In this document: positions 1 to 64,000 of the stretch, in pieces
How positions within the stretch are numbered: the stretch's first letter is position 1
Layout of the letters: each line of letters opens with the position of its first letter
Origin: an uncultured Eubacteriales bacterium
Lineage (GTDB): Bacteria; Bacillota; Clostridia; Lachnospirales; JAISER01
Reading direction: 5' to 3'
Length of the DNA: 64,000 bases
Assembly (NCBI GenBank): GCA_964545475.1
Contig: CAZJGG010000003.1
Coordinates: 757-64,756, forward strand
The notes under the pieces: model-generated
What the model was told of the DNA's origin: nothing
Databases searched by the model: none
Seen by the model: the letters and a program-made list of their open reading frames with translations, nothing else
Made by a program: the position numbers and the translations under genes

Positions 1-165
1 CGCTTTGTTAATAAATTTATCTTTAGTATTTTGCGAAGCATCCTCCGCAATTATTATTAATTTGGCTGAATTTGATTGTAAAGCTTTTTCGCAGCTTAAT
101 TCGCCGGACAATATTTTTCCGCTCTTTTGGCAAAGGCTTAAAAGCGATTTAATTTCTCTGTTCAT
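1..165 (-). CDS. ylxQ: L7Ae-family ribosome-associated protein (YlxQ-like); 5' part only, gene runs off the left edge
   Basis: Hand translation of the minus strand from ATG at 165 gives MNREIKSLLSLCQKSGKILSGELSCEKALQSNSAKLIIIAEDASQNTKDKFINKA. It sits directly after ylxR, as in the B. subtilis nusA-ylxR-ylxQ-infB order. It is missing from the ORF track because it is truncated. Confidence 0.6.
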   Translation of the reverse strand, partial: MNREIKSLLSLCQKSGKILSGELSCEKALQSNSAKLIIIAEDASQNTKDKFINKA

Positions 166-433
166 TTGCGCCAATTTCTTCAAGCTCCTTCTTAAAGCCT
201 TCGTAAACGTCTTTCGGCACTGCAGCCTTAAAAGAACGTTCAAGCCCTCTGGATTTAACCGCTTTTGAGAGACAGTCGGCATTAGGGCAAATATATGCGC
301 CGCGCCCAGCCTTTTTGCCTGTTTTGTCTATTAAAAACTCGCCGCTTTCTGTGCGTACGACTCTAATAAGCTCTTTTTTAGGCTTCATTTCCATACAGCC
401 TGTGCATTTTCGCTGCGGTATTTTATTCATCAT
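149..433 (-). CDS. ylxR: YlxR/RnpM-family (DUF448) RNA-binding protein
   Basis: Track ORF 149..463. Contains KCTGC...KKELIRVV...GRGAYIC, the typical YlxR pattern. I moved the start to the ATG pair at 433/430, which overlaps the nusA stop at 423. Confidence 0.8.
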   Translation of the reverse strand: MMNKIPQRKCTGCMEMKPKKELIRVVRTESGEFLIDKTGKKAGRGAYICPNADCLSKAVKSRGLERSFKAAVPKDVYEGFKKELEEIGANEQRN

Positions 434-1598
434 GATTTTCAGCTTCTTTAAAATCCTCATCATCGCCAGAAACGTTGATTTCTAGGCTTTCTTCTTGGGG
501 CAAGCCTAATTCCATAACGTTTTCTTGCTCTTTATTAACAACCATAAAATCGGATAAATCTTGTGAATGGGATTTGCTCTTAATATCAATTCTCCATCCG
601 GTAAGTTTTGCCGCAAGCCTTGCGTTTTGACCGTCCTTACCGATAGCAAGAGAAAGCTGGTTATCCGGCACAATAACTTTTGCCGTTTGGTTATCAGCGT
701 CTATGGAAACCATTAAAACCTTGCTTGGGTTAAGAGCTTGTGCAATAAAGTTTATAGGGTTTTCATCGTAATTGATAATGTCTATTTTTTCGCCGTTAAG
801 CTCTGCGACAACAACGTTTACTCTAGCACCGTTTTGCCCAACGCAAGCGCCTACAGGGTCAACGTTAGGGTTTTTTGAATAAACAGCAATTTTTGTTCTG
901 CTGCCGGCTTCTCTGGCAATAGACTTGATTTCAACAACCCCGTCGTAAATTTCAGGAACTTCCTGCTCAAAAAGCCTTTTAACAAGCTCTGGGTGGGTTC
1001 TGGAAACGTTAATAACAGGACCTTTTGTTGTTTGTTTAACTTCAACAACATAAATTTTAAGTCTATCGCCGAAGTTATAAGCGTCTGTAGACATTTGCTC
1101 CGATTGGGGTAAAACAGCATCAATTTTTCCCATGGCAACGTAAACGTTTTTATGTTCTTTACGCTGAACAATGCCTGTAACAATGTCGTGTTCCTTGGAA
1201 ATGTATTCGTTGTATAAAATTTCACGTTCGGCTTCTCTAAATTTTTGAACAACAACCTGTTTTGCCGTTTGTGCGGCAATTCTGCCAAAGTTTTTCGGCG
1301 TAACAGCGATGTCTACAATATCTCCGATTTCATACATAGGATTTAAAAATTTAGCTTCTGGCAAAGTTATATGGGTATTTGGGTCAATAACTTCTTCTGC
1401 AACCTCTTTTACGGCATAAACAGCAACATTTCCTGTTTTTCTGTCTATTACAACTTTTACGTTTTGCGACGTACCAAAATTCTTTTTGCAAGCAGAAACA
1501 AGTGATGTTTCTATAGCTTCAAAAATAATTTCCTCGTCAATACCTCTTTCCTTGGATATTTGATTTAATGCTTCGATTAAATCAAGGCCTTTATCCAT
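423..1598 (-). CDS. nusA: Transcription termination/antitermination factor NusA
   Basis: 391 aa. The N-terminal domain, S1 and two KH regions are recognisable (for example GDIV..VTPKNFGRIAAQTAKQVV and IGKDGQNARLAAKLTGWRIDIKS). Sits in conserved rimP-nusA-ylxR context. Confidence 0.95.
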   Translation of the reverse strand: MDKGLDLIEALNQISKERGIDEEIIFEAIETSLVSACKKNFGTSQNVKVVIDRKTGNVAVYAVKEVAEEVIDPNTHITLPEAKFLNPMYEIGDIVDIAVTPKNFGRIAAQTAKQVVVQKFREAEREILYNEYISKEHDIVTGIVQRKEHKNVYVAMGKIDAVLPQSEQMSTDAYNFGDRLKIYVVEVKQTTKGPVINVSRTHPELVKRLFEQEVPEIYDGVVEIKSIAREAGSRTKIAVYSKNPNVDPVGACVGQNGARVNVVVAELNGEKIDIINYDENPINFIAQALNPSKVLMVSIDADNQTAKVIVPDNQLSLAIGKDGQNARLAAKLTGWRIDIKSKSHSQDLSDFMVVNKEQENVMELGLPQEESLEINVSGDDEDFKEAENHDE

Positions 1599-1616
1599 TT
1601 TGCTAAAACCTCCTCT

Positions 1617-2081
1617 TTAAAAAAATACGGCAAGCTTGCATGAAGCTGTGTCTTTTTGGTCAAATTCCAAAACGCCGCATTTTTCATCATTAATTTTAAT
1701 AATGCCGTCTTGATAGGATAACAGTTCGCCTTGAAACAGCTTGCAGCCGTTTCTTGCTTTAAAAAGCTTTATGTCAACAATACTTCCTATATGTTTTAAG
1801 AAATGAGCTTCTTTTTTAAGAGCTCTGTCAACCCCGGGGGAACTTACTTCAAGTATATATGGGTGGGAAACAGGGTCTCTTTCGTCCAAAAGCTTGTCTA
1901 TTTTTTTATTAATTACTTCGCAATCGGAAATAGTAACTCCGCTGTCTTTGTCTATATAGGCACGGATATACCATTCTTGCCCCTCTTTAACATACTCTAC
2001 GTCATACAAGCTTAACCCCTCGCTTTGCACAACAGGCTCAAAAATTTCCCACAAAAAAGGAAGCAGATCTTTTTTATTCAT
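1617..2081 (-). CDS. rimP: Ribosome maturation factor RimP
   Basis: Track ORF 1617..2090. Contains the EVSSPGVDRALK motif and lies immediately upstream of nusA. I chose ATG 2081 as the start because GAGAGG lies 8 nt upstream; the GTG at 2090 has no spacer. Confidence 0.85.
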   Translation of the reverse strand: MNKKDLLPFLWEIFEPVVQSEGLSLYDVEYVKEGQEWYIRAYIDKDSGVTISDCEVINKKIDKLLDERDPVSHPYILEVSSPGVDRALKKEAHFLKHIGSIVDIKLFKARNGCKLFQGELLSYQDGIIKINDEKCGVLEFDQKDTASCKLAVFF

Positions 2082-2155
2082 TTTAAACACCTCTCATTCG
2101 TACGTATACCCATTTCAACAATTAATTGTTATGAGTATAAATTAGGGCAAGAACA

Positions 2156-2185
2156 GATAAGAGTGGGTTCGCACCCACTCTTATC
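2156..2185 (-). terminator. Terminator-like leader hairpin upstream of rimP-nusA (candidate attenuator)
   Basis: Perfect 13-bp inverted repeat GATAAGAGTGGGT / ACCCACTCTTATC with a 4-nt loop. On the minus strand it is followed by an interrupted T tract (TGTTCTTGCCC). It lies between the predicted promoter (2214-2242) and the rimP start. Confidence 0.5.
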
Positions 2186-2213
2186 GTCATCTAGCATCTA
2201 TTAATCAAAAAGC

Positions 2214-2242
2214 AGTATAACACAAATAAATTCTTAATGCAA
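2214..2242 (-). promoter_or_regulatory. Candidate sigma-A promoter for rimP-nusA
   Basis: The minus strand reads TTGCAT, 17 nt, TATACT, with TG 1 nt upstream of the -10 (extended -10). Confidence 0.5.
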
Positions 2243-2251
2243 CTGTTTTTA

Positions 2252-2280
2252 TTGAAAAACCCAAGAAATAAATGTATAAT
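2252..2280 (+). promoter_or_regulatory. Candidate sigma-A promoter for the A2M-like gene
   Basis: TTGAAA, 17 nt, TATAAT, about 35 nt upstream of the AGGAGG SD and ATG 2314. Confidence 0.55.
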
Positions 2281-2313
2281 GTTATTATTCAAACAAATCA
2301 AGGAGGAAATTAC

Positions 2314-5300
2314 ATGAACAAAAAGAACGCATTTGCTGTTGCCGCTGTTGTGTTAGTTATATCTATAGCTTCAGCGGCATTTTATTTTATGGGCGGAGGC
2401 AAACCGGAAGACAATAAAGTAGCGGATAATAACCTGCCAAAAAGCATACAAAATGTTCCGGAAACACCCGAAAATGCTCAATTTAAAATCGCCCCCTCTG
2501 CAATAGGTGATATTGTTATAACTCCGGCGAGTTTTTCGGAGCTTGGTGTTTCAGTGGATTCCTCCTTTTTAATAAAAGCAAAGGCAGAAATTTCCGAAGA
2601 CGAGATTTTAGCAAGGCTTAGTGTAAAATCCGGAGAATCCTTTAAAATAGAAAAATCTAAATCAAAAGAAGCAGACTACTTGCTCTCTTTTAATGAACCT
2701 CTTGAAAAAGAGAAAATATATAATTTCCAATACTTAGAAGAGGGCAAAGCGCCATTGTCTTTTGCTTTTCAAACAGAAAGCGGTCTTAAAATAATATCAT
2801 CAAACATAGCCCAAGATGCATACGCCGTCCCTGTAGAAAGCGGTATAGAGATTACGTTTAATCAAGAACTTGACCGTGAAAGCGTATTTGAGGAAAATTT
2901 TAGAATAAGCCCGGAAGTGACTGGTAAATTCATAAAAGTAGGCAATACATATAGTTTTATTCCCGATAGATTGCAATATAACGCTGAATATAACATAACT
3001 GTGGCAAAAGGCTTAAAAAGCCTTGAAGGAGACGTTTTAGAAGAGGATTACAGCTTGAAATTTCACACAACATGGGAGTACGATGCAAATGGTAATGTAT
3101 TCGCTATTACAGGGGATATGCGCCAGACATATTTGCCAAGTGAAGACGTTGTTTTTGAAATGAGCGTGGGAAAAGAAATAGCGGCAGCAGGCATTGAAAC
3201 AAAGATTTACAGCATAAAAACTAAAGAGGATTACTTAAACTCTATAGACAAGCCTGTTAACGGAGAATTAGAAGAAATTATTGAAACAGAGCTTATAGAA
3301 AGCGTTCAGGAATATTCTACATCTTATTACTTATCTTTAAATAAGCCGCTGGAAGAAGGATATTATTATATTTCCTTAAAAACGGAGGTGGGAGGGCAAA
3401 CATTTGAAGCCCACAAGCTTGTGCAAGTTTCGCCGCTTTCTGTTTATTGCCTCTCTATAGGTGGAGATATGTTAGTTTGGGTTAACGATACAAAAACTGG
3501 TAAACCGGCAGAAGGAGCAAATGTAATTACGGACAGCATTACGGCTGTTACAGACAGCGAAGGCAAAGCAATTTTGCAAACAAAAAAGGATAATAAAAAT
3601 GCTGTAACGGAAATCAGTTACGGAAGTTATAAAACTTTTATTTACAACAACGTTACATATAGCCAGAAAGAATTAAGTATTAACCAAAAGTATTTTTCTT
3701 ATGTTTATACAGACAGAGCCCAGTATAAGCCTAACGACTCAATTGACGTTTTTGGCGTTATAAAAGAAAGATATTCTCAATATAAAATAACAAAAAATGA
3801 TAAAGTAACTGTAAAACTAGGGGACATTAAAGAAATTCCTGTGGAAGTAGACAACTACGGCACTTTTAATGTAAAAATTCCCGTTAGTAATATGAAGGGA
3901 TTCAGTTATATTTATATATATTTAAACGGTGAAAGGTTAACTGAAACATCGGTTAACTTTATTGAATATCAAAAAAGTAAATATATTTTTGATATTAAAC
4001 TAGACAAACCATTATATATGATTGGGGAAGAGATTGGCTTTACAATTAATGCAACAACTTTTGACGGCACTCCAGTTGGGGGTATTGCCATTAACTGCTC
4101 TGAATATCCAGAAGCAAACTGTGTTACAGATGCAAACGGGACAGCAACAGGAAAGCTGACTGTAAAAGGCGGAAGCTGGTGGGATTGGAAGCCTTATTAT
4201 TCAGGGTTATGGTTTTCAACTGTAAGCGATGACGACAACCCCCAAAGCATTTATACATATTTTTATACTATGCCAAGCGATGTAATGCTTGAACATAAAA
4301 AGCTTTCTGATAACTCTATAGAATTTACTTCAAGCGCAATTGATGTGGAAAAAGCAAATAAGTATCTTGAAAAAGATAATAATAATTTTGACGAAGATGT
4401 TTATAGAGGTAAATCAATTGATATGAGCTTTAGCATTAAAGTTACAAAAACTACAAATATGCTTGTTAAAGTCGGGGAACGGTACGACTTTATAAACAAA
4501 GTAAAAGTTCCGTCTTTTAAATATGATAGTAAGCAAGAGGATTACGGAGTTATAGACGTTAAAACAGTTAACGGAAAAGCTGTAATTACTGATTTGCCGT
4601 CAAGCACAGATCCCCTTGTTTCATATTCTTTTGATCTTAATATGACGGACAAAAAGGGTGGAAATATAAGCTATAGATTATATGAATTTGACATTTACAA
4701 ACCTATGTACAGCGGTAAAAAAGAATATGCCCTTAGTTTTACAAAAAAAGATTCAAATAATGTTTATGATTCTTATGCCAAAATGGAACTTAATGAAACT
4801 GTAGATTTGTTTGTTGAAGACAGAAGCGGCGAAGAAAAACAAGTAACAAACGGCAAACTTTTAGTAGTAAATGTACATAACCAACGGGTTTTAAATTCTC
4901 ATACGGGAAGCCCTCAAAAATTGCCGTTTACGTTTACAAAAGATAATATTAATATGTCTGAAATGTTTGGGGCATATTTCGATGGAAAGTATATATACCC
5001 TCTATATCCCCTTTATATTTATTATGGATACGATGAAAGAAAGCTTGATATAGACATTTCTTTTGATAAAGAAAGCTATAAGCCGGGAGAAGAGGTTGCC
5101 GCAAAAATACAAGTTAAAGACAAAGACGGCAAAAACCGAAAAGCATTGGTTAATTTAAGCGTTGTAGACGAAGCAGTGTTTGGCATGATGGATCACGTGC
5201 CAATGTTTTTAGACGGGTTTTACGGAAGCATAAATTCCTATTCGTATGACTACTTTGTTTATGTATCTTATACTCCACAGATTTACGGCTGGGGAGGGGG

Positions 5301-7236
5301 AGCAGAAAAAGGCGGCGGCGGAGACGAATATATGTTAAGGAAAGACTTTGTTGACAATCCTTATTTTATTTCTTCCGAAACCGATGATAACGGCGCTATA
5401 ACAATTAAGTTCAGGTTGCCGGATAATATTACATCATGGAGGACGGCAGTTCACGCAATAACACAGGATAACTATTTAGGAAATACACATTCACATGCAA
5501 TTTCAACCCTTCCTTATAACATAGATGTTGTTATGGCAGACAACTTTGTTGAAGGAGACGATTTTGCGGTTTTAATAAAATCTTTCGGTAATGAGTTTAA
5601 ATTTAACGATACAGAGGTTAAATATGCTGTAGAAATCTTAAATAAAGATAACAGCATTGTTTACAACGGAGAAAAAACCAGTAAGACCTATGCAGACTTT
5701 AATGCCGGAAAACTCCCTAAAGGGGAATATACCGTAAGAGTTTACGGCGAGGCTGGGGAATTTAAAGATGCTATGGAAAAAACCGTTAATGTATCTGATG
5801 TTAACAACATTTTACCAATAAACGCAACAGCATTAATTTCAGATGAAAACCTTAAGCTTCCAGGTTATGACATAATCGGTTCACCAATAAAAATGGAGTT
5901 TTCAAACGGTGAAATAAGTGATTTTATAAACGTATTAAAAGACTGTATGAACTTTACATCAAACAGAACGGATTACACAGCCGCAACTGCTTTCGGGCAA
6001 GACTTTTTAAAAGGAGTACGGTACTATGGCGGAGATGAAAATCCCTATGAAAGCGTTTATTTAAATGCAAAAGGTTCTATAGATGATGTTTACGGTGTTT
6101 CCGAGCTGGTTTACGGAGAAAAAGAGCCGTTATACACAGCAAGGTTTGCCGCAAGCTTCCCGGAAATTGTAAGCTTTGACAGCATTTTGCGATATATAAA
6201 TGAAGAAACACAAATGTATGGAAGTAATGGTTTAGTTCCAAAAGAGTTTACAGAAAGCAGACAGGAAACTCTTCGTGCCGCAGGTTATTTAGCCCACGCC
6301 GCAGGTCAAAAAAGCGTGCTTTTAGAAATTTATAAGCAAATTGAAATAATAGAAAACGATGGAAACCAGCAAAAATTTACTACAGATTATTATGAGAATT
6401 TACGGGTTATGTTTTATGCAGCGGCTTTATGCGCTTTAGGAGACGACGTTATGGCAAGTTCCCTTATGGAAAAATACGGCAGCCCTAAGCTTAATTTAAG
6501 CGACGTAGATGAGAAAGAAGAGGAACTACGTTACGAATATATTAAAACCATGCAGCTTTTTGTTAATACTACTATTGCGCCGGACAAAGCTTTTGATTAT
6601 CTCATAAACAAAAAGCCAAACAAATTTGTAAGTGATGTTTGCGAAAAAATTAATTTTATTAGGAAGGCGTTCCCGGCTGGCGGTGTAAAATCCGAAATAA
6701 GCATTAGCTTAAACGGCAAAACAGAGAGCATTAAGCTTACAAATTTTGAAACCAGGTTTATAGAAATTTCAAAAGAGCAGTACGAAACTCTTAACATTAA
6801 GCAAATAAGCGGAAAAACTCAAACATGGCTTTCTTTTAACGGAAGCCCAGCAAACTTAGACGAAAGCTTAAAACAAATTAAAATAACAAAAAATATTGAA
6901 AAATCCGACTTTTCGGAAAACATGTATAAAGTTACGTTAACAATAGAACCGCCTGGAAATGAAAAGCTTTATAGTTACACAATAAGGGATAGAGTACCTA
7001 GCAATATGCGCTACACAGGGACAAACAGACCTATGTTTGAAGACGGCAGTTATTATTTCATAGACAACACTGAAAAACAGTTTTTAAACATTGATGTCAG
7101 TGATATGCTAAACAGAAGTACTTACGAAGTAACTTATCACTTAATAAAAGTAAACGATTCAGAAGCAGTTGAGGGTCAGGCCTATGTAAGCGGTTATAAC
7201 TTTAAGACGGATAAAATTTGGGGAGCTACCCAATGA
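2314..7236 (+). CDS. Membrane-anchored alpha-2-macroglobulin (MG-domain) family protein with no thioester motif
   Basis: Track ORF 2272..7236. I moved the start to ATG 2314: AGGAGG lies 7 nt upstream and the predicted promoter falls inside the longer ORF. It has an N-terminal TM segment (AFAVAAVVLVISIASAAFYF) and an Ig-like domain. It also carries the signature DNPYFISSETDDNGAITIKFRLPDNITSWR, typical of bacterial A2M/MG domains. No CxEQ motif occurs anywhere in the translation. Confidence 0.75.
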   Translation: MNKKNAFAVAAVVLVISIASAAFYFMGGGKPEDNKVADNNLPKSIQNVPETPENAQFKIAPSAIGDIVITPASFSELGVSVDSSFLIKAKAEISEDEILARLSVKSGESFKIEKSKSKEADYLLSFNEPLEKEKIYNFQYLEEGKAPLSFAFQTESGLKIISSNIAQDAYAVPVESGIEITFNQELDRESVFEENFRISPEVTGKFIKVGNTYSFIPDRLQYNAEYNITVAKGLKSLEGDVLEEDYSLKFHTTWEYDANGNVFAITGDMRQTYLPSEDVVFEMSVGKEIAAAGIETKIYSIKTKEDYLNSIDKPVNGELEEIIETELIESVQEYSTSYYLSLNKPLEEGYYYISLKTEVGGQTFEAHKLVQVSPLSVYCLSIGGDMLVWVNDTKTGKPAEGANVITDSITAVTDSEGKAILQTKKDNKNAVTEISYGSYKTFIYNNVTYSQKELSINQKYFSYVYTDRAQYKPNDSIDVFGVIKERYSQYKITKNDKVTVKLGDIKEIPVEVDNYGTFNVKIPVSNMKGFSYIYIYLNGERLTETSVNFIEYQKSKYIFDIKLDKPLYMIGEEIGFTINATTFDGTPVGGIAINCSEYPEANCVTDANGTATGKLTVKGGSWWDWKPYYSGLWFSTVSDDDNPQSIYTYFYTMPSDVMLEHKKLSDNSIEFTSSAIDVEKANKYLEKDNNNFDEDVYRGKSIDMSFSIKVTKTTNMLVKVGERYDFINKVKVPSFKYDSKQEDYGVIDVKTVNGKAVITDLPSSTDPLVSYSFDLNMTDKKGGNISYRLYEFDIYKPMYSGKKEYALSFTKKDSNNVYDSYAKMELNETVDLFVEDRSGEEKQVTNGKLLVVNVHNQRVLNSHTGSPQKLPFTFTKDNINMSEMFGAYFDGKYIYPLYPLYIYYGYDERKLDIDISFDKESYKPGEEVAAKIQVKDKDGKNRKALVNLSVVDEAVFGMMDHVPMFLDGFYGSINSYSYDYFVYVSYTPQIYGWGGGAEKGGGGDEYMLRKDFVDNPYFISSETDDNGAITIKFRLPDNITSWRTAVHAITQDNYLGNTHSHAISTLPYNIDVVMADNFVEGDDFAVLIKSFGNEFKFNDTEVKYAVEILNKDNSIVYNGEKTSKTYADFNAGKLPKGEYTVRVYGEAGEFKDAMEKTVNVSDVNNILPINATALISDENLKLPGYDIIGSPIKMEFSNGEISDFINVLKDCMNFTSNRTDYTAATAFGQDFLKGVRYYGGDENPYESVYLNAKGSIDDVYGVSELVYGEKEPLYTARFAASFPEIVSFDSILRYINEETQMYGSNGLVPKEFTESRQETLRAAGYLAHAAGQKSVLLEIYKQIEIIENDGNQQKFTTDYYENLRVMFYAAALCALGDDVMASSLMEKYGSPKLNLSDVDEKEEELRYEYIKTMQLFVNTTIAPDKAFDYLINKKPNKFVSDVCEKINFIRKAFPAGGVKSEISISLNGKTESIKLTNFETRFIEISKEQYETLNIKQISGKTQTWLSFNGSPANLDESLKQIKITKNIEKSDFSENMYKVTLTIEPPGNEKLYSYTIRDRVPSNMRYTGTNRPMFEDGSYYFIDNTEKQFLNIDVSDMLNRSTYEVTYHLIKVNDSEAVEGQAYVSGYNFKTDKIWGATQ

Positions 7237-8084
7237 AAGAAATTTTGACTATAGTTTTATGTTTAATAAGTGTTTTTTCAAGAGTTGACAGTACGGAATA
7301 TGCTGTAAACTCTAAAATGCTTAATATTAAAACCATTACTGGGGCAGAATTTAAAAATTCTGTTCAAAATCCAAGGGAGTATTATTTTAGTGAGAAAGTG
7401 TCAGCAGGGGTTGTGCCACACCATACAACTGCGGCGGAGCTAATTTCAGGCTTTTTTGAAGCTTGCTCCGAAAAAGGCGTCTACGACACAATTATTATAA
7501 TTTCTCCTAACCATGAAGGGGACTTAGCAGGGGTTGTTACGTCTCTTTCTGGTTTTAATACAGGAAGTGGTGTTTATTGCGACACAGACATAATAAACGA
7601 AGTTTGCGAAAATTTTGATAATATTACTTTAAATGATGAAAGAATGGAAGCGGAGCATTCCGCTTCCGTTTTAATGCCTTATGTTAATTATTATTTTCCA
7701 AAAGCAAAGGTTGCGCCGTTTTTAGTTAGCAGAACACTTTCCATGGACGAAACTTTAATATTAGCAGAAACCATTGAAAATGCGGCAAAAAACTCTGAAA
7801 AAAAGGTATTATTATTATGTTCTATAGACTTTTCCCATTTTTTATCCCCGGAAAAGGCTGCTTTAAATGATATAAAAACAAAGGAGGCAATCCTTTCAAA
7901 GGATTACCTCCAAATTCATAACTTTTCAAATAATTTTGTAGACAGCCCCGCCTCCCTAATAATTTTTTTACATTACCTTGAAAGCTTAGGGAAAAGCCTT
8001 ATAATTATTGATAACACGGATTCCTCGTATTTTTTACGTCAGCGCATGATTGAAACTACAACATATTTTGTATTAGCCGGCTAA
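7233..8084 (+). CDS. MEMO1 / AmmeMemoRadiSam-B-like (LigB superfamily) protein with an N-terminal signal-like segment
   Basis: Track ORF 7218..8084. ATG 7233 overlaps the upstream stop as ATGA. Motifs GVVPHHTTAAE, SPNHEG, AEHSASVLMPY and SIDFSHF resemble the MEMO family. The hydrophobic N-terminus is KEILTIVLCLISVF. Confidence 0.55.
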   Translation: MKEILTIVLCLISVFSRVDSTEYAVNSKMLNIKTITGAEFKNSVQNPREYYFSEKVSAGVVPHHTTAAELISGFFEACSEKGVYDTIIIISPNHEGDLAGVVTSLSGFNTGSGVYCDTDIINEVCENFDNITLNDERMEAEHSASVLMPYVNYYFPKAKVAPFLVSRTLSMDETLILAETIENAAKNSEKKVLLLCSIDFSHFLSPEKAALNDIKTKEAILSKDYLQIHNFSNNFVDSPASLIIFLHYLESLGKSLIIIDNTDSSYFLRQRMIETTTYFVLAG

Positions 8085-8095
8085 ACGGTTTTGTT

Positions 8096-8515
8096 TTATC
8101 TTTTTGGTTTTTTTAGAATGCCCATGTTTATGCCTATTACACCGCCTAAACCCCCGCCGGAAAGTGAAAGAATCAATAATGTAATTGTGCGGGAATCAAC
8201 TTTAAAGCCTTTGTTTACCCAAATGCCGATTGCAGCAAGGAGTACTGCGTAAATTAAACCGGCAATTATGCCCCATAGCCAGCCTCTGCTTTCGGCATAC
8301 TTAGAGGCATCAAAACCTGCAACAACAACGGATATTAACGTTGTTACCGTTACGACAAGCGGCAAGCTTTGCCCGGTAAACGATGAATATGTAATAAGCA
8401 CGGCATATCCAATTAATACAACGGCCGTTATAGCATACGCCACTAATACACCCGAAATTAGTGAATTTAGCTGGGACGGCTTTTCCTCGGTTACTACATT
8501 TGTTACCTGCTTCAT
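8096..8515 (-). CDS. Small integral membrane protein (about 4 TM; possibly YrzE/TIGR04086-like)
   Basis: 139 aa with four hydrophobic stretches rich in G, A, I, L and V. The family call is tentative. Confidence 0.6.
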   Translation of the reverse strand: MKQVTNVVTEEKPSQLNSLISGVLVAYAITAVVLIGYAVLITYSSFTGQSLPLVVTVTTLISVVVAGFDASKYAESRGWLWGIIAGLIYAVLLAAIGIWVNKGFKVDSRTITLLILSLSGGGLGGVIGINMGILKKPKR

Positions 8516-8587
8516 GTAAGAACCTCCATATTATATTTGCTTACTACTATTTTACTATGAGTAAAAGCAAAATATGAATGTTCTGTA

Positions 8588-9031
8588 CTATAAAATATGC
8601 AGTACGCTGTCGCCCTCAGTGTTAATAGTTTTAAGCAAGCTCAACGCTTCTGCCTGATATTCGGTAATTTCATGAAGCTTATTAACAATGGAAGTATAAT
8701 CTGCATTTGAAATCATAATTTTAAAATCTTTATTAGCGTGTATTTTTTCAAGTGCTATAGACAGCTTTGCGCCTTGATTATGAGAAAGGGTAATAAATTT
8801 AGCAAAATATTCAATTTGTTTTTCAGAAAGGCTTTTTTTAATATGCTTCATAAAATCAAGCCTTGCCTGAATTTTTGTATTAATTTTTTCCCTTTCATTA
8901 AGCTCTTTTGTAATTTTTTTTGTATTTTCGCTTAAGTTTTTCATCATTTTATCAATACTTGCCTCTTTGTTTTTAGTCGGCTTATTAATGATCTTGTTAC
9001 TATCAGATTCATAGCTTAATAATGCAGACAT
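8588..9031 (-). CDS. Hypothetical helical/coiled-coil protein
   Basis: 147-aa ORF, Lys/Glu-rich, with a GGGGG SD-like run 6 nt upstream of the ATG. I recognise no family. Confidence 0.5.
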   Translation of the reverse strand: MSALLSYESDSNKIINKPTKNKEASIDKMMKNLSENTKKITKELNEREKINTKIQARLDFMKHIKKSLSEKQIEYFAKFITLSHNQGAKLSIALEKIHANKDFKIMISNADYTSIVNKLHEITEYQAEALSLLKTINTEGDSVLHIL

Positions 9032-9267
9032 CGAAAGCCCCCGTTTTCTAAAGCTGTTCCATGTTTTACCAGGAAAGCTCTAATTGTTTTTTGCTATATT
9101 TTATTATACGACTTTTTTGTAAAAAAGTCTCAACCACGCACCTATGCATGTTAATACTAAGGCGTAGTTGTCGGAAAGCAGTGCGGACAAAATGTCCGCA
9201 CGCCGTCATGACAATATTTATGTTTCACTGTCATCCCGATTATAACACATCGCAATCAAGAAAAATG

Positions 9268-9444
9268 TCAAATCCTGCCACCGGAAAGCATCATCATCAT
9301 AAGCATCATCATCATGGAATTATCGCCTCCGCCTCCGCCGCCACACATTCCCGGGTTCATCATCATCATCATTAAAAGCATCATCATCATATCGTTGCCA
9401 GGCGCTTGAGGAGGGCAGCCAATACCCATACCCATGTTATTCAT
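9268..9444 (-). CDS. Unannotated small ORF encoding a methionine-rich peptide (58 aa)
   Basis: Hand translation gives MNNMGMGIGCPPQAPGNDMMMMLLMMMMMNPGMCGGGGGGDNSMMMMLMMMMLSGGRI followed by a stop. GGGAGG (9453-9458) lies 8 nt upstream of ATG 9444. It has the same orientation as its neighbours and falls below the 60-aa track cutoff. Confidence 0.5.
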   Translation of the reverse strand: MNNMGMGIGCPPQAPGNDMMMMLLMMMMMNPGMCGGGGGGDNSMMMMLMMMMLSGGRI

Positions 9445-9492
9445 AATTACAACCTCCCATAAAATATTAAAAAATACTAATTCTGAAGGTGA

Positions 9493-9533
9493 CCTCTAAA
9501 AACCTGCTTTGTTTGGATTTTCGAGGTTGCCTG
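9493..9533. repeat. Short hairpin resembling the termini of the palindromic repeat family (possible remnant)
   Basis: CCTCTAAAAACC...GGATTTTCGAGGTTGCCT. Compare the ends of copy A: CTCTAAAAACC (32238) and TTTTTAGAGGTTGCCT (32391-32406). Confidence 0.35.
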
Positions 9534-9558
9534 TATACAGAACCAGCCTTTTAATATT

Positions 9559-10818
9559 TTATGACATGGCATTTAAATGTTGCTTGTCTTTGTTTAAATA
9601 CTTGTAAATAATCCACGCATAGGCATAAACAGCGGAAACAAGGCTGTCCATGCTTATATGCTCGTTTTCTTGATGGGAAGAGTAAATTTCCCCAGGCCCA
9701 AAAATAACTGTAGTAATTTTGCCATATGCCTCTAAAAGCCCTGCATCGCTCCAAGAGGGATAATAATTATAGCGGGGTTTTTCGTTAAGCATATCTGTAA
9801 TGCCAAGGCAGACGGATTTTATAATGTCGCTGTCAAGGTTTGCGTTTAAAGGCTTGCGTTTTAAGCCGTTTTTAAGTTTTTTATGTAATTTATAGCTTAT
9901 TTTTACTTTTGGCTCTGATTCCAAAAAGGCCTCTATTATTGAATTAAGCTCTTCTAAAACCTCTTCTTCGCTTTCATCAGGTAAATATCGCCTTTCAAGA
10001 GTAATTACGCATTCCCCGGCAACAGTTGAAGAAAGACCGCCGCCGGAAATTCTGCTTATATTAAACGAACCCTTGCCAATAAGCGGATGTGTGGCATAGG
10101 CTATGCTCTCTTCAAGGCATTTCTCCATATATACAATAAATTTGGAAGCGGTGGAAATAGCGTTTATACCGTTTTCAGAAATTGCGCTATGAGTGGGAGA
10201 GCCTTCAATTTTAATATCAACAACAACAAGCCCACGCTGGGTTACACAAATATCAAAACCTGTAGGTTCTGCCACAATTGCGGCATCAATGTTTTTATTG
10301 TGTTCCAACAAATATGTAGTTCCTAAACTTCTATCTTTTTTGTCTATAACAGCGGAAAACAAAACATCTCCTGCAAGGTAAAGATTCATTTCTTTTACGG
10401 CAATTATGGCGCAAATCATTGTCGCAAGCTGGCCTTTCATATCTGTTGCGCCACGGCCGTATATATAGTCGTTATCTATAACAGGTTTTAGAGCACGGTT
10501 TGTGTCGCTTGGGGGCGCAGTATCCATATGCCCTGTTAAAAGCAATGTTTTTCCGCCGGTTTTCCCTTTTAGCCTGGCTGTAACGTTACATCTTCCGTCT
10601 TTAACTTCATGAAGCTCTGCAACTATGCCGTATTCCTCAAATAAAGACTTTATAAAAAGAGCACATTCTCTTTCCTGTTTTATAATCCCGGGATAGCTTG
10701 GTATTGCAATTAAATCTTTTACTATATCAAAAACAAGCGCTAATGGAATTGCTTTGTTTATTTTATTTCTGAAAATGGTTGGGGTTTGTTTCCACCTTAT
10801 GCTAACTTTATTTTCCAT
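9559..10818 (-). CDS. M20-family metallopeptidase (ArgE/DapE-like deacylase)
   Basis: 419 aa. Contains LLLTGHMDTAPP, GRGATDMKG and VAEPTG, which are M20 metal-site motifs. Confidence 0.8.
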   Translation of the reverse strand: MENKVSIRWKQTPTIFRNKINKAIPLALVFDIVKDLIAIPSYPGIIKQERECALFIKSLFEEYGIVAELHEVKDGRCNVTARLKGKTGGKTLLLTGHMDTAPPSDTNRALKPVIDNDYIYGRGATDMKGQLATMICAIIAVKEMNLYLAGDVLFSAVIDKKDRSLGTTYLLEHNKNIDAAIVAEPTGFDICVTQRGLVVVDIKIEGSPTHSAISENGINAISTASKFIVYMEKCLEESIAYATHPLIGKGSFNISRISGGGLSSTVAGECVITLERRYLPDESEEEVLEELNSIIEAFLESEPKVKISYKLHKKLKNGLKRKPLNANLDSDIIKSVCLGITDMLNEKPRYNYYPSWSDAGLLEAYGKITTVIFGPGEIYSSHQENEHISMDSLVSAVYAYAWIIYKYLNKDKQHLNAMS

Positions 10819-10962
10819 AAATATACCTCAAAATCTATCGTTATTAACAATTCAAAAACTATTATAATTTGAAAATTGCTTCGTATTACATTATAACAAC
10901 AGGCTATGTACAATTCAAATAAAAAATAGTATTATTAAAATAAAACTCTAAAGGAGTAATAT

Positions 10963-11628
10963 ATGATACAAATATGTGAGGACTGGTCATCAAGGCTGTC
11001 AGAAGAATTTAATAAGGAATATTATTTAAAATTAAGAGAATTTCTTAAAAATGAATATAAAACAAGGCCCATATATCCCCCGGCAGAGGAGATTTATTCG
11101 GCTTTAAGGCTAACATCTTTTGAAAATACAAAGGTTGTTATTTTAGGACAAGACCCTTACATAAATAAAGGCGAAGCCCATGGTCTTGCGTTTTCTGTTA
11201 ATAAAGATATAAAAATACCTCCGTCCCTTAAAAACATATATAAAGAAATTGAACAAGACATTGGCTGTAAAAAACCTGACCACGGCTGCTTAACAGACTG
11301 GGCAAAACAAGGGGTTTTGCTTTTAAACACAACACTTACAGTTAGGGCAGGGCTTTCAAGGTCTCATTACGGGCAGGGCTGGGAGGTTTTTACAGACAAG
11401 GTAATAGAACTGTTAAATGAAAAAACAACCCCCATAGTTTTTATGCTTTGGGGGAAAAACGCACAAAACAAAGGGCATTTAATAACAAATGATAAGCACT
11501 TGGTTTTAACCGCCGCCCACCCAAGCCCTCTTGCAGGAGGGCGCTTTAATGGATGCAAGCATTTTTCAAAAGCAAACGCTTTTTTGGCGGAAAACGGAAT
11601 TCAACCCATTGAATGGCAAATATACTAA
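10963..11628 (+). CDS. ung: Uracil-DNA glycosylase (family 1)
   Basis: 221 aa. Contains VVILGQDPY, HGLAFSV and HPSPL motifs. AAAGGAG SD is present. Confidence 0.92.
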   Translation: MIQICEDWSSRLSEEFNKEYYLKLREFLKNEYKTRPIYPPAEEIYSALRLTSFENTKVVILGQDPYINKGEAHGLAFSVNKDIKIPPSLKNIYKEIEQDIGCKKPDHGCLTDWAKQGVLLLNTTLTVRAGLSRSHYGQGWEVFTDKVIELLNEKTTPIVFMLWGKNAQNKGHLITNDKHLVLTAAHPSPLAGGRFNGCKHFSKANAFLAENGIQPIEWQIY

Positions 11629-11630
11629 AA

Positions 11631-14600
11631 TTACATAAGTGTTAACTGCCTTGTTTCCGGTATTCCTTTAAAAACACCGTTTTTCTTTAAAAGTTCAATA
11701 ACGGTTTTATTTGTTTTAGTTCTTTCACGGAAATCTTCTATAGTGATAAATTCTCCGTCTTTTCTAGCTTCAACAATGTTTTGGGCAACACTGTCTCCAA
11801 GCCCGGAAATGGAGGATAAAGGCGGCATAAGTCCGTTGGGGGTTACGGTAAATTTTGTGGCTTGGGCTTCGTAAAGGTTTAATTCCGTAAACTTAAAGCC
11901 ACGTGTATACATTTCGTAAACAAGCTCCAAAACGGTGTAGGAAGCTTTGTCTTTAGCGGATGCTTCGTCTCCAAGAGAGCTAATCCGCCTCATTTCCAGC
12001 CGCAAAGTATCTATGCCGTGGCACATTGTTTCATAATTAAAATCTGAAACCTTAACGGAAAAAGTTGCGGCGTAAAAGCTGTAGGGGTGATATATTTTAT
12101 AATACCCAATTCTTACTGTCATCATAACGTAAGCAACGGCGTGACCTTTTGGGAACATATATTTAATTTTTTTGCAGGAATCAATGTACCATTCGTCAAC
12201 GTTTGCATTTCTCATAATTTCTTCCTGCTCCGCTGTAAGCCCTTTGCCTTTTCTAACAGATTCCATTATTTTAAAGGAATCTTTACGTGGAGCTCCTTTG
12301 TTTATTAAGTAAACCATAATATCGTCACGAGTTGGTATAATTTCTTTAAGAGTTGCAATGCCTTCCTTTACAAGCTCTTGGGCATTATTAATCCAAACGT
12401 CCGTTCCGTGGGAAAGCCCTGAAATACGTACAAGTTCCGCAAAAGTTGTGGGCTTAGTTTCCATTAGCATTCCTCTAACAAAGTGTGTGCCGAATTCTGG
12501 AAGCCCCAAAGTTCCTGTTTGGCAGTTTATTTCATTTAAGTTAACTCCCAAAGCTTCCGGGGACTGGAACAGAGAAATAATCCTTTTATCCCCTAAATCA
12601 ATGGTTTGTGGGTCTACGCCGGAAGTATCGTGAAGCATACGCACAATTGTTGGAACGTCGTGACCCAAAAGGTCAAGCTTTAACAGACGCCCCTCAATGG
12701 AGTGATAGTCAAAGTGTGTTGTTGTTATATTAGACGACGTATCGTTTGCCGGGCGTTGAACAGGGCAAAATTCATAAATGGAATGCCCTTTTGGTAAAAT
12801 AACAAGACCACCGGGGTGTTGCCCTGTTGTTTTTTTAATGCCAGAACAGCCGATTTTAAGCCTGTTTATTTCTGCCTGCCGTAAATTAAGCCCTTTTTCC
12901 TCTAAAAATTTCCGAACATAACCATAAGCCGTTTTTTCCGCAAGGGTGCTTATAGTGCCGGCTTTAAACACGTTTTCAGATCCAAAAAGAGATTCGGCGT
13001 ATTGATGGGCCTTAAGCTGATATTCCCCGGAAAAGTTAAGGTCAATATCTGGCTCTTTGTCGGCATCAAAGCCTAAAAAGGTTTCAAAAGGAATGTCGTG
13101 ACCGTCTTTGTGGAGAGGTTCACCGCAGTTTGGGCAGTTTTTGTCCGGCATATCGCAGCCGGAAGCCCCTGCAAACTGTTTAACAATATCCGAATCAAAA
13201 TCGGAATATTTACAGCTTTTGCAAACGTAGTGGGGGGAAAGAGGGTTAACCTCTGTAATTCCAGATAACGTGGCAACAAGGGACGAACCAACAGAGCCTC
13301 TTGAACCTACTAAATACCCGTCCTCCATTGATTTGGAAACAAGCTTTTGCGCCGCTATATACATAACGGAGAACCCGTTTTTAATAATAGAATCAAGCTC
13401 TCTATGAAGCCTTGCAGCAACAATTTCCGGCAAATTTTCGCTGTATACTGCTCTTGCTCTTTCCATTGTAAGCCGTTCAATTTCCTCTTTACAGCCGTCA
13501 ATATGGGGAGGGAACTTTCCGCTTGGAATAGGGGAGTAGTCTTCAAACATATCCGCTATTAAATTTGTATTTGTAACTACAACTTCTTTGGCAAGCGCTT
13601 CTCCTAAATATTCAAACTCTTTAAGCATTTCCTCTGTTGTGCGGTAATATAGAGGAGCTTGCAGGTGTGCATCGTTAAAGCCCTCTCCTGTCATAAGGAT
13701 TTGACGGAAAATAGCATCCTCCGGGTTTAAAAAGTGAACGTCGCATGTTGCAATAGCCAGCTTGTTATGGGCTTTTGCAAGATCTACAATCCGTTTGTTT
13801 ATGTTAATTAAATCCTGCATAGAGGAAACCTGACCGTCTCGTACTAAATACATGCAGTTAGGAATCGGCTGAATTTCATAATAATCATAAAAAGAAGCTA
13901 TGGAATTTATATATTGCTCTGGCTTGTTCTCTTTTATAGCTGTATAAAGCTCCCCGGCATCACACGCAGAGCCTAATATTAAACCCTCTTTAAGCCGAGA
14001 AAGCTCGCTTTTAGGTATTCTCGGGCGTTTAAAGAAATATTTTAAATGGGAAAGAGAAACAAGCTCGTAAAGGTGGTGTAGCCCTGTTAAATTTTTTGCA
14101 AAAATAATAGCGTGTTTGTGTTTAAGCTTGGATTTATCCATTTCGTTTGAAGCAATGGCGTTTATTTCCTCAATGTGGTTTACGCCTTTTTCTTGTAAAA
14201 TAGGCAAGCATTTAATAAATATTTCGGCTGTTGCCGCCGCATCGTCTACTGCTCTATGGTGGTTTAAAAGGGATACGCCTAAATGCCTTGCAACAACATC
14301 TAGCTTATGCTTATTAAGCCCCGGAAATAAAAGTCTGGAAAGCTCTAAGGTGTCCAAAACGGTGTTTGTTATGTAAATATTTTGGCGTTTTGCCGCATTT
14401 GTAACAAAGCCAACATCAAAAGAGGCGTTGTGAGCAACAAAAACACCGTCGCCAACAAAGCTTAAAAATTGAGGTAAAACATCAGTTATTGCAGGGGCGT
14501 TTTCCACCATTGCATTGGTTATGCCGGTTAAATCTGTAATTTTATCAGGTATGCGCCTTTTTGGGTTAACAAAAGTGCTGAACTTATCTGTTATAACTCC

Positions 14601-15950
14601 ATTTTCTAGCTTTACAGCCCCAATTTCAATAATTTCATCGGAGTTTTTTGAAAGCCCTGTTGTTTCAATGTCAAAAACAATAAAAGTGCTGTTAAGGGTT
14701 TGTCCTTTTGGGCTTTCAACAACAGAAGCTAAATCGTCAATAACATAGGCTTCAACGCCGTAGAGCACTTTAACGCCGTATTTTGCGGAAGCCGCCATAG
14801 CTTCAGGGTATGCCTGGGTAACGCCGTGGTCTGTAAGAGCAATTGCTCTATGCCCCCATGCCGCCGCACGCTCTAAATAATCGGAAATGGTGTTCATTCC
14901 ATCCATTGCGCTCATGTTTGTGTGCAAATGCAGTTCCACTCTTTTTTGCTCTGCATTATCCTGTCTTTTTAAAGATTTTTCCATTAGCGCAATTTCATTT
15001 GCCATTATGTTAAGTTCTTTTGAATATTCATCAAATTGAACTTTGCCTTTTACTTTTAAATATTTACCATTTTTAAGAATTGGTTTAAATTCATTAAATT
15101 TATCTGCTTTTGAAAAGAATTTTATTGTTATTGAGTCTGTGCCGTCTGTTATATCTGCTGTAACAAGTATGTTTCCGCTTTTTGTTTCCCTTGTCTCGCT
15201 GGAAATCACTTCACCGTTTACAATAATTTCAGAATCCTTTTCAAGTTTGTCGGAAAGCAAGACGCATTCGCCGTCAATGCTTTCAACAAGCTTTGTCTCT
15301 TTTCTTCCGCCACCTTTGCCAGAAAACTGCTTAAAGCCATCTTTTGGAGCAGGCTTAGGCGCTGGTTTTTGTATTTTAATGGGTAGGGCAGGTTCTTTTG
15401 GTATATCGTATGTAATATGTTCTTTTCTTTCCGTCTTTTTCTTTTTTTCACCGGGTTTGTATATAAAATCCACGTTTAGGCTTATTCCAAGGCGTTTTTC
15501 AATAAGTCCGCTTATAAGCTGGGGTATTCTTTTTCTAATAAATAAAAACTCATAGTTATAATTAATAGTAATTATAAGTTTGCTATTTTCTACAACCCAT
15601 TCAGAGGAGTTTAAAATTTTAGCGCACATATGGCTGGTATTGCTAACTTCGTGCAAAATGCTTTTCCAAATTAGGGATATAAGCTTTTTAGTGTCGCTTT
15701 CGCCAAAGTCGTAGCGCAAATGCACAGAAATATGCTCCATTTCGGGAAAGCTTTCTTTCATTTGGTTTTCAAGCTCCGTTAAATGTTTCTCGTCTAAAAC
15801 CTTGTTATGGCTTAAAAATAAGTCCATTGCTTTTTTTCCGGTACTTATTTTAAGGCTTGAAATTTCCGTCTGTTTAAAGCTGTCTTTTATATCATCAGTT
15901 AAATTGATTTTTTCAAAAACTTCGCAAAACTTTTTTAATTGTGCAGGCAT
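11631..15950 (-). CDS. polC: DNA polymerase III alpha subunit, PolC type
   Basis: 1439 aa. The PHP domain is interrupted by a DEDD exonuclease (FVVFDIETTGL...HNASFD...HRAVDDA), followed by the polymerase core. This architecture is unique to Firmicute PolC. Confidence 0.97.
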   Translation of the reverse strand: MPAQLKKFCEVFEKINLTDDIKDSFKQTEISSLKISTGKKAMDLFLSHNKVLDEKHLTELENQMKESFPEMEHISVHLRYDFGESDTKKLISLIWKSILHEVSNTSHMCAKILNSSEWVVENSKLIITINYNYEFLFIRKRIPQLISGLIEKRLGISLNVDFIYKPGEKKKKTERKEHITYDIPKEPALPIKIQKPAPKPAPKDGFKQFSGKGGGRKETKLVESIDGECVLLSDKLEKDSEIIVNGEVISSETRETKSGNILVTADITDGTDSITIKFFSKADKFNEFKPILKNGKYLKVKGKVQFDEYSKELNIMANEIALMEKSLKRQDNAEQKRVELHLHTNMSAMDGMNTISDYLERAAAWGHRAIALTDHGVTQAYPEAMAASAKYGVKVLYGVEAYVIDDLASVVESPKGQTLNSTFIVFDIETTGLSKNSDEIIEIGAVKLENGVITDKFSTFVNPKRRIPDKITDLTGITNAMVENAPAITDVLPQFLSFVGDGVFVAHNASFDVGFVTNAAKRQNIYITNTVLDTLELSRLLFPGLNKHKLDVVARHLGVSLLNHHRAVDDAAATAEIFIKCLPILQEKGVNHIEEINAIASNEMDKSKLKHKHAIIFAKNLTGLHHLYELVSLSHLKYFFKRPRIPKSELSRLKEGLILGSACDAGELYTAIKENKPEQYINSIASFYDYYEIQPIPNCMYLVRDGQVSSMQDLININKRIVDLAKAHNKLAIATCDVHFLNPEDAIFRQILMTGEGFNDAHLQAPLYYRTTEEMLKEFEYLGEALAKEVVVTNTNLIADMFEDYSPIPSGKFPPHIDGCKEEIERLTMERARAVYSENLPEIVAARLHRELDSIIKNGFSVMYIAAQKLVSKSMEDGYLVGSRGSVGSSLVATLSGITEVNPLSPHYVCKSCKYSDFDSDIVKQFAGASGCDMPDKNCPNCGEPLHKDGHDIPFETFLGFDADKEPDIDLNFSGEYQLKAHQYAESLFGSENVFKAGTISTLAEKTAYGYVRKFLEEKGLNLRQAEINRLKIGCSGIKKTTGQHPGGLVILPKGHSIYEFCPVQRPANDTSSNITTTHFDYHSIEGRLLKLDLLGHDVPTIVRMLHDTSGVDPQTIDLGDKRIISLFQSPEALGVNLNEINCQTGTLGLPEFGTHFVRGMLMETKPTTFAELVRISGLSHGTDVWINNAQELVKEGIATLKEIIPTRDDIMVYLINKGAPRKDSFKIMESVRKGKGLTAEQEEIMRNANVDEWYIDSCKKIKYMFPKGHAVAYVMMTVRIGYYKIYHPYSFYAATFSVKVSDFNYETMCHGIDTLRLEMRRISSLGDEASAKDKASYTVLELVYEMYTRGFKFTELNLYEAQATKFTVTPNGLMPPLSSISGLGDSVAQNIVEARKDGEFITIEDFRERTKTNKTVIELLKKNGVFKGIPETRQLTLM

Positions 15951-15965
15951 TAAATCATACTTTCT

Positions 15966-17021
15966 TTAGAATTTTATTATTTCTTCCATAAGCCTGTCAA
16001 GCATCTCGCTTTCAGATACTTTAGCAATTATTTCACCTTTTCTAAATATAAGACCACAGCCTTTGCCGCCGGCTATGCCAATGTCCGCTTCTTTGCCCTC
16101 GCCAACGCCGTTTACAACACAACCCATAATGGCTACGGTAATATCTTTATCAATACCTTTGCATTTTTCCTCCACCTTTGTTGCAAGCTTTATTAAGTCA
16201 ATTTCCGTCCGCCCACATGTTGGGCATGATATAAATTCTATTCCAAACTTTCTTAAATTAAGGGCTTTTAATATTTCTTTGGCACAACTTATTTCTTCAA
16301 CTGGGTTAGCTGTAAGAGAAACTCTTATAGTATCTCCTATTCCTTGGGCAAGAATCGCCCCAAGCCCTACGGAAGATTTTATTGCTCCCGAATAAGCTGT
16401 TCCGGCTTCTGTTATGCCTAAATGGAGGGGATAGTTTGTTTTTTCTGCAATGTTTAAATAACTTTCAATGCAAAAAGGAACGTTTGAAGCCTTTAACGAA
16501 ATAACAATTTCGTAAAAATCAAGCTCTTCTAAAATAGCAACGTGTCTAAGGGCACTTTCTACAATTCCTTGTGATGTAACGCCTTTGTATTTTTCAACTA
16601 AATCCTTTTCAAGAGAGCCGGAATTTACCCCGATTCTTATTGGAACATTTTTTTCTTTAGCAAGCTTTACAACTTCTTGAACTTTCCATTTTTCACCGAT
16701 ATTTCCGGGGTTTAAGCGCAGCTTGTCCGCTCCGTTTTTAATTGCTTCAATTGCAAGTTTGTAATCAAAATGAATGTCTGCCACAAGGGGTATATTTATG
16801 TCCTTTTTAATTTCCGTAATGGCTTCGGCACTTGCCTTGTCTTTACAGGAAACACGTACAATTTCGCAGCCCTCGTTTTCCAAAGCTTTAATTTGGGAAA
16901 CTGTAGCAGATATGTTTGCAGTATCTGTATTTGTCATGGATTGTATAAGAATGGGGTTTGTCCCACCAATTTTTTTATTGCCAATAATAATTTCTTTTGT
17001 AATTTTTCTGTTTTTCAGCAT
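15966..17021 (-). CDS. ispG: 4-hydroxy-3-methylbut-2-enyl diphosphate synthase (IspG/GcpE)
   Basis: 351 aa. Shows typical IspG TIM-barrel and 4Fe-4S domain motifs (VRVSC, CPTCGR, GCVVNGVGE). Confidence 0.93.
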   Translation of the reverse strand: MLKNRKITKEIIIGNKKIGGTNPILIQSMTNTDTANISATVSQIKALENEGCEIVRVSCKDKASAEAITEIKKDINIPLVADIHFDYKLAIEAIKNGADKLRLNPGNIGEKWKVQEVVKLAKEKNVPIRIGVNSGSLEKDLVEKYKGVTSQGIVESALRHVAILEELDFYEIVISLKASNVPFCIESYLNIAEKTNYPLHLGITEAGTAYSGAIKSSVGLGAILAQGIGDTIRVSLTANPVEEISCAKEILKALNLRKFGIEFISCPTCGRTEIDLIKLATKVEEKCKGIDKDITVAIMGCVVNGVGEGKEADIGIAGGKGCGLIFRKGEIIAKVSESEMLDRLMEEIIKF

Positions 17022-17093
17022 AAAAATCCCCTTTATTTGGAAAAATATATATGAGATTTAATAAACACGTCCTTTTAAGGAGGCAAGGCTTTA

Positions 17094-17984
17094 ATGAAAC
17101 ACTTTTACGGAACGAATAAAAAATCTACTTATTTTGAGGGCTGGTACTTTAAACAGCACAACCATGAAAATATGCTTGCGCTTATTCCCGGCATAAGTAT
17201 AAACGGAGATGGCTCTAAAAAGGCTTTTATACAGTTTATCACAAATACTGGTTCTTTTCAAATAAATTTCCCCTATGAAGACTTTCATGCGGAAACAAAA
17301 AGATTGTTTGTCAGAGTAGACAAATCGTATTTTTCTCCTGAGGGCATTTATTTGGATATTCAAAGACCAAACTTAGAAATACACGGTCAGTTAAACTTTA
17401 AAAATATAACGCCGCTAAAATACAGTGCTATGGGTGTTTTTTCTATGTTTAAGTTTATGGAATGTAACCATGATGTTTTAAGCCTTAACCATGAAGTTGA
17501 CGGCGTTGTTAACATAAACGGAAAAAACCTCGATTTTTCAAACTCTAGAGGTTATATAGAAAAGGACTATGGCAAAAGTTTCCCTAAGAAATACATTTGG
17601 CTTCAATGCAACGGCTTTGAAGAGAAAAACGTTTCCATAATGGTGTCCGTTGCTACAATTCCTTTTATGGCTACTGAATTTACTGGGTTAATAAGTATAG
17701 TTTATTATAGAGGTAAACAATATAGAATTGCAACTTATAACGGTGGCGCTCCTATTGTTGTAAACAATAACAAAATGATTGTTAAAAATAATAACTATAT
17801 GTTAAGGGTGAACTGGCCGGAAAACATTGCTTATGGCTTGTCCGCCCCGGTTAAAGGCGAAATGTCCAGAACAATTAATGAATGCCCGATAGGAGAAGCT
17901 AAGTTTACATTTTATAAGAAAAACAAAGAAATATTTACATTATCAAGCGATAAAGCAAGTATTGAAACTGTTGACTTTTTTTAG
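17094..17984 (+). CDS. Tocopherol-cyclase-like family protein
   Basis: 296 aa. The N-terminal STYFEGWYFKQ matches the hallmark FEGWYFK motif of tocopherol cyclase (VTE1-type) proteins. AAGGAGG SD is present. Confidence 0.55.
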   Translation: MKHFYGTNKKSTYFEGWYFKQHNHENMLALIPGISINGDGSKKAFIQFITNTGSFQINFPYEDFHAETKRLFVRVDKSYFSPEGIYLDIQRPNLEIHGQLNFKNITPLKYSAMGVFSMFKFMECNHDVLSLNHEVDGVVNINGKNLDFSNSRGYIEKDYGKSFPKKYIWLQCNGFEEKNVSIMVSVATIPFMATEFTGLISIVYYRGKQYRIATYNGGAPIVVNNNKMIVKNNNYMLRVNWPENIAYGLSAPVKGEMSRTINECPIGEAKFTFYKKNKEIFTLSSDKASIETVDFF

Positions 17985-18005
17985 TTTAATTTGCAATAGT
18001 GCTAC

Positions 18006-18890
18006 TTAAAGGCATAATAAAATAATAGACAAAAGCCCAGTTGTAAGCCCTGCAATTTTTGCTTTAGTGGGCTTATCTTTATAGACAGCAAATGAAAAAA
18101 TTGTGGCGGTGACTACAACTCCTCCGTTTAAAACAGGGTAATAAACGAAAGAGGGCAAAACCCCTGCTAAAAATAAGCCCAAGACGCTGGAAAAGCCGGA
18201 ATCTACACCGTGGGCAATAAATATTGCAAAAAACTTCTTATCTTTTAAATTTGAAATTACAGCTTTATTTTTTATTAAGTCAATAACAAGCAAAATTATG
18301 GCAACAATAATTGCAACGCCAAAAGTTATAGCCATAAATTCCCTCATATATTTGCCGGGGGTTATAACTTGCTGCATTTTGCTTGTTACCATAATTAAGC
18401 CATAACCGAAAAAAGCCCCTATAGAATAAATAAGCCATTTCAGGCTTTTTTTCTTTTCGCCGCCTTCATTTGAAATACTGCCTAAATAAAACGTTATGAG
18501 CAAAAGCATAAGCCCAACTATTTGTATTATTTTCATTTTTTCTCCCCATACCATTATGCCGTAAAAAACAGGTATTACAATTGAGGAAGAAAAAACAAGG
18601 GTAGTAAAAGCAAATGGCCCTACTTCAAAAGCCTTTGTATAAAGCAAAAAGCTTATTGTATATAAAACTCCTTGAAAGATTGCAACTTGAATGGTTTTAA
18701 TGGGTATGCCGGAAAAGTTTGAACCTGCTAAAAAAATTAAAAACGCTATAAACATGTAACCTATTGTATAAATATAATAGCTTGAAAGGTTAATCATGAA
18801 GCGTTTATTAAATTCTTTCAAAAAAACGTTTTGAATGCTTACTAAAAGTACAGAAGTTATTGTTAATAATGTAACCATATCCAACCCCAT
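18006..18890 (-). CDS. EamA/DMT-superfamily transporter (about 10 TM)
   Basis: 294 aa, with a duplicated 5-TM pattern. The start could instead be ATG 18878. Confidence 0.65.
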   Translation of the reverse strand: MGLDMVTLLTITSVLLVSIQNVFLKEFNKRFMINLSSYYIYTIGYMFIAFLIFLAGSNFSGIPIKTIQVAIFQGVLYTISFLLYTKAFEVGPFAFTTLVFSSSIVIPVFYGIMVWGEKMKIIQIVGLMLLLITFYLGSISNEGGEKKKSLKWLIYSIGAFFGYGLIMVTSKMQQVITPGKYMREFMAITFGVAIIVAIILLVIDLIKNKAVISNLKDKKFFAIFIAHGVDSGFSSVLGLFLAGVLPSFVYYPVLNGGVVVTATIFSFAVYKDKPTKAKIAGLTTGLLSIILLCL

Positions 18891-19040
18891 TTTTGTGAAA
18901 TATCCACCATTTTATAGCGATTTTTTCTAGTTGTCAATTTAAATAACCACTGATTAATTTATAATATTGTATTGTTAAAACATGTAAATGGTACTATAAT
19001 GTAATGGTAATGGTGTAAAATTATTTTTTGAGGTGATGTT

Positions 19041-20777
19041 ATGGAATACAGAAAAAGTTATGATGAATGGATAAACAATAAATACTATGACGAGGAAACA
19101 AAGAAAGAACTTTTAGCTATTTCTAACGACGAAAAAGAGATTGAAGACAGATTCCACACAAGCCTTGCATTTGGAACAGGAGGGCTTAGAGGTATTATTG
19201 GTGCGGGCACAAACCGCATGAACGTATACACTGTGCAAAAAGCCACACAAGGGCTTGCAAACACAATTTTAAAGCAAGGAATAGACTTATCAAAAACTTG
19301 CGTTTGTATAGCACACGACCCTCGCCGTTTATCATCTGAATTTGCTAAACAAACAGCTCTTGTTTTAAACGGAAACGGCATTAAGACAGTTGTTTTTGAT
19401 GGTATGCGCCCCACGCCATTTTTGTCTTTCGTTGTGCAAAAACTCGGCGCTATTGCAGGGGTTGTTATAACAGCAAGCCATAATCCTAAAGAATATAACG
19501 GCTATAAAGCATATTGGAGCGACGGCATTCAGCTTACATCACCGAGAGACGAAGAGGTTATAGACGAAGTTAACAAAATTGCAGATTTTGGGCAAGTAAA
19601 AATTGCAAACTATGACGAGGCAGTTAAAAATGGTTTATATACCGTTGGTTCTAAAGAGCTTGACGATGAATTTATTAAATATACTAAAGATTCCAGCTTA
19701 AACCCAGATTTAATAAAAGAACACGGCAAAGATTTAAACATTGTATACACTCCCCTTAATGGTGCAGGCAATATTTTTGTCCGCCGAGTTTTGAAAGAAA
19801 TGGGCTTTGAAAACGTTTTTGTTGTAAAAGAGCAAGAAAATCCAGACCCAACATTTAGTACTCTTGCATATCCAAACCCGGAAGATGCTAAAGCCTTTGA
19901 GCTTGCTTTAAAACTTGCAAATGAAGTTAACGGAGATATTGTTTTGGCAACAGATCCGGATTCCGACAGGCTTGGCGTAGTTGTAAAACATAACGGAGAA
20001 TATGTTTTTATTAACGGTAATATGATAGGCACGTTAATGTGCGAATACATTATAAGTCAAAAACAGAAAAACGGCGTATTACCTAAAGACGGCGCTGTTA
20101 TTTCAACAGTTGTGTCTACAAGGCTTACAAATGCAATAACAGATTATTACGGGCTCACATATTATGATGTTTTAACAGGATTTAAACACATTGGCACAAA
20201 AATGAAGCAGTTTGAAGATGAAAAGAGCAATTCATTTTTGTTTGCATTTGAAGAAAGTTACGGCACACTTGCAGGCCCTCATGTAAGAGATAAAGATGGC
20301 GTTTTGGCGGCAGTGCTAATGTGCGAAATTGCCCTTTATTATAAGCAACAAGGTTTAAGCGTTATTGATGCTCTTGAAAAAATGTATGAACGTTATGGTT
20401 TTTACAAAGAGGGAATTGAAACAATAACTCTTAAAGGGTTAGACGGCTTAATGGAAATGGCGAAAATTATGGCTAATTTGCGCACAAACCCTCCAATGGA
20501 AGTAAACGGAACTGCAATAACTTTGATTAAAGATTATAAGCTTAAAGAAGCGGTAAATACTTCAACAGGCGAAAAAACTGCTTTAACTCTTCCTGTTTCA
20601 GATGTTTTGCATTATACATTAGCAGACGGTTCATGGTTCTGCATTCGTCCTTCCGGCACTGAACCTAAAATTAAAATTTATTTCGGTGTAAAAGGGGAAA
20701 GCGCAGGGGATGCTTCCAAAAAGCTAGAAGCTTTAGTAAACGGCGCAATGGCTTTGGTTGAAAAAGCCGGAAAATAG
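19041..20777 (+). CDS. Phosphoglucomutase/phosphomannomutase-family phosphohexomutase (PgcA-like)
   Basis: 578 aa. Contains the active-site loop TASHNPKEYNGYK and the metal loop ATDPDSDR. Confidence 0.9.
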   Translation: MEYRKSYDEWINNKYYDEETKKELLAISNDEKEIEDRFHTSLAFGTGGLRGIIGAGTNRMNVYTVQKATQGLANTILKQGIDLSKTCVCIAHDPRRLSSEFAKQTALVLNGNGIKTVVFDGMRPTPFLSFVVQKLGAIAGVVITASHNPKEYNGYKAYWSDGIQLTSPRDEEVIDEVNKIADFGQVKIANYDEAVKNGLYTVGSKELDDEFIKYTKDSSLNPDLIKEHGKDLNIVYTPLNGAGNIFVRRVLKEMGFENVFVVKEQENPDPTFSTLAYPNPEDAKAFELALKLANEVNGDIVLATDPDSDRLGVVVKHNGEYVFINGNMIGTLMCEYIISQKQKNGVLPKDGAVISTVVSTRLTNAITDYYGLTYYDVLTGFKHIGTKMKQFEDEKSNSFLFAFEESYGTLAGPHVRDKDGVLAAVLMCEIALYYKQQGLSVIDALEKMYERYGFYKEGIETITLKGLDGLMEMAKIMANLRTNPPMEVNGTAITLIKDYKLKEAVNTSTGEKTALTLPVSDVLHYTLADGSWFCIRPSGTEPKIKIYFGVKGESAGDASKKLEALVNGAMALVEKAGK

Positions 20778-20795
20778 TTATTGATGTCATAAATC

Positions 20796-20850
20796 TAAGA
20801 GCCTGTTCAAAGCCTCGCTTTTAATGGGTTTTCGAGCAAATTTTTTGAGG
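20796..20850. repeat. Degenerate, inverted copy of one arm of the palindromic repeat family
   Basis: CTAAGAGCCTGTTCAAAGCCTCGCTTTTAATGGGTTTTCGAGCAAATTTTTT aligns to the reverse complement of 54122-54178. Confidence 0.55.
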
Positions 20851-20871
20851 CAACCGCTAAAGTGGTATCTT

Positions 20872-20918
20872 ATGGGCGTGTTGAAATTTTCCCAATAAGG
20901 ATTATTCAACACGCCCAT
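20872..20918. repeat. Hairpin with stem ATGGGCGTGTTGAA (REP-like), downstream of the mutase gene
   Basis: Perfect 14-bp inverted repeat (20872-20885 and 20905-20918) with a 19-nt loop. There is no T tract. Confidence 0.6.
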
Positions 20919-21047
20919 TAATTGTAAGCCGTACTATCCATAATTTTTTATTATGTCGTAGCACGGCTTTTTATAATGGGGAAAGGGGTTATATAGTCTA
21001 TAAATAAAATTAATCTTGTACAGAGCCTTGAAGAGGAGTAAAATGGT

Positions 21048-21152
21048 TAGAGCAATTTGACAAAACATTGACAGGTGTGGAGGGGAAACAGCAAACGTTT
21101 CACCGCTGTTTCCGCGAACATAGCTGTTTATGTTTTTGCAAATAGCTATATG
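21048..21152 (+). repeat. 105-bp direct repeat, left copy
   Basis: Aligns without gaps to 22350-22454 with 5 mismatches by my count. Contains the hairpin GGAAACAGC-N12-GCTGTTTCC (21084-21113). Confidence 0.9.
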
Positions 21153-21203
21153 AGTAAAGATTTTGTAAATTTTTTCAGAAATCTGTGTGAAAGGAGCGAT
21201 TGT

Positions 21204-22271
21204 TTGATAAAAAGGAAATGTGTTGTTACGATTGCTGCTATTTTGTGTGTCACCATAATGGGAGGATGCGCTAAGGGTGCTCAAACTGAGGTGCTGCAAC
21301 CAGTAGAGTCTTTATCTGAGCAGAAACAATCGGCATTGGAGGAGTCACCATATCAAGAAATTACAATTTCCATTGGTGCAGATGGATATCAGCTGGATGG
21401 AATTTTATGTTTGCCAACCTCTGACGATATCGAGGATGTGGTAATCTTGGTACATGGTTCGGGGCGAAGCGATCTGAACGCCTATAACAGTAAGGCAGGT
21501 CCTAATACGATGTTTCAAGATATTGCCATAGGGCTAGCAGAGCAGGGTATTGCCACAATACGCTATAATAAACGATATTTTCAATATCCTGACCATGCTG
21601 GCGAAGAGGTGACCATTGAAGATGAATCCCTCAATGATGTAGGGTCTGCCATTGCGTTTGCAAAAAATAATGAATATGCTCAGTTTAAGCGAATCACCAT
21701 AGTTGGGCACAGCCTAGGGGGGACGCTGGCACCCCAAATTGCAAAGGATCACCCTGCTGTCGCGGCGATTGTTTCTCTGGGGGGAACGCCAAGACATTTG
21801 GCAGATGTGATCTTTGACCAGAACATGAACTACATCAAACGTACCTTCAACAACGAGGATCAGAGTTTGCAAATACGACAGCTGGAAGAGCAGCTTCAAA
21901 AAACGAAGCAGCTTACCAAAGGAGAATCGGGTATCTCTTATTTTGGATACTCTTCATATTTTTGGGCTAGTCTCAATCGGATAAACGTTGCTGAGCTTGT
22001 GGGTGAATTGGATATTCCAATACTGGCTTTGCAGGGAGATGAAGATTTTCAAATAACCAAAGAAGCTGATTTTTTTGTATGGCAAGAAATCTTGCAAAAT
22101 AAGCCCAATGCCACGTTGATAAGCTATCCCAATCTAAATCATATCTTTATGCAATCAAACGGCAAGACCGACCGTAGCGAATATACCATTAAAGGCAGTG
22201 TAGATGCTAAGGTGATCAGTGATATGGCAAATTGGATTTTAGCACAAACAGAAGTCCGCAATCTCAATTAA
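21204..22271 (+). CDS. Lipoprotein alpha/beta-hydrolase (serine hydrolase, GHSLGG nucleophile elbow)
   Basis: Track ORF 21075..22271. I moved the start to TTG 21204, which has AAAGGAG 7 nt upstream. This gives a signal peptide plus lipobox (IKRKCVVTIAAILCVTIMGGC). Contains GHSLGG. The gene is visibly GC-richer than its flanks. Confidence 0.7.
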   Translation: MIKRKCVVTIAAILCVTIMGGCAKGAQTEVLQPVESLSEQKQSALEESPYQEITISIGADGYQLDGILCLPTSDDIEDVVILVHGSGRSDLNAYNSKAGPNTMFQDIAIGLAEQGIATIRYNKRYFQYPDHAGEEVTIEDESLNDVGSAIAFAKNNEYAQFKRITIVGHSLGGTLAPQIAKDHPAVAAIVSLGGTPRHLADVIFDQNMNYIKRTFNNEDQSLQIRQLEEQLQKTKQLTKGESGISYFGYSSYFWASLNRINVAELVGELDIPILALQGDEDFQITKEADFFVWQEILQNKPNATLISYPNLNHIFMQSNGKTDRSEYTIKGSVDAKVISDMANWILAQTEVRNLN

Positions 22272-22349
22272 TATTCGGTCATGTTAAAATAAGTAATCCA
22301 AGCCCCAAGGGAATACAGGTTCTTAAGTTGATAACATTAGAGCGGCATC

Positions 22350-22454
22350 TAGAGCAACTTGACAAAACATTAACAGGTGTGGAGTGGAAACAGCAGACGT
22401 TTCACCGCTGTTTCTGCGAACATAGCTGTTTATGTTTTTGCAAATAGCTATATG
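22350..22454 (+). repeat. 105-bp direct repeat, right copy
   Basis: See the left copy at 21048-21152. Confidence 0.9.
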
Positions 22455-22609
22455 TTGCTCCGTCAGCCTTTTATTAAAATTATGTTACTGCTTTTAATAT
22501 TTATTGTCTTCATTTCAATTTCTATTAAAAATTTTGAAAAGAAAAAACACTGTAAAATCAAGGAATTTGACAGCTTGGAAAAATTTTTAAAAAAATTTTA
22601 GAAAAATGC

Positions 22610-22638
22610 TTGACTTTTTTGAATATATGTAATACAAT
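22610..22638 (+). promoter_or_regulatory. Candidate sigma-A promoter for the tRNA pair
   Basis: TTGACT, 17 nt, TACAAT, about 50 nt upstream of tRNA-Phe. Confidence 0.55.
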
Positions 22639-22689
22639 ATCGTTCGTTGCGGTACACAAGTTAAGGCAAGCAACAAACAAAAGCCTTAA

Positions 22690-22762
<73 letters not shown>

Positions 22763-22780
22763 TATTTTTATCCGCACAAC

Positions 22781-22853
22781 GGGTTACTAGCTCAGCTGGT
22801 AGAGCACTGGACTTTTAATCCAGTTGTCCCGGGTTCGAGCCCCGGGTAACTCA
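22781..22853 (+). tRNA. tRNA-Lys (anticodon UUU)
   Basis: Acceptor GGGTTAC/GTAACTC, anticodon stem-loop CTGGA-CTTTTAA-TCCAG, T arm CCGGG-TTCGAGC-CCCGG. The 3' CCA is not encoded. Confidence 0.92.
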
Positions 22854-22854
22854 T

Positions 22855-22894
22855 AAGCCTTACAAGTCTAACGATTTGTAAGGCTTTTGTTTTA
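22855..22894 (+). terminator. Intrinsic terminator after the tRNA pair
   Basis: AAGCCTTACAA, 9-nt loop, TTGTAAGGCTT, followed by TTGTTTTAT. Confidence 0.8.
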
Positions 22895-23147
22895 TATTTT
22901 ACGTTTTACAGTGGCGTAGAAGTTTCTCTAACAAACAAGACAACAGAATGTTTCCAAAAGATATTTATTTTTATTATATATATAAATATTTTAACTTACG
23001 TTTGCAAAAGGCACATACATAAACAATTATTTTTACAAAACAAGTAAATTATTGTTGCAATTTCGTTAAAAATATGTTATTTTAGTTACAGATAGTGAAA
23101 TTTTATTTTTCACTATTTTTTTTATTGCATGATAATTAAGGGGGTAT

Positions 23148-24077
23148 TTGATGCTAAGATATTTGGCAAAAACTTTATTCGCCGGAGTCGTGTCGTTGTT
23201 TGTGCTTATAACAATTACATTTTTTCTGGTACATGCTATTCCAGGGGGGCCGTTTAGTGCAGCGGAGGAAAAAAACGTTCCACAGTTTGTTATTGACCGC
23301 ATGAACGAGAAATTCGGACTTAACGACCCGGTATACGTACAATACGGTCGCTACATGAAAAGCATTTTAAAAGGAGATTTAGGTATTTCCTACAAAAAAC
23401 AAAATACAACAGTTAACGAAATTGTAGAGCAAGGCTTTCCGGTTTCCGCAAAGGTTGGAGCATGGGCTGTTTTAGTTGCCGTTATTGTGGGTATTATTTT
23501 AGGTATTTTATCTGCAATTTATAAAAATACATTTATCGACTGGTTTTGTAGAATTTTTGCTACAATTGGTGTATCGGTTCCGGGCTTTGTTATCGGTGTA
23601 TTTTTGTTATATTTCTTCGCAGTGTATTTAGGGCTTTTCAGAACTATGGGGCTACAATCTTGGAAAGATTACGTTCTTCCCGTTGCAGGGCTTTCGTTTA
23701 CTCCTATCGCTTATATTTCAAGGCTTATGCGCTCAAGCATGCTTGAAAATATGCAGCAAGACTACATAAGAACGGCTAGAGCAAAAGGTGTAAAAGAATT
23801 TTTTGTTATAGTAAAACATGCTTTAAGAAACTCAATTATTCCTATTGTTTCATATGTCGGACCATTAATAGCGGCTTTATTAACTGGCAGCTTCGTTATT
23901 GAGAGATTGTTTACAATACCGGGAATAGGTCGGTTTTTCGTAATGGGTATTACTGACAGGGATTATACTATAGTACTGGGTATGACCATATTCTTCGGCG
24001 GTTTGCTTATTCTTTGTAACATCCTTGTAGACGCTGTTTATGTAGTAATTGATCCGAGAATTAAATTTGACGAGTAG
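23148..24077 (+). CDS. oppB: Oligopeptide ABC transporter permease (OppB/DppB type)
   Basis: 309 aa, about 6 TM, with the binding-protein-dependent permease EAA-type loop (YIRTARAKG). Confidence 0.88.
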   Translation: MMLRYLAKTLFAGVVSLFVLITITFFLVHAIPGGPFSAAEEKNVPQFVIDRMNEKFGLNDPVYVQYGRYMKSILKGDLGISYKKQNTTVNEIVEQGFPVSAKVGAWAVLVAVIVGIILGILSAIYKNTFIDWFCRIFATIGVSVPGFVIGVFLLYFFAVYLGLFRTMGLQSWKDYVLPVAGLSFTPIAYISRLMRSSMLENMQQDYIRTARAKGVKEFFVIVKHALRNSIIPIVSYVGPLIAALLTGSFVIERLFTIPGIGRFFVMGITDRDYTIVLGMTIFFGGLLILCNILVDAVYVVIDPRIKFDE

Positions 24078-24085
24078 GTGATAAG

Positions 24086-25033
24086 ATGAGTGAAGTAGCA
24101 TATTCAATAGATAATATTAATATTTCTGATAATCTTTTTAACCCAATGCCCGAAGGACAGTCGGACATGGAAAAAATCGTAAGAAAAAGCAAGACGTTTT
24201 GGCAAGATGCATGGGGCAGATTTAAGAAAAACCCGTTAGCCATTGCTGGTCTTGTAATTCTTGTCATTATGGTTATTTTTGCAATACTAGGTCCAATACT
24301 TTCGCCTTATACATATGACCAACAGAATATTTTGAACCAATATCAATCTCCTAATGCGCAGCACTGGTTTGGAACAGATAAGTTCGGCAGGGATATTTTT
24401 GTAAGAATTGCTTATGGCGCAAGGATAAGCTTGGCAATTGGTTTTGCAGCGGCGGCTATAAACATTGTAATTGGTGTTATTTATGGCGGCGTTGCAGGTT
24501 ATTTTGGCGGCAAAATTGATATTATAATGATGCGTTTTGTAGACATTATTGCAGGTATTCCGTCTTTATGTTATGTTATCCTTATAATGCTTTATTTAGG
24601 CAGCAATATTACAAGTATATTGATTGCCATTTGCGTATCTTCATGGACGAGAACGGCTCGTGTTGTTCGTTCACAAGTTTTAACCCTTAGAGAACAAGAT
24701 TTTATTATGGCTGCTAGATGTATCGGTGAAGGTGATTTGTCGATTATTTTTAAGCACTTAATACCAAACAGCCTTGGGCCAATTATAGTTACAGTATCGT
24801 TTTTAATACCGGATGCCATTTTTACAGAAGCATTCTTAAGTTTTTTAGGTATCGGCATTAAAGTGCCAATGGCAAGCTGGGGCACTCTTGCAAATGATGC
24901 CATACCAACGCTTTCATCTTATCCTTATCTAATGTTTATTCCGGCAATTGCAATAAGCGTAACTATATTTGCGCTTAACTTTATCGGCGACGGCTTAAGA
25001 GACAGCCTTGACCCGAAACTTAAGAATAGATAA
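24086..25033 (+). CDS. oppC: Oligopeptide ABC transporter permease (OppC/DppC type)
   Basis: 315 aa with an OppC-type N-terminal extension and permease core. Confidence 0.88.
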   Translation: MSEVAYSIDNINISDNLFNPMPEGQSDMEKIVRKSKTFWQDAWGRFKKNPLAIAGLVILVIMVIFAILGPILSPYTYDQQNILNQYQSPNAQHWFGTDKFGRDIFVRIAYGARISLAIGFAAAAINIVIGVIYGGVAGYFGGKIDIIMMRFVDIIAGIPSLCYVILIMLYLGSNITSILIAICVSSWTRTARVVRSQVLTLREQDFIMAARCIGEGDLSIIFKHLIPNSLGPIIVTVSFLIPDAIFTEAFLSFLGIGIKVPMASWGTLANDAIPTLSSYPYLMFIPAIAISVTIFALNFIGDGLRDSLDPKLKNR

Positions 25034-25045
25034 GGGGGAATAGCG

Positions 25046-26050
25046 GTGAGTAATATACTTGAAGTTAAAAACTTAAAAACAACATTTTTTACTGAAGATG
25101 GAAAAGTACAAGCCGTTCGTGGCATTGATTTTAATATAAAAAAAGGCGAATCTGTGGGAATCGTTGGGGAATCCGGCTGCGGCAAAAGCGTTACAATGCT
25201 TTCGATTATGCGTTTATTGTCAAGCAACGCAAATTTTTCTGCCGATTACATAAACTTTGAAGGTGAAAACCTTATTAATAAGACCCGGGCGGATATGCGT
25301 GGCATACAAGGGAATCAGATAGGCATGATTTTTCAAGACCCTATGACGTCCTTAAACCCGGTTTTTACAATTGGAGATCAAATTTGCGAGCCTTTGAAGA
25401 TACATCAAAAATTAAAAGGTGCGGAAGCAAAGAAAAAAGCAGTGGAGCTTTTAAAGCTTGTTGGTATTCCCAGCCCAGAAAGCCGTTTAAAGCAATATCC
25501 TCATGAATTTTCCGGAGGTATGCGCCAAAGGGTTATGATTGCTATTGCCTTAAGTTGTAATCCAAGGCTTTTAATTGCAGACGAACCCACAACTGCACTA
25601 GACGTTACAATTCAAGCCCAAATTTTAGATCTTATGAACGAGCTTAAAGCAAAGCTTGATATGTCTATAATTATGATTACCCATGACTTAGGTGTTATCG
25701 CAAGCACATGCTCAAAGGTTATTGTAATGTATGGCGGTCTTATTATAGAAGAAGCCAGCGCAGACGAATTGTTTGAAAACGCTAAACACCCTTATACTTG
25801 GGGTCTTATAAATTCCTTGCCAAGAGTAACCGAGGGGGGCAAAAAAGAAAAGCTGTTCCCAATACCGGGAAGCCCGCCGGACTTACTTGCGCCACCCAAA
25901 GGCTGCCCTTTTGCGCCAAGATGCCAAAAGGCAATGATGATTTGTCAAGATTATATGCCTAATTTCTGTGATGTATCCGAGACTCATAAAGTCGCTTGTT
26001 GGCTTATGCATCCAAAGGCGAAAAATTTGGACGGAGGAAGATTGGCATGA
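25046..26050 (+). CDS. oppD: Oligopeptide ABC transporter ATPase (OppD type)
   Basis: GTG start. Walker A GESGCGKS, signature FSGGMRQR, Walker [13 protein letters not shown], and a C-terminal oligopeptide-type extension. Confidence 0.9.
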
Positions 26051-27015
26051 GCGAACAAATGATAGTTAAAAACCTAAAAAAACATTTCCCCATAAGAAAG
26101 GGCTTTTTTGGAGGGGAAAGCAAAGTTGCAAAAGCTGTTGATGATGTTAGCTTTACTATAAATAAAGGTGAAACATTAGGGCTTGTTGGTGAATCCGGCT
26201 GCGGTAAAACCACTGTAGGAAGGTGCATTTTAAAGCTGTATTCTTTAACCTCCGGAGAAATTTGGTTTAATGGCGTAGATATTTCAAAGTTTGACAGAAA
26301 TGAAATGCTGCCTTATCGCAAAAAAATACAGATGATATTCCAAGACCCATTTACCTCTTTGGATCCTCGTATGACCATAGGGCAAATTATCGGAGCACCT
26401 CTTGCTGTACACGGGCTTTACGAGGGGAGCGCAAGGCAGGATAGAATTAAGGAGCTTATTTCAGATGTAGGGCTTAAAAGCGACCATATTAACCGTTATC
26501 CCCATGAATTTTCCGGCGGACAGCGGCAAAGGATTGGCATTGCAAGGGCTTTGGCGGTTGAGCCTGAGTTTATTGTTTGCGATGAGCCGGTTTCCGCATT
26601 GGACGTTTCGATTCAAGCACAAATTATTAATTCTCTTGTGGAGTTCCAAAAGGAACTGGGGCTTACATATTTGTTTATTTCTCATGACCTTTCAGTTGTG
26701 CGATATATTTCTGATAAAGTAGGGGTTATGTATCTGGGTAACATGGTTGAATATGCTGAAGTTGGGGAGATGTATTCAAATATGCAGCATCCTTATTCAA
26801 AATCATTGTTTTCCGCTTTGCCGGAAGCAAACCCGAAAAAAGCAAGGGAAGCAAAACGCATAATTTTACAAGGAGATTTACCTTCGCCAATTAACCCGCC
26901 ATCGGGTTGCGCATTTAGGACGAGATGCAGCGAATGTATGCCTATTTGCAGCGAGCAAAAACCTGCTTTTAAAGACATTGGCGGCAATCACTTTGTTGCT
27001 TGTCATAAGTTCTAG
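26047..27015 (+). CDS. oppF: Oligopeptide ABC transporter ATPase (OppF type)
   Basis: I placed the start at ATG 26047, which overlaps the oppD stop as ATGA and has GGAGGA upstream. Contains GESGCGKTT, FSGGQRQR and IVCDEPVSALD. Confidence 0.9.
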   Translation: MSEQMIVKNLKKHFPIRKGFFGGESKVAKAVDDVSFTINKGETLGLVGESGCGKTTVGRCILKLYSLTSGEIWFNGVDISKFDRNEMLPYRKKIQMIFQDPFTSLDPRMTIGQIIGAPLAVHGLYEGSARQDRIKELISDVGLKSDHINRYPHEFSGGQRQRIGIARALAVEPEFIVCDEPVSALDVSIQAQIINSLVEFQKELGLTYLFISHDLSVVRYISDKVGVMYLGNMVEYAEVGEMYSNMQHPYSKSLFSALPEANPKKAREAKRIILQGDLPSPINPPSGCAFRTRCSECMPICSEQKPAFKDIGGNHFVACHKF

Positions 27016-27152
27016 TTATAACCGCTAAAGTGTAATTATTGTTACACTTTGGTTATAAAATATAATACCGTAGTAATTTACGGGAAATGGCGGCTTTGCC
27101 GCCGGGGGCTATTTATAATCTTGCTCCCTAAAAATAACAAGGAGGAAAAACA

Positions 27153-28829
27153 ATGAAAAAAAATGTAGCAATTTTATTGGCACTTGTATTGACAGTAGCT
27201 TCTTTTGCAGGTTGCGCAAGCAAGCCGGCTGCTCCGCCGGCAGATAGTGGGCAACCAACAGAATCCGCAAGCACAGGTGGAGAAAGCAGCGAAGCACCTG
27301 CTGAAAGCAGCGCCAAGCCAGCCAGTGCAACTTGGGCTTTTTCAAATGAAATTGAACAAATGGATCCGGCTCTTAGCAACTACTCAAGATCAAACATGAT
27401 GCTTAAAAACGTATTCGGAGGACTTTTCAGAGTTAACGAAGAAAACATTCCTGAAAAAGTTTATTGCGAAGATTACACTGTTGACGAAACAGGCACAAAG
27501 TATGAATTTAAAATTGTGCAGGGTGCTAAATGGTCCGACGGTTCTCCTCTTACAGCACATGACTTTGAATATAACATGAAACGTGTTGCAGACCCTAACA
27601 TAGCTTCAAAAGCGGCGGCTGATTCATTTTTCCTTAAAAACGCTGAAAGAGCTTTTAACGGAGAATGTTCTCTTGATGAAATCGGTGTAAAAGCTATTGA
27701 CGACACAACTTTACAAATTGAATTATCAGGGCCAACGCCATATTTCCTTTATGTATTAACTATGCCTTCTTACTTCCCGGTTAAAAAGGAAATTGTTGAA
27801 CAACAAGGCGATGCGTGGACAAAATCTCCTGACACTTACATAAGTAACGGTGCATTTATGGCAAAAGAAATTAGCCCTTTAAACTATACTTTTGTTAAAA
27901 ACCCTAACTTCGTTTTTGCTGATCAAGTAGGTTTAGAAGAACTTAAAATCGTTATTATGGATTCAAGAGAGGCTCACTTTGCAGCTTACAAAACAGGTGA
28001 CATTGATGTATCCGACTATTTAAGCGCAGAAGCTATATCTGAATATAAAGACTCAAGCGAATTGAAATTATCAGACAGAGTTAACCTTTATTATTTCGAC
28101 TTAAACAACTACAATAAAGAAATGTCTGACGTTAGAGTAAGAAAAGCTCTTTCAATGGCTATTGATAGAAAATTAATTATTAATAATATTATTGAAAAAT
28201 CACATCACCCAGCTTACAGTATAATACCTTACGGTATGCCGGACTTGCTTGACGGAAGCAAACAATTCCGTGATGTATCCGGAGATTTATTTACTGAAGA
28301 CGTTGAACAAGCAAAACAATTGCTTGCAGAAGCTGGTTATCCAAACGGAGAAGGACTTCCAGTTCTTAAATTCTTTACACAATCTAACCAGATTGACGTA
28401 GATACAGCGCAAGCTATGCAAGACATGTGGTTGTCTAACCTTGGGGTAAAAACAGAAATTACTACTTTTGAAGATAAAGCTTACTGGAGCGAACAAGACC
28501 AAATGCAATACGATATTTTCCGTGACGGCTTTACTTCAAGCTTCCCAGATCCATACGGCATGTTCTTAACATTTATTTGGCAAAAACAAGAAAGACAAAC
28601 TGGCTGGAAGAGCGAAGAATTTGAAAAATTAATGGCAGATTCTCGTGCAACTACAGACCAAGCAAAACGTGAAGAATATTTCTTAAAAGCTGAAAAACTT
28701 ATGATTGATGAGATGCCTATTATACCATTGTACCACATGGTTGATAACTTCCTTTGTAAGCCACACTTAAAAGGCATTTTCAAAACAGGCGGCGGCCACA
28801 TTGTATTTGAAAAGGCTTATGTAGAGTAA
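27153..28829 (+). CDS. Family-5 peptide-binding lipoprotein (OppA/MppA-like)
   Basis: 558 aa. Lipobox LTVASFAGC followed by a Pro/Ser/Ala/Glu linker. AAGGAGG SD is present. It lies after the ATPase genes. Confidence 0.85.
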   Translation: MKKNVAILLALVLTVASFAGCASKPAAPPADSGQPTESASTGGESSEAPAESSAKPASATWAFSNEIEQMDPALSNYSRSNMMLKNVFGGLFRVNEENIPEKVYCEDYTVDETGTKYEFKIVQGAKWSDGSPLTAHDFEYNMKRVADPNIASKAAADSFFLKNAERAFNGECSLDEIGVKAIDDTTLQIELSGPTPYFLYVLTMPSYFPVKKEIVEQQGDAWTKSPDTYISNGAFMAKEISPLNYTFVKNPNFVFADQVGLEELKIVIMDSREAHFAAYKTGDIDVSDYLSAEAISEYKDSSELKLSDRVNLYYFDLNNYNKEMSDVRVRKALSMAIDRKLIINNIIEKSHHPAYSIIPYGMPDLLDGSKQFRDVSGDLFTEDVEQAKQLLAEAGYPNGEGLPVLKFFTQSNQIDVDTAQAMQDMWLSNLGVKTEITTFEDKAYWSEQDQMQYDIFRDGFTSSFPDPYGMFLTFIWQKQERQTGWKSEEFEKLMADSRATTDQAKREEYFLKAEKLMIDEMPIIPLYHMVDNFLCKPHLKGIFKTGGGHIVFEKAYVE

Positions 28830-28859
28830 TTTTAATACTTTAATTTTAAATTAATATCA

Positions 28860-28888
28860 GGGCGTGTTTGAATTTTTCAGACACGCCC
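28860..28888. repeat. Hairpin with stem GGGCGTGT...ACACGCCC, related to the one at 20872
   Basis: GGGCGTGTTTGAATTTTTCAGACACGCCC. No T tract follows. It sits between the binding-protein gene and ldcA. Confidence 0.55.
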
Positions 28889-28937
28889 GATTAAGGATTA
28901 TTAGAAAAATATTGCCATAAATGGAGGTCAGTTAATT

Positions 28938-29873
28938 ATGCAAAAACCCAAAGCTTTAAAAAAGGGTGACACTATTGGCTTAGTTGCACCGTCCGGCCCA
29001 GTTAAGGATTTAAGCCAAATTGATAAGGCTGTTAAAATTATTGAAGAGTGGGGCTTTAAAGCAAAGCTTGGAAAAGCTGTTAAAGAGCAGTATGGTTATA
29101 TGGCAGGGCGTGAAGAAGGCCGTGTTGCGGATATTCATGAAATGTTTGCAGACGACAGCGTTGACGGCATTTTCTGTATAAGAGGGGGGTATGGTACACC
29201 TCGAATTGCAGGGATGCTTGATATGGATTTAATAAAGAAAAATCCAAAGGTGTTCGTTGGATACAGTGATATTACAACACTGCTAATAATGCTTGCGCAA
29301 CAAGGGGATATGGTTTCTTTCCATGGCCCAATGCCTACATCTGATTTCACTAGTGATAAATTCGGGGAATATTCAAAAGATAGTTTATTAAATACGGTTA
29401 CATCCACAGCACCTTTAGGGGAACTTAAAAACCCAGAAGGGCACGAACTTCAATGTTTATCCCCAGGGGTTGTAACAGCGCCTATTATTGGCGGAAACTT
29501 AACATTAATCGGCTTAACTATGGGAACACCTTATGAAATAGATTTAAAAGATAAAATATTGTTAATTGAAGATATAAGCGAAGAACCTCATAAAATAGAC
29601 GGCCGTCTTTGCCAGCTTAAAAACGCCGGCAAACTTGATGAATGCGCTGGTTTTATTATTGGGGATTTTAACGATGCAATTCCTTATAACACAAACCCAA
29701 GTCTTTTATGGGAAGAGGTTATTAACGATTTAATAATTCCAACTAAAAAACCTGTTTTAGGTAATTTACGAGCAGGTCACTGCGAACCAAAAATTACAGT
29801 GCCTTTCGGTGTGCCAGTTACTCTTGATGCCACAAATAAAAAGATTATTTGCAATGAAAGTTTTTGCATTTAA
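28938..29873 (+). CDS. ldcA: LD-carboxypeptidase (S66 peptidase, LdcA/YkfA-like)
   Basis: 311 aa. Shows the typical S66 layout: IGLVAPSGP at the N-terminus, the GYSDITTLL nucleophile region, and a C-terminal GH motif. Confidence 0.85.
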   Translation: MQKPKALKKGDTIGLVAPSGPVKDLSQIDKAVKIIEEWGFKAKLGKAVKEQYGYMAGREEGRVADIHEMFADDSVDGIFCIRGGYGTPRIAGMLDMDLIKKNPKVFVGYSDITTLLIMLAQQGDMVSFHGPMPTSDFTSDKFGEYSKDSLLNTVTSTAPLGELKNPEGHELQCLSPGVVTAPIIGGNLTLIGLTMGTPYEIDLKDKILLIEDISEEPHKIDGRLCQLKNAGKLDECAGFIIGDFNDAIPYNTNPSLLWEEVINDLIIPTKKPVLGNLRAGHCEPKITVPFGVPVTLDATNKKIICNESFCI

Positions 29874-29887
29874 TAGGAGGCTTTAAA

Positions 29888-31018
29888 TTGAGCTTTGAAA
29901 CTTATGCCGAAATTAATTTAGATAATATAACCCATAATATTACCGCCCTTAAAAAACATGTGGGAAATGCGGAGGTTATGGCTGTTTTAAAGGCAAACGC
30001 TTATGGGCTTGATGCGCCATCAATTTTTAAACATTTGTGCTCAATAGGGGTAAAGCGGTTTGCTGTTGCAAATTTTAGAGAAGCTATGGAGCTTAGGCAG
30101 ATAGATTCTCAAGTACCAATTCTTATTTTTGGAAACATTAATCCGGAAAATATGGAAACGGCGATTAATAATAATTTAACAATTACAGTTTTTTCTAAAG
30201 AGTTTTGGGAAATTTTGAAACAAAAAATAGACAAAAACGTTAATGTGCATATAAAACTTAACACGGGCTTTAACCGTTTAGGCTTTGAATGCGATGACGA
30301 AAGTGTTAAAATAATAAAAGAAATTGCAAACAATCCTTTTGTAAATACAGAAGGGGTATATTCCCATCTTGCCCTTGGAAGCGAGGAAAACGACAAGGCG
30401 CAATTTGACTTGTTTACCGATATGGTTTCAAGGCTTGAAAATGAGGGAATAAAATTTAAGTTTAAGCATATTGCTGATAGCATTTCCGCAGTGACATACA
30501 AATGGTCACACCTTGATATGGTTCGCCTTGGTGCGGTTATGTACGGGCTTAAAGCCAATTATCCCGGGTATGATGAATTGGGGCTTAAAGGTACTGTAAG
30601 GCTTTATTCAAGCGTATCCCAAGTTAGAAAAATTAAAAAAGGAGCAGGTATTTCTTACGACTATTTGTTTTGCGCCCCAGAAGATATGACCGTAGCCACA
30701 GTGGCGTTTGGTTATGCCGACGGTTACCCCAGAAATTTAGGCAGAGAAAACGGCTTTGTGCTTATTCATGGGCAAAAAGCTACTATTCTTGGTATAATGT
30801 GTATGGATCAGTGCGTTGTAGACGTTACTCATATTTCTGATGTGAGAGTTAACGATGAAGTGCTTCTTTATGAAACAGAAGATAAGTCGCCGGTTTCAGT
30901 AGCTTCTGTTGCGCTGTTGGCAGGGACAAACAAAAACGGCTTGCTTTCAGGTATAACTAAGAGGGTTGCGAAAGTTTATATTAAAAATTATGAAAGATTA
31001 TCGTCGGAGCAGTTATAA
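29888..31018 (+). CDS. alr: Alanine racemase (PLP-dependent)
   Basis: I placed the start at TTG 29888, with TAGGAGG 8 nt upstream. The PLP-lysine motif AVLKANAYG is present. The product is about 376 aa. Confidence 0.85.
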   Translation: MSFETYAEINLDNITHNITALKKHVGNAEVMAVLKANAYGLDAPSIFKHLCSIGVKRFAVANFREAMELRQIDSQVPILIFGNINPENMETAINNNLTITVFSKEFWEILKQKIDKNVNVHIKLNTGFNRLGFECDDESVKIIKEIANNPFVNTEGVYSHLALGSEENDKAQFDLFTDMVSRLENEGIKFKFKHIADSISAVTYKWSHLDMVRLGAVMYGLKANYPGYDELGLKGTVRLYSSVSQVRKIKKGAGISYDYLFCAPEDMTVATVAFGYADGYPRNLGRENGFVLIHGQKATILGIMCMDQCVVDVTHISDVRVNDEVLLYETEDKSPVSVASVALLAGTNKNGLLSGITKRVAKVYIKNYERLSSEQL

Positions 31019-31052
31019 ATGTTAATAAATATATTTAAAAAGAAGGCTTGAA

Positions 31053-32243
31053 ATGAAATTAAATGAAATAAACAGGCAGGCTGATTTAATGTTTCCGCTG
31101 TTAACAGAGCTGAGAAGGCATTTACATATAAATCCAGAGCTTGGACAGCAGGAATTTATGACCCAAAAATTTATAATGGAGTTTCTTCAAAATGAGGGAA
31201 TCCCTTGTGAAAAAATTGCCGATACCGGAGTTATTGCTTGGGTTAAAGGAAACGCACCCGGCAGAGTTGTTGCCGCAAGAGCGGACATTGATGCCTTGCC
31301 GATTTTAGAGGATGACGGAGCAGCGTATTGCTCTGTAAACAAGGGAGTTATGCACGCTTGCGGTCATGATGCCCATACAGCCATAAATATGGGTTTGGCT
31401 AAATTTTTTAATGATAATAAAGAATCATTTCATGGTACGGTAAAATTCTTTTATCAGCCTGCAGAGGAAACTGTTGGCGGCGCAAGGCGCATGATTGAGG
31501 CAGGTTGCATGGAAAACCCGAAAGTTGATTATGTAATAGGGTTGCATGTTATGCCTTATATATATTATAATCAAGTGGAAGTAAAACACGGTCCTCTTAA
31601 CGCTTCAACAAACACAGTAAGACTTACTGTAAGAGGAAAAAGCGGACATGGGGCATACCCTGACATATGCGTTGATGCCATTATGATTGCGGCGCAAATT
31701 ATTGTGTCTTTACAATCAGTAGTAAGCAGAAATATTTCCCCCCTTGATTGCGCTGTTTTAACATTTGGCAAAATTAACGGAGGAAAAGCCGGCAACGTTA
31801 TTGCCGATGAGGTGGAGCTAGTTGGAACTTTGCGTTCTTCCGGGCCCCATGTGGAAAAAATTATGCTGGAAAAAGTAAGGACAATAGCAACGGGCATTGC
31901 TGCGGCTATGGGTGGCGAATGTATTATGAAGCTTGGGGGAGACGGTTATTTACCCCTTGTTAACGACGATGAGATTATTGATTTAATAACGGAAAACGCC
32001 GTGGAGTATTTAGGCGCAGAAAACGTTAATTTTAAGCCTGTTATGAGCATGGGTGGGGAAGATTTTTCTTTCTTTAACGCTAATACAAGAGGTGCATTTT
32101 ATAGCTTGGGTTGCCGTGTTCAGGGCAGAGAACCTTATGGGTTACATACAAAGCAATTTGATATTGATGAACGATGCTTGAAAACAGGGCTTGTTCTGCA
32201 AGCCATGAATATATATAAATTATTAGCATATGGCAAACTCTAA
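31053..32243 (+). CDS. M20D-family amidohydrolase (N-acyl amino acid / peptide amidohydrolase)
   Basis: 396 aa. Contains ARADIDALPI, HACGHDAH and FYQPAEE motifs of the M20D/ILR1-type family. Confidence 0.8.
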   Translation: MKLNEINRQADLMFPLLTELRRHLHINPELGQQEFMTQKFIMEFLQNEGIPCEKIADTGVIAWVKGNAPGRVVAARADIDALPILEDDGAAYCSVNKGVMHACGHDAHTAINMGLAKFFNDNKESFHGTVKFFYQPAEETVGGARRMIEAGCMENPKVDYVIGLHVMPYIYYNQVEVKHGPLNASTNTVRLTVRGKSGHGAYPDICVDAIMIAAQIIVSLQSVVSRNISPLDCAVLTFGKINGGKAGNVIADEVELVGTLRSSGPHVEKIMLEKVRTIATGIAAAMGGECIMKLGGDGYLPLVNDDEIIDLITENAVEYLGAENVNFKPVMSMGGEDFSFFNANTRGAFYSLGCRVQGREPYGLHTKQFDIDERCLKTGLVLQAMNIYKLLAYGKL

Positions 32244-32399
32244 AAACCCCATTTCGCCATTTTTTTGGCAAATTTTCCGTTTTGCTGTGTCAGCGAGAAA
32301 CGCCCATACAATTGATAGTATGAACGTTCCTCGCTTCCTTTCAAAACGAAAAATTTGCTCAAAAATCTGACGAAAGCGAGTTTTTAGAGGTTGCCTATA
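32238..32399. repeat. Palindromic (MITE/REP-like) intergenic repeat, copy A
   Basis: About 162 bp of imperfect palindrome centred near 32318. It is homologous to 54001-54182. It begins at the M20D stop codon and ends at the SD of the next gene. Confidence 0.85.
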
Positions 32400-32412
32400 A
32401 AGGAGATTAAAC

Positions 32413-33210
32413 ATGAAGATTTTTTTAAGCTGTGATATTGAGGGCACTAACGGAATTGCACATTGGGATGAAACTGAAAACGACAAAGCGCCTTACAAAT
32501 ATTGGGCGGACGTAATGACAAAAGAAGTTAACGCCGTTTGCAATGGTATTAACAATGCTTCTAGTGATTGCCAAATTTTTGTTAAAGACGCTCATGGCAG
32601 CGGTAGAAATCTTGACCATCAAATGCTTCCATTAAACGTTACTTTAAACAGAAGCTGGGCAAGACACCCATATTCTATGATGTACGGTATTGATTCTTCC
32701 TTTGATGCAACAATATTTTCCGGCTATCACAGCGGTGCAGCGAACAACGGTAATCCTCTTGCCCACACAATGAACGGGCAAATTATATATTTAAAAATTA
32801 ACGGCATGTATATTAGCGAATGTATAATGAACTATTATTCTTCGCTTTATAATGGCGTTCCTCTTGTTATGGTAGCCGGGGACGAAGCTCTTTGCGAATC
32901 AATTAAAAAAATTGAGCCTAACATTTACACTGTAACCAGCTTTGTGGGATGCGGCGGAAGCGTTACTTCTGAACACCCGGAAGTAACAAGAAAAAAAATA
33001 ATGGAGACAGCAGAAATTGCTGTTAAAAACCGTTCAAAAATGAGCGCTAAACTTCCAGAGGAGTTTAAAGCAGAAGTTTACTTTAAAACACATATGCAAG
33101 CTTCAAGAGCTACGTTTTACCCAGGGGCTTATAAAGTTACCGACCATAGCGTTGGCTTTGACACAAAAGATTACTTTGAATTCTTGAAATTTTTTATGTT
33201 TGTAAGCTAA
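32413..33210 (+). CDS. M55-family D-aminopeptidase (B. subtilis DppA family)
   Basis: 265 aa. Contains MKIFLSCDIEGTNGI, VKDAHGSG, GYH and VPLVMVAGD, which align to the B. subtilis DppA pattern. Confidence 0.8.
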   Translation: MKIFLSCDIEGTNGIAHWDETENDKAPYKYWADVMTKEVNAVCNGINNASSDCQIFVKDAHGSGRNLDHQMLPLNVTLNRSWARHPYSMMYGIDSSFDATIFSGYHSGAANNGNPLAHTMNGQIIYLKINGMYISECIMNYYSSLYNGVPLVMVAGDEALCESIKKIEPNIYTVTSFVGCGGSVTSEHPEVTRKKIMETAEIAVKNRSKMSAKLPEEFKAEVYFKTHMQASRATFYPGAYKVTDHSVGFDTKDYFEFLKFFMFVS

Positions 33211-33260
33211 CTGTAATTTATATATAAACAAAAGACAAATAATTAATAGGAGATATGTTA

Positions 33261-34583
33261 ATGGACTATAAAATTCATAGCAAAAACCTGCCTAACGACA
33301 AATTCTTTACAGTAAACCAAAACGGAAATATGGAATTTAATAAGTGCGACGTTGTGGAGCTTGCTAAGGAATACGGCACGCCTTTATATGTTGTAAATGA
33401 AGACGGAATCCGTGAAAAATGCCAGATAGTTAAAAAAGGCTTTATGAATAAATATGACAACACTTTGGCGCTTTACGCAAGCAAAGCTTTTAGTTGCACT
33501 GAAATTTATAGAATATTAAAAGAAGAAGGTTTGGGTGTAGACGTTGTATCCGGCGGAGAGCTTTACACGGCTTACAAAGCTGGTTTCCCTATGGACAAAG
33601 TTTATTTCCACGGAAACAATAAATCCGCTGCAGAATTAGAACTTGCCCTTGACTATAAAGTTGGCAGATTAGTTGTAGATAGCTATCACGAGCTAGAAGT
33701 TTTAAATGAAATTGCTAAAAAACGTGGCGTAAAGCAAGAAATTCTTTTAAGAATTTCTCCAGGTATAGATATTCACTCCCACGAATACTTAAAAACAGGG
33801 GTTTTAGACTGTAAATTCGGCTTCCCAATTGAAACCGGGTTTGCCCATGATGTTTGCCTTAAAGCCTCTCAATATGAAAACTTAGAATTGGTTGGTATTC
33901 ATTGCCATATAGGCTCTCAAATATTACTTACAGATAGTTTTACTGATGCAATTTTAGTTATGGCTAACTTTATTAAAGAAATTAAAGATAAATACGGTAT
34001 TTGCCTTAAAGAGTTAAACGTGGGCGGCGGTTACGGCGTGCGCTTTACTGATGATTCTGAATTTTTAGATGTTTGTAGCCTTTGGGAATTAATGATGAAT
34101 GCTCTTTACAAATTTTGCGACGAAAACTCCCTTGACATTCCAAAAGTCCTTATTGAGCCGGGAAGATGGATTATTTCTGAAAGCGGCATAACCCTTTATA
34201 AAACAGGTACTGAAAAAGATATTAAAGGTGTTCGCAAGTATATAAGCGTAGACGGCGGCATGGCAGACAACCCAAGAGTGACTTTATACGGCGCGAAATA
34301 TCAAGCTCTTTGTGCAAACAAAATGAATGAGCAGGAAACTCAGTTGGTTTCAATCGCCGGAAGATGCTGTGAAACAGGGGATATCCTCATTAAAGACATT
34401 GTTATGCCAGATCTTGAGCCAAACGATGTATTGGCGGTTCTTTCAACCGGGGCTTACAACTACGCAATGTCCAGCAATTATAACAGGCTTCCGAGACCTG
34501 CTGTTGTTATGATTAAGGACGGAAAGCCAAGAATAATTGTAAAACGGGAAACATATGAAGATATTATCCGCAATGACGTATAA
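33261..34583 (+). CDS. lysA: Diaminopimelate decarboxylase
   Basis: About 440 aa fold-III PLP decarboxylase (YASKAF, GGGYGV, CETGD, GAY). I chose ATG 33261 as the start; AGGAG lies 8 nt upstream. Confidence 0.85.
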   Translation: MDYKIHSKNLPNDKFFTVNQNGNMEFNKCDVVELAKEYGTPLYVVNEDGIREKCQIVKKGFMNKYDNTLALYASKAFSCTEIYRILKEEGLGVDVVSGGELYTAYKAGFPMDKVYFHGNNKSAAELELALDYKVGRLVVDSYHELEVLNEIAKKRGVKQEILLRISPGIDIHSHEYLKTGVLDCKFGFPIETGFAHDVCLKASQYENLELVGIHCHIGSQILLTDSFTDAILVMANFIKEIKDKYGICLKELNVGGGYGVRFTDDSEFLDVCSLWELMMNALYKFCDENSLDIPKVLIEPGRWIISESGITLYKTGTEKDIKGVRKYISVDGGMADNPRVTLYGAKYQALCANKMNEQETQLVSIAGRCCETGDILIKDIVMPDLEPNDVLAVLSTGAYNYAMSSNYNRLPRPAVVMIKDGKPRIIVKRETYEDIIRNDV

Positions 34584-34600
34584 TATTTAAATAATTAAGA

Positions 34601-34636
34601 AATAGTGGTCGGCTTGGTTATGCCGCCACTATTTTT
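34601..34636 (+). terminator. Intrinsic terminator after lysA
   Basis: AATAGTGGTCGGC, loop, GCCGCCACTATT, followed by TTTT. Confidence 0.75.
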
Positions 34637-34655
34637 ATAGAACGGAGATAATCTT

Positions 34656-35420
34656 ATGCAGGATAAAATAATTGAATATTACAACAATTACGATGAAGAC
34701 GGTAGACTAAAAAAAGATAACTTACATAAAGTTGAGTTTTTAACAACAACGGCTTACTTTGATAAATATTTTAGTTCAAGCCAGAAAATACTTGATGCCT
34801 GCGCAGGGACAGGCGTTTACGCCTTTTACTTTGCAGAAAAAGGACATGAAGTAACAGCGTGTGACTTAGTTTCTCACAATGTAGAAATTATGAAAAAAAG
34901 CCATAAAGCTGATATGCTAAAGCAAATTAGCGTTTGCGATGTGCTTAATATTTCGGAACAATTTGAGCCTGAATCTTTTGATTGTGTGTTGTGTATGGGT
35001 GCGCTTTATCATTTGCGTTCTAAAGAGGATAGGTTAAAGGCAATTAAAGAATGTTTTGATGCAACGAAAAAGGGCGGTTATGTTGTTTTGGCTTATGTAA
35101 ATATGTTTCCAGTAGTAATGTTGGAAACAAACGACGATTTAAGTAATATGGATGAGATGAACCGCATTTTAAATAAACAGGATGATTACATTTTTACTTT
35201 TTCAACTCCAGATGAAATAGAATCTTTGGCAGAACAAGTAGGGCTGAAAAAAGTTTGTCATTTTGGGGCAGACGGTATGTTTTACAGTATTATTGACAAA
35301 GTAAACAACGCTTCTGATGAAGACTTTAAAAAATTAATGGAATACCATTTGGCAACATGTGAAGAACCAAGCATTTTGGGAGCAAGTATGCATGGGTTAT
35401 ATATTGGGCAAAAATTATAA
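34656..35420 (+). CDS. Class I SAM-dependent methyltransferase
   Basis: 254 aa with motif I ILDACAGTGVY and a post-I acidic residue (ACDL). Confidence 0.75.
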   Translation: MQDKIIEYYNNYDEDGRLKKDNLHKVEFLTTTAYFDKYFSSSQKILDACAGTGVYAFYFAEKGHEVTACDLVSHNVEIMKKSHKADMLKQISVCDVLNISEQFEPESFDCVLCMGALYHLRSKEDRLKAIKECFDATKKGGYVVLAYVNMFPVVMLETNDDLSNMDEMNRILNKQDDYIFTFSTPDEIESLAEQVGLKKVCHFGADGMFYSIIDKVNNASDEDFKKLMEYHLATCEEPSILGASMHGLYIGQKL

Positions 35421-35440
35421 AGTTATTTCAGCATAATCAT

Positions 35441-35478
35441 AAATTTTTAGAGCGTGTTAAAACACGCTCTAAAAATTT
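35441..35478. terminator. Bidirectional terminator between convergent genes
   Basis: Near-perfect palindrome AAATTTTTAGAGCGTGTT-AA-AACACGCTCTAAAAATTT, with A and T tracts on both sides. Confidence 0.8.
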
Positions 35479-36355
35479 ATTTAAATATATCGTTTTTAAT
35501 TTTAATACCTGTTTCAGTAAAGGCGATGCCTCCAAGGGCAGTTTCTCTTAGCTCAAAAGGAAGAGCCTTGCCGACTTTAAACATTGCCTCAATTACTTCA
35601 TCTGCAGGGATAATGCTTTTCATGCCCCCAAGAGCAAGGTCTGCGCTTAAAATGGCGTTAACCGCCTGGGAGGCATTTCTTTGGGCGCATGGAACTTGCA
35701 CAAGCCCGGCAACCGGGTCGCAAACAAGCCCCATACAGTTCATAAGGGCGAAACAGCAAGCGTTTATAGCAGCTTCGTTTGTGCCTCCTGCCAAAAACAC
35801 TGCCGCCGAAGCAGACATTGCTGCCGCTACGCCGCATTCTGCCTGACAGCCGCCTTCTGCCCCGGAAACCGTTGCATTTTTCATTATTATTGCGCCAATA
35901 CCGGAAGCAGTTAATAAAGCCTTTAAAATTTGATCTTTTTCACAATTATATTTTTCTCCCACTGATATTAAAACAGCCGGTAAAATTCCGCAAGCCCCTG
36001 CTGTTGGTGCGGCGCAAATTTTACCCATAGAGGCATTAACTTCACTGCAAGAAAGAGCTCTTGCCATAAGCTTATTTATAAAACCGCCGCAAATAGTGTT
36101 GTCATTTTTGCTATAATTGTTTTGAGTGGTGGAAAGCCCCTCAATTAAGCCGCCTACAGTAGGGAGCGCCTGGTCAAGAGCTTTTTCTGCGGATTTGCAC
36201 ATTACTTCGTAACGGCTATCAAGCTGTTGAAATATTTGTTCGTCTGTAAGACCAGTTAAATTCTTTTCGTTTTCAAGAATGACTTCCCATAAATGTGCAT
36301 TTTTATTTTTAGCCCCAGTGTATATATCATTAATTGTATTATACAAGTTTTTCAC
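35477..36355 (-). CDS. sdaAA: L-serine dehydratase, iron-sulfur type, alpha subunit
   Basis: 292 aa with conserved Gly/Cys-rich blocks (AAPTAGACGILPA, GAEGGCQAECG). Confidence 0.9.
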   Translation of the reverse strand: MKNLYNTINDIYTGAKNKNAHLWEVILENEKNLTGLTDEQIFQQLDSRYEVMCKSAEKALDQALPTVGGLIEGLSTTQNNYSKNDNTICGGFINKLMARALSCSEVNASMGKICAAPTAGACGILPAVLISVGEKYNCEKDQILKALLTASGIGAIIMKNATVSGAEGGCQAECGVAAAMSASAAVFLAGGTNEAAINACCFALMNCMGLVCDPVAGLVQVPCAQRNASQAVNAILSADLALGGMKSIIPADEVIEAMFKVGKALPFELRETALGGIAFTETGIKIKNDIFK

Positions 36356-36358
36356 CTC

Positions 36359-37021
36359 TTATATATTTATTGCGCAAACATCAATAATTTCATTAATTGC
36401 GCTTATTTCTGAAACTAACGAATCTTCAAGCTTACTGTCCGTCTCAATAACGCAAAAGGCAGTTCCGCCCTTTTCCTGCCGGCTTACTTTCATTGTGCCA
36501 ATATTTATGTTGTATTTGGCAAGTGCATGGCTAACTTTGCTGATAACACCGGGTTTGTCCTGTTGTTGAATAAGCAATGCCGAGGATTGAGCTGTAAATT
36601 CCACTTTAAAATCGTTGATTTTACTAATTAAAATTTGACCGCCTCCAATGGAAGAGCCAATAATAACGCCATATTTTTCAGTGTTATTAAAAAATGTCAT
36701 TTTTACCGTGTTTTCATGTACACCCTCTAAAACTGTTTCAGAAAATTTATAAGTAATGTTTTTATCTTTTGCTATAGAAAAAGATGAAGAAATTATTTCG
36801 TCATCTTCCATTATATCTAAAATTCCGGCAACAAGGGCAAGATTTGTACCGTGTCCAACATAAGTTTTGGCAAATGAACCATGAAGCTCAAACAAAACAT
36901 GGGTAAACGGCTTGGATATAATTTTTCTTGCAATTCTTGCAAGCCTTACAGCTCCGGCGGTATGAGAGCTAGACGGCCCAATCATAACAGGCCCAACAAC
37001 TTCAAAGATGCTTATACTCAA
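36359..37021 (-). CDS. sdaAB: L-serine dehydratase, iron-sulfur type, beta subunit (with ACT domain)
   Basis: 220 aa with a TTG start. N-terminus is IFEVVGPVMIGPSSSHTAG. It lies directly upstream of sdaAA. Confidence 0.9.
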   Translation of the reverse strand: MSISIFEVVGPVMIGPSSSHTAGAVRLARIARKIISKPFTHVLFELHGSFAKTYVGHGTNLALVAGILDIMEDDEIISSSFSIAKDKNITYKFSETVLEGVHENTVKMTFFNNTEKYGVIIGSSIGGGQILISKINDFKVEFTAQSSALLIQQQDKPGVISKVSHALAKYNINIGTMKVSRQEKGGTAFCVIETDSKLEDSLVSEISAINEIIDVCAINI

Positions 37022-37045
37022 ATTTTCTCCTCCTATAATAAAAGC

Positions 37046-37073
37046 CCTCCTAAATGATAATACATTTAGGAGG
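37046..37073 (-). terminator. Internal terminator/attenuator between kbl and sdaAB
   Basis: The minus strand reads CCTCCTAAATG-TATTAT-CATTTAGGAGG, followed by GCTTTTATTAT. Confidence 0.6.
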
Positions 37074-37084
37074 TGGTTTTTAAA

Positions 37085-38281
37085 TTACTTATTACATTCC
37101 ACGCACTCTTTTATAATGTTAATTGCGTGGTCAATGTCGGCGTAAGTAAGGGCATCGGATATTTGAAGCCTTATTCTTGCTTCACCCTCTTTCACAACAG
37201 GGAAACCGAAGCCGATTGCATAAATTCCTTTTTTAAGCATACTTTCTGATATTTTTATAGCTTTTGCTGTGTCGTGCACAATTATTGGAATAATTGCACT
37301 GTCACCCTCAAGAGGGTTAAGCCCAGCTTTTTTAATATTTTCTCTTGCATATTTAGTTTTTTCTTTTAATGATTCTACTATTTGCGGATTTTTCTCTAAA
37401 TATTCAATAGAAGCCATAGCTATTGCGCATAAAACCGGAGGTAAAGCGTTTGAAAATAAGTGAGGCCTTGATTTTTGCACAAGCATTTCACAAACGGATT
37501 TTTTAGCTGCAATAAAACCGCCGCCTGCGCCGCCTAAGGCTTTACCGAAAGTACCGGAAATAATGTCTACACCTTCTGTAACTCCGTGGTATTCCATTGT
37601 TCCTCTGCCGGTTTTGCCGATAACACCTGTAGCGTGGGATTCGTCAACCATTAATATTGCATTATACTTTTTACATAATTCAATAATTTGGGGAAGGGGT
37701 GCTATGTCTCCTTCCATAGAGAAAACCCCGTCTGTTACAACAAGAACAGTTCCCATATCCTTAGTTTGCTGAAGCTTTTCTTCTAAAGAAGCCATATCAG
37801 CATGTTTGTAAACAAGCTTTTCAACGCCTTTTAAAACCATTCTGCACCCATCAATAATGCTTGCATGATTTAATTCGTCGGAAATAACAGCATCTCCGCT
37901 GGAAAGAAGAGCTCCAATGCTGCCTGTGTTTGCGGCAAAGCAAGAAGAGTAGGTCAAAGAAGCTTCCATGCCTAAAAACTGGGCAACTTTATTTTCAAGC
38001 TGGCGGTGAATATCAAATGTGCCGCAAATAAACCGTACGCTTGAAGCTCCAGAGCCATATTTCTGCAAAGCGCTAATTCCGGCTTCAATTATTTCCTTTT
38101 TATCCGCAAGCCCAATGTAATTATTAGAGCACATTATAATTTCTTCGCCAAAACCTTCAACATTTGCGCTTCTGGACATAGCTCCCGTAACATGTTTCAA
38201 GGTTTTGTATGTTTTCAGCTCTTTTAAATTATCAATATCTTTTTGAAGCTGCTCATAAAAATTTTTTCTCATAAAACTCAA
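37085..38281 (-). CDS. kbl: Glycine C-acetyltransferase (2-amino-3-ketobutyrate CoA ligase)
   Basis: 398-aa alpha-oxoamine synthase (DESHATG, SGTFGKALGG) paired with tdh. Confidence 0.88.
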   Translation of the reverse strand: MSFMRKNFYEQLQKDIDNLKELKTYKTLKHVTGAMSRSANVEGFGEEIIMCSNNYIGLADKKEIIEAGISALQKYGSGASSVRFICGTFDIHRQLENKVAQFLGMEASLTYSSCFAANTGSIGALLSSGDAVISDELNHASIIDGCRMVLKGVEKLVYKHADMASLEEKLQQTKDMGTVLVVTDGVFSMEGDIAPLPQIIELCKKYNAILMVDESHATGVIGKTGRGTMEYHGVTEGVDIISGTFGKALGGAGGGFIAAKKSVCEMLVQKSRPHLFSNALPPVLCAIAMASIEYLEKNPQIVESLKEKTKYARENIKKAGLNPLEGDSAIIPIIVHDTAKAIKISESMLKKGIYAIGFGFPVVKEGEARIRLQISDALTYADIDHAINIIKECVECNK

Positions 38282-38287
38282 TCCTTT

Positions 38288-39322
38288 TTACCAGTTTAAT
38301 ATAACTTTGCCAGAATTTCCGCTTGCCATAATTTCAAATGCTTCTTCATAATCATCAACGCTGTATTCATGGGTTATTATTGGCGTAATGTCAAGACCGG
38401 ACTGCAGCATAGTTGTCATTTTATACCATGTTTCATACATTTCACGTCCGTAAATGCCTTTAATTGTTAAGCAGTTAAATACAATTTTGTTCCAGTCTAC
38501 AACGGTTTCCGGTGCTTGTATTCCTAAAACGGCAATTTTACCGCCGTGGCACATGTTGTCTATCATGTCGTTAAAGGCGTATTTGTTGCCGGACATTTCA
38601 AGACCAACATCAAAACCCTCTTTCATGTTAAGCTGTTTCCGAATTTCAGAAAGAGATGTTTCTTTTGTGTTTACTACGTGTTTTATGCCCATTTTCTTTG
38701 CAAGTTCCAGCCTGTAAGGGTTAATATCTGTAATAACCACATGTCTTGCGCCGGCGTGTTTAACAACCGCTCCAGCCATAATACCAATTGGACCTGCACC
38801 TGTAATTAAAACATCTTCGCCAAGAACGTCAAAAGAAAGAGCAGTGTGTACTGCATTACCAAACGGGTCAAATAAACTGAAAAGTCTGTCATCCAAAGTT
38901 TCATCGCAAAGCCAAACGTTTGAAATATTTATTGCTAAATATTCAGCAAAGGCCCCGTTGCGGTTAACCCCAACGCCGCTTGTGTTAGGGCAAAGATGGC
39001 GTCTCCCGGCAAGGCAGTTGCGGCAAGTTCCGCAAACCAAATGCCCTTCGCCGGATACTAAATCACCTTTTTTAACGCTGTGAACATTACTTCCAACTTC
39101 ATAAACTTCACCAACAAATTCGTGACCAATAGTCATAGGAACAGGAATTGTTTTTTGTGCCCAATCATTCCATTCATAAATATGAACATCAGTTCCGCAT
39201 ATTGAGGTTCTTTTAATTTTAATAAGAACTTCATTTATTCCGATAGTAGGTATTTCAGTTTCGTCCATCCAAATACCTTTTTTGGGATATTTTTTAATTA
39301 AAGCTTTCATTTTTCCATTCAT
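38288..39322 (-). CDS. tdh: L-threonine 3-dehydrogenase
   Basis: 344-aa Zn-dependent MDR dehydrogenase (GHEFVGEV, the CGTCRNC structural-Zn loop, GAGPIG). Lies upstream of kbl. Confidence 0.9.
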
Positions 39323-39331
39323 TTTATCACC

Positions 39332-40561
39332 TTAGAAATTAATATTTATTTGTTTACCTTCTTTTCTGTATGAAGCATATTCAGAAATTGCAGTAAACAA
39401 TACGTCTGTTGAGGAATTAAGCGCTGTTTCGCAAGAGTCTTGAACAACACCAATAATAAAGCCTACACCTACAACCTGCATTGCAATGTCATTGGAGATA
39501 CCGAATAAGCTGCAAGCTAAAGGTATTAAAAGAAGAGAGCCGCCGGCAACCCCGGAAGCACCGCAAGCGCTTACTGCGGATAAAACGCTCAATATAATAG
39601 CAGTTGGAATATCCACTGAAATGCCTAGAGTGTTTACAGCTGCAAGAGTAAGTACTGAAATTGTAACAGCAGCGCCTGTCATGTTAACAGTTGCGCCTAA
39701 AGGTATAGAAACTGAATAAGTGTCTTTGTTAAGCCCTAAATTTGCGCATAAGCTCATGTTTACAGGAATGTTAGCAGCGGAGCTTCTTGTGAAAAATGCT
39801 GTTATGCCACTTTCTTTTAAACATTTAAAAACAAGGGGATATGGGTTTTTTCTTATGTATATGAAAGTAATTAAAGGATTTACAATAAAAGCAACAAAAA
39901 GCATTGTTCCAACTAAAAGCCCGAGAAGTTTTCCATATCCAAGCAAAGCTTCTATTCCGCTTGTTGCGATAGATTCATATACAAGACCCATTATGCCCAA
40001 AGGAGCAAAGCTTATTACTAAACGTACAGTTTGAGACAAAGCTTCTGAAAAATTTTGTATTACAAGTTTAGTAGAGTCTGATGCTTTTCTTAAAGCCATG
40101 CCAAAAAGCACTGCCCAAGAAAGTACGCCTATGTAATTGGCATTATACAAAGCTTTAACAGGGTTGTCTACTATGTTCATTAAAAGTTTTTGTAAAACTT
40201 CGGTAACATTGCCTGGAGGTGTCATATCTGTAACCCCAGCCGCAAGAGTTAAAGAAACAGGGAACATAAAGCTTGCAACAACAGCTATAAAGCCAGCAAT
40301 AAAAGTTCCGAGTAAATAAAGGATTACAATGGATTTCATATTTGTTTGTTTACCGCTAACATGCTGTGAAATCGCAGACATTACAAGGAAAAAAACAAGC
40401 AGTGGAGCAATTGCCTTTAATGCGCCTACAAAAAGTGCCCCGAATATAGTTAAAAAAGAAGCCCCTGGTAAAACCAAAGCCAACACAATACCTACAATTA
40501 GCCCGACGATAATTCGCTTAACGAGACTAATGTTATTCCATGCAGTAAATAAATTGTTCAT
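39332..40561 (-). CDS. sstT: Serine/threonine:sodium symporter SstT
   Basis: 409 aa. Long collinear identity blocks to E. coli SstT as I remember it ([55 protein letters not shown]). Confidence 0.92.
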
Positions 40562-40601
40562 AAATCATACCCTCTCTCTTTTATGTATTATAGTACAATT
40601 T

Positions 40602-40642
40602 CAATTATATATTGACATTGTATGACTGTCAATATATAATTG
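40602..40642. promoter_or_regulatory. Perfect 16-bp inverted repeat, candidate MocR operator
   Basis: CAATTATATATTGACA (40602-40617), 9 nt, TGTCAATATATAATTG (40627-40642), in the divergent sstT/mocR intergenic region. It includes TTGACA and TATAAT-like hexamers. Confidence 0.55.
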
Positions 40643-40677
40643 TATGCAATACAATTTAAATATTTAGGTGATTTTTT

Positions 40678-42069
40678 GTGTGGAATGTTAAAACAATTAA
40701 TACAGATATGCCCCTTTATTTGGCAATAACTGATGCAATTGAAAGAGATATTAGAACAGGTGTTTTAAAACCAGGGGAAAAAATGCCAACTCATAGGGAA
40801 TTGGGCAAAATAATAGGAGTAAATGTGTCCACAATTACAAAGGCTTACAAGCAAGCCGAAAAAATAGGGCTGATTACATCTACAGTTGGAAGCGGCACAT
40901 TTGTTTCATCGGATTTAGGTTTAAATTCGTCTTTGCTTAATACTGAAAAAGCAAATGGGGAACTTATAGAAATGGGGCTGACATTGCCGCTTTACTGCGC
41001 CGAACCGGACTTAAAGGATATAATCTTAAAGGTTGTAAACCAGTCCAATGTAAATATGTTTATGCGGTATATTTCCCCCAACGGTTTGCAGCAGCACAGG
41101 GAAATTGGTGCGGAGTGGGTGAGGCAATACGGTATTACTGCAGGAGCTGAAAATATTATTATAACAGCAGGGGCGCAACATGCAATTTTGTGCATATTGT
41201 CTTCTCTTTTTAATCAAGGAGATAAAATAGCAGTAGACTGCTTAACATACCCGGGGGTTAAAACTGCTGCAAAAAGGCTCGGCTTAAGGCTGGCTGGCAT
41301 AGCTATCGACGATGAAGGGATGATTCCACAAAGCCTTGAATCCGCTTGCAAAAACAATGAAATAAAAGGGATTTATACAGTTTCTGATATGCAGAACCCT
41401 ACAAACGCTAAAATGTCTGAAAGCAGGTTAAGGGAAATTGCTGAAATTATTGAAAGATATGATTTAATTTTGATTGAGGATGACTTATATCGTTTTCTTT
41501 CAGACAATCCGGCTAACACATTGACTTCCCTTATTCCAGATAGAAGCATATATATTGGGGGATTGTCAAAAGCATTTTATACTGGGCTTAGAATTTCTTT
41601 TGTGGTTTCTCCTAAGCAATACTACAGCAGAATTTCTCAAGCGGTTGTAGACACAATATGGATGGCATCACAGCTTAATGCGGAAATAGTTTGTAAATGT
41701 ATTGAAACAGGTATCGCCAACAAAATTATAAGATTAAAAAGGCAAGAACTAAAAAAAAGGGCGGAGTTGTTTTGTGAAAAAATGGTTGACTTCACATATT
41801 CATATAGCCCTTACAGCATGTTTGTATGGCTAACGCTTCCTAAGGACTGGAGTAGTTACGAATTTGAGAAAACTGCAAATTCTAACGGTATTAACATAGT
41901 TACAGCTAATAAATTTGTTGTAGGAAATATTATGCCGCCAAACTGCATTCGTGTTTCGCTTTCAGGAACGGAGAGTTTAGCAGAATTTGAAAAAGGTCTT
42001 AATATTTTAAAAAATGTTTTAAACCGTGAATTTAGAGATATTGAAAATATTACTAATTATGTTTTATAA
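40678..42069 (+). CDS. MocR-type GntR-family regulator (wHTH domain plus aminotransferase-like PLP domain)
   Basis: 463 aa with a GTG start. The N-terminal GntR helix-turn-helix is GEKMPTHRELGKIIGVNVSTITKAYKQAE. The remainder is a fold-type I aminotransferase domain containing SKAF lysine. Confidence 0.85.
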   Translation: MWNVKTINTDMPLYLAITDAIERDIRTGVLKPGEKMPTHRELGKIIGVNVSTITKAYKQAEKIGLITSTVGSGTFVSSDLGLNSSLLNTEKANGELIEMGLTLPLYCAEPDLKDIILKVVNQSNVNMFMRYISPNGLQQHREIGAEWVRQYGITAGAENIIITAGAQHAILCILSSLFNQGDKIAVDCLTYPGVKTAAKRLGLRLAGIAIDDEGMIPQSLESACKNNEIKGIYTVSDMQNPTNAKMSESRLREIAEIIERYDLILIEDDLYRFLSDNPANTLTSLIPDRSIYIGGLSKAFYTGLRISFVVSPKQYYSRISQAVVDTIWMASQLNAEIVCKCIETGIANKIIRLKRQELKKRAELFCEKMVDFTYSYSPYSMFVWLTLPKDWSSYEFEKTANSNGINIVTANKFVVGNIMPPNCIRVSLSGTESLAEFEKGLNILKNVLNREFRDIENITNYVL

Positions 42070-42106
42070 AAAAACTCATCCCCCAATAAGAGGGATGAGT
42101 TTTTTA
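42068..42106. terminator. Bidirectional terminator between convergent genes
   Basis: AAAAAACTCATCCC, loop, GGGATGAGTTTTTT. Confidence 0.8.
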
Positions 42107-44632
42107 TTAGTTTGTTACATTAATTGTTACGCTAATAGTACCTTTATTGTAATTGGAATCAGTACCTCTGTAAGTTGAAGTATAAGCGCCAGTTGTAGTA
42201 GTTGAAGATACTGAACCGTAGATTCTACCGTTAATATAGTCAAAAGCTACATTTGAAGGAAGTTCGCCGCCAATTTTTTCCCAATAAACTTTAGAGCTTG
42301 TGTTAGCTGATAAGTTAATTGTAGAAATTGTACTTCCGCTTCTTACAGTTTGAGGGTTATTGGAAGCGTAAACTGATAAGCTTCCGGAACTATCATTTGA
42401 ATAACCACTCCAGCTGAAAGATTTTCCAGCAGCAACATATCCGTCATTGTTTACATAAAGATTATAGCTTTTATTGCTTGTTAAATCAAAGTTTAACGTT
42501 AATTCATAACAACCTTTTGAGCTGTTGTAATAAGTGCTTGAAACGGTGTTGTTATTATAATTTTTATAGTAAGAAGAACCGTAATAACCGTTATTATAAT
42601 AACCATTATTATAATAATATCTGCCGTAGTTGTCATAATAAGCATACTGTATTAAAGTACCGTCAAGCTCGTTATACTTTATGCCATCATAATAACCGTA
42701 TCTGCCGTAAATATAGTTGCCGTATCTATCGTAGATACCATCGTTGCAGTAACTAAATTTGTTATATCTGTCGTAATAACCGAAATAGCCGTCTCTGTAA
42801 GTTAAGAGGTTGCCATATTTGTCATAATAACCATCTTTAATTGTAACTATGCGACCATCTCTTGAATAGTAGCCGTCTCTGTAGAAGTATACGTAATTAC
42901 CGTATTCGTCAAGGTAATTGTATTTTCCGCCATAATAACCGGGCGGGTAATAATTGTAATCATAATCGTAATAATTATAATAGTATCCGCTTGAAAGTGA
43001 AGTATCGGATACCCAGAATGACAAACCACTGTGATAAGGCATATAAACTTCAAGAGTACGAGAACCCGTTGTAGTTATGCTTGATACGCTTATTCCCCAT
43101 GGGTTGTAGTAGGTGATGCCGCCGTAGTAGCCGCCATAATACCCACCGTTATAATAAGGATCATAATATGGGTCATAATCAAGGTATCTTCCGTATACTT
43201 TTCGACCATAAGAGTCATAATAATATACACCGTTACTATCTTGGTAATATGAAATTCTTGAATTAGAACCTGCACCTAAAACGTAAGGACCAACAGATGT
43301 TGATTGACCAACGCTGAAGTTACCAAGACCGTTGCCGGAAGTATAACCGTCTCTGCCGCCGGAAACTGATGCGGAGAAAATAGTAGTACCGGTAACGTTG
43401 CTGTCAATTGAAAGCTTTGCATCTTTAACATTAAACGCAACGCTGTTTGCGCTTATTTTAGAGGAAGAAATAGCTCCTGTACCGGAAATAACAGAATTCT
43501 GACCTCTAACGTTAAGAGTATTAATTGAGCCATAAACGTTAACTGTCGTGTTTGGTGCTGTGTTTAAAACGTTAAATTCTTGAACGTTTGAATTAGATTC
43601 AATAGTTACTTTTGAATTAGATTCAGAAACACTGATTCTGTTTGCTTTGCCGTTTTTAACAGCAACAGAAACATCAGATTTAACATCAATATTGCTGAAA
43701 TTGCCATCTAAAGTAACAAGCTTATTTCCGCTTTTAACAAGTGTATTGTTTACAACGGAATTAATGTCTGCACTTACTTTAACAGAATTTTCTTTGTTTT
43801 GTACAACTACAGAGTTAACCTGAGAAGAAACAAGGTTAACAGAATCCGGACCGCCGCCACGGATTACAAGTTTACCAGTAATTTTTACATTTTTAATTGT
43901 TACGCTTCCTTCAGCTACGCCTTCGGAAATAATAACGTCGCCGTTAACAGTCATGCCTGACAATGTTGAATAAGGAGAATTAACAATTACCGTACCTTTT
44001 ACATCTGTGTTAAGCGATTGTGTCTTTACGATTTCTTTAACAATAGTGTCAATAATTTTAATTGTTTCTGCTCGGGATATTGTTTCACGTGGCATAAAAG
44101 TTCCGTTAGGATAACCTTTTATGTATCCCTTGCTTTGGAATGTTGCAACAAAAGCTTTTGCATAGTTTGCAATTTCGTAATCGTCAGTAAAAGTTGAATT
44201 ATTTACAGACTGTTCAACATCAAACGCTTTGCCTAAAAGAGTAATCATATCTTGACGATTAATATATTCATTTGGTAACATGTTGTTGCCGCTGTCCGTC
44301 AAAACATCTGCTTGATAAACTCTTAAAAGTGAATCTTTGTAAGGACTGTATTCCAAATCGTTAAAAGATTTGGTGGCTTTAACTTTATAATTCATAATTT
44401 TGTCAAGCCAGAAAGCAATTTCCCCACGGGTAATAGCATCATCCGGTCTAAAATTAGAACCCGATTCAGAAATTACGCCATAATCAGTCCACTTTTGTAT
44501 CTCGATACTTGCCCAGTTGTTATCCGTGTCGGAATAAACAGATGCATTTGCCGGCACAAACCTATTGCCATAAGGCACAAATGTAATTGAAAGGACAAAT
44601 ACAAGTACAAATGCTACAAATTTCTTTTGCAT
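42107..44632 (-). CDS. Secreted SLH-domain cell-surface protein with a beta-helix-like repeat region and an extreme Tyr-rich repeat region
   Basis: 841 aa. It has a signal peptide and three SLH-like modules (aa ~35-200, for example FRPDDAITRGEIAFWL and FMPRETISRAETIKII). These are followed by a V/N/S-rich repeat block, a Tyr/Gly/Asp/Asn repeat block (aa 461-705), and a C-terminal Ig-like tail. Confidence 0.8.
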   Translation of the reverse strand: MQKKFVAFVLVFVLSITFVPYGNRFVPANASVYSDTDNNWASIEIQKWTDYGVISESGSNFRPDDAITRGEIAFWLDKIMNYKVKATKSFNDLEYSPYKDSLLRVYQADVLTDSGNNMLPNEYINRQDMITLLGKAFDVEQSVNNSTFTDDYEIANYAKAFVATFQSKGYIKGYPNGTFMPRETISRAETIKIIDTIVKEIVKTQSLNTDVKGTVIVNSPYSTLSGMTVNGDVIISEGVAEGSVTIKNVKITGKLVIRGGGPDSVNLVSSQVNSVVVQNKENSVKVSADINSVVNNTLVKSGNKLVTLDGNFSNIDVKSDVSVAVKNGKANRISVSESNSKVTIESNSNVQEFNVLNTAPNTTVNVYGSINTLNVRGQNSVISGTGAISSSKISANSVAFNVKDAKLSIDSNVTGTTIFSASVSGGRDGYTSGNGLGNFSVGQSTSVGPYVLGAGSNSRISYYQDSNGVYYYDSYGRKVYGRYLDYDPYYDPYYNGGYYGGYYGGITYYNPWGISVSSITTTGSRTLEVYMPYHSGLSFWVSDTSLSSGYYYNYYDYDYNYYPPGYYGGKYNYLDEYGNYVYFYRDGYYSRDGRIVTIKDGYYDKYGNLLTYRDGYFGYYDRYNKFSYCNDGIYDRYGNYIYGRYGYYDGIKYNELDGTLIQYAYYDNYGRYYYNNGYYNNGYYGSSYYKNYNNNTVSSTYYNSSKGCYELTLNFDLTSNKSYNLYVNNDGYVAAGKSFSWSGYSNDSSGSLSVYASNNPQTVRSGSTISTINLSANTSSKVYWEKIGGELPSNVAFDYINGRIYGSVSSTTTTGAYTSTYRGTDSNYNKGTISVTINVTN

Positions 44633-44732
44633 TATAAACTACCTCCCTTAATGAACATTAAATATTAAATAAAGTTCGTTCATTGATAACATTATACAAC
44701 AATATACGAAAAAAATAAAGAGTAAGTTTTTA

Positions 44733-45596
44733 CTATTTGTTTAAATTTTTGTTTTTTCTTCGTAAAAATAACAAAATACCAAAAATTACCAGTATAAAAG
44801 ATAAAATTTGAGATATAGCTATGTTTGTACCCCAAAGATAAAGCTGGTCGGTTCTAAGCCCTTCAATAAAAAACCTGCCAAGCCCGTATCCTGCTAAATA
44901 AAGGCAGAAAATTGAGCCGTCTGTTTTTTTGCGTATTTTATATATATTCATTAAAGCAAACACAAATGCGCACCATAGAGATTCATACAAAAATGTTGGA
45001 TGAACCTGAATATACGGCGATTCGTTTACATATATAATATGCTCCTTAAGTATGTTAGGTACATATAAAAATGGGTCTATTTTAAGCTGCATCGCAAAAA
45101 GGCTATCTGTAAAACCACCGAAAGCTTCCCTATTAAAAAAATTACCCCACCTCCCAATGGCTTGACCTAAAATTAGACCAGGGGCTGTCGTGTCCGCAAA
45201 AAGCCAGAAGTTTAGTTTGTGTTTTTTGGTATACCAAATTGCCGTTAAAACAGCGAATATTACGCCGCCGTAAATTGCAAGCCCACCCTCTCTTGTAGCG
45301 AAAATTTTAATCAAATTGTCTTTATATTCGTCCCAGGTAAAAATAACATAATATAGCCTAGCCCCTATGACGCTTGTAATAATTACATAATATAAAAAGT
45401 TTGTGTAAATATCCGGGTCTTGCCCGGTTCTTTTCGCTTCGTGTATGGCGTAATATGTACCGGCTAATATGCCTGAACATATTATTAGCCCGTAAAAATA
45501 AATATCCAGCCCAAAAACTGAAAATGCTACTCTTGATAAATTATTAATTTCAATACCCATATTTGGAAAAATTACGTCAGGCATATTTTCCTCCAA
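44733..45596 (-). CDS. lgt: Prolipoprotein diacylglyceryl transferase
   Basis: 287 aa. Contains GGLAIYGG and GRWGNFFNREAFG motifs. Confidence 0.92.
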   Translation of the reverse strand: MEENMPDVIFPNMGIEINNLSRVAFSVFGLDIYFYGLIICSGILAGTYYAIHEAKRTGQDPDIYTNFLYYVIITSVIGARLYYVIFTWDEYKDNLIKIFATREGGLAIYGGVIFAVLTAIWYTKKHKLNFWLFADTTAPGLILGQAIGRWGNFFNREAFGGFTDSLFAMQLKIDPFLYVPNILKEHIIYVNESPYIQVHPTFLYESLWCAFVFALMNIYKIRKKTDGSIFCLYLAGYGLGRFFIEGLRTDQLYLWGTNIAISQILSFILVIFGILLFLRRKNKNLNK

Positions 45597-45601
45597 GATT
45601 A

Positions 45602-46879
45602 TTATTGTTTTACTGTGCTTACAGGGCGCATGATTGACAAACTGTAATTATCGTCTTTAAAGAGCTTTTCAAGCTTTTTCTGCGTTTCTTCTAAGCTGCA
45701 TTTTTTCAAAGCCTCTAAAAAATCAAATAAATGCAAAGATTTATTGAAAAGGCTTGTCTGCCCCATAGCAATTGCGTCAATATCGTTAAAGCTTCTGTAA
45801 AAACGCCCTAAATGCTTGTTTTTAATTTGCTCGAAGCGTTCTTGGCATATTCCGTCTTTTTTAACCTTATTTATTTCTTCTATAATAAGCTCCGTTGTTT
45901 TTTCGGGGTTTTCGCATGTGCCGGAAAAAACTGCTGTTCCAAAAAAGCTTTCGGCGCTGTATTCAAGAGAAACAGGCCCGTCTATATGCCCTTTTTCATA
46001 AAGAGTGTTAAAAAAGTTAGAGCTTAGCCCTGCCAAAACGTCCATTAAAATCTTTGTGCCAACCATGCGGTTTTCAATGCTTTCACATAGGTTTGTCTCT
46101 TTAAACCCTAAAGAAAACATAGGGCGAGACAATTCCATCTCCGCTTCTGTTTTGCTTTTTAAAATTCCGTTAGGTTCTTCGCCGTAAAGACTTTTAATTT
46201 CTCGTTTTTCCAGTTTTTTAATTTTTTTCTCAGCCATTTCATAAATTTTGTTTTCATCAAAATCCCCAACACATATTAAAGCACTGTTTTCAGCATAATA
46301 AAATGTATTGAAGCAGTTTTCAAGCATATCTTTTGTAATAGAAGTTATACTTTCAACAGAGCCTGCAATATTATTTCTTACAGGGCAGTTTTTGTAAAGG
46401 GCTTGCATAAGATTAAGCCGCATTTGCCAAAAAGCGTTGTCGTCATACATTCTGATTTCCTGAGCAATTATGCCTTTTTCTTTTTCAACATTTTTTTCTG
46501 TTAGCTTAATTCTTTGGGTAAACTCAAGAAGCAAATCCAAGTTTTCATAAAAATTATCAATACCGCTGAAATAATAAGCGGTATTTAAAATGTTGGTAAA
46601 GGCATTAACATTTGCGCCGTTTTCGGTAAACTTGTTAAAAACGTTAATTTCTTCATCTTCAAAAAGCTTGTGCTCTAAAAAATGAGCTATGCCTTCCGGA
46701 GTTTTTACAGTTTTTCCGTTATACTCGAAAGCTGTGTCGCAAGAGCCATAATTAACGCAAAGAACGGCTTCTTTTTCAGCAAACCGCTCCTTTGGAATTA
46801 TATAACAGGTAAGCCCGTTTGACAACACATTTATTTTAATGGACATTCCAAGGGTTTCGTCATAGTAAGTCTTTTCCAT
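45602..46879 (-). CDS. M16-family zinc peptidase, catalytic subunit type (HxxEH present)
   Basis: 425 aa. GIAHFLEHKLFE contains the inverted zincin motif HFLEH. Confidence 0.8.
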   Translation of the reverse strand: MEKTYYDETLGMSIKINVLSNGLTCYIIPKERFAEKEAVLCVNYGSCDTAFEYNGKTVKTPEGIAHFLEHKLFEDEEINVFNKFTENGANVNAFTNILNTAYYFSGIDNFYENLDLLLEFTQRIKLTEKNVEKEKGIIAQEIRMYDDNAFWQMRLNLMQALYKNCPVRNNIAGSVESITSITKDMLENCFNTFYYAENSALICVGDFDENKIYEMAEKKIKKLEKREIKSLYGEEPNGILKSKTEAEMELSRPMFSLGFKETNLCESIENRMVGTKILMDVLAGLSSNFFNTLYEKGHIDGPVSLEYSAESFFGTAVFSGTCENPEKTTELIIEEINKVKKDGICQERFEQIKNKHLGRFYRSFNDIDAIAMGQTSLFNKSLHLFDFLEALKKCSLEETQKKLEKLFKDDNYSLSIMRPVSTVKQ

Positions 46880-46898
46880 AATTATTCACCTAATGCTA

Positions 46899-48131
46899 TT
46901 ATTTTAAACAGTAAATTGTATCGGTATAAATTTTTTCTGCAATTGGAGGTAATTCATCTTTTTTTACATTTTTCATCATGTTAATAAAGTCATTTATATT
47001 ATTTTCATCATGAAGTAAAAGCTGTGAAACATAAAAATCAATGGTTGAACCCGGATAATCCTTTATTCCAACCATTTTTTTAATAAGTCCGCTTTTGCTT
47101 GCCTCAAATTCCTTATCGCTAATATTGCCTTTTTTTAGGTCTTCCAGCTGATTTAAAGAAATTTCAATAGTTTTTTCAAAGTTTTTGGAATCTACGCCTG
47201 CCTGCATAACCATAATGCCTTTAAACCTAAATAAAAAAGAACCAATACTGTAACAAAGGCTTTCTTCCTCCCGGACTTTTGCAAAAAGCCGGGAGTTAGC
47301 ACCGCCACCGAAAATTTCATTTAAAATTAAAAGCCTTAAATAATCCTCACTTACAGGCTTAACTCCTGTTCTTAAACCAATGCAAATTTTGCCTTGGTTA
47401 ACGTTCTTTTCTTCTAAAACCTTATTAGGATTATCAACCGGCTTGTAAACTATTTCCTCTTTAGGTATTTTGTCAATTTCAGAACGTTTATGAGTATACC
47501 AACCATTTAATTTATTAGCTATTATACCTTCGTTAACATCGCCCATAATAATAATTTCAATAGGGGCATGTTCAAGCAAATGTATATAATGTTCGTAGCA
47601 ATTTTTTTCATTTATGGCTTTTAAATCTTCTATTTCGCCGTCTCCGTAAATGCCGAAAGGTTCATCTTTGCACATTTCGTTTAACAAACGAAGTTTTGCG
47701 TATTCGGCTTTGTTATTTATTCTTGCGGAAATCGCATGAGTTAGGTTTTCTTTTTCGGAATCTGTATATACTTTTTTAAATCCGCCGTTTTCGCAAAGAG
47801 GGTTTAAAAGCATTTCCTTTAAAAAATCTAAGCAGTTATCAAGCTCGTCTTTAAAGCATTCAATATAAAACTCAATTATTTGATTTTCGCCTTTTTTTAT
47901 TATCTGTATTTCAAACGCCGCACCAAAAAGACGTTCTGTGTGGGCGTTTATTTCTTTCATATCTTGATACTTGTGAGAACCTCTTTGTAAAATCTGAGAT
48001 ATTAATGCGTTTTTTGCGGCGTTTTCCTTTGTAAGGGGTTGCCTTAATATTACGCATGTGTAAACAGAATTGAACTTTTCTGACGGTATTACATGGACGT
48101 TAACACCGTCTGCTATTTTAAACCCGCTCAT
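46899..48131 (-). CDS. M16-family peptidase-like protein, non-catalytic type (no HxxEH)
   Basis: 410 aa, M16 fold-like and paired with the catalytic subunit. The expected motif position reads ALISQILQRGS. Confidence 0.7.
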   Translation of the reverse strand: MSGFKIADGVNVHVIPSEKFNSVYTCVILRQPLTKENAAKNALISQILQRGSHKYQDMKEINAHTERLFGAAFEIQIIKKGENQIIEFYIECFKDELDNCLDFLKEMLLNPLCENGGFKKVYTDSEKENLTHAISARINNKAEYAKLRLLNEMCKDEPFGIYGDGEIEDLKAINEKNCYEHYIHLLEHAPIEIIIMGDVNEGIIANKLNGWYTHKRSEIDKIPKEEIVYKPVDNPNKVLEEKNVNQGKICIGLRTGVKPVSEDYLRLLILNEIFGGGANSRLFAKVREEESLCYSIGSFLFRFKGIMVMQAGVDSKNFEKTIEISLNQLEDLKKGNISDKEFEASKSGLIKKMVGIKDYPGSTIDFYVSQLLLHDENNINDFINMMKNVKKDELPPIAEKIYTDTIYCLK

Positions 48132-48135
48132 TTTA

Positions 48136-49149
48136 TCAATCCTTTAATTCAATTGAAACTGCATGTGCAATGCCAGGTATATTTTGTCCTTGTTGGCTGC
48201 TTGTTGTGCTTAAAAGTGCTCCTGTTGGAACAAACAGTATTTTCTTTATTTCTTTCTTTTTAAGTTTTGAATAATAATATCCGCAAAAAGTTACTGCAGA
48301 ACATGCGCAGCCGCTTCCTCCGGCGTGGGTGTCTTGCTTGTCCTTATTAAAAATTTCAATTCCGCAATCGGTGTAATTGTTTGAAAGCTGGAATCCTTCT
48401 TCTCCCATTAAATCTTTAACAAGCTGATGCCCAACATAACCTAAATCCCCTGTTGCTATAACGTCATAATAATCCGGAGTTCTGCCGAAGTCTTTAAAAT
48501 GTGCAGCAAGGGTTTCCGCTGCGGCAGGCGCCATGGCTGCGCCCATGTTGTTGGCATCAGATATGCCAAGGTCAACTATTTTTCCTGTTGTAACTCCAGT
48601 TACATAAGGGCCGCTTCCTGTTTTAGAAAGTATAGCAGAGCCGTCTCCTGTAACTGTCCAGGTGGCAGTAGGGGGGCGTTGACCACCTAATTCAAGAGGA
48701 AAGCGAAACTGCTTTTCTGCGGAGCAAAAATGGCTTGATGCGCCTATTAATACATTATCTGCAAATCCGCCGTCAATAAGCATAGAACCTAGGCTTAATC
48801 CCAGTCCAAAGGTCGAACATGCGCCGAATACTCCAATAAGAGGTATATCTAAACCCGTTACGCCAAAGGTTGTGCCTGTGCATTGGTTTAATAAATCCCC
48901 TGCAAGCAAATAATGCAAGTTTTTTTTAGGCATTTGCGCCTTTTTGATTATTAATTCCATTGTATCTTTAACAATTTTGCTTTCGGCTTTTTCCCAGCTG
49001 TCTTCTCCTGCAAGTGCATCGCTTAAAACAACGTCGAAATGTTTTGCAAGAGGACCTTCGCCTTCTTTAGGGCCTACTATTGAAGCAGTTTCAAGTATAG
49101 TTACAGGCCTTTCAAAAAAAACCGATTGCGCCCCAAGTCTTTTGTTCAT
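48136..49149 (-). CDS. spoVAD: Stage V sporulation protein AD
   Basis: 337 aa with a thiolase-like fold (GACSTFG, GGSGCACS). Follows spoVAC. Confidence 0.88.
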   Translation of the reverse strand: MNKRLGAQSVFFERPVTILETASIVGPKEGEGPLAKHFDVVLSDALAGEDSWEKAESKIVKDTMELIIKKAQMPKKNLHYLLAGDLLNQCTGTTFGVTGLDIPLIGVFGACSTFGLGLSLGSMLIDGGFADNVLIGASSHFCSAEKQFRFPLELGGQRPPTATWTVTGDGSAILSKTGSGPYVTGVTTGKIVDLGISDANNMGAAMAPAAAETLAAHFKDFGRTPDYYDVIATGDLGYVGHQLVKDLMGEEGFQLSNNYTDCGIEIFNKDKQDTHAGGSGCACSAVTFCGYYYSKLKKKEIKKILFVPTGALLSTTSSQQGQNIPGIAHAVSIELKD

Positions 49150-49158
49150 AATCCCACC

Positions 49159-49605
49159 TCATTTCACAAAGTAATAAATTAAACCTACTATTACCGATGT
49201 TAAAACCCCATATAATATTACAGGACCAGCTACTAAAAATATTTTTGCGCCAACACCAAGAATGTAGCCCTCTTTTTTAAATTCTATGGCTGGAGCGGCA
49301 ACGGAATTTGCAAAGCCTGTAATAGGAACGACAGAACCTGCTCCGGCAAATTTGCCGAATTTATCGTAAACACCAAAGCCTGTTAATAAAACGGCGATTA
49401 AAATAAGAATAATAGAGGTATACATGCTTGCGTCGTCTTTTTCAAAGCCACGGTTAACAAAATAATTATTAATAAATTGCCCAACTGTGCAAATAAAACC
49501 GCCAACTAAAAACGCCTTTAAGCAATCGGAAACGATATTTGAATTTGGTGAGGCTTTTTCAACCATTTTTTTATATTTATCTTTGCCTTTTTGAGTTTTG
49601 TCCAT
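49159..49605 (-). CDS. spoVAC: Stage V sporulation protein AC
   Basis: 148 aa. Aligns to B. subtilis SpoVAC as I remember it (CLKAFLVGGFICTVGQ, FAGAGSVVPITGFANS). Confidence 0.88.
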   Translation of the reverse strand: MDKTQKGKDKYKKMVEKASPNSNIVSDCLKAFLVGGFICTVGQFINNYFVNRGFEKDDASMYTSIILILIAVLLTGFGVYDKFGKFAGAGSVVPITGFANSVAAPAIEFKKEGYILGVGAKIFLVAGPVILYGVLTSVIVGLIYYFVK

Positions 49606-49625
49606 AGCAAATCATTCCTTTTTGT

Positions 49626-50060
49626 TTATTGCGGCTTGTAAAAGCCCGGTACTGTAAAATACAATATTGAACCGACAAATTTGCCTATTGCTATGCATAA
49701 AATAAAATAAAATATACCTTGCTGAATTCTTGCTCGCCTTGTAAAAATGGGAATAACGTTTAGAACCTCTGCTAAAGACATTGCTAGAACGCCTAAGAAC
49801 ACGCCGCCGCAAAAAGAAAGTAAAGAGCCGACAAAAATGTTTATTTGTGTTTTAAAGTGTAGGGCATCAATGGCAGCACCTGAAATTCCTCCAAGCATAA
49901 CGGCTTCTTCGTAAAGCCTAGCATACTGTTCCGTCTTAGTTTTTTGCGCAAGCCGGGGGATTACGCCTATTACGGCAATAAAAGCATAAACACCTCCGGC
50001 AATGATAACGCCGCCGGAAAAGGCTAAAAACATGCCGCATAAATATTTTAAATAAAACAC
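49626..50060 (-). CDS. spoVAB: Stage V sporulation protein AB
   Basis: 144 aa. Contains GVIPRLAQKTKT and AEVLNVIPI blocks as in B. subtilis SpoVAB. Confidence 0.8.
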   Translation of the reverse strand: MFYLKYLCGMFLAFSGGVIIAGGVYAFIAVIGVIPRLAQKTKTEQYARLYEEAVMLGGISGAAIDALHFKTQINIFVGSLLSFCGGVFLGVLAMSLAEVLNVIPIFTRRARIQQGIFYFILCIAIGKFVGSILYFTVPGFYKPQ

Positions 50061-50061
50061 G

Positions 50062-50709
50062 CTATTCCCCCTTGTTTTTCTTTAATGTGTCTAACATGTC
50101 AATCATTGTGTCAGAGACATCGGCTTCATATTTGGTGATTTCGACTTCAATTGGGGTAGGGTCGTTAGTAATAGCCTTACCAAGAAAATGGTTAAAAAAC
50201 ATTATTATACCTGAAGTAAGCCCGATAGAATAAGCCACTTCTAAGGCAATAGGATGCTTTGTTTCCTGCCCAAATATAAGCTTATGAGTGTTTTCAAAAA
50301 CCTCACTCATTTGGGCATCGGAATAAAAACTCATAATGGCAATGCCAGAGCCTACGAACAAAACAACGCATACAAAGGCAATTTTTGACCATTTGTAAAG
50401 TTTGTTGTCTTCGCTTTTAGTAGGGGAATATTCAATATAAGTATCCATTTCGCCAACGTTAACAACGCTTGCATCTGGGTATTTCTTTTTAATTTGCTTA
50501 ATAATGTCCGTAATGGTTACAAGATAACTTTGTTTCTGATCTTTTTTCTTTTTATTAAGAAGAGATTGGTTATCAATTTCAATAAGCTTTACGCTGTTTA
50601 TGGTGTCTGCAACGTCTTTTGTTGCTAAAACCTCGCAAATATCTTTAATCGTAATTTCCGAAAGGTTTGTTAAAGTTGCCTTTTTCATGGGCTTTAAGTA
50701 AATATCCAT
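50062..50709 (-). CDS. spoVAA: Stage V sporulation protein AA
   Basis: Track ORF 50062..50778. I moved the start to ATG 50709, with GAGGAG about 9 nt upstream. The C-terminal TM pair plus IGLTSGIIMFFNHF and PIEVEITKYE resemble B. subtilis SpoVAA. Confidence 0.7.
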   Translation of the reverse strand: MDIYLKPMKKATLTNLSEITIKDICEVLATKDVADTINSVKLIEIDNQSLLNKKKKDQKQSYLVTITDIIKQIKKKYPDASVVNVGEMDTYIEYSPTKSEDNKLYKWSKIAFVCVVLFVGSGIAIMSFYSDAQMSEVFENTHKLIFGQETKHPIALEVAYSIGLTSGIIMFFNHFLGKAITNDPTPIEVEITKYEADVSDTMIDMLDTLKKNKGE

Positions 50710-50926
50710 GAAGTAACACTCCTCTGTAGGATGGTGGTTTTTTAAAATTTTTGTTATAGACAAAGTATGAAATACCAAATAATAATGATATTATGACCAC
50801 AAGCTTAATAAAAAAAACAAGTCTTTTTTTTCCAATCAATTAAGATAACCTCCTAAAACATTAATACGGTTATTGACAATTATATCCACTTGATAGTACT
50901 ATATATTCAATGTTCAAAATTTGTTG

Positions 50927-51029
50927 TATAGCAATTTTCTAATTAGCAGTCCAATGAATCACGGCGCATTAGCGCAAACGCTGTAGGCGTTTAGTGATTA
51001 ATTGGACTACATTAAATAAAATTGCTATA
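50927..51029. other. Nested-stem (Y-shaped) palindromic element in the spoVAA/dpaA intergenic region
   Basis: Outer stem TATAGCAATTTT / AAAATTGCTATA. Inner stem GTCCAATGAATCAC / GTGATTAATTGGAC with 1 mismatch. These enclose two mini-hairpins, GCGC-ATTA-GCGC and AAACGC-TGTAG-GCGTTT. Confidence 0.6.
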
Positions 51030-51150
51030 TACATAATTTAATTGAAGGATTGTTTTAAAATAGAACACGCCCTTAATTGAATAAGCATAAGATATTAATA
51101 ATTACTCTAAGCATTTTTCAAAGCTATACAAGCAATGAAAAGGCTTCTGA

Positions 51151-52062
51151 ATGGGAGTGAATGAATTGTATCATAATAAATTTCTTGTTTTAGGCGGAGA
51201 TATGAGAAACATCTCACTTTCTAGTCATTTGCAGGAAGATAACAACAAAGTTATGGTTTACGGCTTTTCCTCGCTTTCACCTGAAGAATTTCCACATCTT
51301 ATGTTTTCAAAAAATATGCAAAAGGCAATAAAAAATGCGGAAGTGGTTATCGGACCGATACCGTGCTGCAGCGAAAAAAACATTTTAAACACTCCTTTTC
51401 ATAAACAGTCAATTTCAATAGATTCAATTTTTGAGGCTATGGACAGCAGACAGATTTTTGTTGCAGGCAGAATTGACAAAGAAGTTTTTGAAAAGGCGAA
51501 AGAGAAAAAAATAATTATTTATGACGTGCTTGAAAGAAACGAAATGGCCATTTTAAACGCAATTCCTACAGCGGAAGGCGCTATACAAATTGCGTTTGAA
51601 CAAACAAAAATCACTTTGCATGGTGCAAATATTTTAGTCATCGGTTTTGGGCGGATTGGTAAAATATTATCAAAGATGCTCAAAGGAATCGGGGCAAACG
51701 TTTTTGGTGCTACCAGGCGTTATGACGATTATGCTTCAATGGTAAGTTATGGCTACAATCCATTGATGCTTTCAGAATTAAACGGATACCTTTCTAAAAT
51801 GGACGTTATTATTAATACTGCGCCTCATGTTCTTATTGATAAAAGCAACATTAAATTTATTAAAAAGGATTGCTTAATAATTGATTTAGCCTCTGCGCCT
51901 TACGGGGTGGACTTTGAGGAATGCAAAAGAGAGGGTATAAATGCGGTTTTGGCAGGCTCTCTGCCCGGCAAGGTTGCGCCTATAAGTGCCGCAAAATATA
52001 TTAAGGAGACAGTTTATAATATTTTATGCGAAAGGATTGAAAAATATGGATTTGAAAAATAA
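51151..52062 (+). CDS. dpaA: Dipicolinate synthase subunit A
   Basis: 303 aa. Contains the NAD-binding VIGFGRIGK and is followed by an overlapping dpaB. The exact start is uncertain. Confidence 0.85.
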   Translation: MGVNELYHNKFLVLGGDMRNISLSSHLQEDNNKVMVYGFSSLSPEEFPHLMFSKNMQKAIKNAEVVIGPIPCCSEKNILNTPFHKQSISIDSIFEAMDSRQIFVAGRIDKEVFEKAKEKKIIIYDVLERNEMAILNAIPTAEGAIQIAFEQTKITLHGANILVIGFGRIGKILSKMLKGIGANVFGATRRYDDYASMVSYGYNPLMLSELNGYLSKMDVIINTAPHVLIDKSNIKFIKKDCLIIDLASAPYGVDFEECKREGINAVLAGSLPGKVAPISAAKYIKETVYNILCERIEKYGFEK

Positions 52063-52624
52063 AACCATAGGTTTTGCGATAACAGGCTCGTTTTGTACAC
52101 ATGATAAAATTATACCAGTAGTTGAAAAGTTAGTAAATTCAGGAGCAAATGTTATTCCTATAATATCAGAAATAACAAGTTGCACAGATACAAGGTTCGG
52201 CACGGCTGCGGATTTTAAGAAGAAGCTTGTTGAAATTACTAAAAATGAAATTATTGATTCTGTTGTTACAGCAGAGCCCATTGGTCCTAAAAAACTTTTG
52301 GATATTTTGGTTATTGCGCCGGCTTCCGGCAATACTATAGCTAAATTAGCTAATGCGATAACAGATTCTACAGTTACAATGGCTGCTAAGGCTCATTTAC
52401 GCAATGAAAGCCCTCTTGTAATTGGAATTTCCACAAACGACGGCCTTGGAGGAAACGCAAAAAACATCGGTCTTTTGCTTAATATAAACAATATTTATTT
52501 TGTCCCCTTTGGGCAGGATGATGCTATAAAGAAATCCAAATCATTAGTAGCGGATTTTAATTTAATTCCCGATACTCTTGAAAAAGCATTGGAAGGAAAG
52601 CAAATTCAGCCACTTTTGATTTAA
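52046..52624 (+). CDS. dpaB: Dipicolinate synthase subunit B (flavoprotein)
   Basis: I placed the start at ATG 52046, overlapping dpaA by 17 nt. Contains IGFAITGSFCT and APASGNTIAKLANAITD motifs. Confidence 0.85.
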   Translation: MDLKNKTIGFAITGSFCTHDKIIPVVEKLVNSGANVIPIISEITSCTDTRFGTAADFKKKLVEITKNEIIDSVVTAEPIGPKKLLDILVIAPASGNTIAKLANAITDSTVTMAAKAHLRNESPLVIGISTNDGLGGNAKNIGLLLNINNIYFVPFGQDDAIKKSKSLVADFNLIPDTLEKALEGKQIQPLLI

Positions 52625-52667
52625 ATATTTATCCGTATACATCAAATTCGGGAAAGGAGTTGGGGAG

Positions 52668-53663
52668 ATGTCAGCAACATTATTGGAAGAATACAGAAAC
52701 GGCATACTTGAAACAATTCATAAAGGCATTGTATGCATTATTGATAAAGATAGGAGCATAAAGCATATAGGAGATCACAATACGCTTATGTTTTACCGCT
52801 CATGCAGCAAGCCTATTCAAATTTTACCTTTTATATTAAATGGGTTGCACGAGAAATATGATATTAAACCAGAGGAAATAGCAATAATGTGTTCTTCCCA
52901 CCATGGAAACCCGGAGCATGTTGAAGTTTTGGAAAGCCTTGCAAAAAGGCTTGGTTTAAACGAAGATATGTTCGTTATGAAACCAACTTACCCAATAAAC
53001 TTAAACAGCAAAACTGCGGTTATAAAAAATGGCTTGCCCCCGAGAAAAGTTTACCACAACTGCTTTGGCAAGCATATAGGGCTTATTCTTCTTGCCCGAC
53101 ATTACGGCATAAAAGAAGAAAACTACTGGCATGGGGACAATAAAATTGTTTATGCAATAAAAGAGCTTATATCTTATTTGGCGGAAGTTAACGCTGACGA
53201 TATAAAAACCGGAACAGACGGTTGCGGTGTGCCTGTTTTTGCAGTTCCAATGGAAAAAATTGCTCTATCTTATTTAAAATATGCACGCCCTGAGCTTATT
53301 AATGACGAAAGCGTTAGAAAAGCAACTCAAATAGTGTGGGATTCCATTCATGAAAAACCGTCAATGATATGCGGTGAAGGGGAAGCTGTATCAGAGCTTT
53401 CTGCAAGCCCAAATATATTAGCTAAAGATGGGGCAGGGGGGCTTATAACAATGGGGCTTCGCAAAGAGGGGCTTGGCATTGTTATCCGCCTTCAAGACGG
53501 AGCGCACCACAGGCTTCCTCAAATTGCCTATTCTGTTCTTGAAAAAATTAGCTATGAAGATAAGGAACTTATAAACAGGCTTAAAAACTTATCTCCTATG
53601 GCTGTATATAATGAAAACGACGATATAGTGGGGGATATTAAAGCTCCATTTACATTAAAGTAA
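52668..53663 (+). CDS. Asparaginase-II-like (PF06089-type) protein
   Basis: 331 aa. Contains YRSCSKPIQ, SSHHG and DGCGVP motifs typical of the Rhizobium-type asparaginase family. Confidence 0.65.
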   Translation: MSATLLEEYRNGILETIHKGIVCIIDKDRSIKHIGDHNTLMFYRSCSKPIQILPFILNGLHEKYDIKPEEIAIMCSSHHGNPEHVEVLESLAKRLGLNEDMFVMKPTYPINLNSKTAVIKNGLPPRKVYHNCFGKHIGLILLARHYGIKEENYWHGDNKIVYAIKELISYLAEVNADDIKTGTDGCGVPVFAVPMEKIALSYLKYARPELINDESVRKATQIVWDSIHEKPSMICGEGEAVSELSASPNILAKDGAGGLITMGLRKEGLGIVIRLQDGAHHRLPQIAYSVLEKISYEDKELINRLKNLSPMAVYNENDDIVGDIKAPFTLK

Positions 53664-53671
53664 AATAAAAA

Positions 53672-53719
53672 GCGGCAAACACATGTATACAGCAGGGCTG
53701 TATTGTGTTTGCCGCTTTT
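53672..53719 (+). terminator. Intrinsic terminator
   Basis: GCGGCAAACACA, structured loop, TGTGTTTGCCGC, followed by TTTT. Confidence 0.8.
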
Positions 53720-53749
53720 AAGTTCTATAAAAATCTACTGATATGCTTT

Positions 53750-53959
53750 TTAATCATTGTCTTTTTTTCGTATCTCAATTAAGCCTGCAATGCAAGTTCC
53801 AACAATTATACCTAAAAAGACTAAAACATATGTATCATGTCTTTCTTGAAAATAAACAGGTAAAAAGGGATAAAAAATTGAAAGACATATTCCTAATAAT
53901 GCCGTGCAAAGAATATTTGTTATATAATGTTTAATTTTATTCTTATTATTAGGTTTCAT
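53750..53959 (-). CDS. Small two-TM membrane protein (hypothetical)
   Basis: Track ORF 53750..53977. I moved the start to ATG 53959, with GAGGAG 10 nt upstream. Two hydrophobic helices are present. Confidence 0.45.
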   Translation of the reverse strand: MKPNNKNKIKHYITNILCTALLGICLSIFYPFLPVYFQERHDTYVLVFLGIIVGTCIAGLIEIRKKDND

Positions 53960-54000
53960 TTTTGAAAATCTCCTCACCGCATTGTAAATTGCTTAAGGCC

Positions 54001-54182
54001 CCTTCCTTAGAGCCTGTTTAGAATCTCCATTTCAGTGTCTTTTCGGCAAATTTTCCGAATCGCTGCGTCAGTGGCAAACGCCCATACTTCTTCTAGTATG
54101 AACGTTCACCACTTCCTTGCGATTCAAAAAATTTGCTCAAAAATCCACTAAAAGCGAGATTCCAAACAGGCTCTTAGAAAGG
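54001..54182. repeat. Palindromic (MITE/REP-like) intergenic repeat, copy B
   Basis: About 182 bp of imperfect palindrome. The outer arms are CCTTCCTTAGAGCCTGTTTAGAATCTC and GAGATTCCAAACAGGCTCTTAGAAAGG. The core is homologous to 32238-32399. Confidence 0.85.
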
Positions 54183-54272
54183 TTTCCGGGTTGTCGAGGG
54201 CGCCAACCCCTACATTTATGCCAAATCTATAGCTATTAAAAAAATAATGATGTACCGAACAACTCGCAGTGC

Positions 54273-55661
54273 TTACTTAATAGATGCAAATGACTTGCAA
54301 AGCTCATACAACGTAGTTATTCCTGCTCCTGTTGCCCCTATGTTTTGGAATTCCCATTTTTGAGTGCTTACCCAAGCTGTACCAGCAATATCAATATGCA
54401 TCCAAGGCAGGTCTTCATTAAAACATGAAAGAAATTGCCCAGCCGCTATTGTGGCGCAGCCCTCTTCAGAGCTGTTTTTTATGTCAGCGGCACGGCTTTC
54501 ATTTAGTTTGGCATATTCATCAAAAGTAGGAAGGCGCCAGTATTGCTCTCCGGTGTCTTTAGAAGCATTGTTAAGTCTGTTGAAAAATTCATCGTCATTA
54601 GAAAGCACAGCGGCAGTTGTAAACCCAAACATTAACACAACTCCCCCTGTTAATGTGGCAATATCCACAATTCTAGTTGCTCCGGCTTTTGATACTGCAT
54701 AAGTTATGGCATCTGCCAAGACAAGCCGCCCTTCGGCATCAGTATTGGCGATTTCAATGGTTTTTCCGCTCATGGAAGTAACAACGTCTCCAACCAAGAA
54801 GCTATCTCTTGATATGCGGTTTTCCGCCGCCGGAATAACAGCAGTAACATTAACGTGAACTTTATTTTTAGCAAGAGCAGTTATACAGCCCCAAACAGCC
54901 GCCGCCCCTGCCATATCTCCTCTTATGCCTTTCATAGAAAGAACAGGCTTTAAGCAATATCCTCCTGTGTCGCAGGTTATGCCCTTGCCTACAAGCCCTA
55001 TAACTTCTTTGCTCTCCGGCGCACCTTTATAGGTTAAAACCGCCATACGAGGAAGGTTTCCTGCGCTTCCGCCAACAGCCAGCAAAGCATTCATACCCAG
55101 CTCTTTCATTTGTTTATCATCTAATATTTCAACAGTGCATCCGGCTTTTTCAGCCAAATCAGCCATTCTTGCCGTCATTGTATCAGGAGTAAGCATGTTT
55201 GCCGGTTCGTTTACCATATCCCGAGCTATTAAAACGCTTTCTGCTATAGCAGATATTTCAGACAGCTTATTAAAGTCTTTTTCCCCATTTGGTAAATCGA
55301 GGTAAACAGTAAGTTCGTTTATTGTGTTAGTGCTTTTCCAGTTTTTCGGTTTGTAAAGGGTAAGTGCAACGCTTTCGTATGCAAAAACGGCGGCTTTTTC
55401 ACCAAAAAGTTCAGCTAAAGCTTTAAGGCGAATAACAACGGATTTCCCTCCGTTTAACTGAACATGTTTTATACCTGCCGCAACAGCACGCCTTACTAAC
55501 AGTGAGGAAAGTTTTTCCTTATCCCCCAAACATACCGTAGCGCAAGGCATTTGTCCGTCATTAAAAGAGCAGTTAATATTAAGCAAATTATTATTTTCAT
55601 TGTTTTTTAAGGCAAAATCAATTTGCCATTGTGCAGCTTCGTTGTTCCAGTAAGTAATCAT
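54273..55661 (-). CDS. pepA: Leucyl aminopeptidase (M17)
   Basis: 462 aa. Contains VGKGITCDTGGY and NTDAEGRLVLAD, the M17 signature. Confidence 0.92.
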   Translation of the reverse strand: MITYWNNEAAQWQIDFALKNNENNNLLNINCSFNDGQMPCATVCLGDKEKLSSLLVRRAVAAGIKHVQLNGGKSVVIRLKALAELFGEKAAVFAYESVALTLYKPKNWKSTNTINELTVYLDLPNGEKDFNKLSEISAIAESVLIARDMVNEPANMLTPDTMTARMADLAEKAGCTVEILDDKQMKELGMNALLAVGGSAGNLPRMAVLTYKGAPESKEVIGLVGKGITCDTGGYCLKPVLSMKGIRGDMAGAAAVWGCITALAKNKVHVNVTAVIPAAENRISRDSFLVGDVVTSMSGKTIEIANTDAEGRLVLADAITYAVSKAGATRIVDIATLTGGVVLMFGFTTAAVLSNDDEFFNRLNNASKDTGEQYWRLPTFDEYAKLNESRAADIKNSSEEGCATIAAGQFLSCFNEDLPWMHIDIAGTAWVSTQKWEFQNIGATGAGITTLYELCKSFASIK

Positions 55662-55677
55662 TTAAACATCTCCATAA

Positions 55678-56637
55678 TTATATATGCAAGCAAGCTACGA
55701 AATGCCCCGGTTCTGGCTCAAAAGATGGAATTTTATAAGCCTTGCAGTTGTCTGCGCATTTTGGGCATCTTGTTTGAAATGGGCAGCCAACAGGCAAATT
55801 AACAGTGCTTGGAATATCACCCTGTAAAATCTTACGCTCGCTTTGCCTTGTTGGGTCTGGTATGGGCACGGCGGATAAAAGAGCTTTTGTATATGGGTGC
55901 ATAGGGTTTTTATAAAGCATCTCTTTCGGCGCCATTTCAACAATAGAGCCTAAATACATAACCGCTATACGGTCTGAAATCATTTCAACCACGCTTAAAT
56001 CGTGGGAAATAAACAGATAAGTAAGGGCATAATCTTTTTGCAATTGTTGCATTAAATTAAGCACTTGCGCCTGAATTGAAACGTCCAGAGAAGAAACTGG
56101 CTCATCAGCAATTATAAGCTTTGGGCGCACAGTTAATGCTCTTGCAATACCGATACGCTGGCGCTGACCGCCGGAAAACTCATGAGGCCACCGTCTTGCA
56201 TGTTTCTCATTTAAACCTACAATTTTCAAAAGTTCCCTTGCCGCTTGCAAACGCTCTTTAGAGCTCATTTTTGTATGCACAAGCAAAGGTTCTGCAACAA
56301 GTTCTTCAACTCTCATTCGGGGGTTTAAAGAACCGCTAGGGTCTTGGAATATCATTTGCATATCTTTGCGTAAAGGTCTTACTTCCCTTTCGCTTAAATT
56401 TGATATGTTTAAATCGTCGAAGGTTATTTCCCCGGAATCTGGCTTCATAAGCCTGTTTATAAGCCTGCCTGTTGTAGATTTTCCACAGCCGGATTCTCCT
56501 ACAACGGAAAATGTTTCCCCGGGATAAATCTCAAAGCTAATATCATTTACCGCATGGACAAAACGAGCTTTGCCAAATAAACTTTTCCCGGCAGGGAACT
56601 TTTTAACAACATTTTTTACGGTAACAAGGGGTTTCAT
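55678..56637 (-). CDS. Peptide ABC transporter ATPase (OppF/DppF type)
   Basis: Contains [17 protein letters not shown] and IIADEPVSSLD. Confidence 0.88.
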   Translation of the reverse strand: MKPLVTVKNVVKKFPAGKSLFGKARFVHAVNDISFEIYPGETFSVVGESGCGKSTTGRLINRLMKPDSGEITFDDLNISNLSEREVRPLRKDMQMIFQDPSGSLNPRMRVEELVAEPLLVHTKMSSKERLQAARELLKIVGLNEKHARRWPHEFSGGQRQRIGIARALTVRPKLIIADEPVSSLDVSIQAQVLNLMQQLQKDYALTYLFISHDLSVVEMISDRIAVMYLGSIVEMAPKEMLYKNPMHPYTKALLSAVPIPDPTRQSERKILQGDIPSTVNLPVGCPFQTRCPKCADNCKAYKIPSFEPEPGHFVACLHI

Positions 56638-57653
56638 TTAACCGCCTCCTTTGCGCCGTTTTCTGTATGCCAGCAGCGGCATTTTCTTGTTTGCCCATAT
56701 TCAAGAAGAACAGGTTCTTCCTTATGGCACTGCTCCGTTGTAAATGCGCATCTAGGTGCAAATTTACATCCAGTAGGCATTGCGGATAAATCCGGCACAC
56801 TGCCGGGAATAGAGGGTAGTGTAGTTACTCCAGAACCAAGCTTCGGAACGGAAGCAATAAGCCCTTTAGTATAAGGGTGCATAGGTTCTGCAAAAAGCTG
56901 GTTTACAGAAGCTTCTTCAACAATTCTCCCTGCATACATAACCATAACCCGGCTGCACATTTCCGCAACAATACCTAAGTCATGGGTAATTAATATTATT
57001 CCGGCGTTATATTCGTTTTTAATGTTGCGCATTAGGTCTAAAATTTGAGCTTGAATCGTAACGTCAAGGGCGGTAGTTGGTTCGTCTGCAATAAGCAATT
57101 TTGGGTTACAGCTCATAGCCATAGCAATCATAACCCTTTGGCTCATGCCCCCAGATAACTGGTGAGGGTAGCTTCGCATAGTTACGCTTGGTACAGGTAT
57201 TCCAACTTGTCTAAGCATATGTTCAGCGTGTTCTGTCGCCTGTTTTTTGATGTAATCCATATGCAGACGAATAGCTTCAACCATTTGCGCTCCAATGCGC
57301 ATAGAAGGATTTAACGAAGTCATAGCTTCCTGAAAAATCATTGAAATGCTTTTGCCCCTGACAGAACGCATTTCTCGCTCACTGCATGTAAGTAGGTCTT
57401 TTCCCTCAAATATAATTTCTCCTCCGGCAATACTGCCTGATGTACTTTTAAAAAGCTGCATAATAGATAATGACGTTACGGATTTTCCACAGCCGGACTC
57501 ACCAACGAGCCCTACAATTTCCCCGGGGTAAACCTGAAAGCTGACATCGTCAATAACCACAACTTTAGACTTTTTCCCTGTTTTAAATTCTGTACGCAGA
57601 TTTTTTATATCAAGCAAAGGCTGGTCTTTTTTTACTAAAGAATTTTCGTTCAT
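56634..57653 (-). CDS. Peptide ABC transporter ATPase (OppD/DppD type)
   Basis: Contains [17 protein letters not shown] and [11 protein letters not shown]. It overlaps the next gene by 4 nt. Confidence 0.88.
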
Positions 57654-57664
57654 AATTTTCCCCC

Positions 57665-58561
57665 TTACTTGATTTTCGGGTCGAGTGTGTCTCTGAGACC
57701 ATCGCCTAAAAGATTAAAAGCCAACACGGTTAAAAATATTAACAACCCCGGAAAATATACTAAATGAGAGCCTACGCCTACGTAACTGCGGCCGGAAGAA
57801 AGCATTGCGCCCCAGTCCGGCTCGGAAACGTTAGCACCGAAGCCTAAAAAGCTTAATGATGCCGCCGCTAAAATAGCAGTACCAATACGCATTGTAAAAT
57901 TTACAATCATTGATTGCAGTGTGCCGGGTAAAATATAAATCCATAAAATTCTGCTGTCGGAACAGCCCACTGAGCGAGCCGCCTCTACATAAAGGCAATG
58001 CTTTACTGTTAGCGTTGCGCTTCTTATAATTCTTGCAAAAGAGGGCACTGTAAAAACGGCGACGGCAATAACTACGTTTATTACCCCTGGGCCGATAACT
58101 GCAACTACGGCAATACAAAGCAAAATATCCGGCATGGCAAAAAGTATATCACTGCTTCTCATAACAAGCATTTCAAGTATTCCGCCGTAATATCCGGCTA
58201 AAATCCCAAGTATACTGCCGAGGGCCGCCCCAATTAAAACGGAGCTTAACGCAACCCCCAAAGAAAGGCGAGAACCAACTAAAAGCCTGCTTAAAACATC
58301 TCTGCCGTATTCGTCTGTTCCCAAAAAATGTTGAGAAGACGGGGCACTTAACAAATTGTCGTAATCCGGCAGTGCAGGGTCGTATGGAGCAAAGCGTGTG
58401 CCGAATATCGCCATTAAAATAAGAAACACAATAAAGCATCCGGCAACAACCGATGTTTTTCTTTGCATAAATTTCTTAAAAAACTCTTTTGTTTTGTTAT
58501 ATTCTTTCATTTCAGGTTCTATGTACTGTTGAGGTGTATTATTGATTTCGGACATTGTCAA
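57665..58561 (-). CDS. Peptide ABC transporter permease (DppC type)
   Basis: 298 aa, with a permease core and OppC-type N-terminus. Confidence 0.85.
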   Translation of the reverse strand: MTMSEINNTPQQYIEPEMKEYNKTKEFFKKFMQRKTSVVAGCFIVFLILMAIFGTRFAPYDPALPDYDNLLSAPSSQHFLGTDEYGRDVLSRLLVGSRLSLGVALSSVLIGAALGSILGILAGYYGGILEMLVMRSSDILFAMPDILLCIAVVAVIGPGVINVVIAVAVFTVPSFARIIRSATLTVKHCLYVEAARSVGCSDSRILWIYILPGTLQSMIVNFTMRIGTAILAAASLSFLGFGANVSEPDWGAMLSSGRSYVGVGSHLVYFPGLLIFLTVLAFNLLGDGLRDTLDPKIK

Positions 58562-58571
58562 TCCTCCTTCC

Positions 58572-59492
58572 TTAACTGTATCTGATTTTGGGGTTCAACA
58601 AGCCATACAGCAAGTCTACTATTAAATTAATAACAACATATTCAAAGGCAAAAAACATTAAAAGTGCTTGAACAACTTTATAATCACGGAAAACTATGGA
58701 ATCAATAATCAACCGCCCAACGCCTGGAATTGAAAAAACAGTTTCCACAAGAACAGAACCGGCTAAAAGCGCCCCAATTTGAAGCCCTGTAACAGTTACA
58801 ACCTGCATAAGAGAATTACGGAAAGCATGGCGCAAAACTACAAGCCATTCAATTTGCCCTTTTGCCCGGGCTGTTCTAACATAGTCTTCCTGCATTGTTT
58901 CCATCATTGAGGAGCGGGAAAAACGAGCCAGCATACCCATTATACTGCACCCTAATGTAAATGAAGGCAAAATATAACTTTGCCAGTTTGAAAGCCCTCC
59001 CGTAGGCACAAGCCCTAAATCAACGGCAAATATTTGAATTAGAACAAGCCCGAGCCAGAAAGGGGGCACAGATATGCCTGAGGTTGAAAGCACCATACTG
59101 AAATAGTCCAGCGCCGAACCTCTAAAAACAGCGGATATAACACCAATAAGAACACCAAGAGCAACAGACCATAATATAGCAAACAATGTAAGCTCAATGG
59201 TTGCCCCAAGCCGCCCCATTAACATTTCTGATACAGGAAGCCCTGTTTTATAAGATGTTCCCATATCACCTTGGAACAAATCTTTTATATAATTACCGTA
59301 TTGTACAAGCAAAGGGTCGTTTAGACCAAGAGCTTGTTGTATACGAGCCACATCTTCCGCAGTGGATTCCTTTCCGGCAAGCATTCTTGCCGGGTCGCCG
59401 GGTATCATATGCATAAACATAAAGACGATAAAGGATATAATAATAAGAAGCGGAATAGTGCCAAGTACTCGTTTAATAAAATACCGACTCAA
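58572..59492 (-). CDS. Peptide ABC transporter permease (DppB type)
   Basis: 306 aa. Contains the YVRTARAKG loop. Confidence 0.85.
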   Translation of the reverse strand: MSRYFIKRVLGTIPLLIIISFIVFMFMHMIPGDPARMLAGKESTAEDVARIQQALGLNDPLLVQYGNYIKDLFQGDMGTSYKTGLPVSEMLMGRLGATIELTLFAILWSVALGVLIGVISAVFRGSALDYFSMVLSTSGISVPPFWLGLVLIQIFAVDLGLVPTGGLSNWQSYILPSFTLGCSIMGMLARFSRSSMMETMQEDYVRTARAKGQIEWLVVLRHAFRNSLMQVVTVTGLQIGALLAGSVLVETVFSIPGVGRLIIDSIVFRDYKVVQALLMFFAFEYVVINLIVDLLYGLLNPKIRYS

Positions 59493-59564
59493 ATCTGTCC
59501 CTCCTTCATAATTCTTAATAAAACAATCCGGCGGAAAACCACCGGATTGTATAGAGCATCGGAA

Positions 59565-61181
59565 TTAATTAAGAGCAGCGCTTTTAAGGTTAAGAGAACC
59601 GTCCGGTCTTAAAGAAACGCCGCTTAAATAAGTTTTTGTTCCGGCAATAACTTGGTCGTTGCCGAGGAATAACCAAGGAGCATCATCCCAAGCTATTTTT
59701 TGAGCATCAGCGTAAATAGTTTTAAGCTGTTCAGGGTCACTTGTTGCCAAGCCTTCATCTAATAATCTATCAAATTCCGGGTTGTTGTAATATGCAGTGT
59801 TTGCGCTAGTTGGTGGCGCCATTTGGCTGTAAAGAATGCTTCTCATAGAGCCGTCTGCGTCGAAAGAAGAAGCAGACCAGTTTACATACCACATTTCAAT
59901 AGTAGCTTGTGCTTTTTCAACATAAATCAAGCTGTCAATAATGTTAGGCTCCATTGGCACTATGTTTACGTTAATGCCGATTTGAGAAAGTTGTTGCTGA
60001 ACAAACTGCATACCTTTTTCTTCGTTAGTTGTGTTGTCGCCCCAAATTGTTACATCAAAGCCGTCTGGATAGCCTGCTTCTGTCATAAGTTGTTTTGCTT
60101 TTTCCAAGTCATATGTATAAGGTGTTTGAGGGCTGTAATAAGATACTGTGGACGGGAAGCAAGAATTAACTTCGGAAGCATAACCGTTAAAAATTGTTTT
60201 AGCGTATGCATTTTTATCAATAGCATAATTCATTGCTTGACGAACACGTTTATCTGAAAGTTCTTTTTTGTCGTTGTTTAATGTAACATATCTCATAATG
60301 TTAGACGGAGATGCAACAACTTTAATATCTTTTGTGCCATCAACGTTTGGAGCTTGAATTGCCGGAAGAGGATAAATAAAATCCGCTTCGCCTGTTTGAA
60401 GCATAGCAACTCTTGAGCCGTCTTCTGGAACAGCACGGAAAGTAAGGCTGTCTACAGAAGGTTTTTCTCCCCAATATCCGTCAAAAGGATTAACAGTAAT
60501 TCTGTCGCCTTCAATTCTTTCTCCGAATGTGTAAGGACCTGTACCTACAGTAGTTTTAGCCAAGCCTTCGTTGCCAAGTTCTGCAATAGCTTTTGGGCTT
60601 ATTACTAAAAATTGAGTAAACTGGTTAATAAAAGAGCTGTTGGGTTTATTTGTTACAATAACTATGGTATAATCGTCTGGTGCAGTAACGGATTCCCAAG
60701 TGCTTGCACGGCGATATTGGCGGAAAGATTCATTTGCCATAACTCTTTCATAGTTTGCAATGAAAGCCGCTGCGTTAAAATCTGTGCCGTCATGGAATTT
60801 TACGCCTTGGCGTAATTTAAAAGTATAAGTTAAATTGTCGTCGGAGGCTTCGTAACTTTCTGCAAGTACGGGAATGATATTTTGGTTGTCGTCAAAAGAT
60901 ATTAAGCCTTCGTACATAGTACGGCTAACTGTAATTGATAATGTATCAGTAGTGTTATGTGGGTCAAGAGATTGTAAGTCATTGTTAAAAGCTACAACAA
61001 GGTCGTTATCTGGTGATTGTGAGGATGATTGGTCGCTTTGTGCTTCCGGTGCCGGTTGCTCGGCTTGGTTGCCGCCGGCAGTTTCAGTTCCTTGGGCTGG
61101 CTGAGCTGGCTTGCTTGCACAGCCTGCCACAGAAAAACATAATGCAGCAGCTAAGAAAAGCGCTATACTTTTTCTTTTCAT
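59565..61181 (-). CDS. Family-5 solute-binding lipoprotein (peptide/nickel/oligosaccharide class)
   Basis: 538 aa. Lipobox FSVAGC followed by a Gln/Pro/Ser linker. AAAGGAGG SD is present. Confidence 0.85.
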   Translation of the reverse strand: MKRKSIALFLAAALCFSVAGCASKPAQPAQGTETAGGNQAEQPAPEAQSDQSSSQSPDNDLVVAFNNDLQSLDPHNTTDTLSITVSRTMYEGLISFDDNQNIIPVLAESYEASDDNLTYTFKLRQGVKFHDGTDFNAAAFIANYERVMANESFRQYRRASTWESVTAPDDYTIVIVTNKPNSSFINQFTQFLVISPKAIAELGNEGLAKTTVGTGPYTFGERIEGDRITVNPFDGYWGEKPSVDSLTFRAVPEDGSRVAMLQTGEADFIYPLPAIQAPNVDGTKDIKVVASPSNIMRYVTLNNDKKELSDKRVRQAMNYAIDKNAYAKTIFNGYASEVNSCFPSTVSYYSPQTPYTYDLEKAKQLMTEAGYPDGFDVTIWGDNTTNEEKGMQFVQQQLSQIGINVNIVPMEPNIIDSLIYVEKAQATIEMWYVNWSASSFDADGSMRSILYSQMAPPTSANTAYYNNPEFDRLLDEGLATSDPEQLKTIYADAQKIAWDDAPWLFLGNDQVIAGTKTYLSGVSLRPDGSLNLKSAALN

Positions 61182-61241
61182 TTAGTAAAAACCTCCTTTT
61201 ATTTTTAAAACATGATGTAAAGACCCTAATATTATAAGTCC

Positions 61242-62009
61242 TTAATTTTTAGCATTTAAACAAACAGCGTTAATATATCCGCAGTCAATAATATTAAAGC
61301 GGTCTTCCGGGGGATATAATGCGCCGCCGTAAAAAATACTGTTGTTGTTAGCGGTAGATTTGTCCGTCATTGTTTTGTGAGCCGCCAAATGTATTTGGTC
61401 ACAATTTGTTTCAGTAATAACCCGGTTCATTGTTTTTAAATCAATTCCTGCTCCGGGAAGAATTTCAATGCGCCCGGCTGAATATTCAATCATTTGGCGA
61501 ATTGTTTCCGTGCCAAGAGGAGCTAAAGGTTCTTGTCCGCTTGTAAGCACTCTGGTTATGCCAAGGCTTATAAGTATGTCAAGAGCGGCTTTCCAGTCCG
61601 GCACAACGTCTATTGCACGGTGGAAAACAGTTGTTTTACCATTGGCAATTTTTGACATTTCTTCGGTGCGTTTAACGTCAATTGTTCCGTCTTCATTTAA
61701 AAAGCCGAAAACAATGCCGTCTGCGCCGTGTTCCAAAAGCAGGCGAGCATCCTCTTTTGCTGTTTCATATTCGGTTTCTGTATAACAAAAACCGCCTTCT
61801 CTTGGGCGTACCATTGTAATAATACGCATTTTTGAACCGTTTTCAAGCTTTTCAAGCCCTTTTCTGGCAGCCAAAAGTGTGCCTACCGTAGGTGTAAGCC
61901 CGCCGTGAAACAGATTTGAATTAAGCTCAACACGGGTGGAACCGGCCTTGCAAGCTTCAAGAACATCGTCTGCGCTTCCGCAGCAAACTTCTACAAGAAT
62001 GTCTTTCAT
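61242..62009 (-). CDS. cutC: CutC-family protein
   Basis: 255 aa. N-terminus is LVEVCCGSADDVLEACKAGSTRVELNSNL, with the CutC TIM-barrel pattern. Confidence 0.8.
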   Translation of the reverse strand: MKDILVEVCCGSADDVLEACKAGSTRVELNSNLFHGGLTPTVGTLLAARKGLEKLENGSKMRIITMVRPREGGFCYTETEYETAKEDARLLLEHGADGIVFGFLNEDGTIDVKRTEEMSKIANGKTTVFHRAIDVVPDWKAALDILISLGITRVLTSGQEPLAPLGTETIRQMIEYSAGRIEILPGAGIDLKTMNRVITETNCDQIHLAAHKTMTDKSTANNNSIFYGGALYPPEDRFNIIDCGYINAVCLNAKN

Positions 62010-62193
62010 TGTAATACCTCACTGTTATGTATTATTAATTTATAAACGCATTATAATAAATACTAAACAAAATGTCAATATATATCTTGAAAAAATTAAA
62101 AACATTGTATATAATTAATATATAATTAGTTTTACGGCTAATTAATTATTAAACCTATGATAATATTGGCGCTTAAAAACAAAGAGGTGGGTA

Positions 62194-63378
62194 ATGGTTA
62201 AAAACAGCCGTATAGATCAGGATTTAATGAAGCAGACAAACCGTCAGCTTGTTTTTTCAGAAATTTATAAAGCAAAGGAAATATCAAGAACCCAAATTGC
62301 GCAGATAACAGGCATAAGCGTTATGAGTGCCGGGCGCATTGCAGACGAATTAATTGAGAAAGGGCTTCTTAGAGAAAGCGAAAGCACAGAGCAGCAAACA
62401 GTGGGAAGACCGCCGAAAATACTTACATTGGCAAAAGAAAATCTTAATTGCGTCAGTGTATTTATACAAAGCGGCGGAGTAACCGTTGGAATAACAGACC
62501 CTTATGGAAATATTAAAAGGAAACTTGACATTAAAGAAACTTTAGAGGGGAAATCATCTCTAGAAGCCTTTAAATTTATTGGGGATGTTTTAATAAAATT
62601 TTTAGAGGATAATAAAGACATAACTTGCTTAAAAACTATTGGGGTGGTTATGCCGGGGTTAGTAGACGTTGAAAGCGGCACGCTTGTATTTTCATCTCAT
62701 TTTAGATGGAAAGACGTTCCTGTTGTGGACGTAATGGAAAATATGCTCCCGGAATATACATTTGTGCCGGAAAATGACATAAAAGCTCTTGCGCTGGCAG
62801 AAGGGTTATTTGGCGGAGCAAAGGAATATAAAAATTTTGTTTTGTTAAATATAGGCAACGGTGTTGGTGCGGCGGCTTTTATAAACGGTGAAATTTACAG
62901 AGGGCAAAATAATGCCGCAGGGGAAATAGGGCATATTATTATTAACCCCAGTGGGCGTATGTGCGAATGCGGTAAAATTGGGTGCTTGCAAACTAATGTA
63001 GCGGAATGGGCTATTTTGCAGGAAGCTCGCTCGGTACGCCCTAACCAAAACATACAAATGAAAGATATATTATTAGCTTACGAAGCAGGTGAGCACTGGG
63101 CAAGAAATCTTTTAGACAGAGTTGTGGAATTTACATTTGTTGCGCTTAATTTACTTTCCAACACATTTGCCCCCCAGGCGATTTTGCTGTGCGGAAGCCT
63201 TGTTGAAGAAAACCCATCTTTTAAATCTATGATTTTAAATAACCGGAACAGCCAAAACTATGCTTTTAACAGTAATAATTATAGTTTAGGGTTTTCTTCT
63301 CTTGGCAAGGATGGGGCGGTTATTGGCGGTGCATCTGCAGCTTTTTTCAGCGGTGTTAATAAATTGGTAATAGAATAA
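62194..63378 (+). CDS. ROK-family transcriptional regulator (NagC/XylR-like)
   Basis: 394 aa. It has an N-terminal wHTH (ISRTQIAQITGISVMSAGRIADELIEKGLL), a ROK sugar-kinase-like domain, and the Zn motif GHIIINPSGRMCECGKIGC. Confidence 0.85.
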   Translation: MVKNSRIDQDLMKQTNRQLVFSEIYKAKEISRTQIAQITGISVMSAGRIADELIEKGLLRESESTEQQTVGRPPKILTLAKENLNCVSVFIQSGGVTVGITDPYGNIKRKLDIKETLEGKSSLEAFKFIGDVLIKFLEDNKDITCLKTIGVVMPGLVDVESGTLVFSSHFRWKDVPVVDVMENMLPEYTFVPENDIKALALAEGLFGGAKEYKNFVLLNIGNGVGAAAFINGEIYRGQNNAAGEIGHIIINPSGRMCECGKIGCLQTNVAEWAILQEARSVRPNQNIQMKDILLAYEAGEHWARNLLDRVVEFTFVALNLLSNTFAPQAILLCGSLVEENPSFKSMILNNRNSQNYAFNSNNYSLGFSSLGKDGAVIGGASAAFFSGVNKLVIE

Positions 63379-63395
63379 TTAAGGAGAACTATAAA

Positions 63396-64000
63396 ATGTT
63401 TACAGAAAACCGAAAGAATTGGATAAATGAGAAATTCGGCGAGTTTTTCTCTCGTATGCCCCTTGCCGGGGAAAAGGTGAGTTTATGCCTTAAAGATATG
63501 ACGGAAAATGAACAGCTTTCCATGAAGTACACATATGCTTTTATGCCGGTGAGTGATGTTCTTACCTGTTCTACAGAATTAATTGAAGAGTTTGTTAAAC
63601 ACGGAGTAATGCTATATGAAACTGTTTCTTGGTTAAAGGATACGCCTATAGACATATTCTTGCCATTTGTTTTATTTTACCGTATTAACAATGAAGCGGC
63701 AGAACCTTACCGTCAGGAAATATATAATTCTTTATACCCAAGAATTAAAGAAATGGGAGCAAGGGAAGCGGCCTTGGAAGCTAATTATTGGTGCGCAGAA
63801 CATGCAACATACCTTTCAACAGACGACCGCACACTTTCCGCTTCTGCTGTTTTGCGCAGGGGGTTCGGGCGGTGCGGCGAGGAATCCACGCTTTTATGTT
63901 GTGTTTTAAGGAGCATAGGCGTTCCTGCACGCCAATGCTACACCCCAAGGTGGGCTCATTGTGATGATAATCACGCTTGGGTTGAGACTTACATAGACGG
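63396..64000 (+). CDS. Transglutaminase-core (Cys-His-Asp) domain protein; 5' part only, runs off the right edge
   Basis: Not in the track because there is no stop in the window. AAGGAG lies 6 nt upstream of ATG 63396. Hand translation gives MFTENRKNWINEKFGEFFS...RRGFGRCGEESTLLCCVLRSIGVPARQCYTPRWAHCDDNHAWVETYIDG. This shows the GxCxE catalytic-Cys context and a downstream HAWVE. Confidence 0.65.
   Translation, partial: MFTENRKNWINEKFGEFFSRMPLAGEKVSLCLKDMTENEQLSMKYTYAFMPVSDVLTCSTELIEEFVKHGVMLYETVSWLKDTPIDIFLPFVLFYRINNEAAEPYRQEIYNSLYPRIKEMGAREAALEANYWCAEHATYLSTDDRTLSASAVLRRGFGRCGEESTLLCCVLRSIGVPARQCYTPRWAHCDDNHAWVETYID

Follow-up and report, generated by a model that had tools for sequence, protein, structure and literature searches.

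Two genomic types of bacterial alpha-2-macroglobulin (A2M) have been described, both from the Gram-negative periplasm: the thioester-bearing type I, which is paired with PBP1c, and type II, the MagD/YfaS six-gene operon (PMC5764988). The thioester-less MagD traps protease non-covalently after bait cleavage and needs its operon partners for stability, and for A2M with PBP1c a 'trap plus repair' hypothesis has been described (PMC5764988). Here, we report a locus from a 64-kb stretch of DNA (the window) in which an A2M-like gene is followed by a gene of the Memo family. In our reading, it represents a third genomic type, next to the pbpC-linked and the MagD/YfaS systems.

An A2M-like gene and its Memo-family partner

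The locus is a self-contained bicistronic operon, consisting of a promoter, the A2M-like gene, the Memo-like gene and a weak terminator (Table 1). The open reading frame of the A2M-like gene spans 2272..7236. Its true start is the ATG at 2314 and not the upstream ATG at 2272, as a Shine-Dalgarno sequence precedes the former and the latter is covered by the -10 box of the promoter-like site, which lies 34 nt 5' of ATG 2314. The stop codon of this gene overlaps the start codon of the Memo gene, as had been noted in a first-pass annotation of this DNA, and on this reading of the sequence the two genes are translationally coupled. The pair is flanked by rimP/nusA on its 5' side and by DUF3792 3' of Memo. 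Neither pbpC (PBP1c) nor the yfaT/yfaA/yfaP/yfaQ (magA, B, C, E, F) partners adjoin the A2M-like gene in the window, which agrees with the earlier claim that its context is neither pbpC-linked nor of the yfaS type. No AMMECR1 or radical SAM gene adjoins the pair and none is recurrent among related loci. No ECF sigma gene was detected anywhere in the 64-kb window, nor does the window contain a PGA_cap domain.

Table 1. Features of the A2M-like/Memo operon; positions are those of the window, residues those of the respective protein.
Feature	Position	Strand	Residues	Basis
Sigma-70-type promoter-like site, TTGAAA-17-TATAAT	2252..2280	+		11/12 matches
Shine-Dalgarno AAGGAGG of A2M-like gene	2300..2306	+		Direct reading of sequence
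A2M-like gene, thioester-less product of 1640 aa	2314..7236	+		ORF, Pfam, hydropathy, model, fold search
N-terminal hydrophobic segment, A2M-like protein	2329..2397	+	about 6-28	Hydropathy
Big_5 bacterial Ig-like domain	2782..3069	+	157-252	Pfam, E 1.4e-11
MG2 domain match	3700..3837	+	463-508	Pfam, 33.2 bits vs cut-off 32.8
A2M_BRD bait-region domain	4786..5187	+	825-958	Pfam, E 2.7e-8
Bait-like disordered Gly-rich loop with GWGGGAEKGGGGDEYML	5236..5331	+	975-1006	Model, family alignment
A2M (MG7) domain with RLPDNITSWR	5377..5571	+	1022-1086	Pfam, motif reading
TED-like domain, 12 helices	5908..6669	+	1199-1452	Structure model (model residues 759-1012)
Dead thioester site FTSNRTDY; YPYGCxEQT in canonical A2Ms	5953..5976	+		Alignment with thioester-bearing relatives
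C-terminal beta-sandwich domains, MG8/receptor-binding-domain-like	6688..7233	+	1459-1640	Structure model
Shine-Dalgarno GGGGAG of Memo gene	7220..7225	+		Within 3' end of A2M-like gene
ATGA start/stop overlap	7233..7236	+		A2M-like stop over Memo start, sequence reading
Memo-family gene, 283 aa, predicted exported	7233..8084	+		Pfam, NCBIfam, structure model, fold search
Signal-like N-terminus of Memo protein, MKEILTIVLCLISVFSR	7233..7283	+		Hydropathy; homologue lipoboxes
Memo domain	7413..7991	+	61-253	Pfam, alignment of conserved residues
Weak terminator-like hairpin and T-run, operon end	8075..8100	+		Sequence scan

The large protein is a member of the A2M superfamily with a complete domain set, as revealed by Pfam matches to MG2, A2M_BRD and A2M and by the fold matches of its model. 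These three Pfam matches and that to Big_5 all exceed their cut-offs. The best Foldseek match was E. coli ECAM (5a42, E 4e-43, ~1390 aligned columns), and alignments with ECAM, Salmonella A2M, CD109, TEP1 and C3 were near full length (1200-1530 columns). No Pfam TED model matched the protein, and its helical domain is known from the structure model. The first-pass annotation had proposed an A2M/MG protein of ~1640 residues with an Ig-like domain and the signature RLPDNITSWR. All of this was borne out: the Ig-like domain is Big_5, and the signature, which is the PD-x-x-T-x-W motif of MG7, occupies residues 1034-1043 within the Pfam A2M domain. The proposed N-terminal transmembrane (TM) anchor stood in part. 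Hydropathy identified a single hydrophobic segment near residues 4-29 that is predicted to tether or export the protein, but an A-S-A motif at residues 20-22 means that this may be either a cleavable signal peptide or a signal anchor. In homologues, the corresponding position is taken by a TM segment or a lipobox, and several of them are lipoproteins.

The lack of a thioester, likewise claimed before, extends beyond this protein. A motif scan found C-x-E-Q to be absent throughout its 1640 residues, which include 6 Cys in total, and no close family member examined has CxEQ at the thioester position. The region in which the thioester had been expected, LKDCMNFTSNRTDY (residues 1208-1221), was placed correctly, as YPYGC[V/I]EQT of thioester-bearing relatives aligns on FTSNRTDY. 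The family consensus at this site is G-x-R-x-D. As aligned, this conserved motif stands in for the Cys and Gln of the thioester, and the loss is, judged from the alignment, real and common to the whole close family. Three Memo-linked A2M relatives (L025, L039 and L066) keep the canonical YPYGC[V/I]EQTTSR. One family member, P0040, has a lone CLEQ at residue 1413, ~390 residues past PDNLTSW and far beyond the aligned thioester site.

The bait-like loop immediately precedes a conserved R-x-x-F motif and is modelled with pLDDT < 50 (model residues 535-566). Across the family alignment, it has a short stretch of variable sequence, after which [A/G]E[K]GGGG is conserved. A short loop with a conserved motif, where broad-spectrum traps have a long hypervariable bait, would fit a specific partner or a processing event better than pan-protease trapping. 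In two family members a Hint domain is inserted exactly within this loop; the window copy has none.

The 283-aa protein matches Pfam Memo (2.9e-16, 59.9 bits vs cut-off 27) and TIGR04336 of NCBIfam (91.1 bits vs curated cut-off 26). The best Foldseek match of its model (pLDDT 93.5 overall, low across residues 1-30) is MEMO1 (E 1e-12, TM 0.69; 7m8h, 7kq8, 3bcz). As modelled, it has a Memo/LigB class III dioxygenase-like fold and is a Memo-family member, in line with the MEMO-like motifs recognised earlier. Its N-terminus, which the same annotation had called hydrophobic and signal-like, reads MKEILTIVLCLISVF, and hydropathy agrees; most homologues have a lipobox (L-x-G-C) signal there. With a signal-like N-terminus here and lipoprotein signals in most relatives, the Memo partner is predicted to be an exported protein.

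Conserved residues of the Memo partner are H63, H94, H142, D199 and H202. Four of these (H63, H94, D199 and H202) are invariant and are the equivalents of H49, H81, D189 and H192 in MEMO1, which we take to be, together with C244, its metal/active-site residues. Of the Memo metal site, whose confirmation had been called for, the His and Asp positions are kept in the alignment but the Cys position is not. D237 of the partner occupies the position of MEMO1 C244, and the aligned residue is Asp in 32 of 34 sequences, Cys occurring only in two canonical outgroup Memos. This subfamily has the invariant Asp in a 'DSP' motif, as opposed to 'CG.G' in canonical bacterial Memo. By homology, a 2-His-1-carboxylate-type metal site is predicted. 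As a measure of family size, 1257 clusters (50% identity) score E<=1e-10 against the Memo partner.

NCBI names homologues of the large protein 'Ig-like domain-containing protein', and relatives of the small one are found under the name 'AmmeMemoRadiSam system protein B'. AmmeMemoRadiSam protein B acts together with AMMECR1 (protein A) and a radical SAM enzyme, so that it would be expected in the cytoplasm and, as a rule, with its gene linked to theirs. For this exported Memo subfamily the name is probably an over-annotation, given the signal or lipoprotein N-termini and the lack of AMMECR1/radical SAM neighbours.

Conservation of the pair and optional parts in relatives

In genome loci with this Memo subfamily, the A2M-like gene lies upstream on the same strand, mostly directly adjacent, in 65 of 78-80 cases (78 informative loci, 80 overall). 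Counted from the other side, Memo is found just downstream in ~44 of the 67 informative A2M-family loci, i.e., 38 strict pairs and about 6 missed by the distance window. Stop and start codons overlap in 52 of 95 non-redundant pairs, and the commonest arrangement is a 4-nt overlap (30/95). The A2M-like to Memo gene order occurs on well over 100 independent contigs, and the flanking genes vary from one pair-bearing locus to the next. The pairing of these genes is not chance. It is strongly conserved in other genomes, the lack of which would have refuted the first-pass reading, and it is not confined to the Firmicutes, for which co-occurrence statistics had been suggested: the pair is present in many Clostridia and is also common in Patescibacteria/CPR. 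Culturable carriers of the operon are Brassicibacter mesophilus DSM 24659, Dethiosulfatibacter aminovorans DSM 17477 and Vallitalea maricola. A literature search found no paper describing an A2M-like and Memo pair. About one third of the A2M-like family members (e.g., P0058 and P0064) have no adjoining Memo gene, which indicates that the A2M-like protein does not strictly require Memo.

Among 170 related loci, the only recurrent neighbours were Memo, ECF sigma and PGA_cap; glycosyltransferase, ligase and transporter genes were not recurrent. In 16 of 59 related loci, an ECF sigma gene immediately precedes the A2M-like gene, in many cases with an overlap, and it is exactly in those loci that the A2M-like protein has a cytoplasmic N-terminal extension of 40-125 aa. 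A zf-HC2 anti-sigma domain was identified in one A2M-like member with an overlapping ECF sigma gene (P0058), and most sigma-linked N-termini have no Pfam anti-sigma match. By these sequence features, the A2M-like protein of sigma-linked relatives looks like an anti-sigma factor. Our literature search found no paper on an A2M-type ectodomain carried by such a factor. The cytoplasmic N-terminus of the window protein is short, with a few residues only, and as there is no ECF sigma in the window either, this copy cannot signal as its sigma-linked relatives may. In ~30 loci, PGA_cap (CapA-like), a family known from poly-gamma-glutamate capsule synthesis, is either joined to Memo in one protein or encoded just after it. 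Many CPR genomes contain a Memo::PGA_cap fusion without any A2M, so these enzymes can function independently of the A2M-like protein. In P0062, all three extras coincide: sigma, a bait-loop Hint domain and Memo::PGA_cap.

Possible functions of the pair

We tentatively favour, with slightly less than even confidence, the view that the A2M-like protein traps or senses proteases at the envelope independently of a thioester, and that its partner is an enzyme. The first-pass annotation had ventured a similar guess, a surface protease trap or envelope-protection module with an enzymatic partner. In a bacterium that lacks an outer membrane, the A2M-like protein would sit on the external side of the cytoplasmic membrane. 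Cleavage of its exposed loop would cause a conformational change, as in the thioester-less type II MagD, and the changed protein would cage or neutralise the attacking endopeptidase non-covalently; in sigma-linked relatives, the cleavage may also signal inward. The Memo-like metalloprotein would be produced at a fixed ratio via translational coupling. It could be an extracytoplasmic partner that matures or stabilises the A2M-like protein, or it could act in envelope repair or modification, parallel to PBP1c in type I systems, a role that may be shared with the CapA-like domain in relatives. MagD and A2M with PBP1c are precedents for the trap (PMC5764988). The sigma-linked extensions, the zf-HC2 domain of P0058 and the Hint domain in the bait loop suggest that both the loop and sensing are of importance, and the association of Memo with PGA_cap links it to an enzymatic role. 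Against this reading weigh the short bait loop with its conserved motif, the A2M-like members with no adjoining Memo, the A2M-free Memo::PGA_cap fusions and, as regards sensing by the window copy, its short cytoplasmic N-terminus and the lack of an ECF sigma gene in the window.

The pair may instead be an envelope-polymer processing complex, which we consider somewhat unlikely. Here, the A2M-like protein would be a surface scaffold whose TED-like alpha/alpha toroid and Ig/MG domains bind wall, capsule or S-layer polymer, and the Memo-like protein, with the CapA-like metallophosphoesterase-fold protein in relatives, would be the catalytic subunits responsible for its assembly, trimming or attachment. 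The repeated fusion or adjacency of Memo and PGA_cap is consistent with this, as are the A2M-free fusions in CPR, the conserved rather than variable loop motif, the R/D pair conserved in place of the thioester, and the metal site predicted in the Memo partner, which suggests real catalysis. However, a mere scaffold would not need the full A2M set that is kept (bait-region domain, disordered loop at the bait position and MG7 motif), nor would one expect three Memo-linked relatives to carry a canonical thioester, a device for protease trapping or covalent tagging. Glycosyltransferase, ligase and transporter genes do not recur nearby, and PGA_cap is missing from the window. It is improbable that the ectodomain of the A2M-like protein serves mainly as a receptor that passes a signal, either the cleavage of its loop or the binding of a ligand, across the membrane (in relatives via a fused anti-sigma domain to ECF sigma), with Memo as regulon output or co-sensor. 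The sigma genes upstream in 16/59 loci, their perfect correlation with the cytoplasmic extension, the domain and gene overlap of P0058 and the combination in P0062 all argue for such a relay, yet three quarters of the loci have no sigma gene, a Pfam anti-sigma match is missing from most sigma-linked N-termini, and the window protein has only a short cytoplasmic N-terminus, with no ECF sigma gene detected in the window. A receptor can thus fit a subset of relatives, but not the mechanism of the window copy. Taken at face value, the database names and the TIGR04336 score above cut-off would describe an ordinary Ig-like surface adhesin beside an unrelated canonical AmmeMemoRadiSam system protein B. 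This has almost no chance of being correct, as it is contradicted by the conservation and export data: adjacency with overlapping stop/start codons is kept across phyla, AMMECR1/radical SAM neighbours are absent here and not recurrent in related loci, the Memo protein is predicted to be exported and has Asp instead of the Memo-family Cys, and the large protein finds its structural matches among full-length A2Ms rather than adhesins.

Beyond the trap or sensor that we favour, the family might serve Clostridia/CPR, which lack an outer membrane, as an envelope immune module of the 'sense, trap and repair' kind, a speculation that is rather unlikely to hold. The trigger would be an endopeptidase or wall hydrolase that cuts the conserved Gly-rich bait loop or, in some members, self-cleavage by the inserted Hint domain. 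In sigma-linked members, cleavage would free the ECF sigma, which would make the A2M-like protein an anti-sigma factor of a novel, protease-sensing kind. Envelope repair or modification would fall to the exported Memo-like enzyme, alone or together with the CapA-like one. If true, this would be the first concrete extracytoplasmic biochemical role for a Memo-family protein.

The third A2M arrangement is widespread, and no study of it was found in the literature searched. With it, envelope defence or sensing of the A2M type would reach bacteria that lack an outer membrane, among them the CPR, about whose surface biology little is known to our knowledge. As far as we know, there is still debate about what Memo proteins do biochemically, and no function has been assigned to the AmmeMemoRadiSam system of bacteria. 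The exported Memo subfamily, with its predicted 2-His-1-carboxylate-type site and fixed protein partner, may provide a tractable bacterial system for Memo function. The sigma-linked and Hint-bearing relatives suggest a testable concept, that of a protease-sensing anti-sigma factor. The automatic names hide the A2M/Memo relationship and probably mislead.

Relation to known systems

MagD (P. aeruginosa) and YfaS (E. coli) share with the window protein all A2M domains including a bait region, the lack of CxEQ and the linkage to genes of dedicated partners. They are associated with the outer face of the cytoplasmic membrane, as is predicted for the window protein. The family profile gives E. coli YfaS 155 bits and YfhM 102 bits, but even YfaS is only distant in sequence, given the 1581 bits for the profile's own family. 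The partner in the window is a Memo-family protein and the magABCDEF/yfaSTAPQ partners are missing. The protein is predicted to be anchored by its own N-terminus (TM segment, signal peptide or lipobox) and not through MagB. Window-type proteins further differ by an N-terminal Big_5 domain, by their own conserved G-x-R-x-D at the dead thioester site, and by their occurrence in Clostridia/CPR instead of Gram-negative periplasms.

Type I systems (ECAM/YfhM, Salmonella A2M) provide the best structural matches (5a42, 4u48, 4ziq). They share the two-gene plan of an A2M followed by one enzyme (E. coli yfhM-pbpC) and are membrane-tethered too. Unlike type I, the window protein and its whole close family have no thioester, a conserved Gly-rich motif marks their short bait loop, and the partner is Memo-like, not a penicillin-binding protein. 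That partner shares its fold and its His/Asp residues with MEMO1 and the Memo family (PF01875) and scores above the curated cut-offs, but is predicted to be exported and has Asp for the Cys ligand. Its subfamily is found with A2M-like, PGA_cap and ECF sigma genes, whereas AmmeMemoRadiSam has AMMECR1/radical SAM. About a quarter of related loci resemble ECF sigma/anti-sigma pairs with a large extracytoplasmic sensor domain (e.g., zf-HC2 anti-sigma factors), in that the A2M-like protein stands in place of the anti-sigma factor. The window copy, with neither a sigma gene nor a cytoplasmic domain, does not.

The A2M-like protein and its Memo-like partner

The credible start of the A2M-like gene is the ATG at 2314, which follows an AAGGAGG sequence. 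The reading frame extends to an upstream ATG at 2272, which was dismissed as a start because it lies within the -10 box of the best promoter-like site of the region (TTGAAA-17-TATAAT) and is without a ribosome-binding site. As the first-pass annotation had stated, the product has 1640 aa, carries RLPDNITSWR (at 1034) and LKDCMNFTSNRTDY (at 1208), and contains no C-x-E-Q anywhere. Its placement in the A2M family also stands, with Pfam assigning Big_5, MG2, A2M_BRD and A2M domains above the curated cut-offs (see the table). The only hydrophobic segment spans about residues 4-29 and includes A-S-A at residues 20-22. In homologues, the corresponding place is taken by a transmembrane (TM) segment or a lipoprotein signal, and the segment of the window protein may be either a signal anchor or a cleavable signal peptide. 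No NCBIfam model matched the large protein, a single-sequence phmmer search of the PDB returned nothing for either protein of the pair, and neither matched the PADLOC defence models. Known structures were reached only by profile and fold searches.

Structure prediction, which the first-pass annotation had proposed for both proteins, supports an A2M fold. The model covers residues 441-1640 (alignment of 27 homologues, mean pLDDT 78.5). It consists of a chain of beta-sandwich domains, a disordered loop at residues 975-1006 (pLDDT below 50), a beta domain with the PDNITSW motif, a 12-helix domain (1199-1452) and C-terminal beta domains. In a Foldseek search of the PDB, bacterial and eukaryotic A2M-superfamily proteins ranked first, with alignments of 1200-1530 columns. 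The top match was Escherichia coli ECAM (5a42, E 4e-43), and others included Salmonella A2M (4u48), trypsin-activated ECAM (4ziq), CD109, TEP1, A2ML1 and C3/C4/C5. The TM-scores of these matches were low (0.2-0.4), which we attribute to differing domain orientations in multidomain, conformationally mobile proteins. Sequence and fold both assign the large protein to the A2M superfamily.

We then aligned the region after PDNITSW with thioester-bearing relatives. The residues F-T-S-N-R-T-D-Y of the window protein align to the canonical Y-P-Y-G-C-x-E-Q-T, where the family consensus is G-x-R-x-D. The thioester Cys and Gln are both absent, replaced by a conserved Arg/Asp pair, in line with the thioester loss that had been proposed. 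C1211 was dismissed as a displaced thioester cysteine, being unconserved and upstream of the aligned site. The homology search gave 29 family proteins, of which a single one (P0040) contains a C-x-E-Q motif. This is CLEQ at residue 1413, about 390 residues past PDNLTSW; the aligned thioester site of the window protein is about 180 residues past that motif. The large protein is complete in its A2M architecture; a flexible loop occupies its bait position, and its thioester site is dead.

The stop codon of the A2M-like gene overlaps the Memo start in the sequence ATGA, as had been noted, and a GGGGAG Shine-Dalgarno sequence lies 8-13 nt upstream. A weak hairpin with a T-run follows the Memo stop. 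The pair is made from one transcript and its translation is coupled. The partner, described earlier as a Memo-like protein of 283 aa with a hydrophobic N-terminus, proved to be one: it matches Pfam Memo (2.9e-16) and TIGR04336, the model of AmmeMemoRadiSam system protein B (91 bits, cut-off 26). All the factual statements of the first-pass annotation on this locus thus hold. Both proteins of the pair carry predicted export signals. The Memo-like model is of high confidence (pLDDT 93.5, pTM 0.88) except for residues 1-30, and has a Memo fold. Its best PDB matches are human MEMO1 structures (7m8h, 7kq8, 7l5c, 3bcz; E about 1e-12, TM 0.69), followed by the archaeal Memo-like TK2203 and LigB-type extradiol dioxygenases. 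An oxygen-dependent dioxygenase role is unlikely for this protein, as its carriers are mostly strict anaerobes, judging by their taxon names.

H63, H94, D199 and H202 are the same in all 34 aligned Memo relatives, and H142 and D237 are nearly invariant. In a profile alignment to MEMO1, H94 falls on the histidine of 'GPSH', and D199 and H202 on 'SDFCH'. In the two canonical Memo sequences of the set, the position of D237 is occupied by a Cys within a 'CG.G' motif; we take this Cys to be the metal ligand C244 of the MEMO1 structures. By homology, a carboxylate would therefore have replaced the Cys ligand in this Memo subfamily, and the predicted site is of the 2-His-1-carboxylate type. The small protein is thus predicted to have an intact, altered Memo metal site.

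The surroundings of the pair hold several further features. The leader of the divergent rimP-nusA-ylxR operon, upstream of its genes, contains a hairpin with a perfect 13-bp stem (GATAAGAGTGGGT GCGA ACCCACTCTTATC); this hairpin resembles a terminator, though its T-run is weak, and could act as a leader attenuator. On the strand opposite to Memo, a second 13-bp stem, with TTTGTTTTT after it, falls within the Memo coding sequence. It is located about 185 nt past the stop of a convergent gene for a small, multi-pass membrane protein (DUF3792, Pfam 1.1e-23) and could be the terminator of that gene, which is not kept beside the pair at other loci. In the gap between two minus-strand genes, an ORF with histidine runs (HHHHKHHHH...HHHHH) is unlikely to be a real gene, and Rfam has no family there. 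Across the whole window, Rfam found two tRNAs only, both far from the locus.

Coordinates of features in the window, in the A2M-like protein and at homologous loci (L-numbers; P-numbers are homologous A2M-family proteins)
Feature	Sequence	Position	Strand	Remark
Hairpin	window	2156-2185	-	leader of rimP-nusA-ylxR
Promoter-like site	window	2252-2280
Large ORF	window	2272-7236	+
AAGGAGG	window	2300-2306
A2M-like gene	window	2314-7236	+
Stop/start overlap	window	7233-7236		ATGA
Memo-like gene	window	7233-8084	+
Hairpin	window	7883-7911	-	inside Memo coding sequence
Weak hairpin and T-run	window	8075-8100
DUF3792 gene	window	8096-8515	-
ORF with histidine runs	window	9061-9375	+	104 aa
Big_5	A2M-like protein	157-252
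MG2	A2M-like protein	463-508
A2M_BRD	A2M-like protein	825-958
A2M	A2M-like protein	1022-1086
ECF-sigma-linked loci	L006, L008, L035, L042, L047, L055-L057, L069, L071, L074, L078, L079, L086, L171			L171: P0058
Memo with PGA_cap, fused or directly following (examples)	L058	9728-11617
	L013	5179-7299
	L047	10673-11797
	L039	8308-9345
Membrane protein near Memo/PGA_cap	L045	4610-6595
A2M with Hint in bait loop	L173	5001-10622		P0062
	L174	426-5765		P0063
Memo-linked A2M with thioester	L025	4732-9813
	L039	2641-7362
	L066	1-5388
A2M-like with dockerin	L010	6001-11178		P0064
First A2M of tandem	L107	about 8001-11312
Memo of tandem	L107	11812-12705
Second A2M of tandem	L107	12804-17681

Conservation of the pair

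On metagenome contigs, Memo relatives of about 50% identity lie directly after a Big_5/A2M protein of 1650-1700 aa, several of them with a stop/start overlap, and the flanking genes are unrelated between contigs. Even where the A2M relatives are just 25-29% identical, the Memo gene is still immediately downstream. Co-occurrence was examined in both directions. A scan with the Memo alignment, with one genome per species, gave at least 447 relatives, and the best 80 loci were screened with an A2M-family profile. At 65 of these 80, an A2M-family ORF lies upstream of Memo on the same strand, in most cases ending at the Memo start; at two loci (L021 and L023) about 1.6 kb of other genes separate them. 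Two of the 15 remaining loci have no upstream sequence, and 11 of the other 13 contain a Memo::PGA_cap fusion. The converse scan of metagenome contigs with the A2M alignment gave at least 565 relatives. Among the best 80 of these, Memo is directly downstream in 38 under a strict distance rule, which missed about 6 more; about 23 are without Memo and 13 end too early to tell. In 95 non-redundant pairs, the 4-nt overlap is the commonest spacing (30 cases) and 52 overlap in some way, in a count that used the start codon nearest the stop and is hence biased to short distances.

When 1.84 billion cluster representatives were searched exhaustively, 1257 proteins matched the window Memo protein at E<=1e-10. 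Among the named carriers are Oscillospiraceae, Syntrophomonadaceae, Peptococcaceae, Defluviitaleaceae, Tissierellales, Vallitalea, Brassicibacter and Dethiosulfatibacter, along with many Patescibacteria (CPR; Magasanik-, Peregrini-, Falkow- and Saccharibacteria) and a few metagenome-assembled genomes (MAGs) labelled Gammaproteobacteria or Bdellovibrionales. The closest relatives, from metagenomes of termite gut and of fermentations, bear the label Clostridiales or Oscillospiraceae. The association of the two genes extends across phyla, and both the identity of the pair and its conservation are secure. One fermentation-metagenome contig (L107) contains a tandem arrangement in which a Memo gene stands between two A2M-like genes.

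Optional parts in relatives

When all ORFs within 4 kb were clustered at 90 loci, the only other conserved neighbour, besides lineage-specific synteny, was an ECF sigma gene. It lies immediately upstream on the same strand, often overlapping, at 16 of the 59 loci with a full-length A2M gene. These are precisely the loci where 40-125 cytoplasmic residues precede the TM segment of the A2M-like protein; most others have fewer than about 35. In P0058, whose gene overlaps an ECF sigma gene, this extension contains a genuine zf-HC2 anti-sigma domain (2.6e-9); in the extensions of the other sigma-linked proteins, Pfam gave no anti-sigma domain and no match. This suggests that the sigma-linked relatives are anti-sigma factors with an A2M-type ectodomain.

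PGA_cap, the Pfam family of the poly-gamma-glutamate capsule synthesis protein CapA, emerged as a neighbour only on a specific search, not from the ORF clustering. It is fused to the Memo C-terminus at 21 of the loci screened, 10 of which have A2M upstream, and is a separate gene right after Memo at several further loci. Many Patescibacteria have the Memo::PGA_cap fusion without any A2M gene. About 10 of the Memo/PGA_cap loci have a conserved membrane protein nearby, mostly upstream, of roughly 610 aa (cluster median) and without a Pfam match.

In two members (P0062 and P0063), the bait loop is the exact insertion site of a Hint/PT-HINT domain (PF07591). The insert begins with Cys after '...AERGG', ends in '...VHN' and is followed by 'DKGGG' in P0062 or 'QEKGGG' in P0063. 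Asp or Gln at this position, instead of Cys, Ser or Thr, would favour self-cleavage over splicing. Memo::PGA_cap is downstream of both, and an ECF sigma gene is ahead of P0062. Three Memo-linked A2Ms, from one Bdellovibrionales MAG and two CPR MAGs, keep the thioester motif YPYGC[V/I]EQTTSR, and the Memo association is therefore not confined to thioester-less A2Ms. The A2M-like protein of Acetivibrio alkalicellulosi (P0064) has a cleavable signal peptide and a C-terminal dockerin, which suggests association with the cellulosome. It is without a Memo neighbour, and a transglutaminase-core gene lies downstream on the opposite strand. The window holds the minimal form of one A2M-like gene and one Memo gene, with no ECF sigma and no PGA_cap, and no AMMECR1 or radical SAM gene adjoins the pair.

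Possible function and relation to known A2M systems

The thioester-less type II A2M MagD traps protease after bait cleavage, and its stability needs operon partners; in type I systems, A2M and the neighbouring PBP1c have been proposed to form a trap-plus-repair pair, with PBP1c doing the repair (PMC5764988). By analogy with these precedents, we infer the function of the pair tentatively as a trap with a partner, a reading that is possible and that we prefer. The A2M-like protein would be a membrane-proximal, non-covalent endopeptidase trap on the monoderm cell surface, and the Memo-like metalloprotein its stoichiometric partner, acting in maturation or stabilisation of the trap or in envelope repair or modification. 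Loop cleavage may be the key event, in some lineages coupled to transcription, as the sigma-linked relatives and the Hint insertion point to. A pure sensor role for the window copy is improbable.

The loop is short and carries a conserved [A/G]-E-K-G-G-G-G, which suits a specific protease or processing event better than a broad-spectrum trap. Memo is absent in a third of the A2M-like family members and Memo::PGA_cap is found without A2M in CPR, which also count against a broad-spectrum trap. The main rival to the trap-with-partner proposal is therefore an envelope-polymer processing complex with the A2M-like protein as its scaffold, which we consider unlikely, if less so than the sensor role.

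Full-text literature searches of incomplete coverage, which leave a prior description possible, returned no paper linking A2M with Memo/AmmeMemoRadiSam. Similarly incomplete searches gave no paper joining an anti-sigma factor with an A2M domain, and nothing relevant on PF01875 with PF00207 or on Memo-like proteins with CapA.

The partner belongs to the Memo family by HMM and fold. It falls outside the contextual definition of AmmeMemoRadiSam protein B, as it has no A or radical SAM partner, is predicted to be exported and has Asp in place of the Cys. The names 'AmmeMemoRadiSam system protein B' and, once, 'poly-gamma-glutamate synthesis protein' given to relatives are probably over-annotations. 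Unlike type I A2Ms (ECAM/YfhM with PBP1c), the large protein lacks the defining thioester and has no pbpC adjoining. It shares thioester loss with type II (the six-gene MagD/YfaS operon), but the mag/yfa partner genes are missing beside it. With the family profile, the window protein scores 1581 bits, E. coli YfaS 155 bits and YfhM 102 bits; the window protein is therefore distant from both. MagD would be its nearest functional precedent, by analogy. We classify the pair as a third type of bacterial A2M system, in genomic arrangement as well as in architecture, and one that is specific to monoderm and CPR bacteria.

Follow-up and report, generated by a model that had tools for sequence, protein, structure and literature searches.

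The open reading frame at positions 9268 to 9444 of the window (the whole 64,000-nucleotide stretch of DNA that was analysed) is almost certainly a real and conserved gene of an undescribed protein family. This agrees with the earlier note on this DNA, which had taken it for a genuine, unannotated protein-coding gene in the methionine frame. From its conservation in 23 homologues, methionine appears to be selected for itself, at fixed positions, in this family; the window copy is the most methionine-rich member (36% Met). Our best guess is that the product is a hydrophobic hairpin, made late in the mother cell and associated with the spore, in which the thioethers are the functional groups, an oxidant sink being likelier than a Cu(I) binder.

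The methionine-rich gene and its family

Read directly from the minus strand, the gene starts with ATG at 9444-9442 and ends with TGA at 9270-9268 (Table 1). Its translation, MNNMGMGIGCPPQAPGNDMMMMLLMMMMMNPGMCGGGGGGDNSMMMMLMMMMLSGGRI, contains 21 methionines in 58 residues (36.2%), in runs at residues 19-22, 25-29, 44-47 and 49-52, together with two cysteines (C10 and C34) and a run of six glycines (residues 35-40). These features, and the GGGAGG motif 8 nt before the ATG, had been described in the earlier note and were all recovered on inspection of the sequence. The next-highest methionine share among the 176 ATG-started ORFs of at least 40 aa in the window is 15%, and genes of at least 200 aa average 3.0% Met. 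(ATG)4 occurs five times in the window against an expectation of 0.02, each time within this ORF. The identical peptide was found in three independent assemblies and is called as a gene in the Logan assemblies. An exact look-up showed the peptide to be absent from the protein collection, and a word-indexed homology search with it returned no match, probably owing to its composition bias.

Table 1. Features of the methionine-rich gene and its surroundings (window positions)
Feature	Position	Strand	Details
-35-type box GACAAGCAAC	9579..9588	minus	GAC 9588-9586, GCAAC 9583-9579; within last codons of M20 peptidase gene
-10-type box CATAAAAT	9556..9563	minus	overlaps M20 stop codon TAA (9561-9559)
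Hairpin/palindrome GGTT-CTGTATACAG-gcAACC	9525..9544	minus	predicted 5′ leader; read from sequence
Shine-Dalgarno GGGAGG	9453..9458	minus	8 nt (ttgtaatt) before ATG
CDS, 58-aa Met-rich protein	9268..9444	minus	stop codon included; homologues, sole open frame, dN/dS
Hydrophobic helix 1	9358..9390	minus	residues 19-29, MMMMLLMMMMM; opened by G-N-D, closed by N-P-G; family alignment
Hydrophobic helix 2	9286..9315	minus	residues 44-53, MMMMLMMMML; opened by D-N-S, closed by S-G-G-R; family alignment
Extended -10-like element TGTTATAAT	9239..9247	minus	TATAAT 9244-9239; between peptide gene and partner gene
Stem-loop gtgcggac-attt-tgtccgcac	9181..9201	minus	after stop codon; no clear U-run; extended stem dG -21 kcal/mol
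Partner gene c0	8588..9031	minus	147 aa, predicted three-helix protein; same-strand downstream neighbour

An exhaustive HMMER search and a DNA-pattern scan yielded 23 other distinct members of 52-59 aa; the former, run with phmmer, returned six relatives of 53-78 aa with the same architecture. The DNA pattern was degenerate and hand-built from the invariant residues of the family; it picked out 22 metagenome loci, 21 of them true and one (L010) a false positive. A further candidate, P0129, was a clustering artefact. The hosts are spore-forming gut Clostridia, and at least one source metagenome comes from a higher-termite gut (PMC8124441). Host loci range from 29% to 55% GC.

Features common to the members, and not imposed by the DNA pattern, are a strong Shine-Dalgarno sequence, a methionine content of 20-36%, the promoter and the neighbouring gene c0. 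Every one of the 21 distinct loci has GGAGG or GGGAGG at a distance of 6-9 nt from the start codon. The Met frame alone is open in every one of the 21 distinct members with DNA, the other frames carrying stops in most of them. Median dN/dS over 84 pairs was 0.15, with all 84 below 1, and L012 and L023 are separated by 8 synonymous and 0 non-synonymous differences. Lengths differ between members by whole codons throughout. A comparison proposed in the earlier note thus came out clearly, with frame, Shine-Dalgarno sequence and architecture retained in 23 homologues and synonymous changes predominating. Searches of Pfam and NCBIfam with the 24 members gave nothing above noise at E ≤ 1, a PDB sequence search gave no match, a viral contig scan found no copies of the gene, and nothing relevant on a described methionine-rich small sporulation or coat protein was present in the literature searched. 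The family alignment contains no conserved stretch of 7-10 columns.

The alternative is that there is no gene here at all, either because ATG/CAT is a drifting trinucleotide repeat or because the His-rich plus-strand ORF at 9061..9375 is the real product. The (ATG)4-5 repeats would agree with this, as would the opposite strand, where an open 104-codon frame with a His-run tail does exist, closed by a TAA that lies opposite a Leu TTA codon of the Met frame. However, that ORF lacks a Shine-Dalgarno sequence, as had been recorded previously, runs antisense across the intergenic region and is closed by stops in 19/21 distinct members. A repeat, moreover, is difficult to reconcile with one identical peptide in three independent assemblies and with length differences in whole codons. 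Synonymous changes dominate, so the earlier judgement that this is not a plain microsatellite holds, and we regard the absence of a gene as extremely improbable.

Protein architecture and the position of methionine

Throughout the family a short polar N-terminus rich in Gly, Pro and Asn (MNNxGxGxxP...) is followed by two Met/Leu helices of about 11 residues, each opened by N or D and closed by PG or SGG. The methionine runs are the protein's two hydrophobic helices, a point that the earlier note had missed. AlphaFold2 places helices at residues 17-29 and 43-53 of the window peptide with low confidence (pLDDT 57), and the protein's two halves resemble each other as if by internal duplication. 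M/L/I/F/V/C account for half of the residues; there is no Lys, and the single Arg is penultimate. By inspection, a hydrophobic signal segment is absent and the hydrophobic stretches, at 10-12 residues, are short of the ~19 needed for an integral membrane protein. The previous statement that the peptide has neither signal peptide nor transmembrane segment is therefore upheld for the former, but is only literally true for the latter, given the two hydrophobic helices.

Nine alignment columns are at least 90% Met. The methionines cluster at both ends of each helix with a Leu-rich middle between them, and in the relatives helix 1 takes the form MxMxxLLLMMM, the Met runs being replaced by M/L/I/F. 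Mean Met content is 28.9% (range 20-36%), and Met makes up 56% of all M/L/I/V/F residues in the family. The conserved residues other than Met are NPG, GND and SGGR; His (0.9%) and Cys (1.0%) are both scarce and not conserved. That an amino acid with a single codon has stayed at about 29% in hosts whose GC content runs from 29% to 55% suggests that the thioether side chains are functional groups.

Clustered thioethers raise the possibility of a metal binder, in which Met clusters would capture Cu(I) or Ag(I), either in a sponge, as the earlier note had suggested, or in an oligomeric Met-lined pore, in the manner of the Mets motifs of Ctr1, CopC/PcoC and CusF. An MxM pair occurs in CusF, and human Ctr1 has both an MMMMPM motif and an MxxxM ring. 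The family likewise shows position-specific Met, helix 1 beginning with a conserved M-x-M and finishing with MMM. The Met-based Cu(I) sites that are known, however, work outside the reducing cytoplasm, and the family has no signal peptide. Moreover, no cop, cus, csoR or other copper gene was found in 24 loci, Pfam and NCBIfam searches with the 24 members matched neither CopC nor CusF nor any further family, and conserved His, Cys or Trp ligands are missing. The proteins also differ in being predicted helical rather than beta-barrel, with Met in uninterrupted, fully hydrophobic helices and not in polar loops. One further point in favour is that the SigK targets listed for C. difficile include metal-handling genes, namely feoA and those for a cation efflux protein and an MgtC-family protein (PMC7438776 Table S6). 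With no support from genomic context for the sponge, we consider metal binding unlikely.

Promoter, 3′ region and partner gene

The motif gGACryGCAACA-N14-CATAnaAT lies upstream of 21/21 distinct family loci, with fixed spacing and a spacer of varying sequence. In the window, the match GCAAC-N15-CATAAAAT at 9583..9556 places the promoter within the 3′-terminal part of the M20 peptidase gene, which had been overlooked previously. From the promoter position, transcription is predicted to start near 9549, giving a leader of ~105 nt; this is unusually long against the ~22-30 nt predicted elsewhere in the family, and the palindrome within it was not found in other members. Another candidate -35 box for the window, ACAGGCAAC at about 9527-9535 and with a poor -10, was rejected when the pattern search placed the true match 50 nt further upstream. 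Pattern matches at 18313 and 58446 fall inside genes on the opposite strand and are due to chance.

All 21 distinct loci have a two-block promoter (xGCAACA, 14-15 nt, CATAnnAT) that resembles the SigK form (xAACA and CATAnnnT, ~15-17 nt apart). Promoters of ECF sigma factors, too, typically carry AAC at -35. Mapped SigK promoters of C. difficile, for example those of CD1067, CD1518 and CD1340, carry GTAACA and CATAgtAT separated by 15-17 nt (PMC7438776 Table S6), and the family spacing (15 nt, AAC to CATA) sits at the short end of that range. SigE promoters of C. difficile have ATA at -35, unlike those of SigK, the CATAnnAT -10 being common to both. The promoter-recognition residues of these sigma factors are reported to be conserved across endospore formers (PMC517825). 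The window itself contains spoVAC (49159..49605, 192 bits against a cut-off of 164), from which we take the host to be a spore former. Close to the L003 homologue are genes for SpoIID, a Spo0E-like protein, a sigma factor and a D-Ala-D-Ala carboxypeptidase of families S11/S13, presumably dacF-like. Judged from promoter sequence, late SigK-type expression of the methionine-rich gene is probable.

The type of promoter bears on a further suggestion, that the protein is a compact store of methionine or sulphur, deposited in the spore and broken down when it germinates, like the Met-rich storage proteins of seeds. The reserves used in germination (SASPs), however, are SigG-dependent products of the forespore, whereas the promoter found here belongs to the mother-cell type. 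Conservation at specific positions, the capping of the helices and the presence of a conserved partner all point instead to a folded, interacting protein, and a product of 6 kDa must be very abundant to matter. The high mean Met content would suit a store, as would the dedication of Met-rich delta-zeins as a sulphur sink in maize (PMC3420316) and the higher-termite gut origin of at least one source metagenome (PMC8124441). We find this reading very unlikely. The earlier proposal of an oxidant sink or spore Met reserve is thus only partly sustained: the SigK-type promoter in all loci and the spore-forming host lend indirect support to an oxidant sink or a spore-linked role, but a Met reserve in the spore core fits a mother-cell promoter poorly.

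Downstream of the ORF, both the extended -10 and the hairpin reported in the earlier note are present (Table 1). A stem-loop follows the stop codon throughout the family (dG -11 to -28 in 20/21 members, -6 in L003), at a distance of at most about 110 nt (at most about 60 nt in 19/21). Its structure is conserved and its sequence is not, and it could be a 3′ stabiliser or partial terminator. The extended -10, TGTTATAAT, has no -35 box at the right spacing and was not listed by the promoter scan; it is possibly a separate promoter for c0. Rfam, run on the window and 20 loci, detected only two tRNAs, well away from the ORF (22690-22853); the ORF, its vicinity and the loci gave no hit.

Single-codon runs followed by a hairpin and a same-strand gene are also what a regulatory leader peptide would show, its Met codons sensing the supply of Met-tRNA and controlling the downstream gene through the hairpin. 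This proposal of the earlier note is contradicted by the family. Residues outside the Met runs (NPG, GND and SGGR) are conserved under purifying selection, no methionine gene follows at any locus, the downstream gene being c0 where there is one, and subfamily B ends in a terminator with no co-directional downstream gene. Neither an Rfam element nor an alternative-pairing signature was seen, and 58 codons is long for such a peptide. A leader function can be virtually dismissed.

The 147-aa 'orphan' downstream (c0) appears, from its recurrence beside the gene, to be a conserved partner, which was likewise missed in the earlier note. In 10/10 distinct subfamily-A loci with enough DNA, the gene directly downstream, on the same strand, is a c0 homologue. 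In this subfamily, to which the window belongs, the c0 family comprises helical proteins of ~125-190 aa. Single-sequence AlphaFold2 gave helices at residues 20-67, 70-98 and 109-139 (pLDDT 70), and the fold search produced generic three-helix bundles only, without a significant match (best E = 0.28). No relative of c0 was found in Pfam, NCBIfam or the PDB. M20 homologues reach at most 41% identity and a word search for homologues of the 147-aa protein found none, which makes synteny via close relatives impossible; a genome-collection scan anchored on the M20 peptidase returned one irrelevant Coxiellaceae locus. Long c0 forms have an N-terminal signal or anchor and short forms, including that of the window, do not. 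This variable signal or anchor is hard to fit to one location. In subfamily B, c0 is not adjacent. Several subfamily-A loci have a thioredoxin gene one or two genes upstream, which may simply reflect synteny between related genomes. No gene for methionine sulfoxide reductase was found linked to the family.

Anchoring of c0 is one role open to a membrane-active hairpin, whose two short helices would wedge into one leaflet, for instance of the outer forespore membrane, and anchor or regulate c0 or act in a toxin-like manner. The hydrophobic composition described above, the placing of the helix caps as expected for interface anchoring, the existence of c0 forms with and without an anchor of their own and the ABC-2-type transporter genes near the peptide gene in several subfamily-B loci are all compatible with this. 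However, ~11 residues per helix amount to about half a bilayer span, the polar loop NPGMxGG..DN would be costly to bury, and every 19-residue stretch contains Asn, Asp, Pro or Gly. Lys and Trp are typical of leaderless bacteriocins and type I toxins; the methionine-rich protein is without these and is anionic, and neither an antisense partner nor an immunity gene is conserved. Membrane activity is unlikely.

Proposed function and relation to known proteins

In the reading that we prefer, the methionine-rich protein would be made late, in the mother cell, during sporulation and would fold as a fully hydrophobic helical hairpin. Such a hairpin would be unable to stay free in water, so it would have to be held by c0, or become part, together with c0, of a late spore structure, whether coat, outer layers or membrane surface. 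There the thioethers would most likely form a sacrificial layer reacting with oxidants (Met to Met sulfoxide), with capture of the soft metals Cu(I) and Ag(I) as the second option. Whether the protein works together with c0 we judge to be evenly balanced. The real gene, late SigK-type expression and c0 partnership taken as one package, with the oxidant-sink role left out, fall slightly on the doubtful side of even. The oxidant-sink role is a tentative suggestion held at low confidence. A dedicated methionine material (a ~55-aa hairpin of ~30% Met, held by c0), deposited in the spore as a layer of thioethers to consume oxidants or trap soft metals, is similarly speculative.

A close likeness is to the small SigK-dependent spore proteins, many of them 'conserved hypothetical' in the C. 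difficile SigK regulon. These resemble the family in promoter type (xAACA, 15-17 nt, CATAnnAT), small size, extreme amino-acid bias and spore-forming host, but there is no sequence relationship, and the literature searched contains no described spore protein with a comparable bias towards Met. Coat and exosporium proteins of biased composition, for example the Cys-rich CdeC and CdeM, belong to the same group of small spore proteins. The YjcZ family and SpoVM, also of spore formers, are at most about 50 aa and have a Gly-rich N-terminus followed by hydrophobic stretches. However, they contain one Phe/Ile/Leu/Val segment in place of two capped Met/Leu helices, and no family member matched YjcZ in NCBIfam or Pfam.

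Exceptional Met content in small, hydrophobic, dormant-stage proteins is also known from the maize 10-kDa and 18-kDa delta-zeins and 15-kDa beta-zein (PMC3420316). The family differs from the zeins in being bacterial, without homology to them, and in its mother-cell-type promoter, position-specific conservation and partner protein. Delta-zeins contain about 22-27% Met, below the family mean of 29% and its maximum of 36%; to our knowledge, this family of ~30% Met would be the most Met-dense natural protein family. Met side chains serve as a plastic hydrophobic surface in the SRP54/Ffh M domain and calmodulin, and the Met-rich low-complexity domain of yeast Pbp1 is a reversible oxidation sensor. 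These proteins are unrelated to the family and have a much lower Met density, so the comparison is one of analogy only.

A gene of this kind sits in a blind spot, falling below common length cut-offs and being suppressed in homology searches by composition filters. Moreover, with no Lys and a single penultimate Arg, its product is invisible to trypsin-based proteomics. For annotation, the gain is that the 147-aa 'orphan' becomes a member of a conserved family and that the methionine-rich gene and c0 form a defined two-gene unit. An amino acid that has one codon and accounts for ~3% of this genome's proteins is held at 20-36%, at fixed positions, across 29-55% GC, which points to selection for the thioether side chain, a rare case. 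If the promoter assignment is right, the family would be a chemically distinct new component of late sporulation in anaerobes that must survive oxygen. Should the thioether layer prove true, it would represent a new chemical principle of spore protection.

A methionine-rich small gene and its relatives

Re-reading of the minus strand gave the same peptide that the earlier note had described: its 21 Met form four runs, and two Cys and a Gly6 stretch are also present. The 64-kb window has five (ATG)4 repeats against 0.02 expected, all of them within this ORF. Its Met share (36%) compares with 15% for the runner-up among the 176 ATG-started ORFs of at least 40 aa in the window and with a mean of 3.0% in window genes of at least 200 aa; this richness is far above chance. 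The plus-strand ORF with a His tail, also claimed earlier, is present, and its TAA stop is the opposite-strand reading of a Leu TTA codon in the Met frame. The window peptide has no Lys and a sole Arg at residue 57, so that trypsin would give one hydrophobic peptide of 57 residues and CNBr only fragments of one to few residues; it is therefore invisible to standard proteomics.

Features of the window discussed in the text
Feature	Position	Strand	Detail
Met ORF	9268..9444	minus	58 codons; ATG 9444, TGA 9270-9268
SD	9458-9453	minus	GGGAGG, spacer 8 nt
-35-type block	9588-9579	minus	GACAAGCAAC; then 15 nt to -10 block
-10-type block	9563-9556	minus	CATAAAAT
Palindrome in predicted 5′ leader	9525-9544	minus	CTGTATACAG, perfect, between GGTT and AACC
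Counterpart of family 3′ stem-loop	9181-9201	minus	hairpin after Met ORF stop
ORF with His tail	9061..9375	plus	stop TAA
c0 gene	8588..9031	minus	147 aa
Cassette with six other genes	423..15950		between polC and rimP-nusA
spoVAC equivalog	49159..49605	minus	192 bits, cut-off 164
ORF beside spoVAC	48136..49149		337 aa

A word-indexed protein search found no match to the peptide. An exhaustive phmmer search of 1.84 billion representatives returned six proteins (53-78 aa) that share the layout of the window peptide (e.g. P0123, MNNNMGVGYCPAPAGNEMIMMLCLLMIMYPGMFGGCGDNSMIFFLLIFMMFSGGRF). A degenerate DNA pattern was derived from the family's invariant residues; within the window it matched the Met ORF alone, and in a metagenome collection it matched 22 loci, of which 21 encode genuine members of 52-59 aa. 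These loci, the window copy and the phmmer proteins give 24 distinct members (alignment A5). Members that lack canonical spacing escape the pattern, so the family probably exceeds the set found. The remaining locus (L010:512-684, minus strand) was rejected as a false positive, encoding an unrelated acidic protein of 158 aa that has a Gly/Met repeat, GGGGMGMMGGGMMGGMMGGMMGSGGMM, and lies on a high-GC contig. Also rejected was P0129 (414 aa, high-GC, Ala/Arg-rich), which is listed in the 90% cluster of the 53-aa member P0128; the two are unrelated, so the shared cluster is an artefact. No copies were found in viral contigs, neither Pfam/NCBIfam models beyond noise nor PDB sequences matched the 24 members, and literature searches turned up no account of a Met-rich small protein of sporulation or the coat.

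The SD, the Met content and the open Met frame were not built into the pattern, yet are common to the members. An SD (GGAGG or GGGAGG) lies 6-9 nt 5′ of the start in all loci, Met content spans 20-36%, and the Met frame alone is stop-free in every one of the 21 distinct coding sequences. Members differ in length by whole codons in every case. Non-triplet indels and loss of the SD or frame, named in the earlier note as signs against the gene, are therefore absent from the relatives. Median dN/dS was 0.15 (Nei-Gojobori, 84 informative pairs, none above 1), and between loci L012 and L023 there are 8 synonymous changes and 0 non-synonymous ones. An independent Logan assembly, too, has the ORF called as a gene. 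Its product is a small protein, conserved and under selection, whose gene carries clear signals.

Protein architecture and gene neighbourhood

The family consensus is MNNxGVGYxPxQxGND-MxMxLLLLMMM-xPGMMGGDN-MMxMLLLLMMx-SGGRMx. Each protein has a polar Gly/Pro/Asn N-terminus of ~16 residues and two hydrophobic segments of ~11 residues, each capped by Asn/Asp at its start and by Pro-Gly or Ser-Gly-Gly at its end; the likeness of the two halves suggests an internal duplication. AlphaFold2 with a seven-sequence alignment placed helices at 17-29 and 43-53, at low confidence (pLDDT 57). The Met runs of the earlier note are therefore the protein's predicted hydrophobic helices, too short and too closely flanked by N/D/P/G for ordinary transmembrane segments.

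Composition is extreme (M 28.9%, G 16.3%, L 12.4%, N 8.5%, Arg 1.7%, no Lys or Trp). In nine alignment columns Met makes up at least 90% of residues, with conserved Met grouped at both helix ends and Leu in the helix middle; in the window copy the middle is mostly Met too, making it the most extreme member. Met is conserved as Met, and because this single-codon bias is kept over a wide GC range (29% to 55% in host loci), selection acts on the thioether side chain and not on hydrophobicity alone. Cu(I)/Ag(I) binding is a rival reading of the protein's role, and the conserved MxM and MMM patterns favour it; however, copper genes are absent nearby, there is no export signal and His/Cys are not conserved. 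Chemically, the family is akin to Met-motif copper sites and to Met-rich seed storage proteins, but is a member of neither.

ORF clustering across loci and a profile search place the window's 147-aa 'orphan' in a family, c0. In 10/10 distinct loci of one subfamily (A) with enough DNA, a c0 gene comes next after the peptide gene, in the same orientation. Other repeated neighbours there are an AI-2E-family transporter, thioredoxin, DUF6715, a PHP-domain protein and a DUF3792/TIGR04086 membrane protein, the last found in the window too. No relative of c0 was found in Pfam, NCBIfam or PDB; its predicted structure has three long helices (pLDDT 70), and a search with this fold gave no significant match. 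Two forms occur (compared in the window and in homologues at L003, L021 and L014): long forms carry an N-terminal signal or anchor (..IGGLLVLSLL..), and short forms, the window's included, lack it and start precisely at the beginning of the mature part. Subfamily B (MNNTGVGYVADQGND...) has no adjacent c0, with chromate-transporter genes upstream and a conserved non-coding block downstream. A leader-peptide role, proposed in the earlier note, is rejected because conservation extends over the entire peptide, genes for methionine are missing downstream and, in one subfamily, the peptide gene is followed by no gene at all.

In the window, the cassette sits in a block with six other genes (A2M-like 1654-aa protein, Memo, DUF3792, c0, M20 peptidase, UDG). 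polC and rimP-nusA are commonly adjacent in Firmicutes; the cassette and these genes are inserted between them.

Promoter, hosts and non-coding elements

Upstream alignment revealed a two-block motif, gGAC(a/g)(t/c)GCAACA-N14-CATAnaAT, of constant spacing and variable spacer sequence, in 21/21 distinct loci and mostly 28-36 nt 5′ of the ATG. The window copy lies within the 3′ end of the M20 peptidase gene, overlapping its stop codon, which results in an unusually long predicted leader of ~105 nt. Mapped C. difficile SigK promoters read xGTAACA, 15-17 nt, CATAgtAT, that of CD1067 being GTAACAATTAAGATTATAAAAGCATAGTAT and that of CD1340 having a 15-nt spacing (PMC7438776 Table S6). In the B. subtilis SigK motif, 14-16 nt separate a -35 element of 5 nt from a -10 element of 10 nt, and the sigma-factor residues recognising these promoters are conserved among endospore formers (Eichenberger et al., PMC517825). 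From this likeness to mapped promoters, the family motif is read as a putative SigK-type, late mother-cell promoter. SigE promoters have the -10 box in common with SigK ones but read ATA at -35. An ECF-type sigma factor is a possible reader instead, as ECF -35 boxes likewise contain the AAC of the family motif. A Met store fits poorly, being at odds with a mother-cell promoter of the SigK type. The predicted window leader holds a palindrome, with a second, partial -35 box copy (ACAGGCAAC) beside it; the leaders of other members are too short for it.

The spoVAC hit exceeds its cut-off, so the host is an endospore former; the adjacent ORF is presumably spoVAD. The nearest homologue's contig carries SpoIID, a Spo0E-like protein, a sigma factor and an S11/S13 D-Ala-D-Ala carboxypeptidase, which we take to be dacF-like. 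The window lineage is isolated, its top M20 peptidase homologue being 41% identical. Ga-numbered samples other than Ga0082212 probably derive from higher-termite gut. Ga0082212 itself, one of the source metagenomes, has that origin (PMC8124441).

In nearly all members the stop codon is followed by a strong stem-loop, mostly without a U-run (dG -11 to -28 kcal/mol in 20/21, -6 in L003), at most ~110 nt away and within ~60 nt in 19/21. In subfamily B, a strongly conserved non-coding block occupies the ~130-200 nt directly 3′ of the peptide stop and precedes a terminator hairpin (L006, L007, L011, L012, L015, L017, L019, L023, L024; e.g. L007:3290-3440). It reads AGATGTGGGAAGCATCT ... GCCCrAAyCATCTCCCC ... 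ACAAAAGA ... TTACCGGGCGTACATAA ... AGCCTGCGCC and has no match in Rfam. RNAalifold gave two short helices only, with one compensatory change (AUG/CAU to ACG/CGU) in the first hairpin; the block may be a new 3′-UTR element or small RNA. The peptide-c0 intergenic regions of two distant loci (L003:6172-6400, 29% GC; L009:2872-3100, 55% GC) both begin with GAGCCTGTTTAGTATCT, and the complementary CTAAACAGG(T) follows ~130-170 nt later in both. Their pairing would form a long-range stem around a spacer; the window lacks the pair.

Proposed role

We infer a promoter class, a location, a complex with c0 and a role for the thioether. The Met protein would be produced late, in the mother cell, as a fully hydrophobic two-helix hairpin requiring a partner or matrix; c0 would hold it, or both would be assembled into a late spore structure. 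More tentatively, the Met residues could act as a sacrificial oxidant sink. Under a rival reading the protein would be a membrane wedge or a toxin-like peptide. SigK-controlled small composition-biased spore proteins are the closest by kind, but the family is not one of them. We rate the family as a putative small late-sporulation protein that has its own partner and whose Met-based composition is unprecedented.

Follow-up and report, generated by a model that had tools for sequence, protein, structure and literature searches.

A pair of palindromic, possibly MITE-like repeats around a lipoprotein esterase gene in a deep-branching Clostridia lineage

A 64-kb stretch of DNA (the window) was analyzed around a lipoprotein alpha/beta-hydrolase gene that lies between two direct repeats, here called element B (copies B1 and B2). 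With confidence a little above even, it was concluded that B is a MITE-like interspersed hairpin repeat and that the pair is linked to a horizontal gain of the esterase. The palindrome running over the full length of the element, together with a third copy having the same edges, marked B as a discrete interspersed element, while mobilization of the gene by the B pair is unproven. The element resembles MITE, RUP or ERIC sequences; features of this type are well known, and it represents no new system or principle. What was added is a previously undescribed family of small palindromic repeats, B, and a second, larger one, A, in a deep-branching Clostridia lineage.

Structure of element B

The 105-nt repeats were realigned without gaps and with 5 mismatches (95% identity), exactly as an earlier sequence-only reading had counted them. 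The mismatches (B1/B2) were located at 21056 (T/C), 21070 (G/A), 21083 (G/T), 21094 (A/G) and 21113 (C/T), and at 5% divergence the copies do not stem from a very recent duplication. The edges of both copies were sharp, similarity ceasing at once on either side. A 30-nt core of B was present twice in the window when 0 occurrences were expected from 100 shuffles, and B1 and B2 were the only copies recovered within the 64 kb by a covariance model. The coordinates of all features are collected in the table.

Table. Features of the repeat-bracketed esterase locus (positions of the window)
Feature	Position	Strand	Details
Element B, copy 1 (B1)	21048..21152	+	Direct repeat; fold; covariance-model self-match
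B1 palindrome proper	21048-21150		TAGAGC...GCTATA
Left terminal inverted repeat of B1	21048..21074	.	Partner 21124-21150; TTGACA-N5-TTGACA inside
Right terminal inverted repeat of B1	21124..21150	.	Partner of the left end
Apical hairpin of B1	21084..21113	.	GGAAACAGC-N12-GCTGTTTCC
Element B, copy 2 (B2)	22350..22454	+	Orientation as copy 1; 95% identity
Apical hairpin of B2	22386-22415		Equivalent of B1 21084..21113
Lipoprotein alpha/beta-hydrolase, EstD-like esterase domain, 355 aa	21204..22271	+	Pfam, NCBIfam, motifs
Shine-Dalgarno AAAGGAG	21190..21196	+	7 nt 5' of TTG 21204; sequence reading
Promoter-like TGTACA-16-TAAAAT	21017..21044	+	Ends 3 nt before B1; 9/12 consensus matches, weak
Family A solo arm	20794..20853	+	Part of degenerate palindromic element 20794-20918, just 5' of B1
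tRNA-Phe(GAA), tRNA-Lys(UUU)	22690-22762, 22781-22853	+	235 nt after B2

Folding showed that the entire element (~103 nt) formed a single long imperfect palindrome of 35 base pairs with 97% of the cells paired; helix 1 of the B1 fold comprised 24 pairs. The RNA folds of B1 (-42.4 kcal/mol, z = -7.0) and B2 (-37.8 kcal/mol, z = -5.9) were unmatched by any shuffle, and with DNA parameters B1 reached -24 kcal/mol (z = -6.2) and B2 a z of -4.2. Due to G-U pairs, the fold was stronger on the + strand than on the other (-42 vs -32 kcal/mol). Further, the covariance model made from the two copies matched its own reverse complement with 49 bits.

A hairpin pointed out in the sequence-only reading, GGAAACAGC-N12-GCTGTTTCC, was indeed present in both copies, with the 21094 change in the loop and the 21113 change converting the closing G-C pair to G-U. 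These 30 nt were the tip only of the palindrome, the full extent of which had been overlooked. When the five differences between B1 and B2 were mapped on the fold, one fell in the loop, two kept the pair via G-U or A-U, one made a pair and one broke a pair. No double compensatory changes were among them, hence the two copies gave no covariation evidence for a selected RNA.

The terminal inverted repeats were ~27 bp long and imperfect, as 21/27 positions matched the reverse complement of the opposite end. The terminal sequence of the element was TAGAGCAATTTG, and every copy of B had TA at its start and at its end. Elements of the IS630 type insert at TA. No target-site duplication longer than TA was present beside the B copies, and a duplication of TA itself would be indistinguishable because the ends of B are TA.

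Element B (103-105 bp) was non-coding, and the ORFs running across it were over-extensions made by the gene caller. No convincing sigma-70 promoter was seen within B or across its ends by a consensus scan and sequence reading, nor was a complete promoter or terminator found inside the element. A 49-aa membrane-like ORF starting from the last ATG of B2 had no homologues and was taken as spurious.

The enclosed gene and its surroundings

The esterase ORF was the only one between the copies, in agreement with the earlier statement that the repeats flank exactly one alpha/beta-hydrolase lipoprotein gene. B1 lay 51 nt 5' of its start codon and B2 78 nt after its stop codon. The best start was the TTG at 21204, giving a protein with a standard lipoprotein signal, which opens with MIKRK and has IMGGC as its lipobox, ahead of an alpha/beta-hydrolase body with GHSLGG as the nucleophile motif, whereas the public annotation begins at ATG 21150, within B1. 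Pfam matches were to the DLH/Abhydrolase/S9/S33 families, and the NCBIfam EstD model was matched with 224 bits, under the cut-off of that model. The nearest homologue was 54% identical, and the protein cluster had one member. As for the promoter-like site 5' of B1, the consensus scan that returned it gave 13 sites when 7.4 were expected in shuffles.

The G+C content of the esterase gene was 42.7% compared with 37.6% for the window, a rank within the top 4% among windows of equal size. Over 100-nt segments, G+C peaked at 61% in the esterase gene and fell to 27% in the mutase gene. CTG accounted for 23% of its Leu codons (0-6% in the neighbours) and GTG for 30% of its Val codons (0-11%), so that the earlier description of a GC-richer gene using these two codons held qualitatively. 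Among 49 window ORFs, the esterase had the top GC3 (z = 2.3) and the poorest synonymous codon-usage fit (z = -3.1). The gene therefore appeared compositionally foreign and was probably imported.

The rest of the window was housekeeping DNA encoding NusA, RimP, PolC, IspG, PGM, two Opp operons, Lgt, SpoVA genes and dipicolinate synthase. By Pfam scans, the 64 kb was devoid of genes for a transposase, an integrase or any other recombinase. Both the tRNA-Phe/tRNA-Lys pair downstream of B2 and the degenerate palindromic repeat upstream of B1 were found where the sequence-only reading had placed them. The tRNA pair had its own promoter-like site (22610-22638) and terminator (22855-22886). Since the repeat had no tRNA similarity and an integrase was absent, the tRNAs are neighbours of the B-esterase-B unit with no part or role in it. 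A tRNA-targeting island was rejected, as the repeat was unlike the tRNAs, was located 235 nt upstream of them and came with no integrase.

The upstream palindromic repeat belonged to family A, of which a complete copy measures ~180 nt and the window holds two full copies and two solo arms. A solo arm of A beside B1 makes the locus a small cluster of interspersed repeats. Another candidate arm of A, at 21166-21219 between B1 and the start codon, was rejected: pairwise alignment gave 0/1000 shuffles, but the arm profile missed it.

Occurrence of the repeat and of the esterase in other sequences

The spurious ORFs of the intergenic stretch were concatenated as a protein query and searched among 5.8 billion sequences. 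The sole match was P0124, a 549-aa flagellin from another contig (42,714 bp). Its annotated N-terminus, IAICKNINSYVRRNSGETFAVPVPHLLMFCQIAL, was the translated reverse complement of element B and shared 30/34 amino acids with B1 and as many with B2. The match spanned 102 nt of the palindrome (21049-21150) and stopped at the palindrome ends; some variant residues were as in B1 and others as in B2. The true start of the flagellin, MSNMVINTN, was located 21 codons downstream, preceded by a GGAGG-coding stretch. Thus, a third B would lie ~63 nt 5' of the flagellin gene, inverted relative to that gene.

With this copy, deduced from the P0124 protein, three copies of B were documented. They had equal boundaries, stood at no fewer than two (>=2) unlinked loci and faced either way with respect to the genes beside them. 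An inverted copy with the same edges at an unrelated gene indicates that B is discrete and dispersed, and as read from the protein it is neither a private duplication of the esterase locus nor a strand-specific leader. The sequence-only reading had considered what a promoter or leader module shared by many unrelated genes would mean for its proposal; the repeat did prove to be dispersed, but it was not a promoter/leader module.

No other copies were recovered. Exact and degenerate B cores had zero matches in genome, metagenome and viral contig collections, and the plasmid and phage collections gave none to the repeat by blastn. The covariance model returned generic terminator hairpins only, and no B, from ~460 kb of other loci, which comprised 36 loci of other Firmicutes/Clostridia-type MAGs and Logan contigs, one relative's flagellin locus and six loci of esterase homologues. 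The relative's flagellin locus was thereby free of B, and the six esterase-homologue loci were free of B-type repeats.

A synteny search based on PGM among species-representative genomes gave a best relative with 53% identity, too distant for a comparison of the site; among the best 80 species-representative genomes listed, none had a PGM more than 53% identical to the PGM of the lineage. Judged by these searches, B appears to be specific to a deep-branching, unsampled Clostridia lineage.

The flanks of the locus were found in Logan contigs from three other runs, which had 100.000% identity to window positions 9041-20858 and 23049-32895. These contigs reproducibly ended at 20858 and resumed at 23049. 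Neither break was inside B, so the missing stretch was not simply a visible product of a B1 x B2 deletion. Eleven window proteins were looked up, and 10 of them were recorded from both NCBI and Logan, when the esterase was recorded from NCBI only. No esterase fragments above 54% identity were among the homology-search matches. By exact look-up, neither the small ORFs near B2 nor that of a hypothetical B1/B2 hybrid were on record, and an empty site, a solo-B allele or a bridging contig was not recovered by the ORF look-ups or the concatenated-ORF query. An esterase missing beside identical flanks would fit a recent gain or loss, that is, a presence/absence polymorphism. The flagellin P0124 was likewise recorded from NCBI only.

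Origin of the bracketed gene and comparison with known systems

It was proposed that the esterase gene entered the space between pgm and the tRNAs by horizontal transfer. By one route, the B pair could be a MITE-bracketed, composite-transposon-like unit that arrived with the esterase. By another, a circle carrying B and the esterase could have integrated at a resident B by a single crossover. Whatever the origin of the gene, 105 nt of 95%-identical direct repeat would make it deletable or amplifiable, and homologous recombination between the B copies would either delete the esterase, leaving a solo B, or amplify it. An excisable or amplifiable unit had already been suggested in the sequence-only reading. 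This origin is plausible given the foreign composition and the absence from three flank-identical assemblies, but no solo-B allele was recovered.

If transcribed, B1 would act as a 5' stem-loop and B2 as a 3' stem-loop of the mRNA, and the stability of the transcript might be affected. Were the promoter-like site used, the B1 hairpin of -42 kcal/mol would stand at the extreme 5' end of the mRNA, with B2 at the 3' end through read-through. An effect on transcript stability has been proposed for RUP, BOX and ERIC, and the ERIC/IRU, REP/BIME and Correia elements can stabilize or destabilize flanking mRNAs (PMC3049150).

The closest parallel by features, not by sequence, was RUP, a 107-bp MITE of Streptococcus pneumoniae with IS630-like terminal inverted repeats and an RNA stem-loop (PMC3049150). 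MITEs are defined, among other things, as short (<500 bp) and non-coding (PMC10969869). B likewise has ~103-105 bp, a Gram-positive host and a non-coding, intergenic position; it also shares with RUP the terminal inverted repeats, a predicted stem-loop on transcription and clustering with other small repeats (PMC3049150; PMC10969869). In contrast, RUP is present in >100 copies and has a candidate parent, IS630-Spn1, whereas B is documented in 3 copies and has no known parent IS. Similarity was also noted to ERIC/IRU (~127 bp), REP/BIME and Correia elements, which are imperfect palindromes of ~100-150 bp found in transcribed intergenic regions in either orientation (PMC3049150). Those, however, are elements of Proteobacteria, are sequence-unrelated to B and number tens to hundreds of copies, and the Correia elements have defined sites for promoters and for IHF, of which none was seen in B.

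MITE pairs are able to flank and mobilize genes, and MITEs are recombination hotspots (PMC10969869). As a pair, B resembled the identical MITEs flanking Acinetobacter class 1 integrons, which bracket accessory DNA without mobility genes (PMC10969869). The Acinetobacter pairs are identical, are located on plasmids or in resistance regions and have target-site duplications, whereas the B copies are 5% divergent and bracket one chromosomal cargo gene, with no duplication or second location known. If gain or loss of the esterase is mediated by the B pair, the locus would be a case, on a Gram-positive chromosome, of MITE-bracketed genes exchanged between otherwise identical strains, and it would then help in understanding gene flux at the micro-scale among gut and environmental Firmicutes.

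The main competing explanation was that B1 and B2 were inserted independently beside a resident gene and had no part in the acquisition of the esterase. We consider this unlikely, yet it has to be weighed seriously. Elements of this kind gather in intergenic DNA that is permissive for them. Small repeats bunch and nest, as the pneumococcal BOX, RUP and SPRITE do (PMC10969869), and the solo arm of family A is located at the same spot. Two B copies in neighbouring intergenic gaps would be a mildly improbable coincidence (~0.04-0.14, halved for matching orientation), and the 5% divergence of the copies also agrees with separate insertions. However, no further B copies were present in the 64 kb, and the gene that happened to be bracketed was the one with the most foreign codon usage and, alone of the 11 looked up, was missing from otherwise identical assemblies.

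An assembly artefact, in which an esterase segment of another strain or organism sharing B was joined at the repeats of this metagenome contig, is regarded as quite improbable. Such a chimera would account for an insert that is bracketed by repeats, is atypical in composition and is missing in three flank-identical assemblies with reproducible breaks at 20858 and 23049. Nevertheless, those breaks fall outside B. The five B1/B2 differences are spread across the first 66 nt, and with identity limited to the last 39 nt the assembly path is unambiguous at k-mers above 39. Moreover, a chimera would require the gene to be flanked by B on either side in the donor too, in which case a B-gene-B unit would exist somewhere anyway.

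A duplicated structured RNA or operator, that is, a 5' leader, an sRNA or a binding module for a regulator, was rated very improbable. The TTGACA-N5-TTGACA inside the terminal repeat resembles the direct repeats of response regulators, the fold is strong and better on the + strand, the promoter-like site ends just before B1, and both the esterase and the flagellin gene have a copy upstream. Against this, the copy at the flagellin gene faces the other way from that gene, B2 is downstream of a gene and without a promoter, the element holds no complete promoter or terminator, compensatory double changes are absent, and B is missing from a relative's flagellin locus. The sequence-only reading had offered a duplicated 5' leader or sRNA as one origin and an Rfam search as a check. 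At E <= 10 over positions 19000-25000, that search returned only the two tRNAs above noise; with no match for the repeat, a palindrome with a match to its own reverse complement and an inverted flagellin copy, this origin was abandoned.

The arrangement also mimics a cassette array: a ~103-nt palindrome, a single gene and the palindrome again in the same orientation, around a cargo that is foreign-looking and possibly variable. B is like attC sites (Vibrio VCRs, CALINs) in being a palindrome that forms a single-strand hairpin between promoterless genes. The attC sites are imperfect palindromes of ~60-140 bp, highly similar to each other in chromosomal arrays, and in a CALIN such sites are clustered with no integrase beside them. 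A folded-hairpin recombination site of the attC, CALIN or Xer/dif type, served by a recombinase encoded elsewhere, is nonetheless highly improbable. The core sites GTTRRRY and RYYYAAC are missing on both strands of B1 and B2 +/- 30 nt, the 64 kb has no gene for an integrase or any other recombinase, the copies vary in orientation, the one at the flagellin running against its gene, and there is no array beyond one "cassette". Little credence is given to a hairpin-delimited single-gene cassette system of a Gram-positive lineage that would have an attC-like function without core motifs and a recombinase elsewhere in the genome, with the esterase, and perhaps the variable flagellin, as its exchangeable cassettes.

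A diversity-generating retroelement of the TR/VR type was dismissed, as the copies are intergenic, the mismatches are of mixed kinds (T/C, G/A, G/T, A/G, C/T) and a reverse transcriptase is lacking, which also disposed of a retron.

Finally, repeats of this kind lead automatic annotation astray: in the calls for the esterase and for the flagellin, the N-terminus was falsely extended through B.

Gene calls running through element B

The public gene calls for both the esterase and the flagellin P0124, encoded on another contig, were found to extend through element B, the hairpin-forming palindromic repeat of ~103-105 nt that brackets the esterase. The esterase was annotated as a 373-aa protein starting at ATG 21150. 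This codon was not preceded by a Shine-Dalgarno sequence, and a strong one was present at the preferred start, TTG 21204; the two starts are separated by the stretch 21150-21203 of the window. Residues 1-57 of the flagellin were a false N-terminal extension of ~57 aa, produced by translation of the reverse strand of element B. A further 49-aa ORF (22452-22601) opened at the last ATG of the downstream copy of the repeat and encoded a hydrophobic stretch, MLLRQPFIKIMLLLLIFIVFISISIK... It lacked a Shine-Dalgarno sequence, no homologue was found among 5.8 billion proteins, and the ORF is probably spurious.

Family A repeats and the esterase start

Another palindromic repeat interspersed in the window, designated family A, measured ~180 nt, with arms of ~55-60 nt. 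Its copies were intergenic, located 3' of genes, and their termini were of two sub-types, TCTAAGAGCCTGTT... and GGCAACCTCTAAAAAC...

Copies of the family A repeat in the window
Feature	Position
Full copy	54005-54178
Full copy	32227-32403
Solo arm	20794-20853
Solo arm	9483-9526

The solo arm nearest to the esterase was directly followed by a perfect 14-bp inverted repeat, ATGGGCGTGTTGAA-N19-TTCAACACGCCCAT (20872-20918). The sequence TATGGGCGT occurred both in this inverted repeat and centrally in the full family A copies.

In a pairwise alignment, positions 21166-21219, comprising the esterase 5' UTR and first codons, matched the right arm (32350-32407) of a family A copy (0/1000 shuffles). The match, which consisted in part of RBS-like sequence, was not picked up by a profile of family A arms.

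Contig breaks around the esterase

Logan contigs from three other runs were 100.000% identical to the window, stopping exactly at 20858 and restarting exactly at 23049. The 2.2 kb between these positions, which was not recovered in the Logan contigs of those runs, contained the remainder of the family A remnant, both copies of element B, the esterase, the tRNA-Phe and tRNA-Lys genes and the terminator. Neither break coincided with an edge of element B.

Possible mobility of the esterase family, and other genes of the window

At locus L088 (positions 5351-5722), genes for a MerR regulator and TnpV were the neighbours of one short (335-aa) esterase homologue. Because this setting is a mobile-element context, it suggests that this esterase family travels horizontally.

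The codon-usage fit of a DUF3792 membrane-protein gene (8096-8515, minus strand; GC3 = 0.379) was nearly as poor as that of the esterase (-1.255 vs -1.269). This could be another atypical gene besides the esterase. The window also contained a pair of paralogous operons for oligopeptide ABC transporters (Opp), at 23148-28829 (plus strand) and 55678-61181 (minus strand), with 73-77% DNA identity in the stretches common to both. An alpha-2-macroglobulin-like protein of 1,654 aa (Big_5, MG2, A2M bait region) was encoded at 2272-7236 on the plus strand, in the genome of a sporulating, Clostridia-type bacterium.
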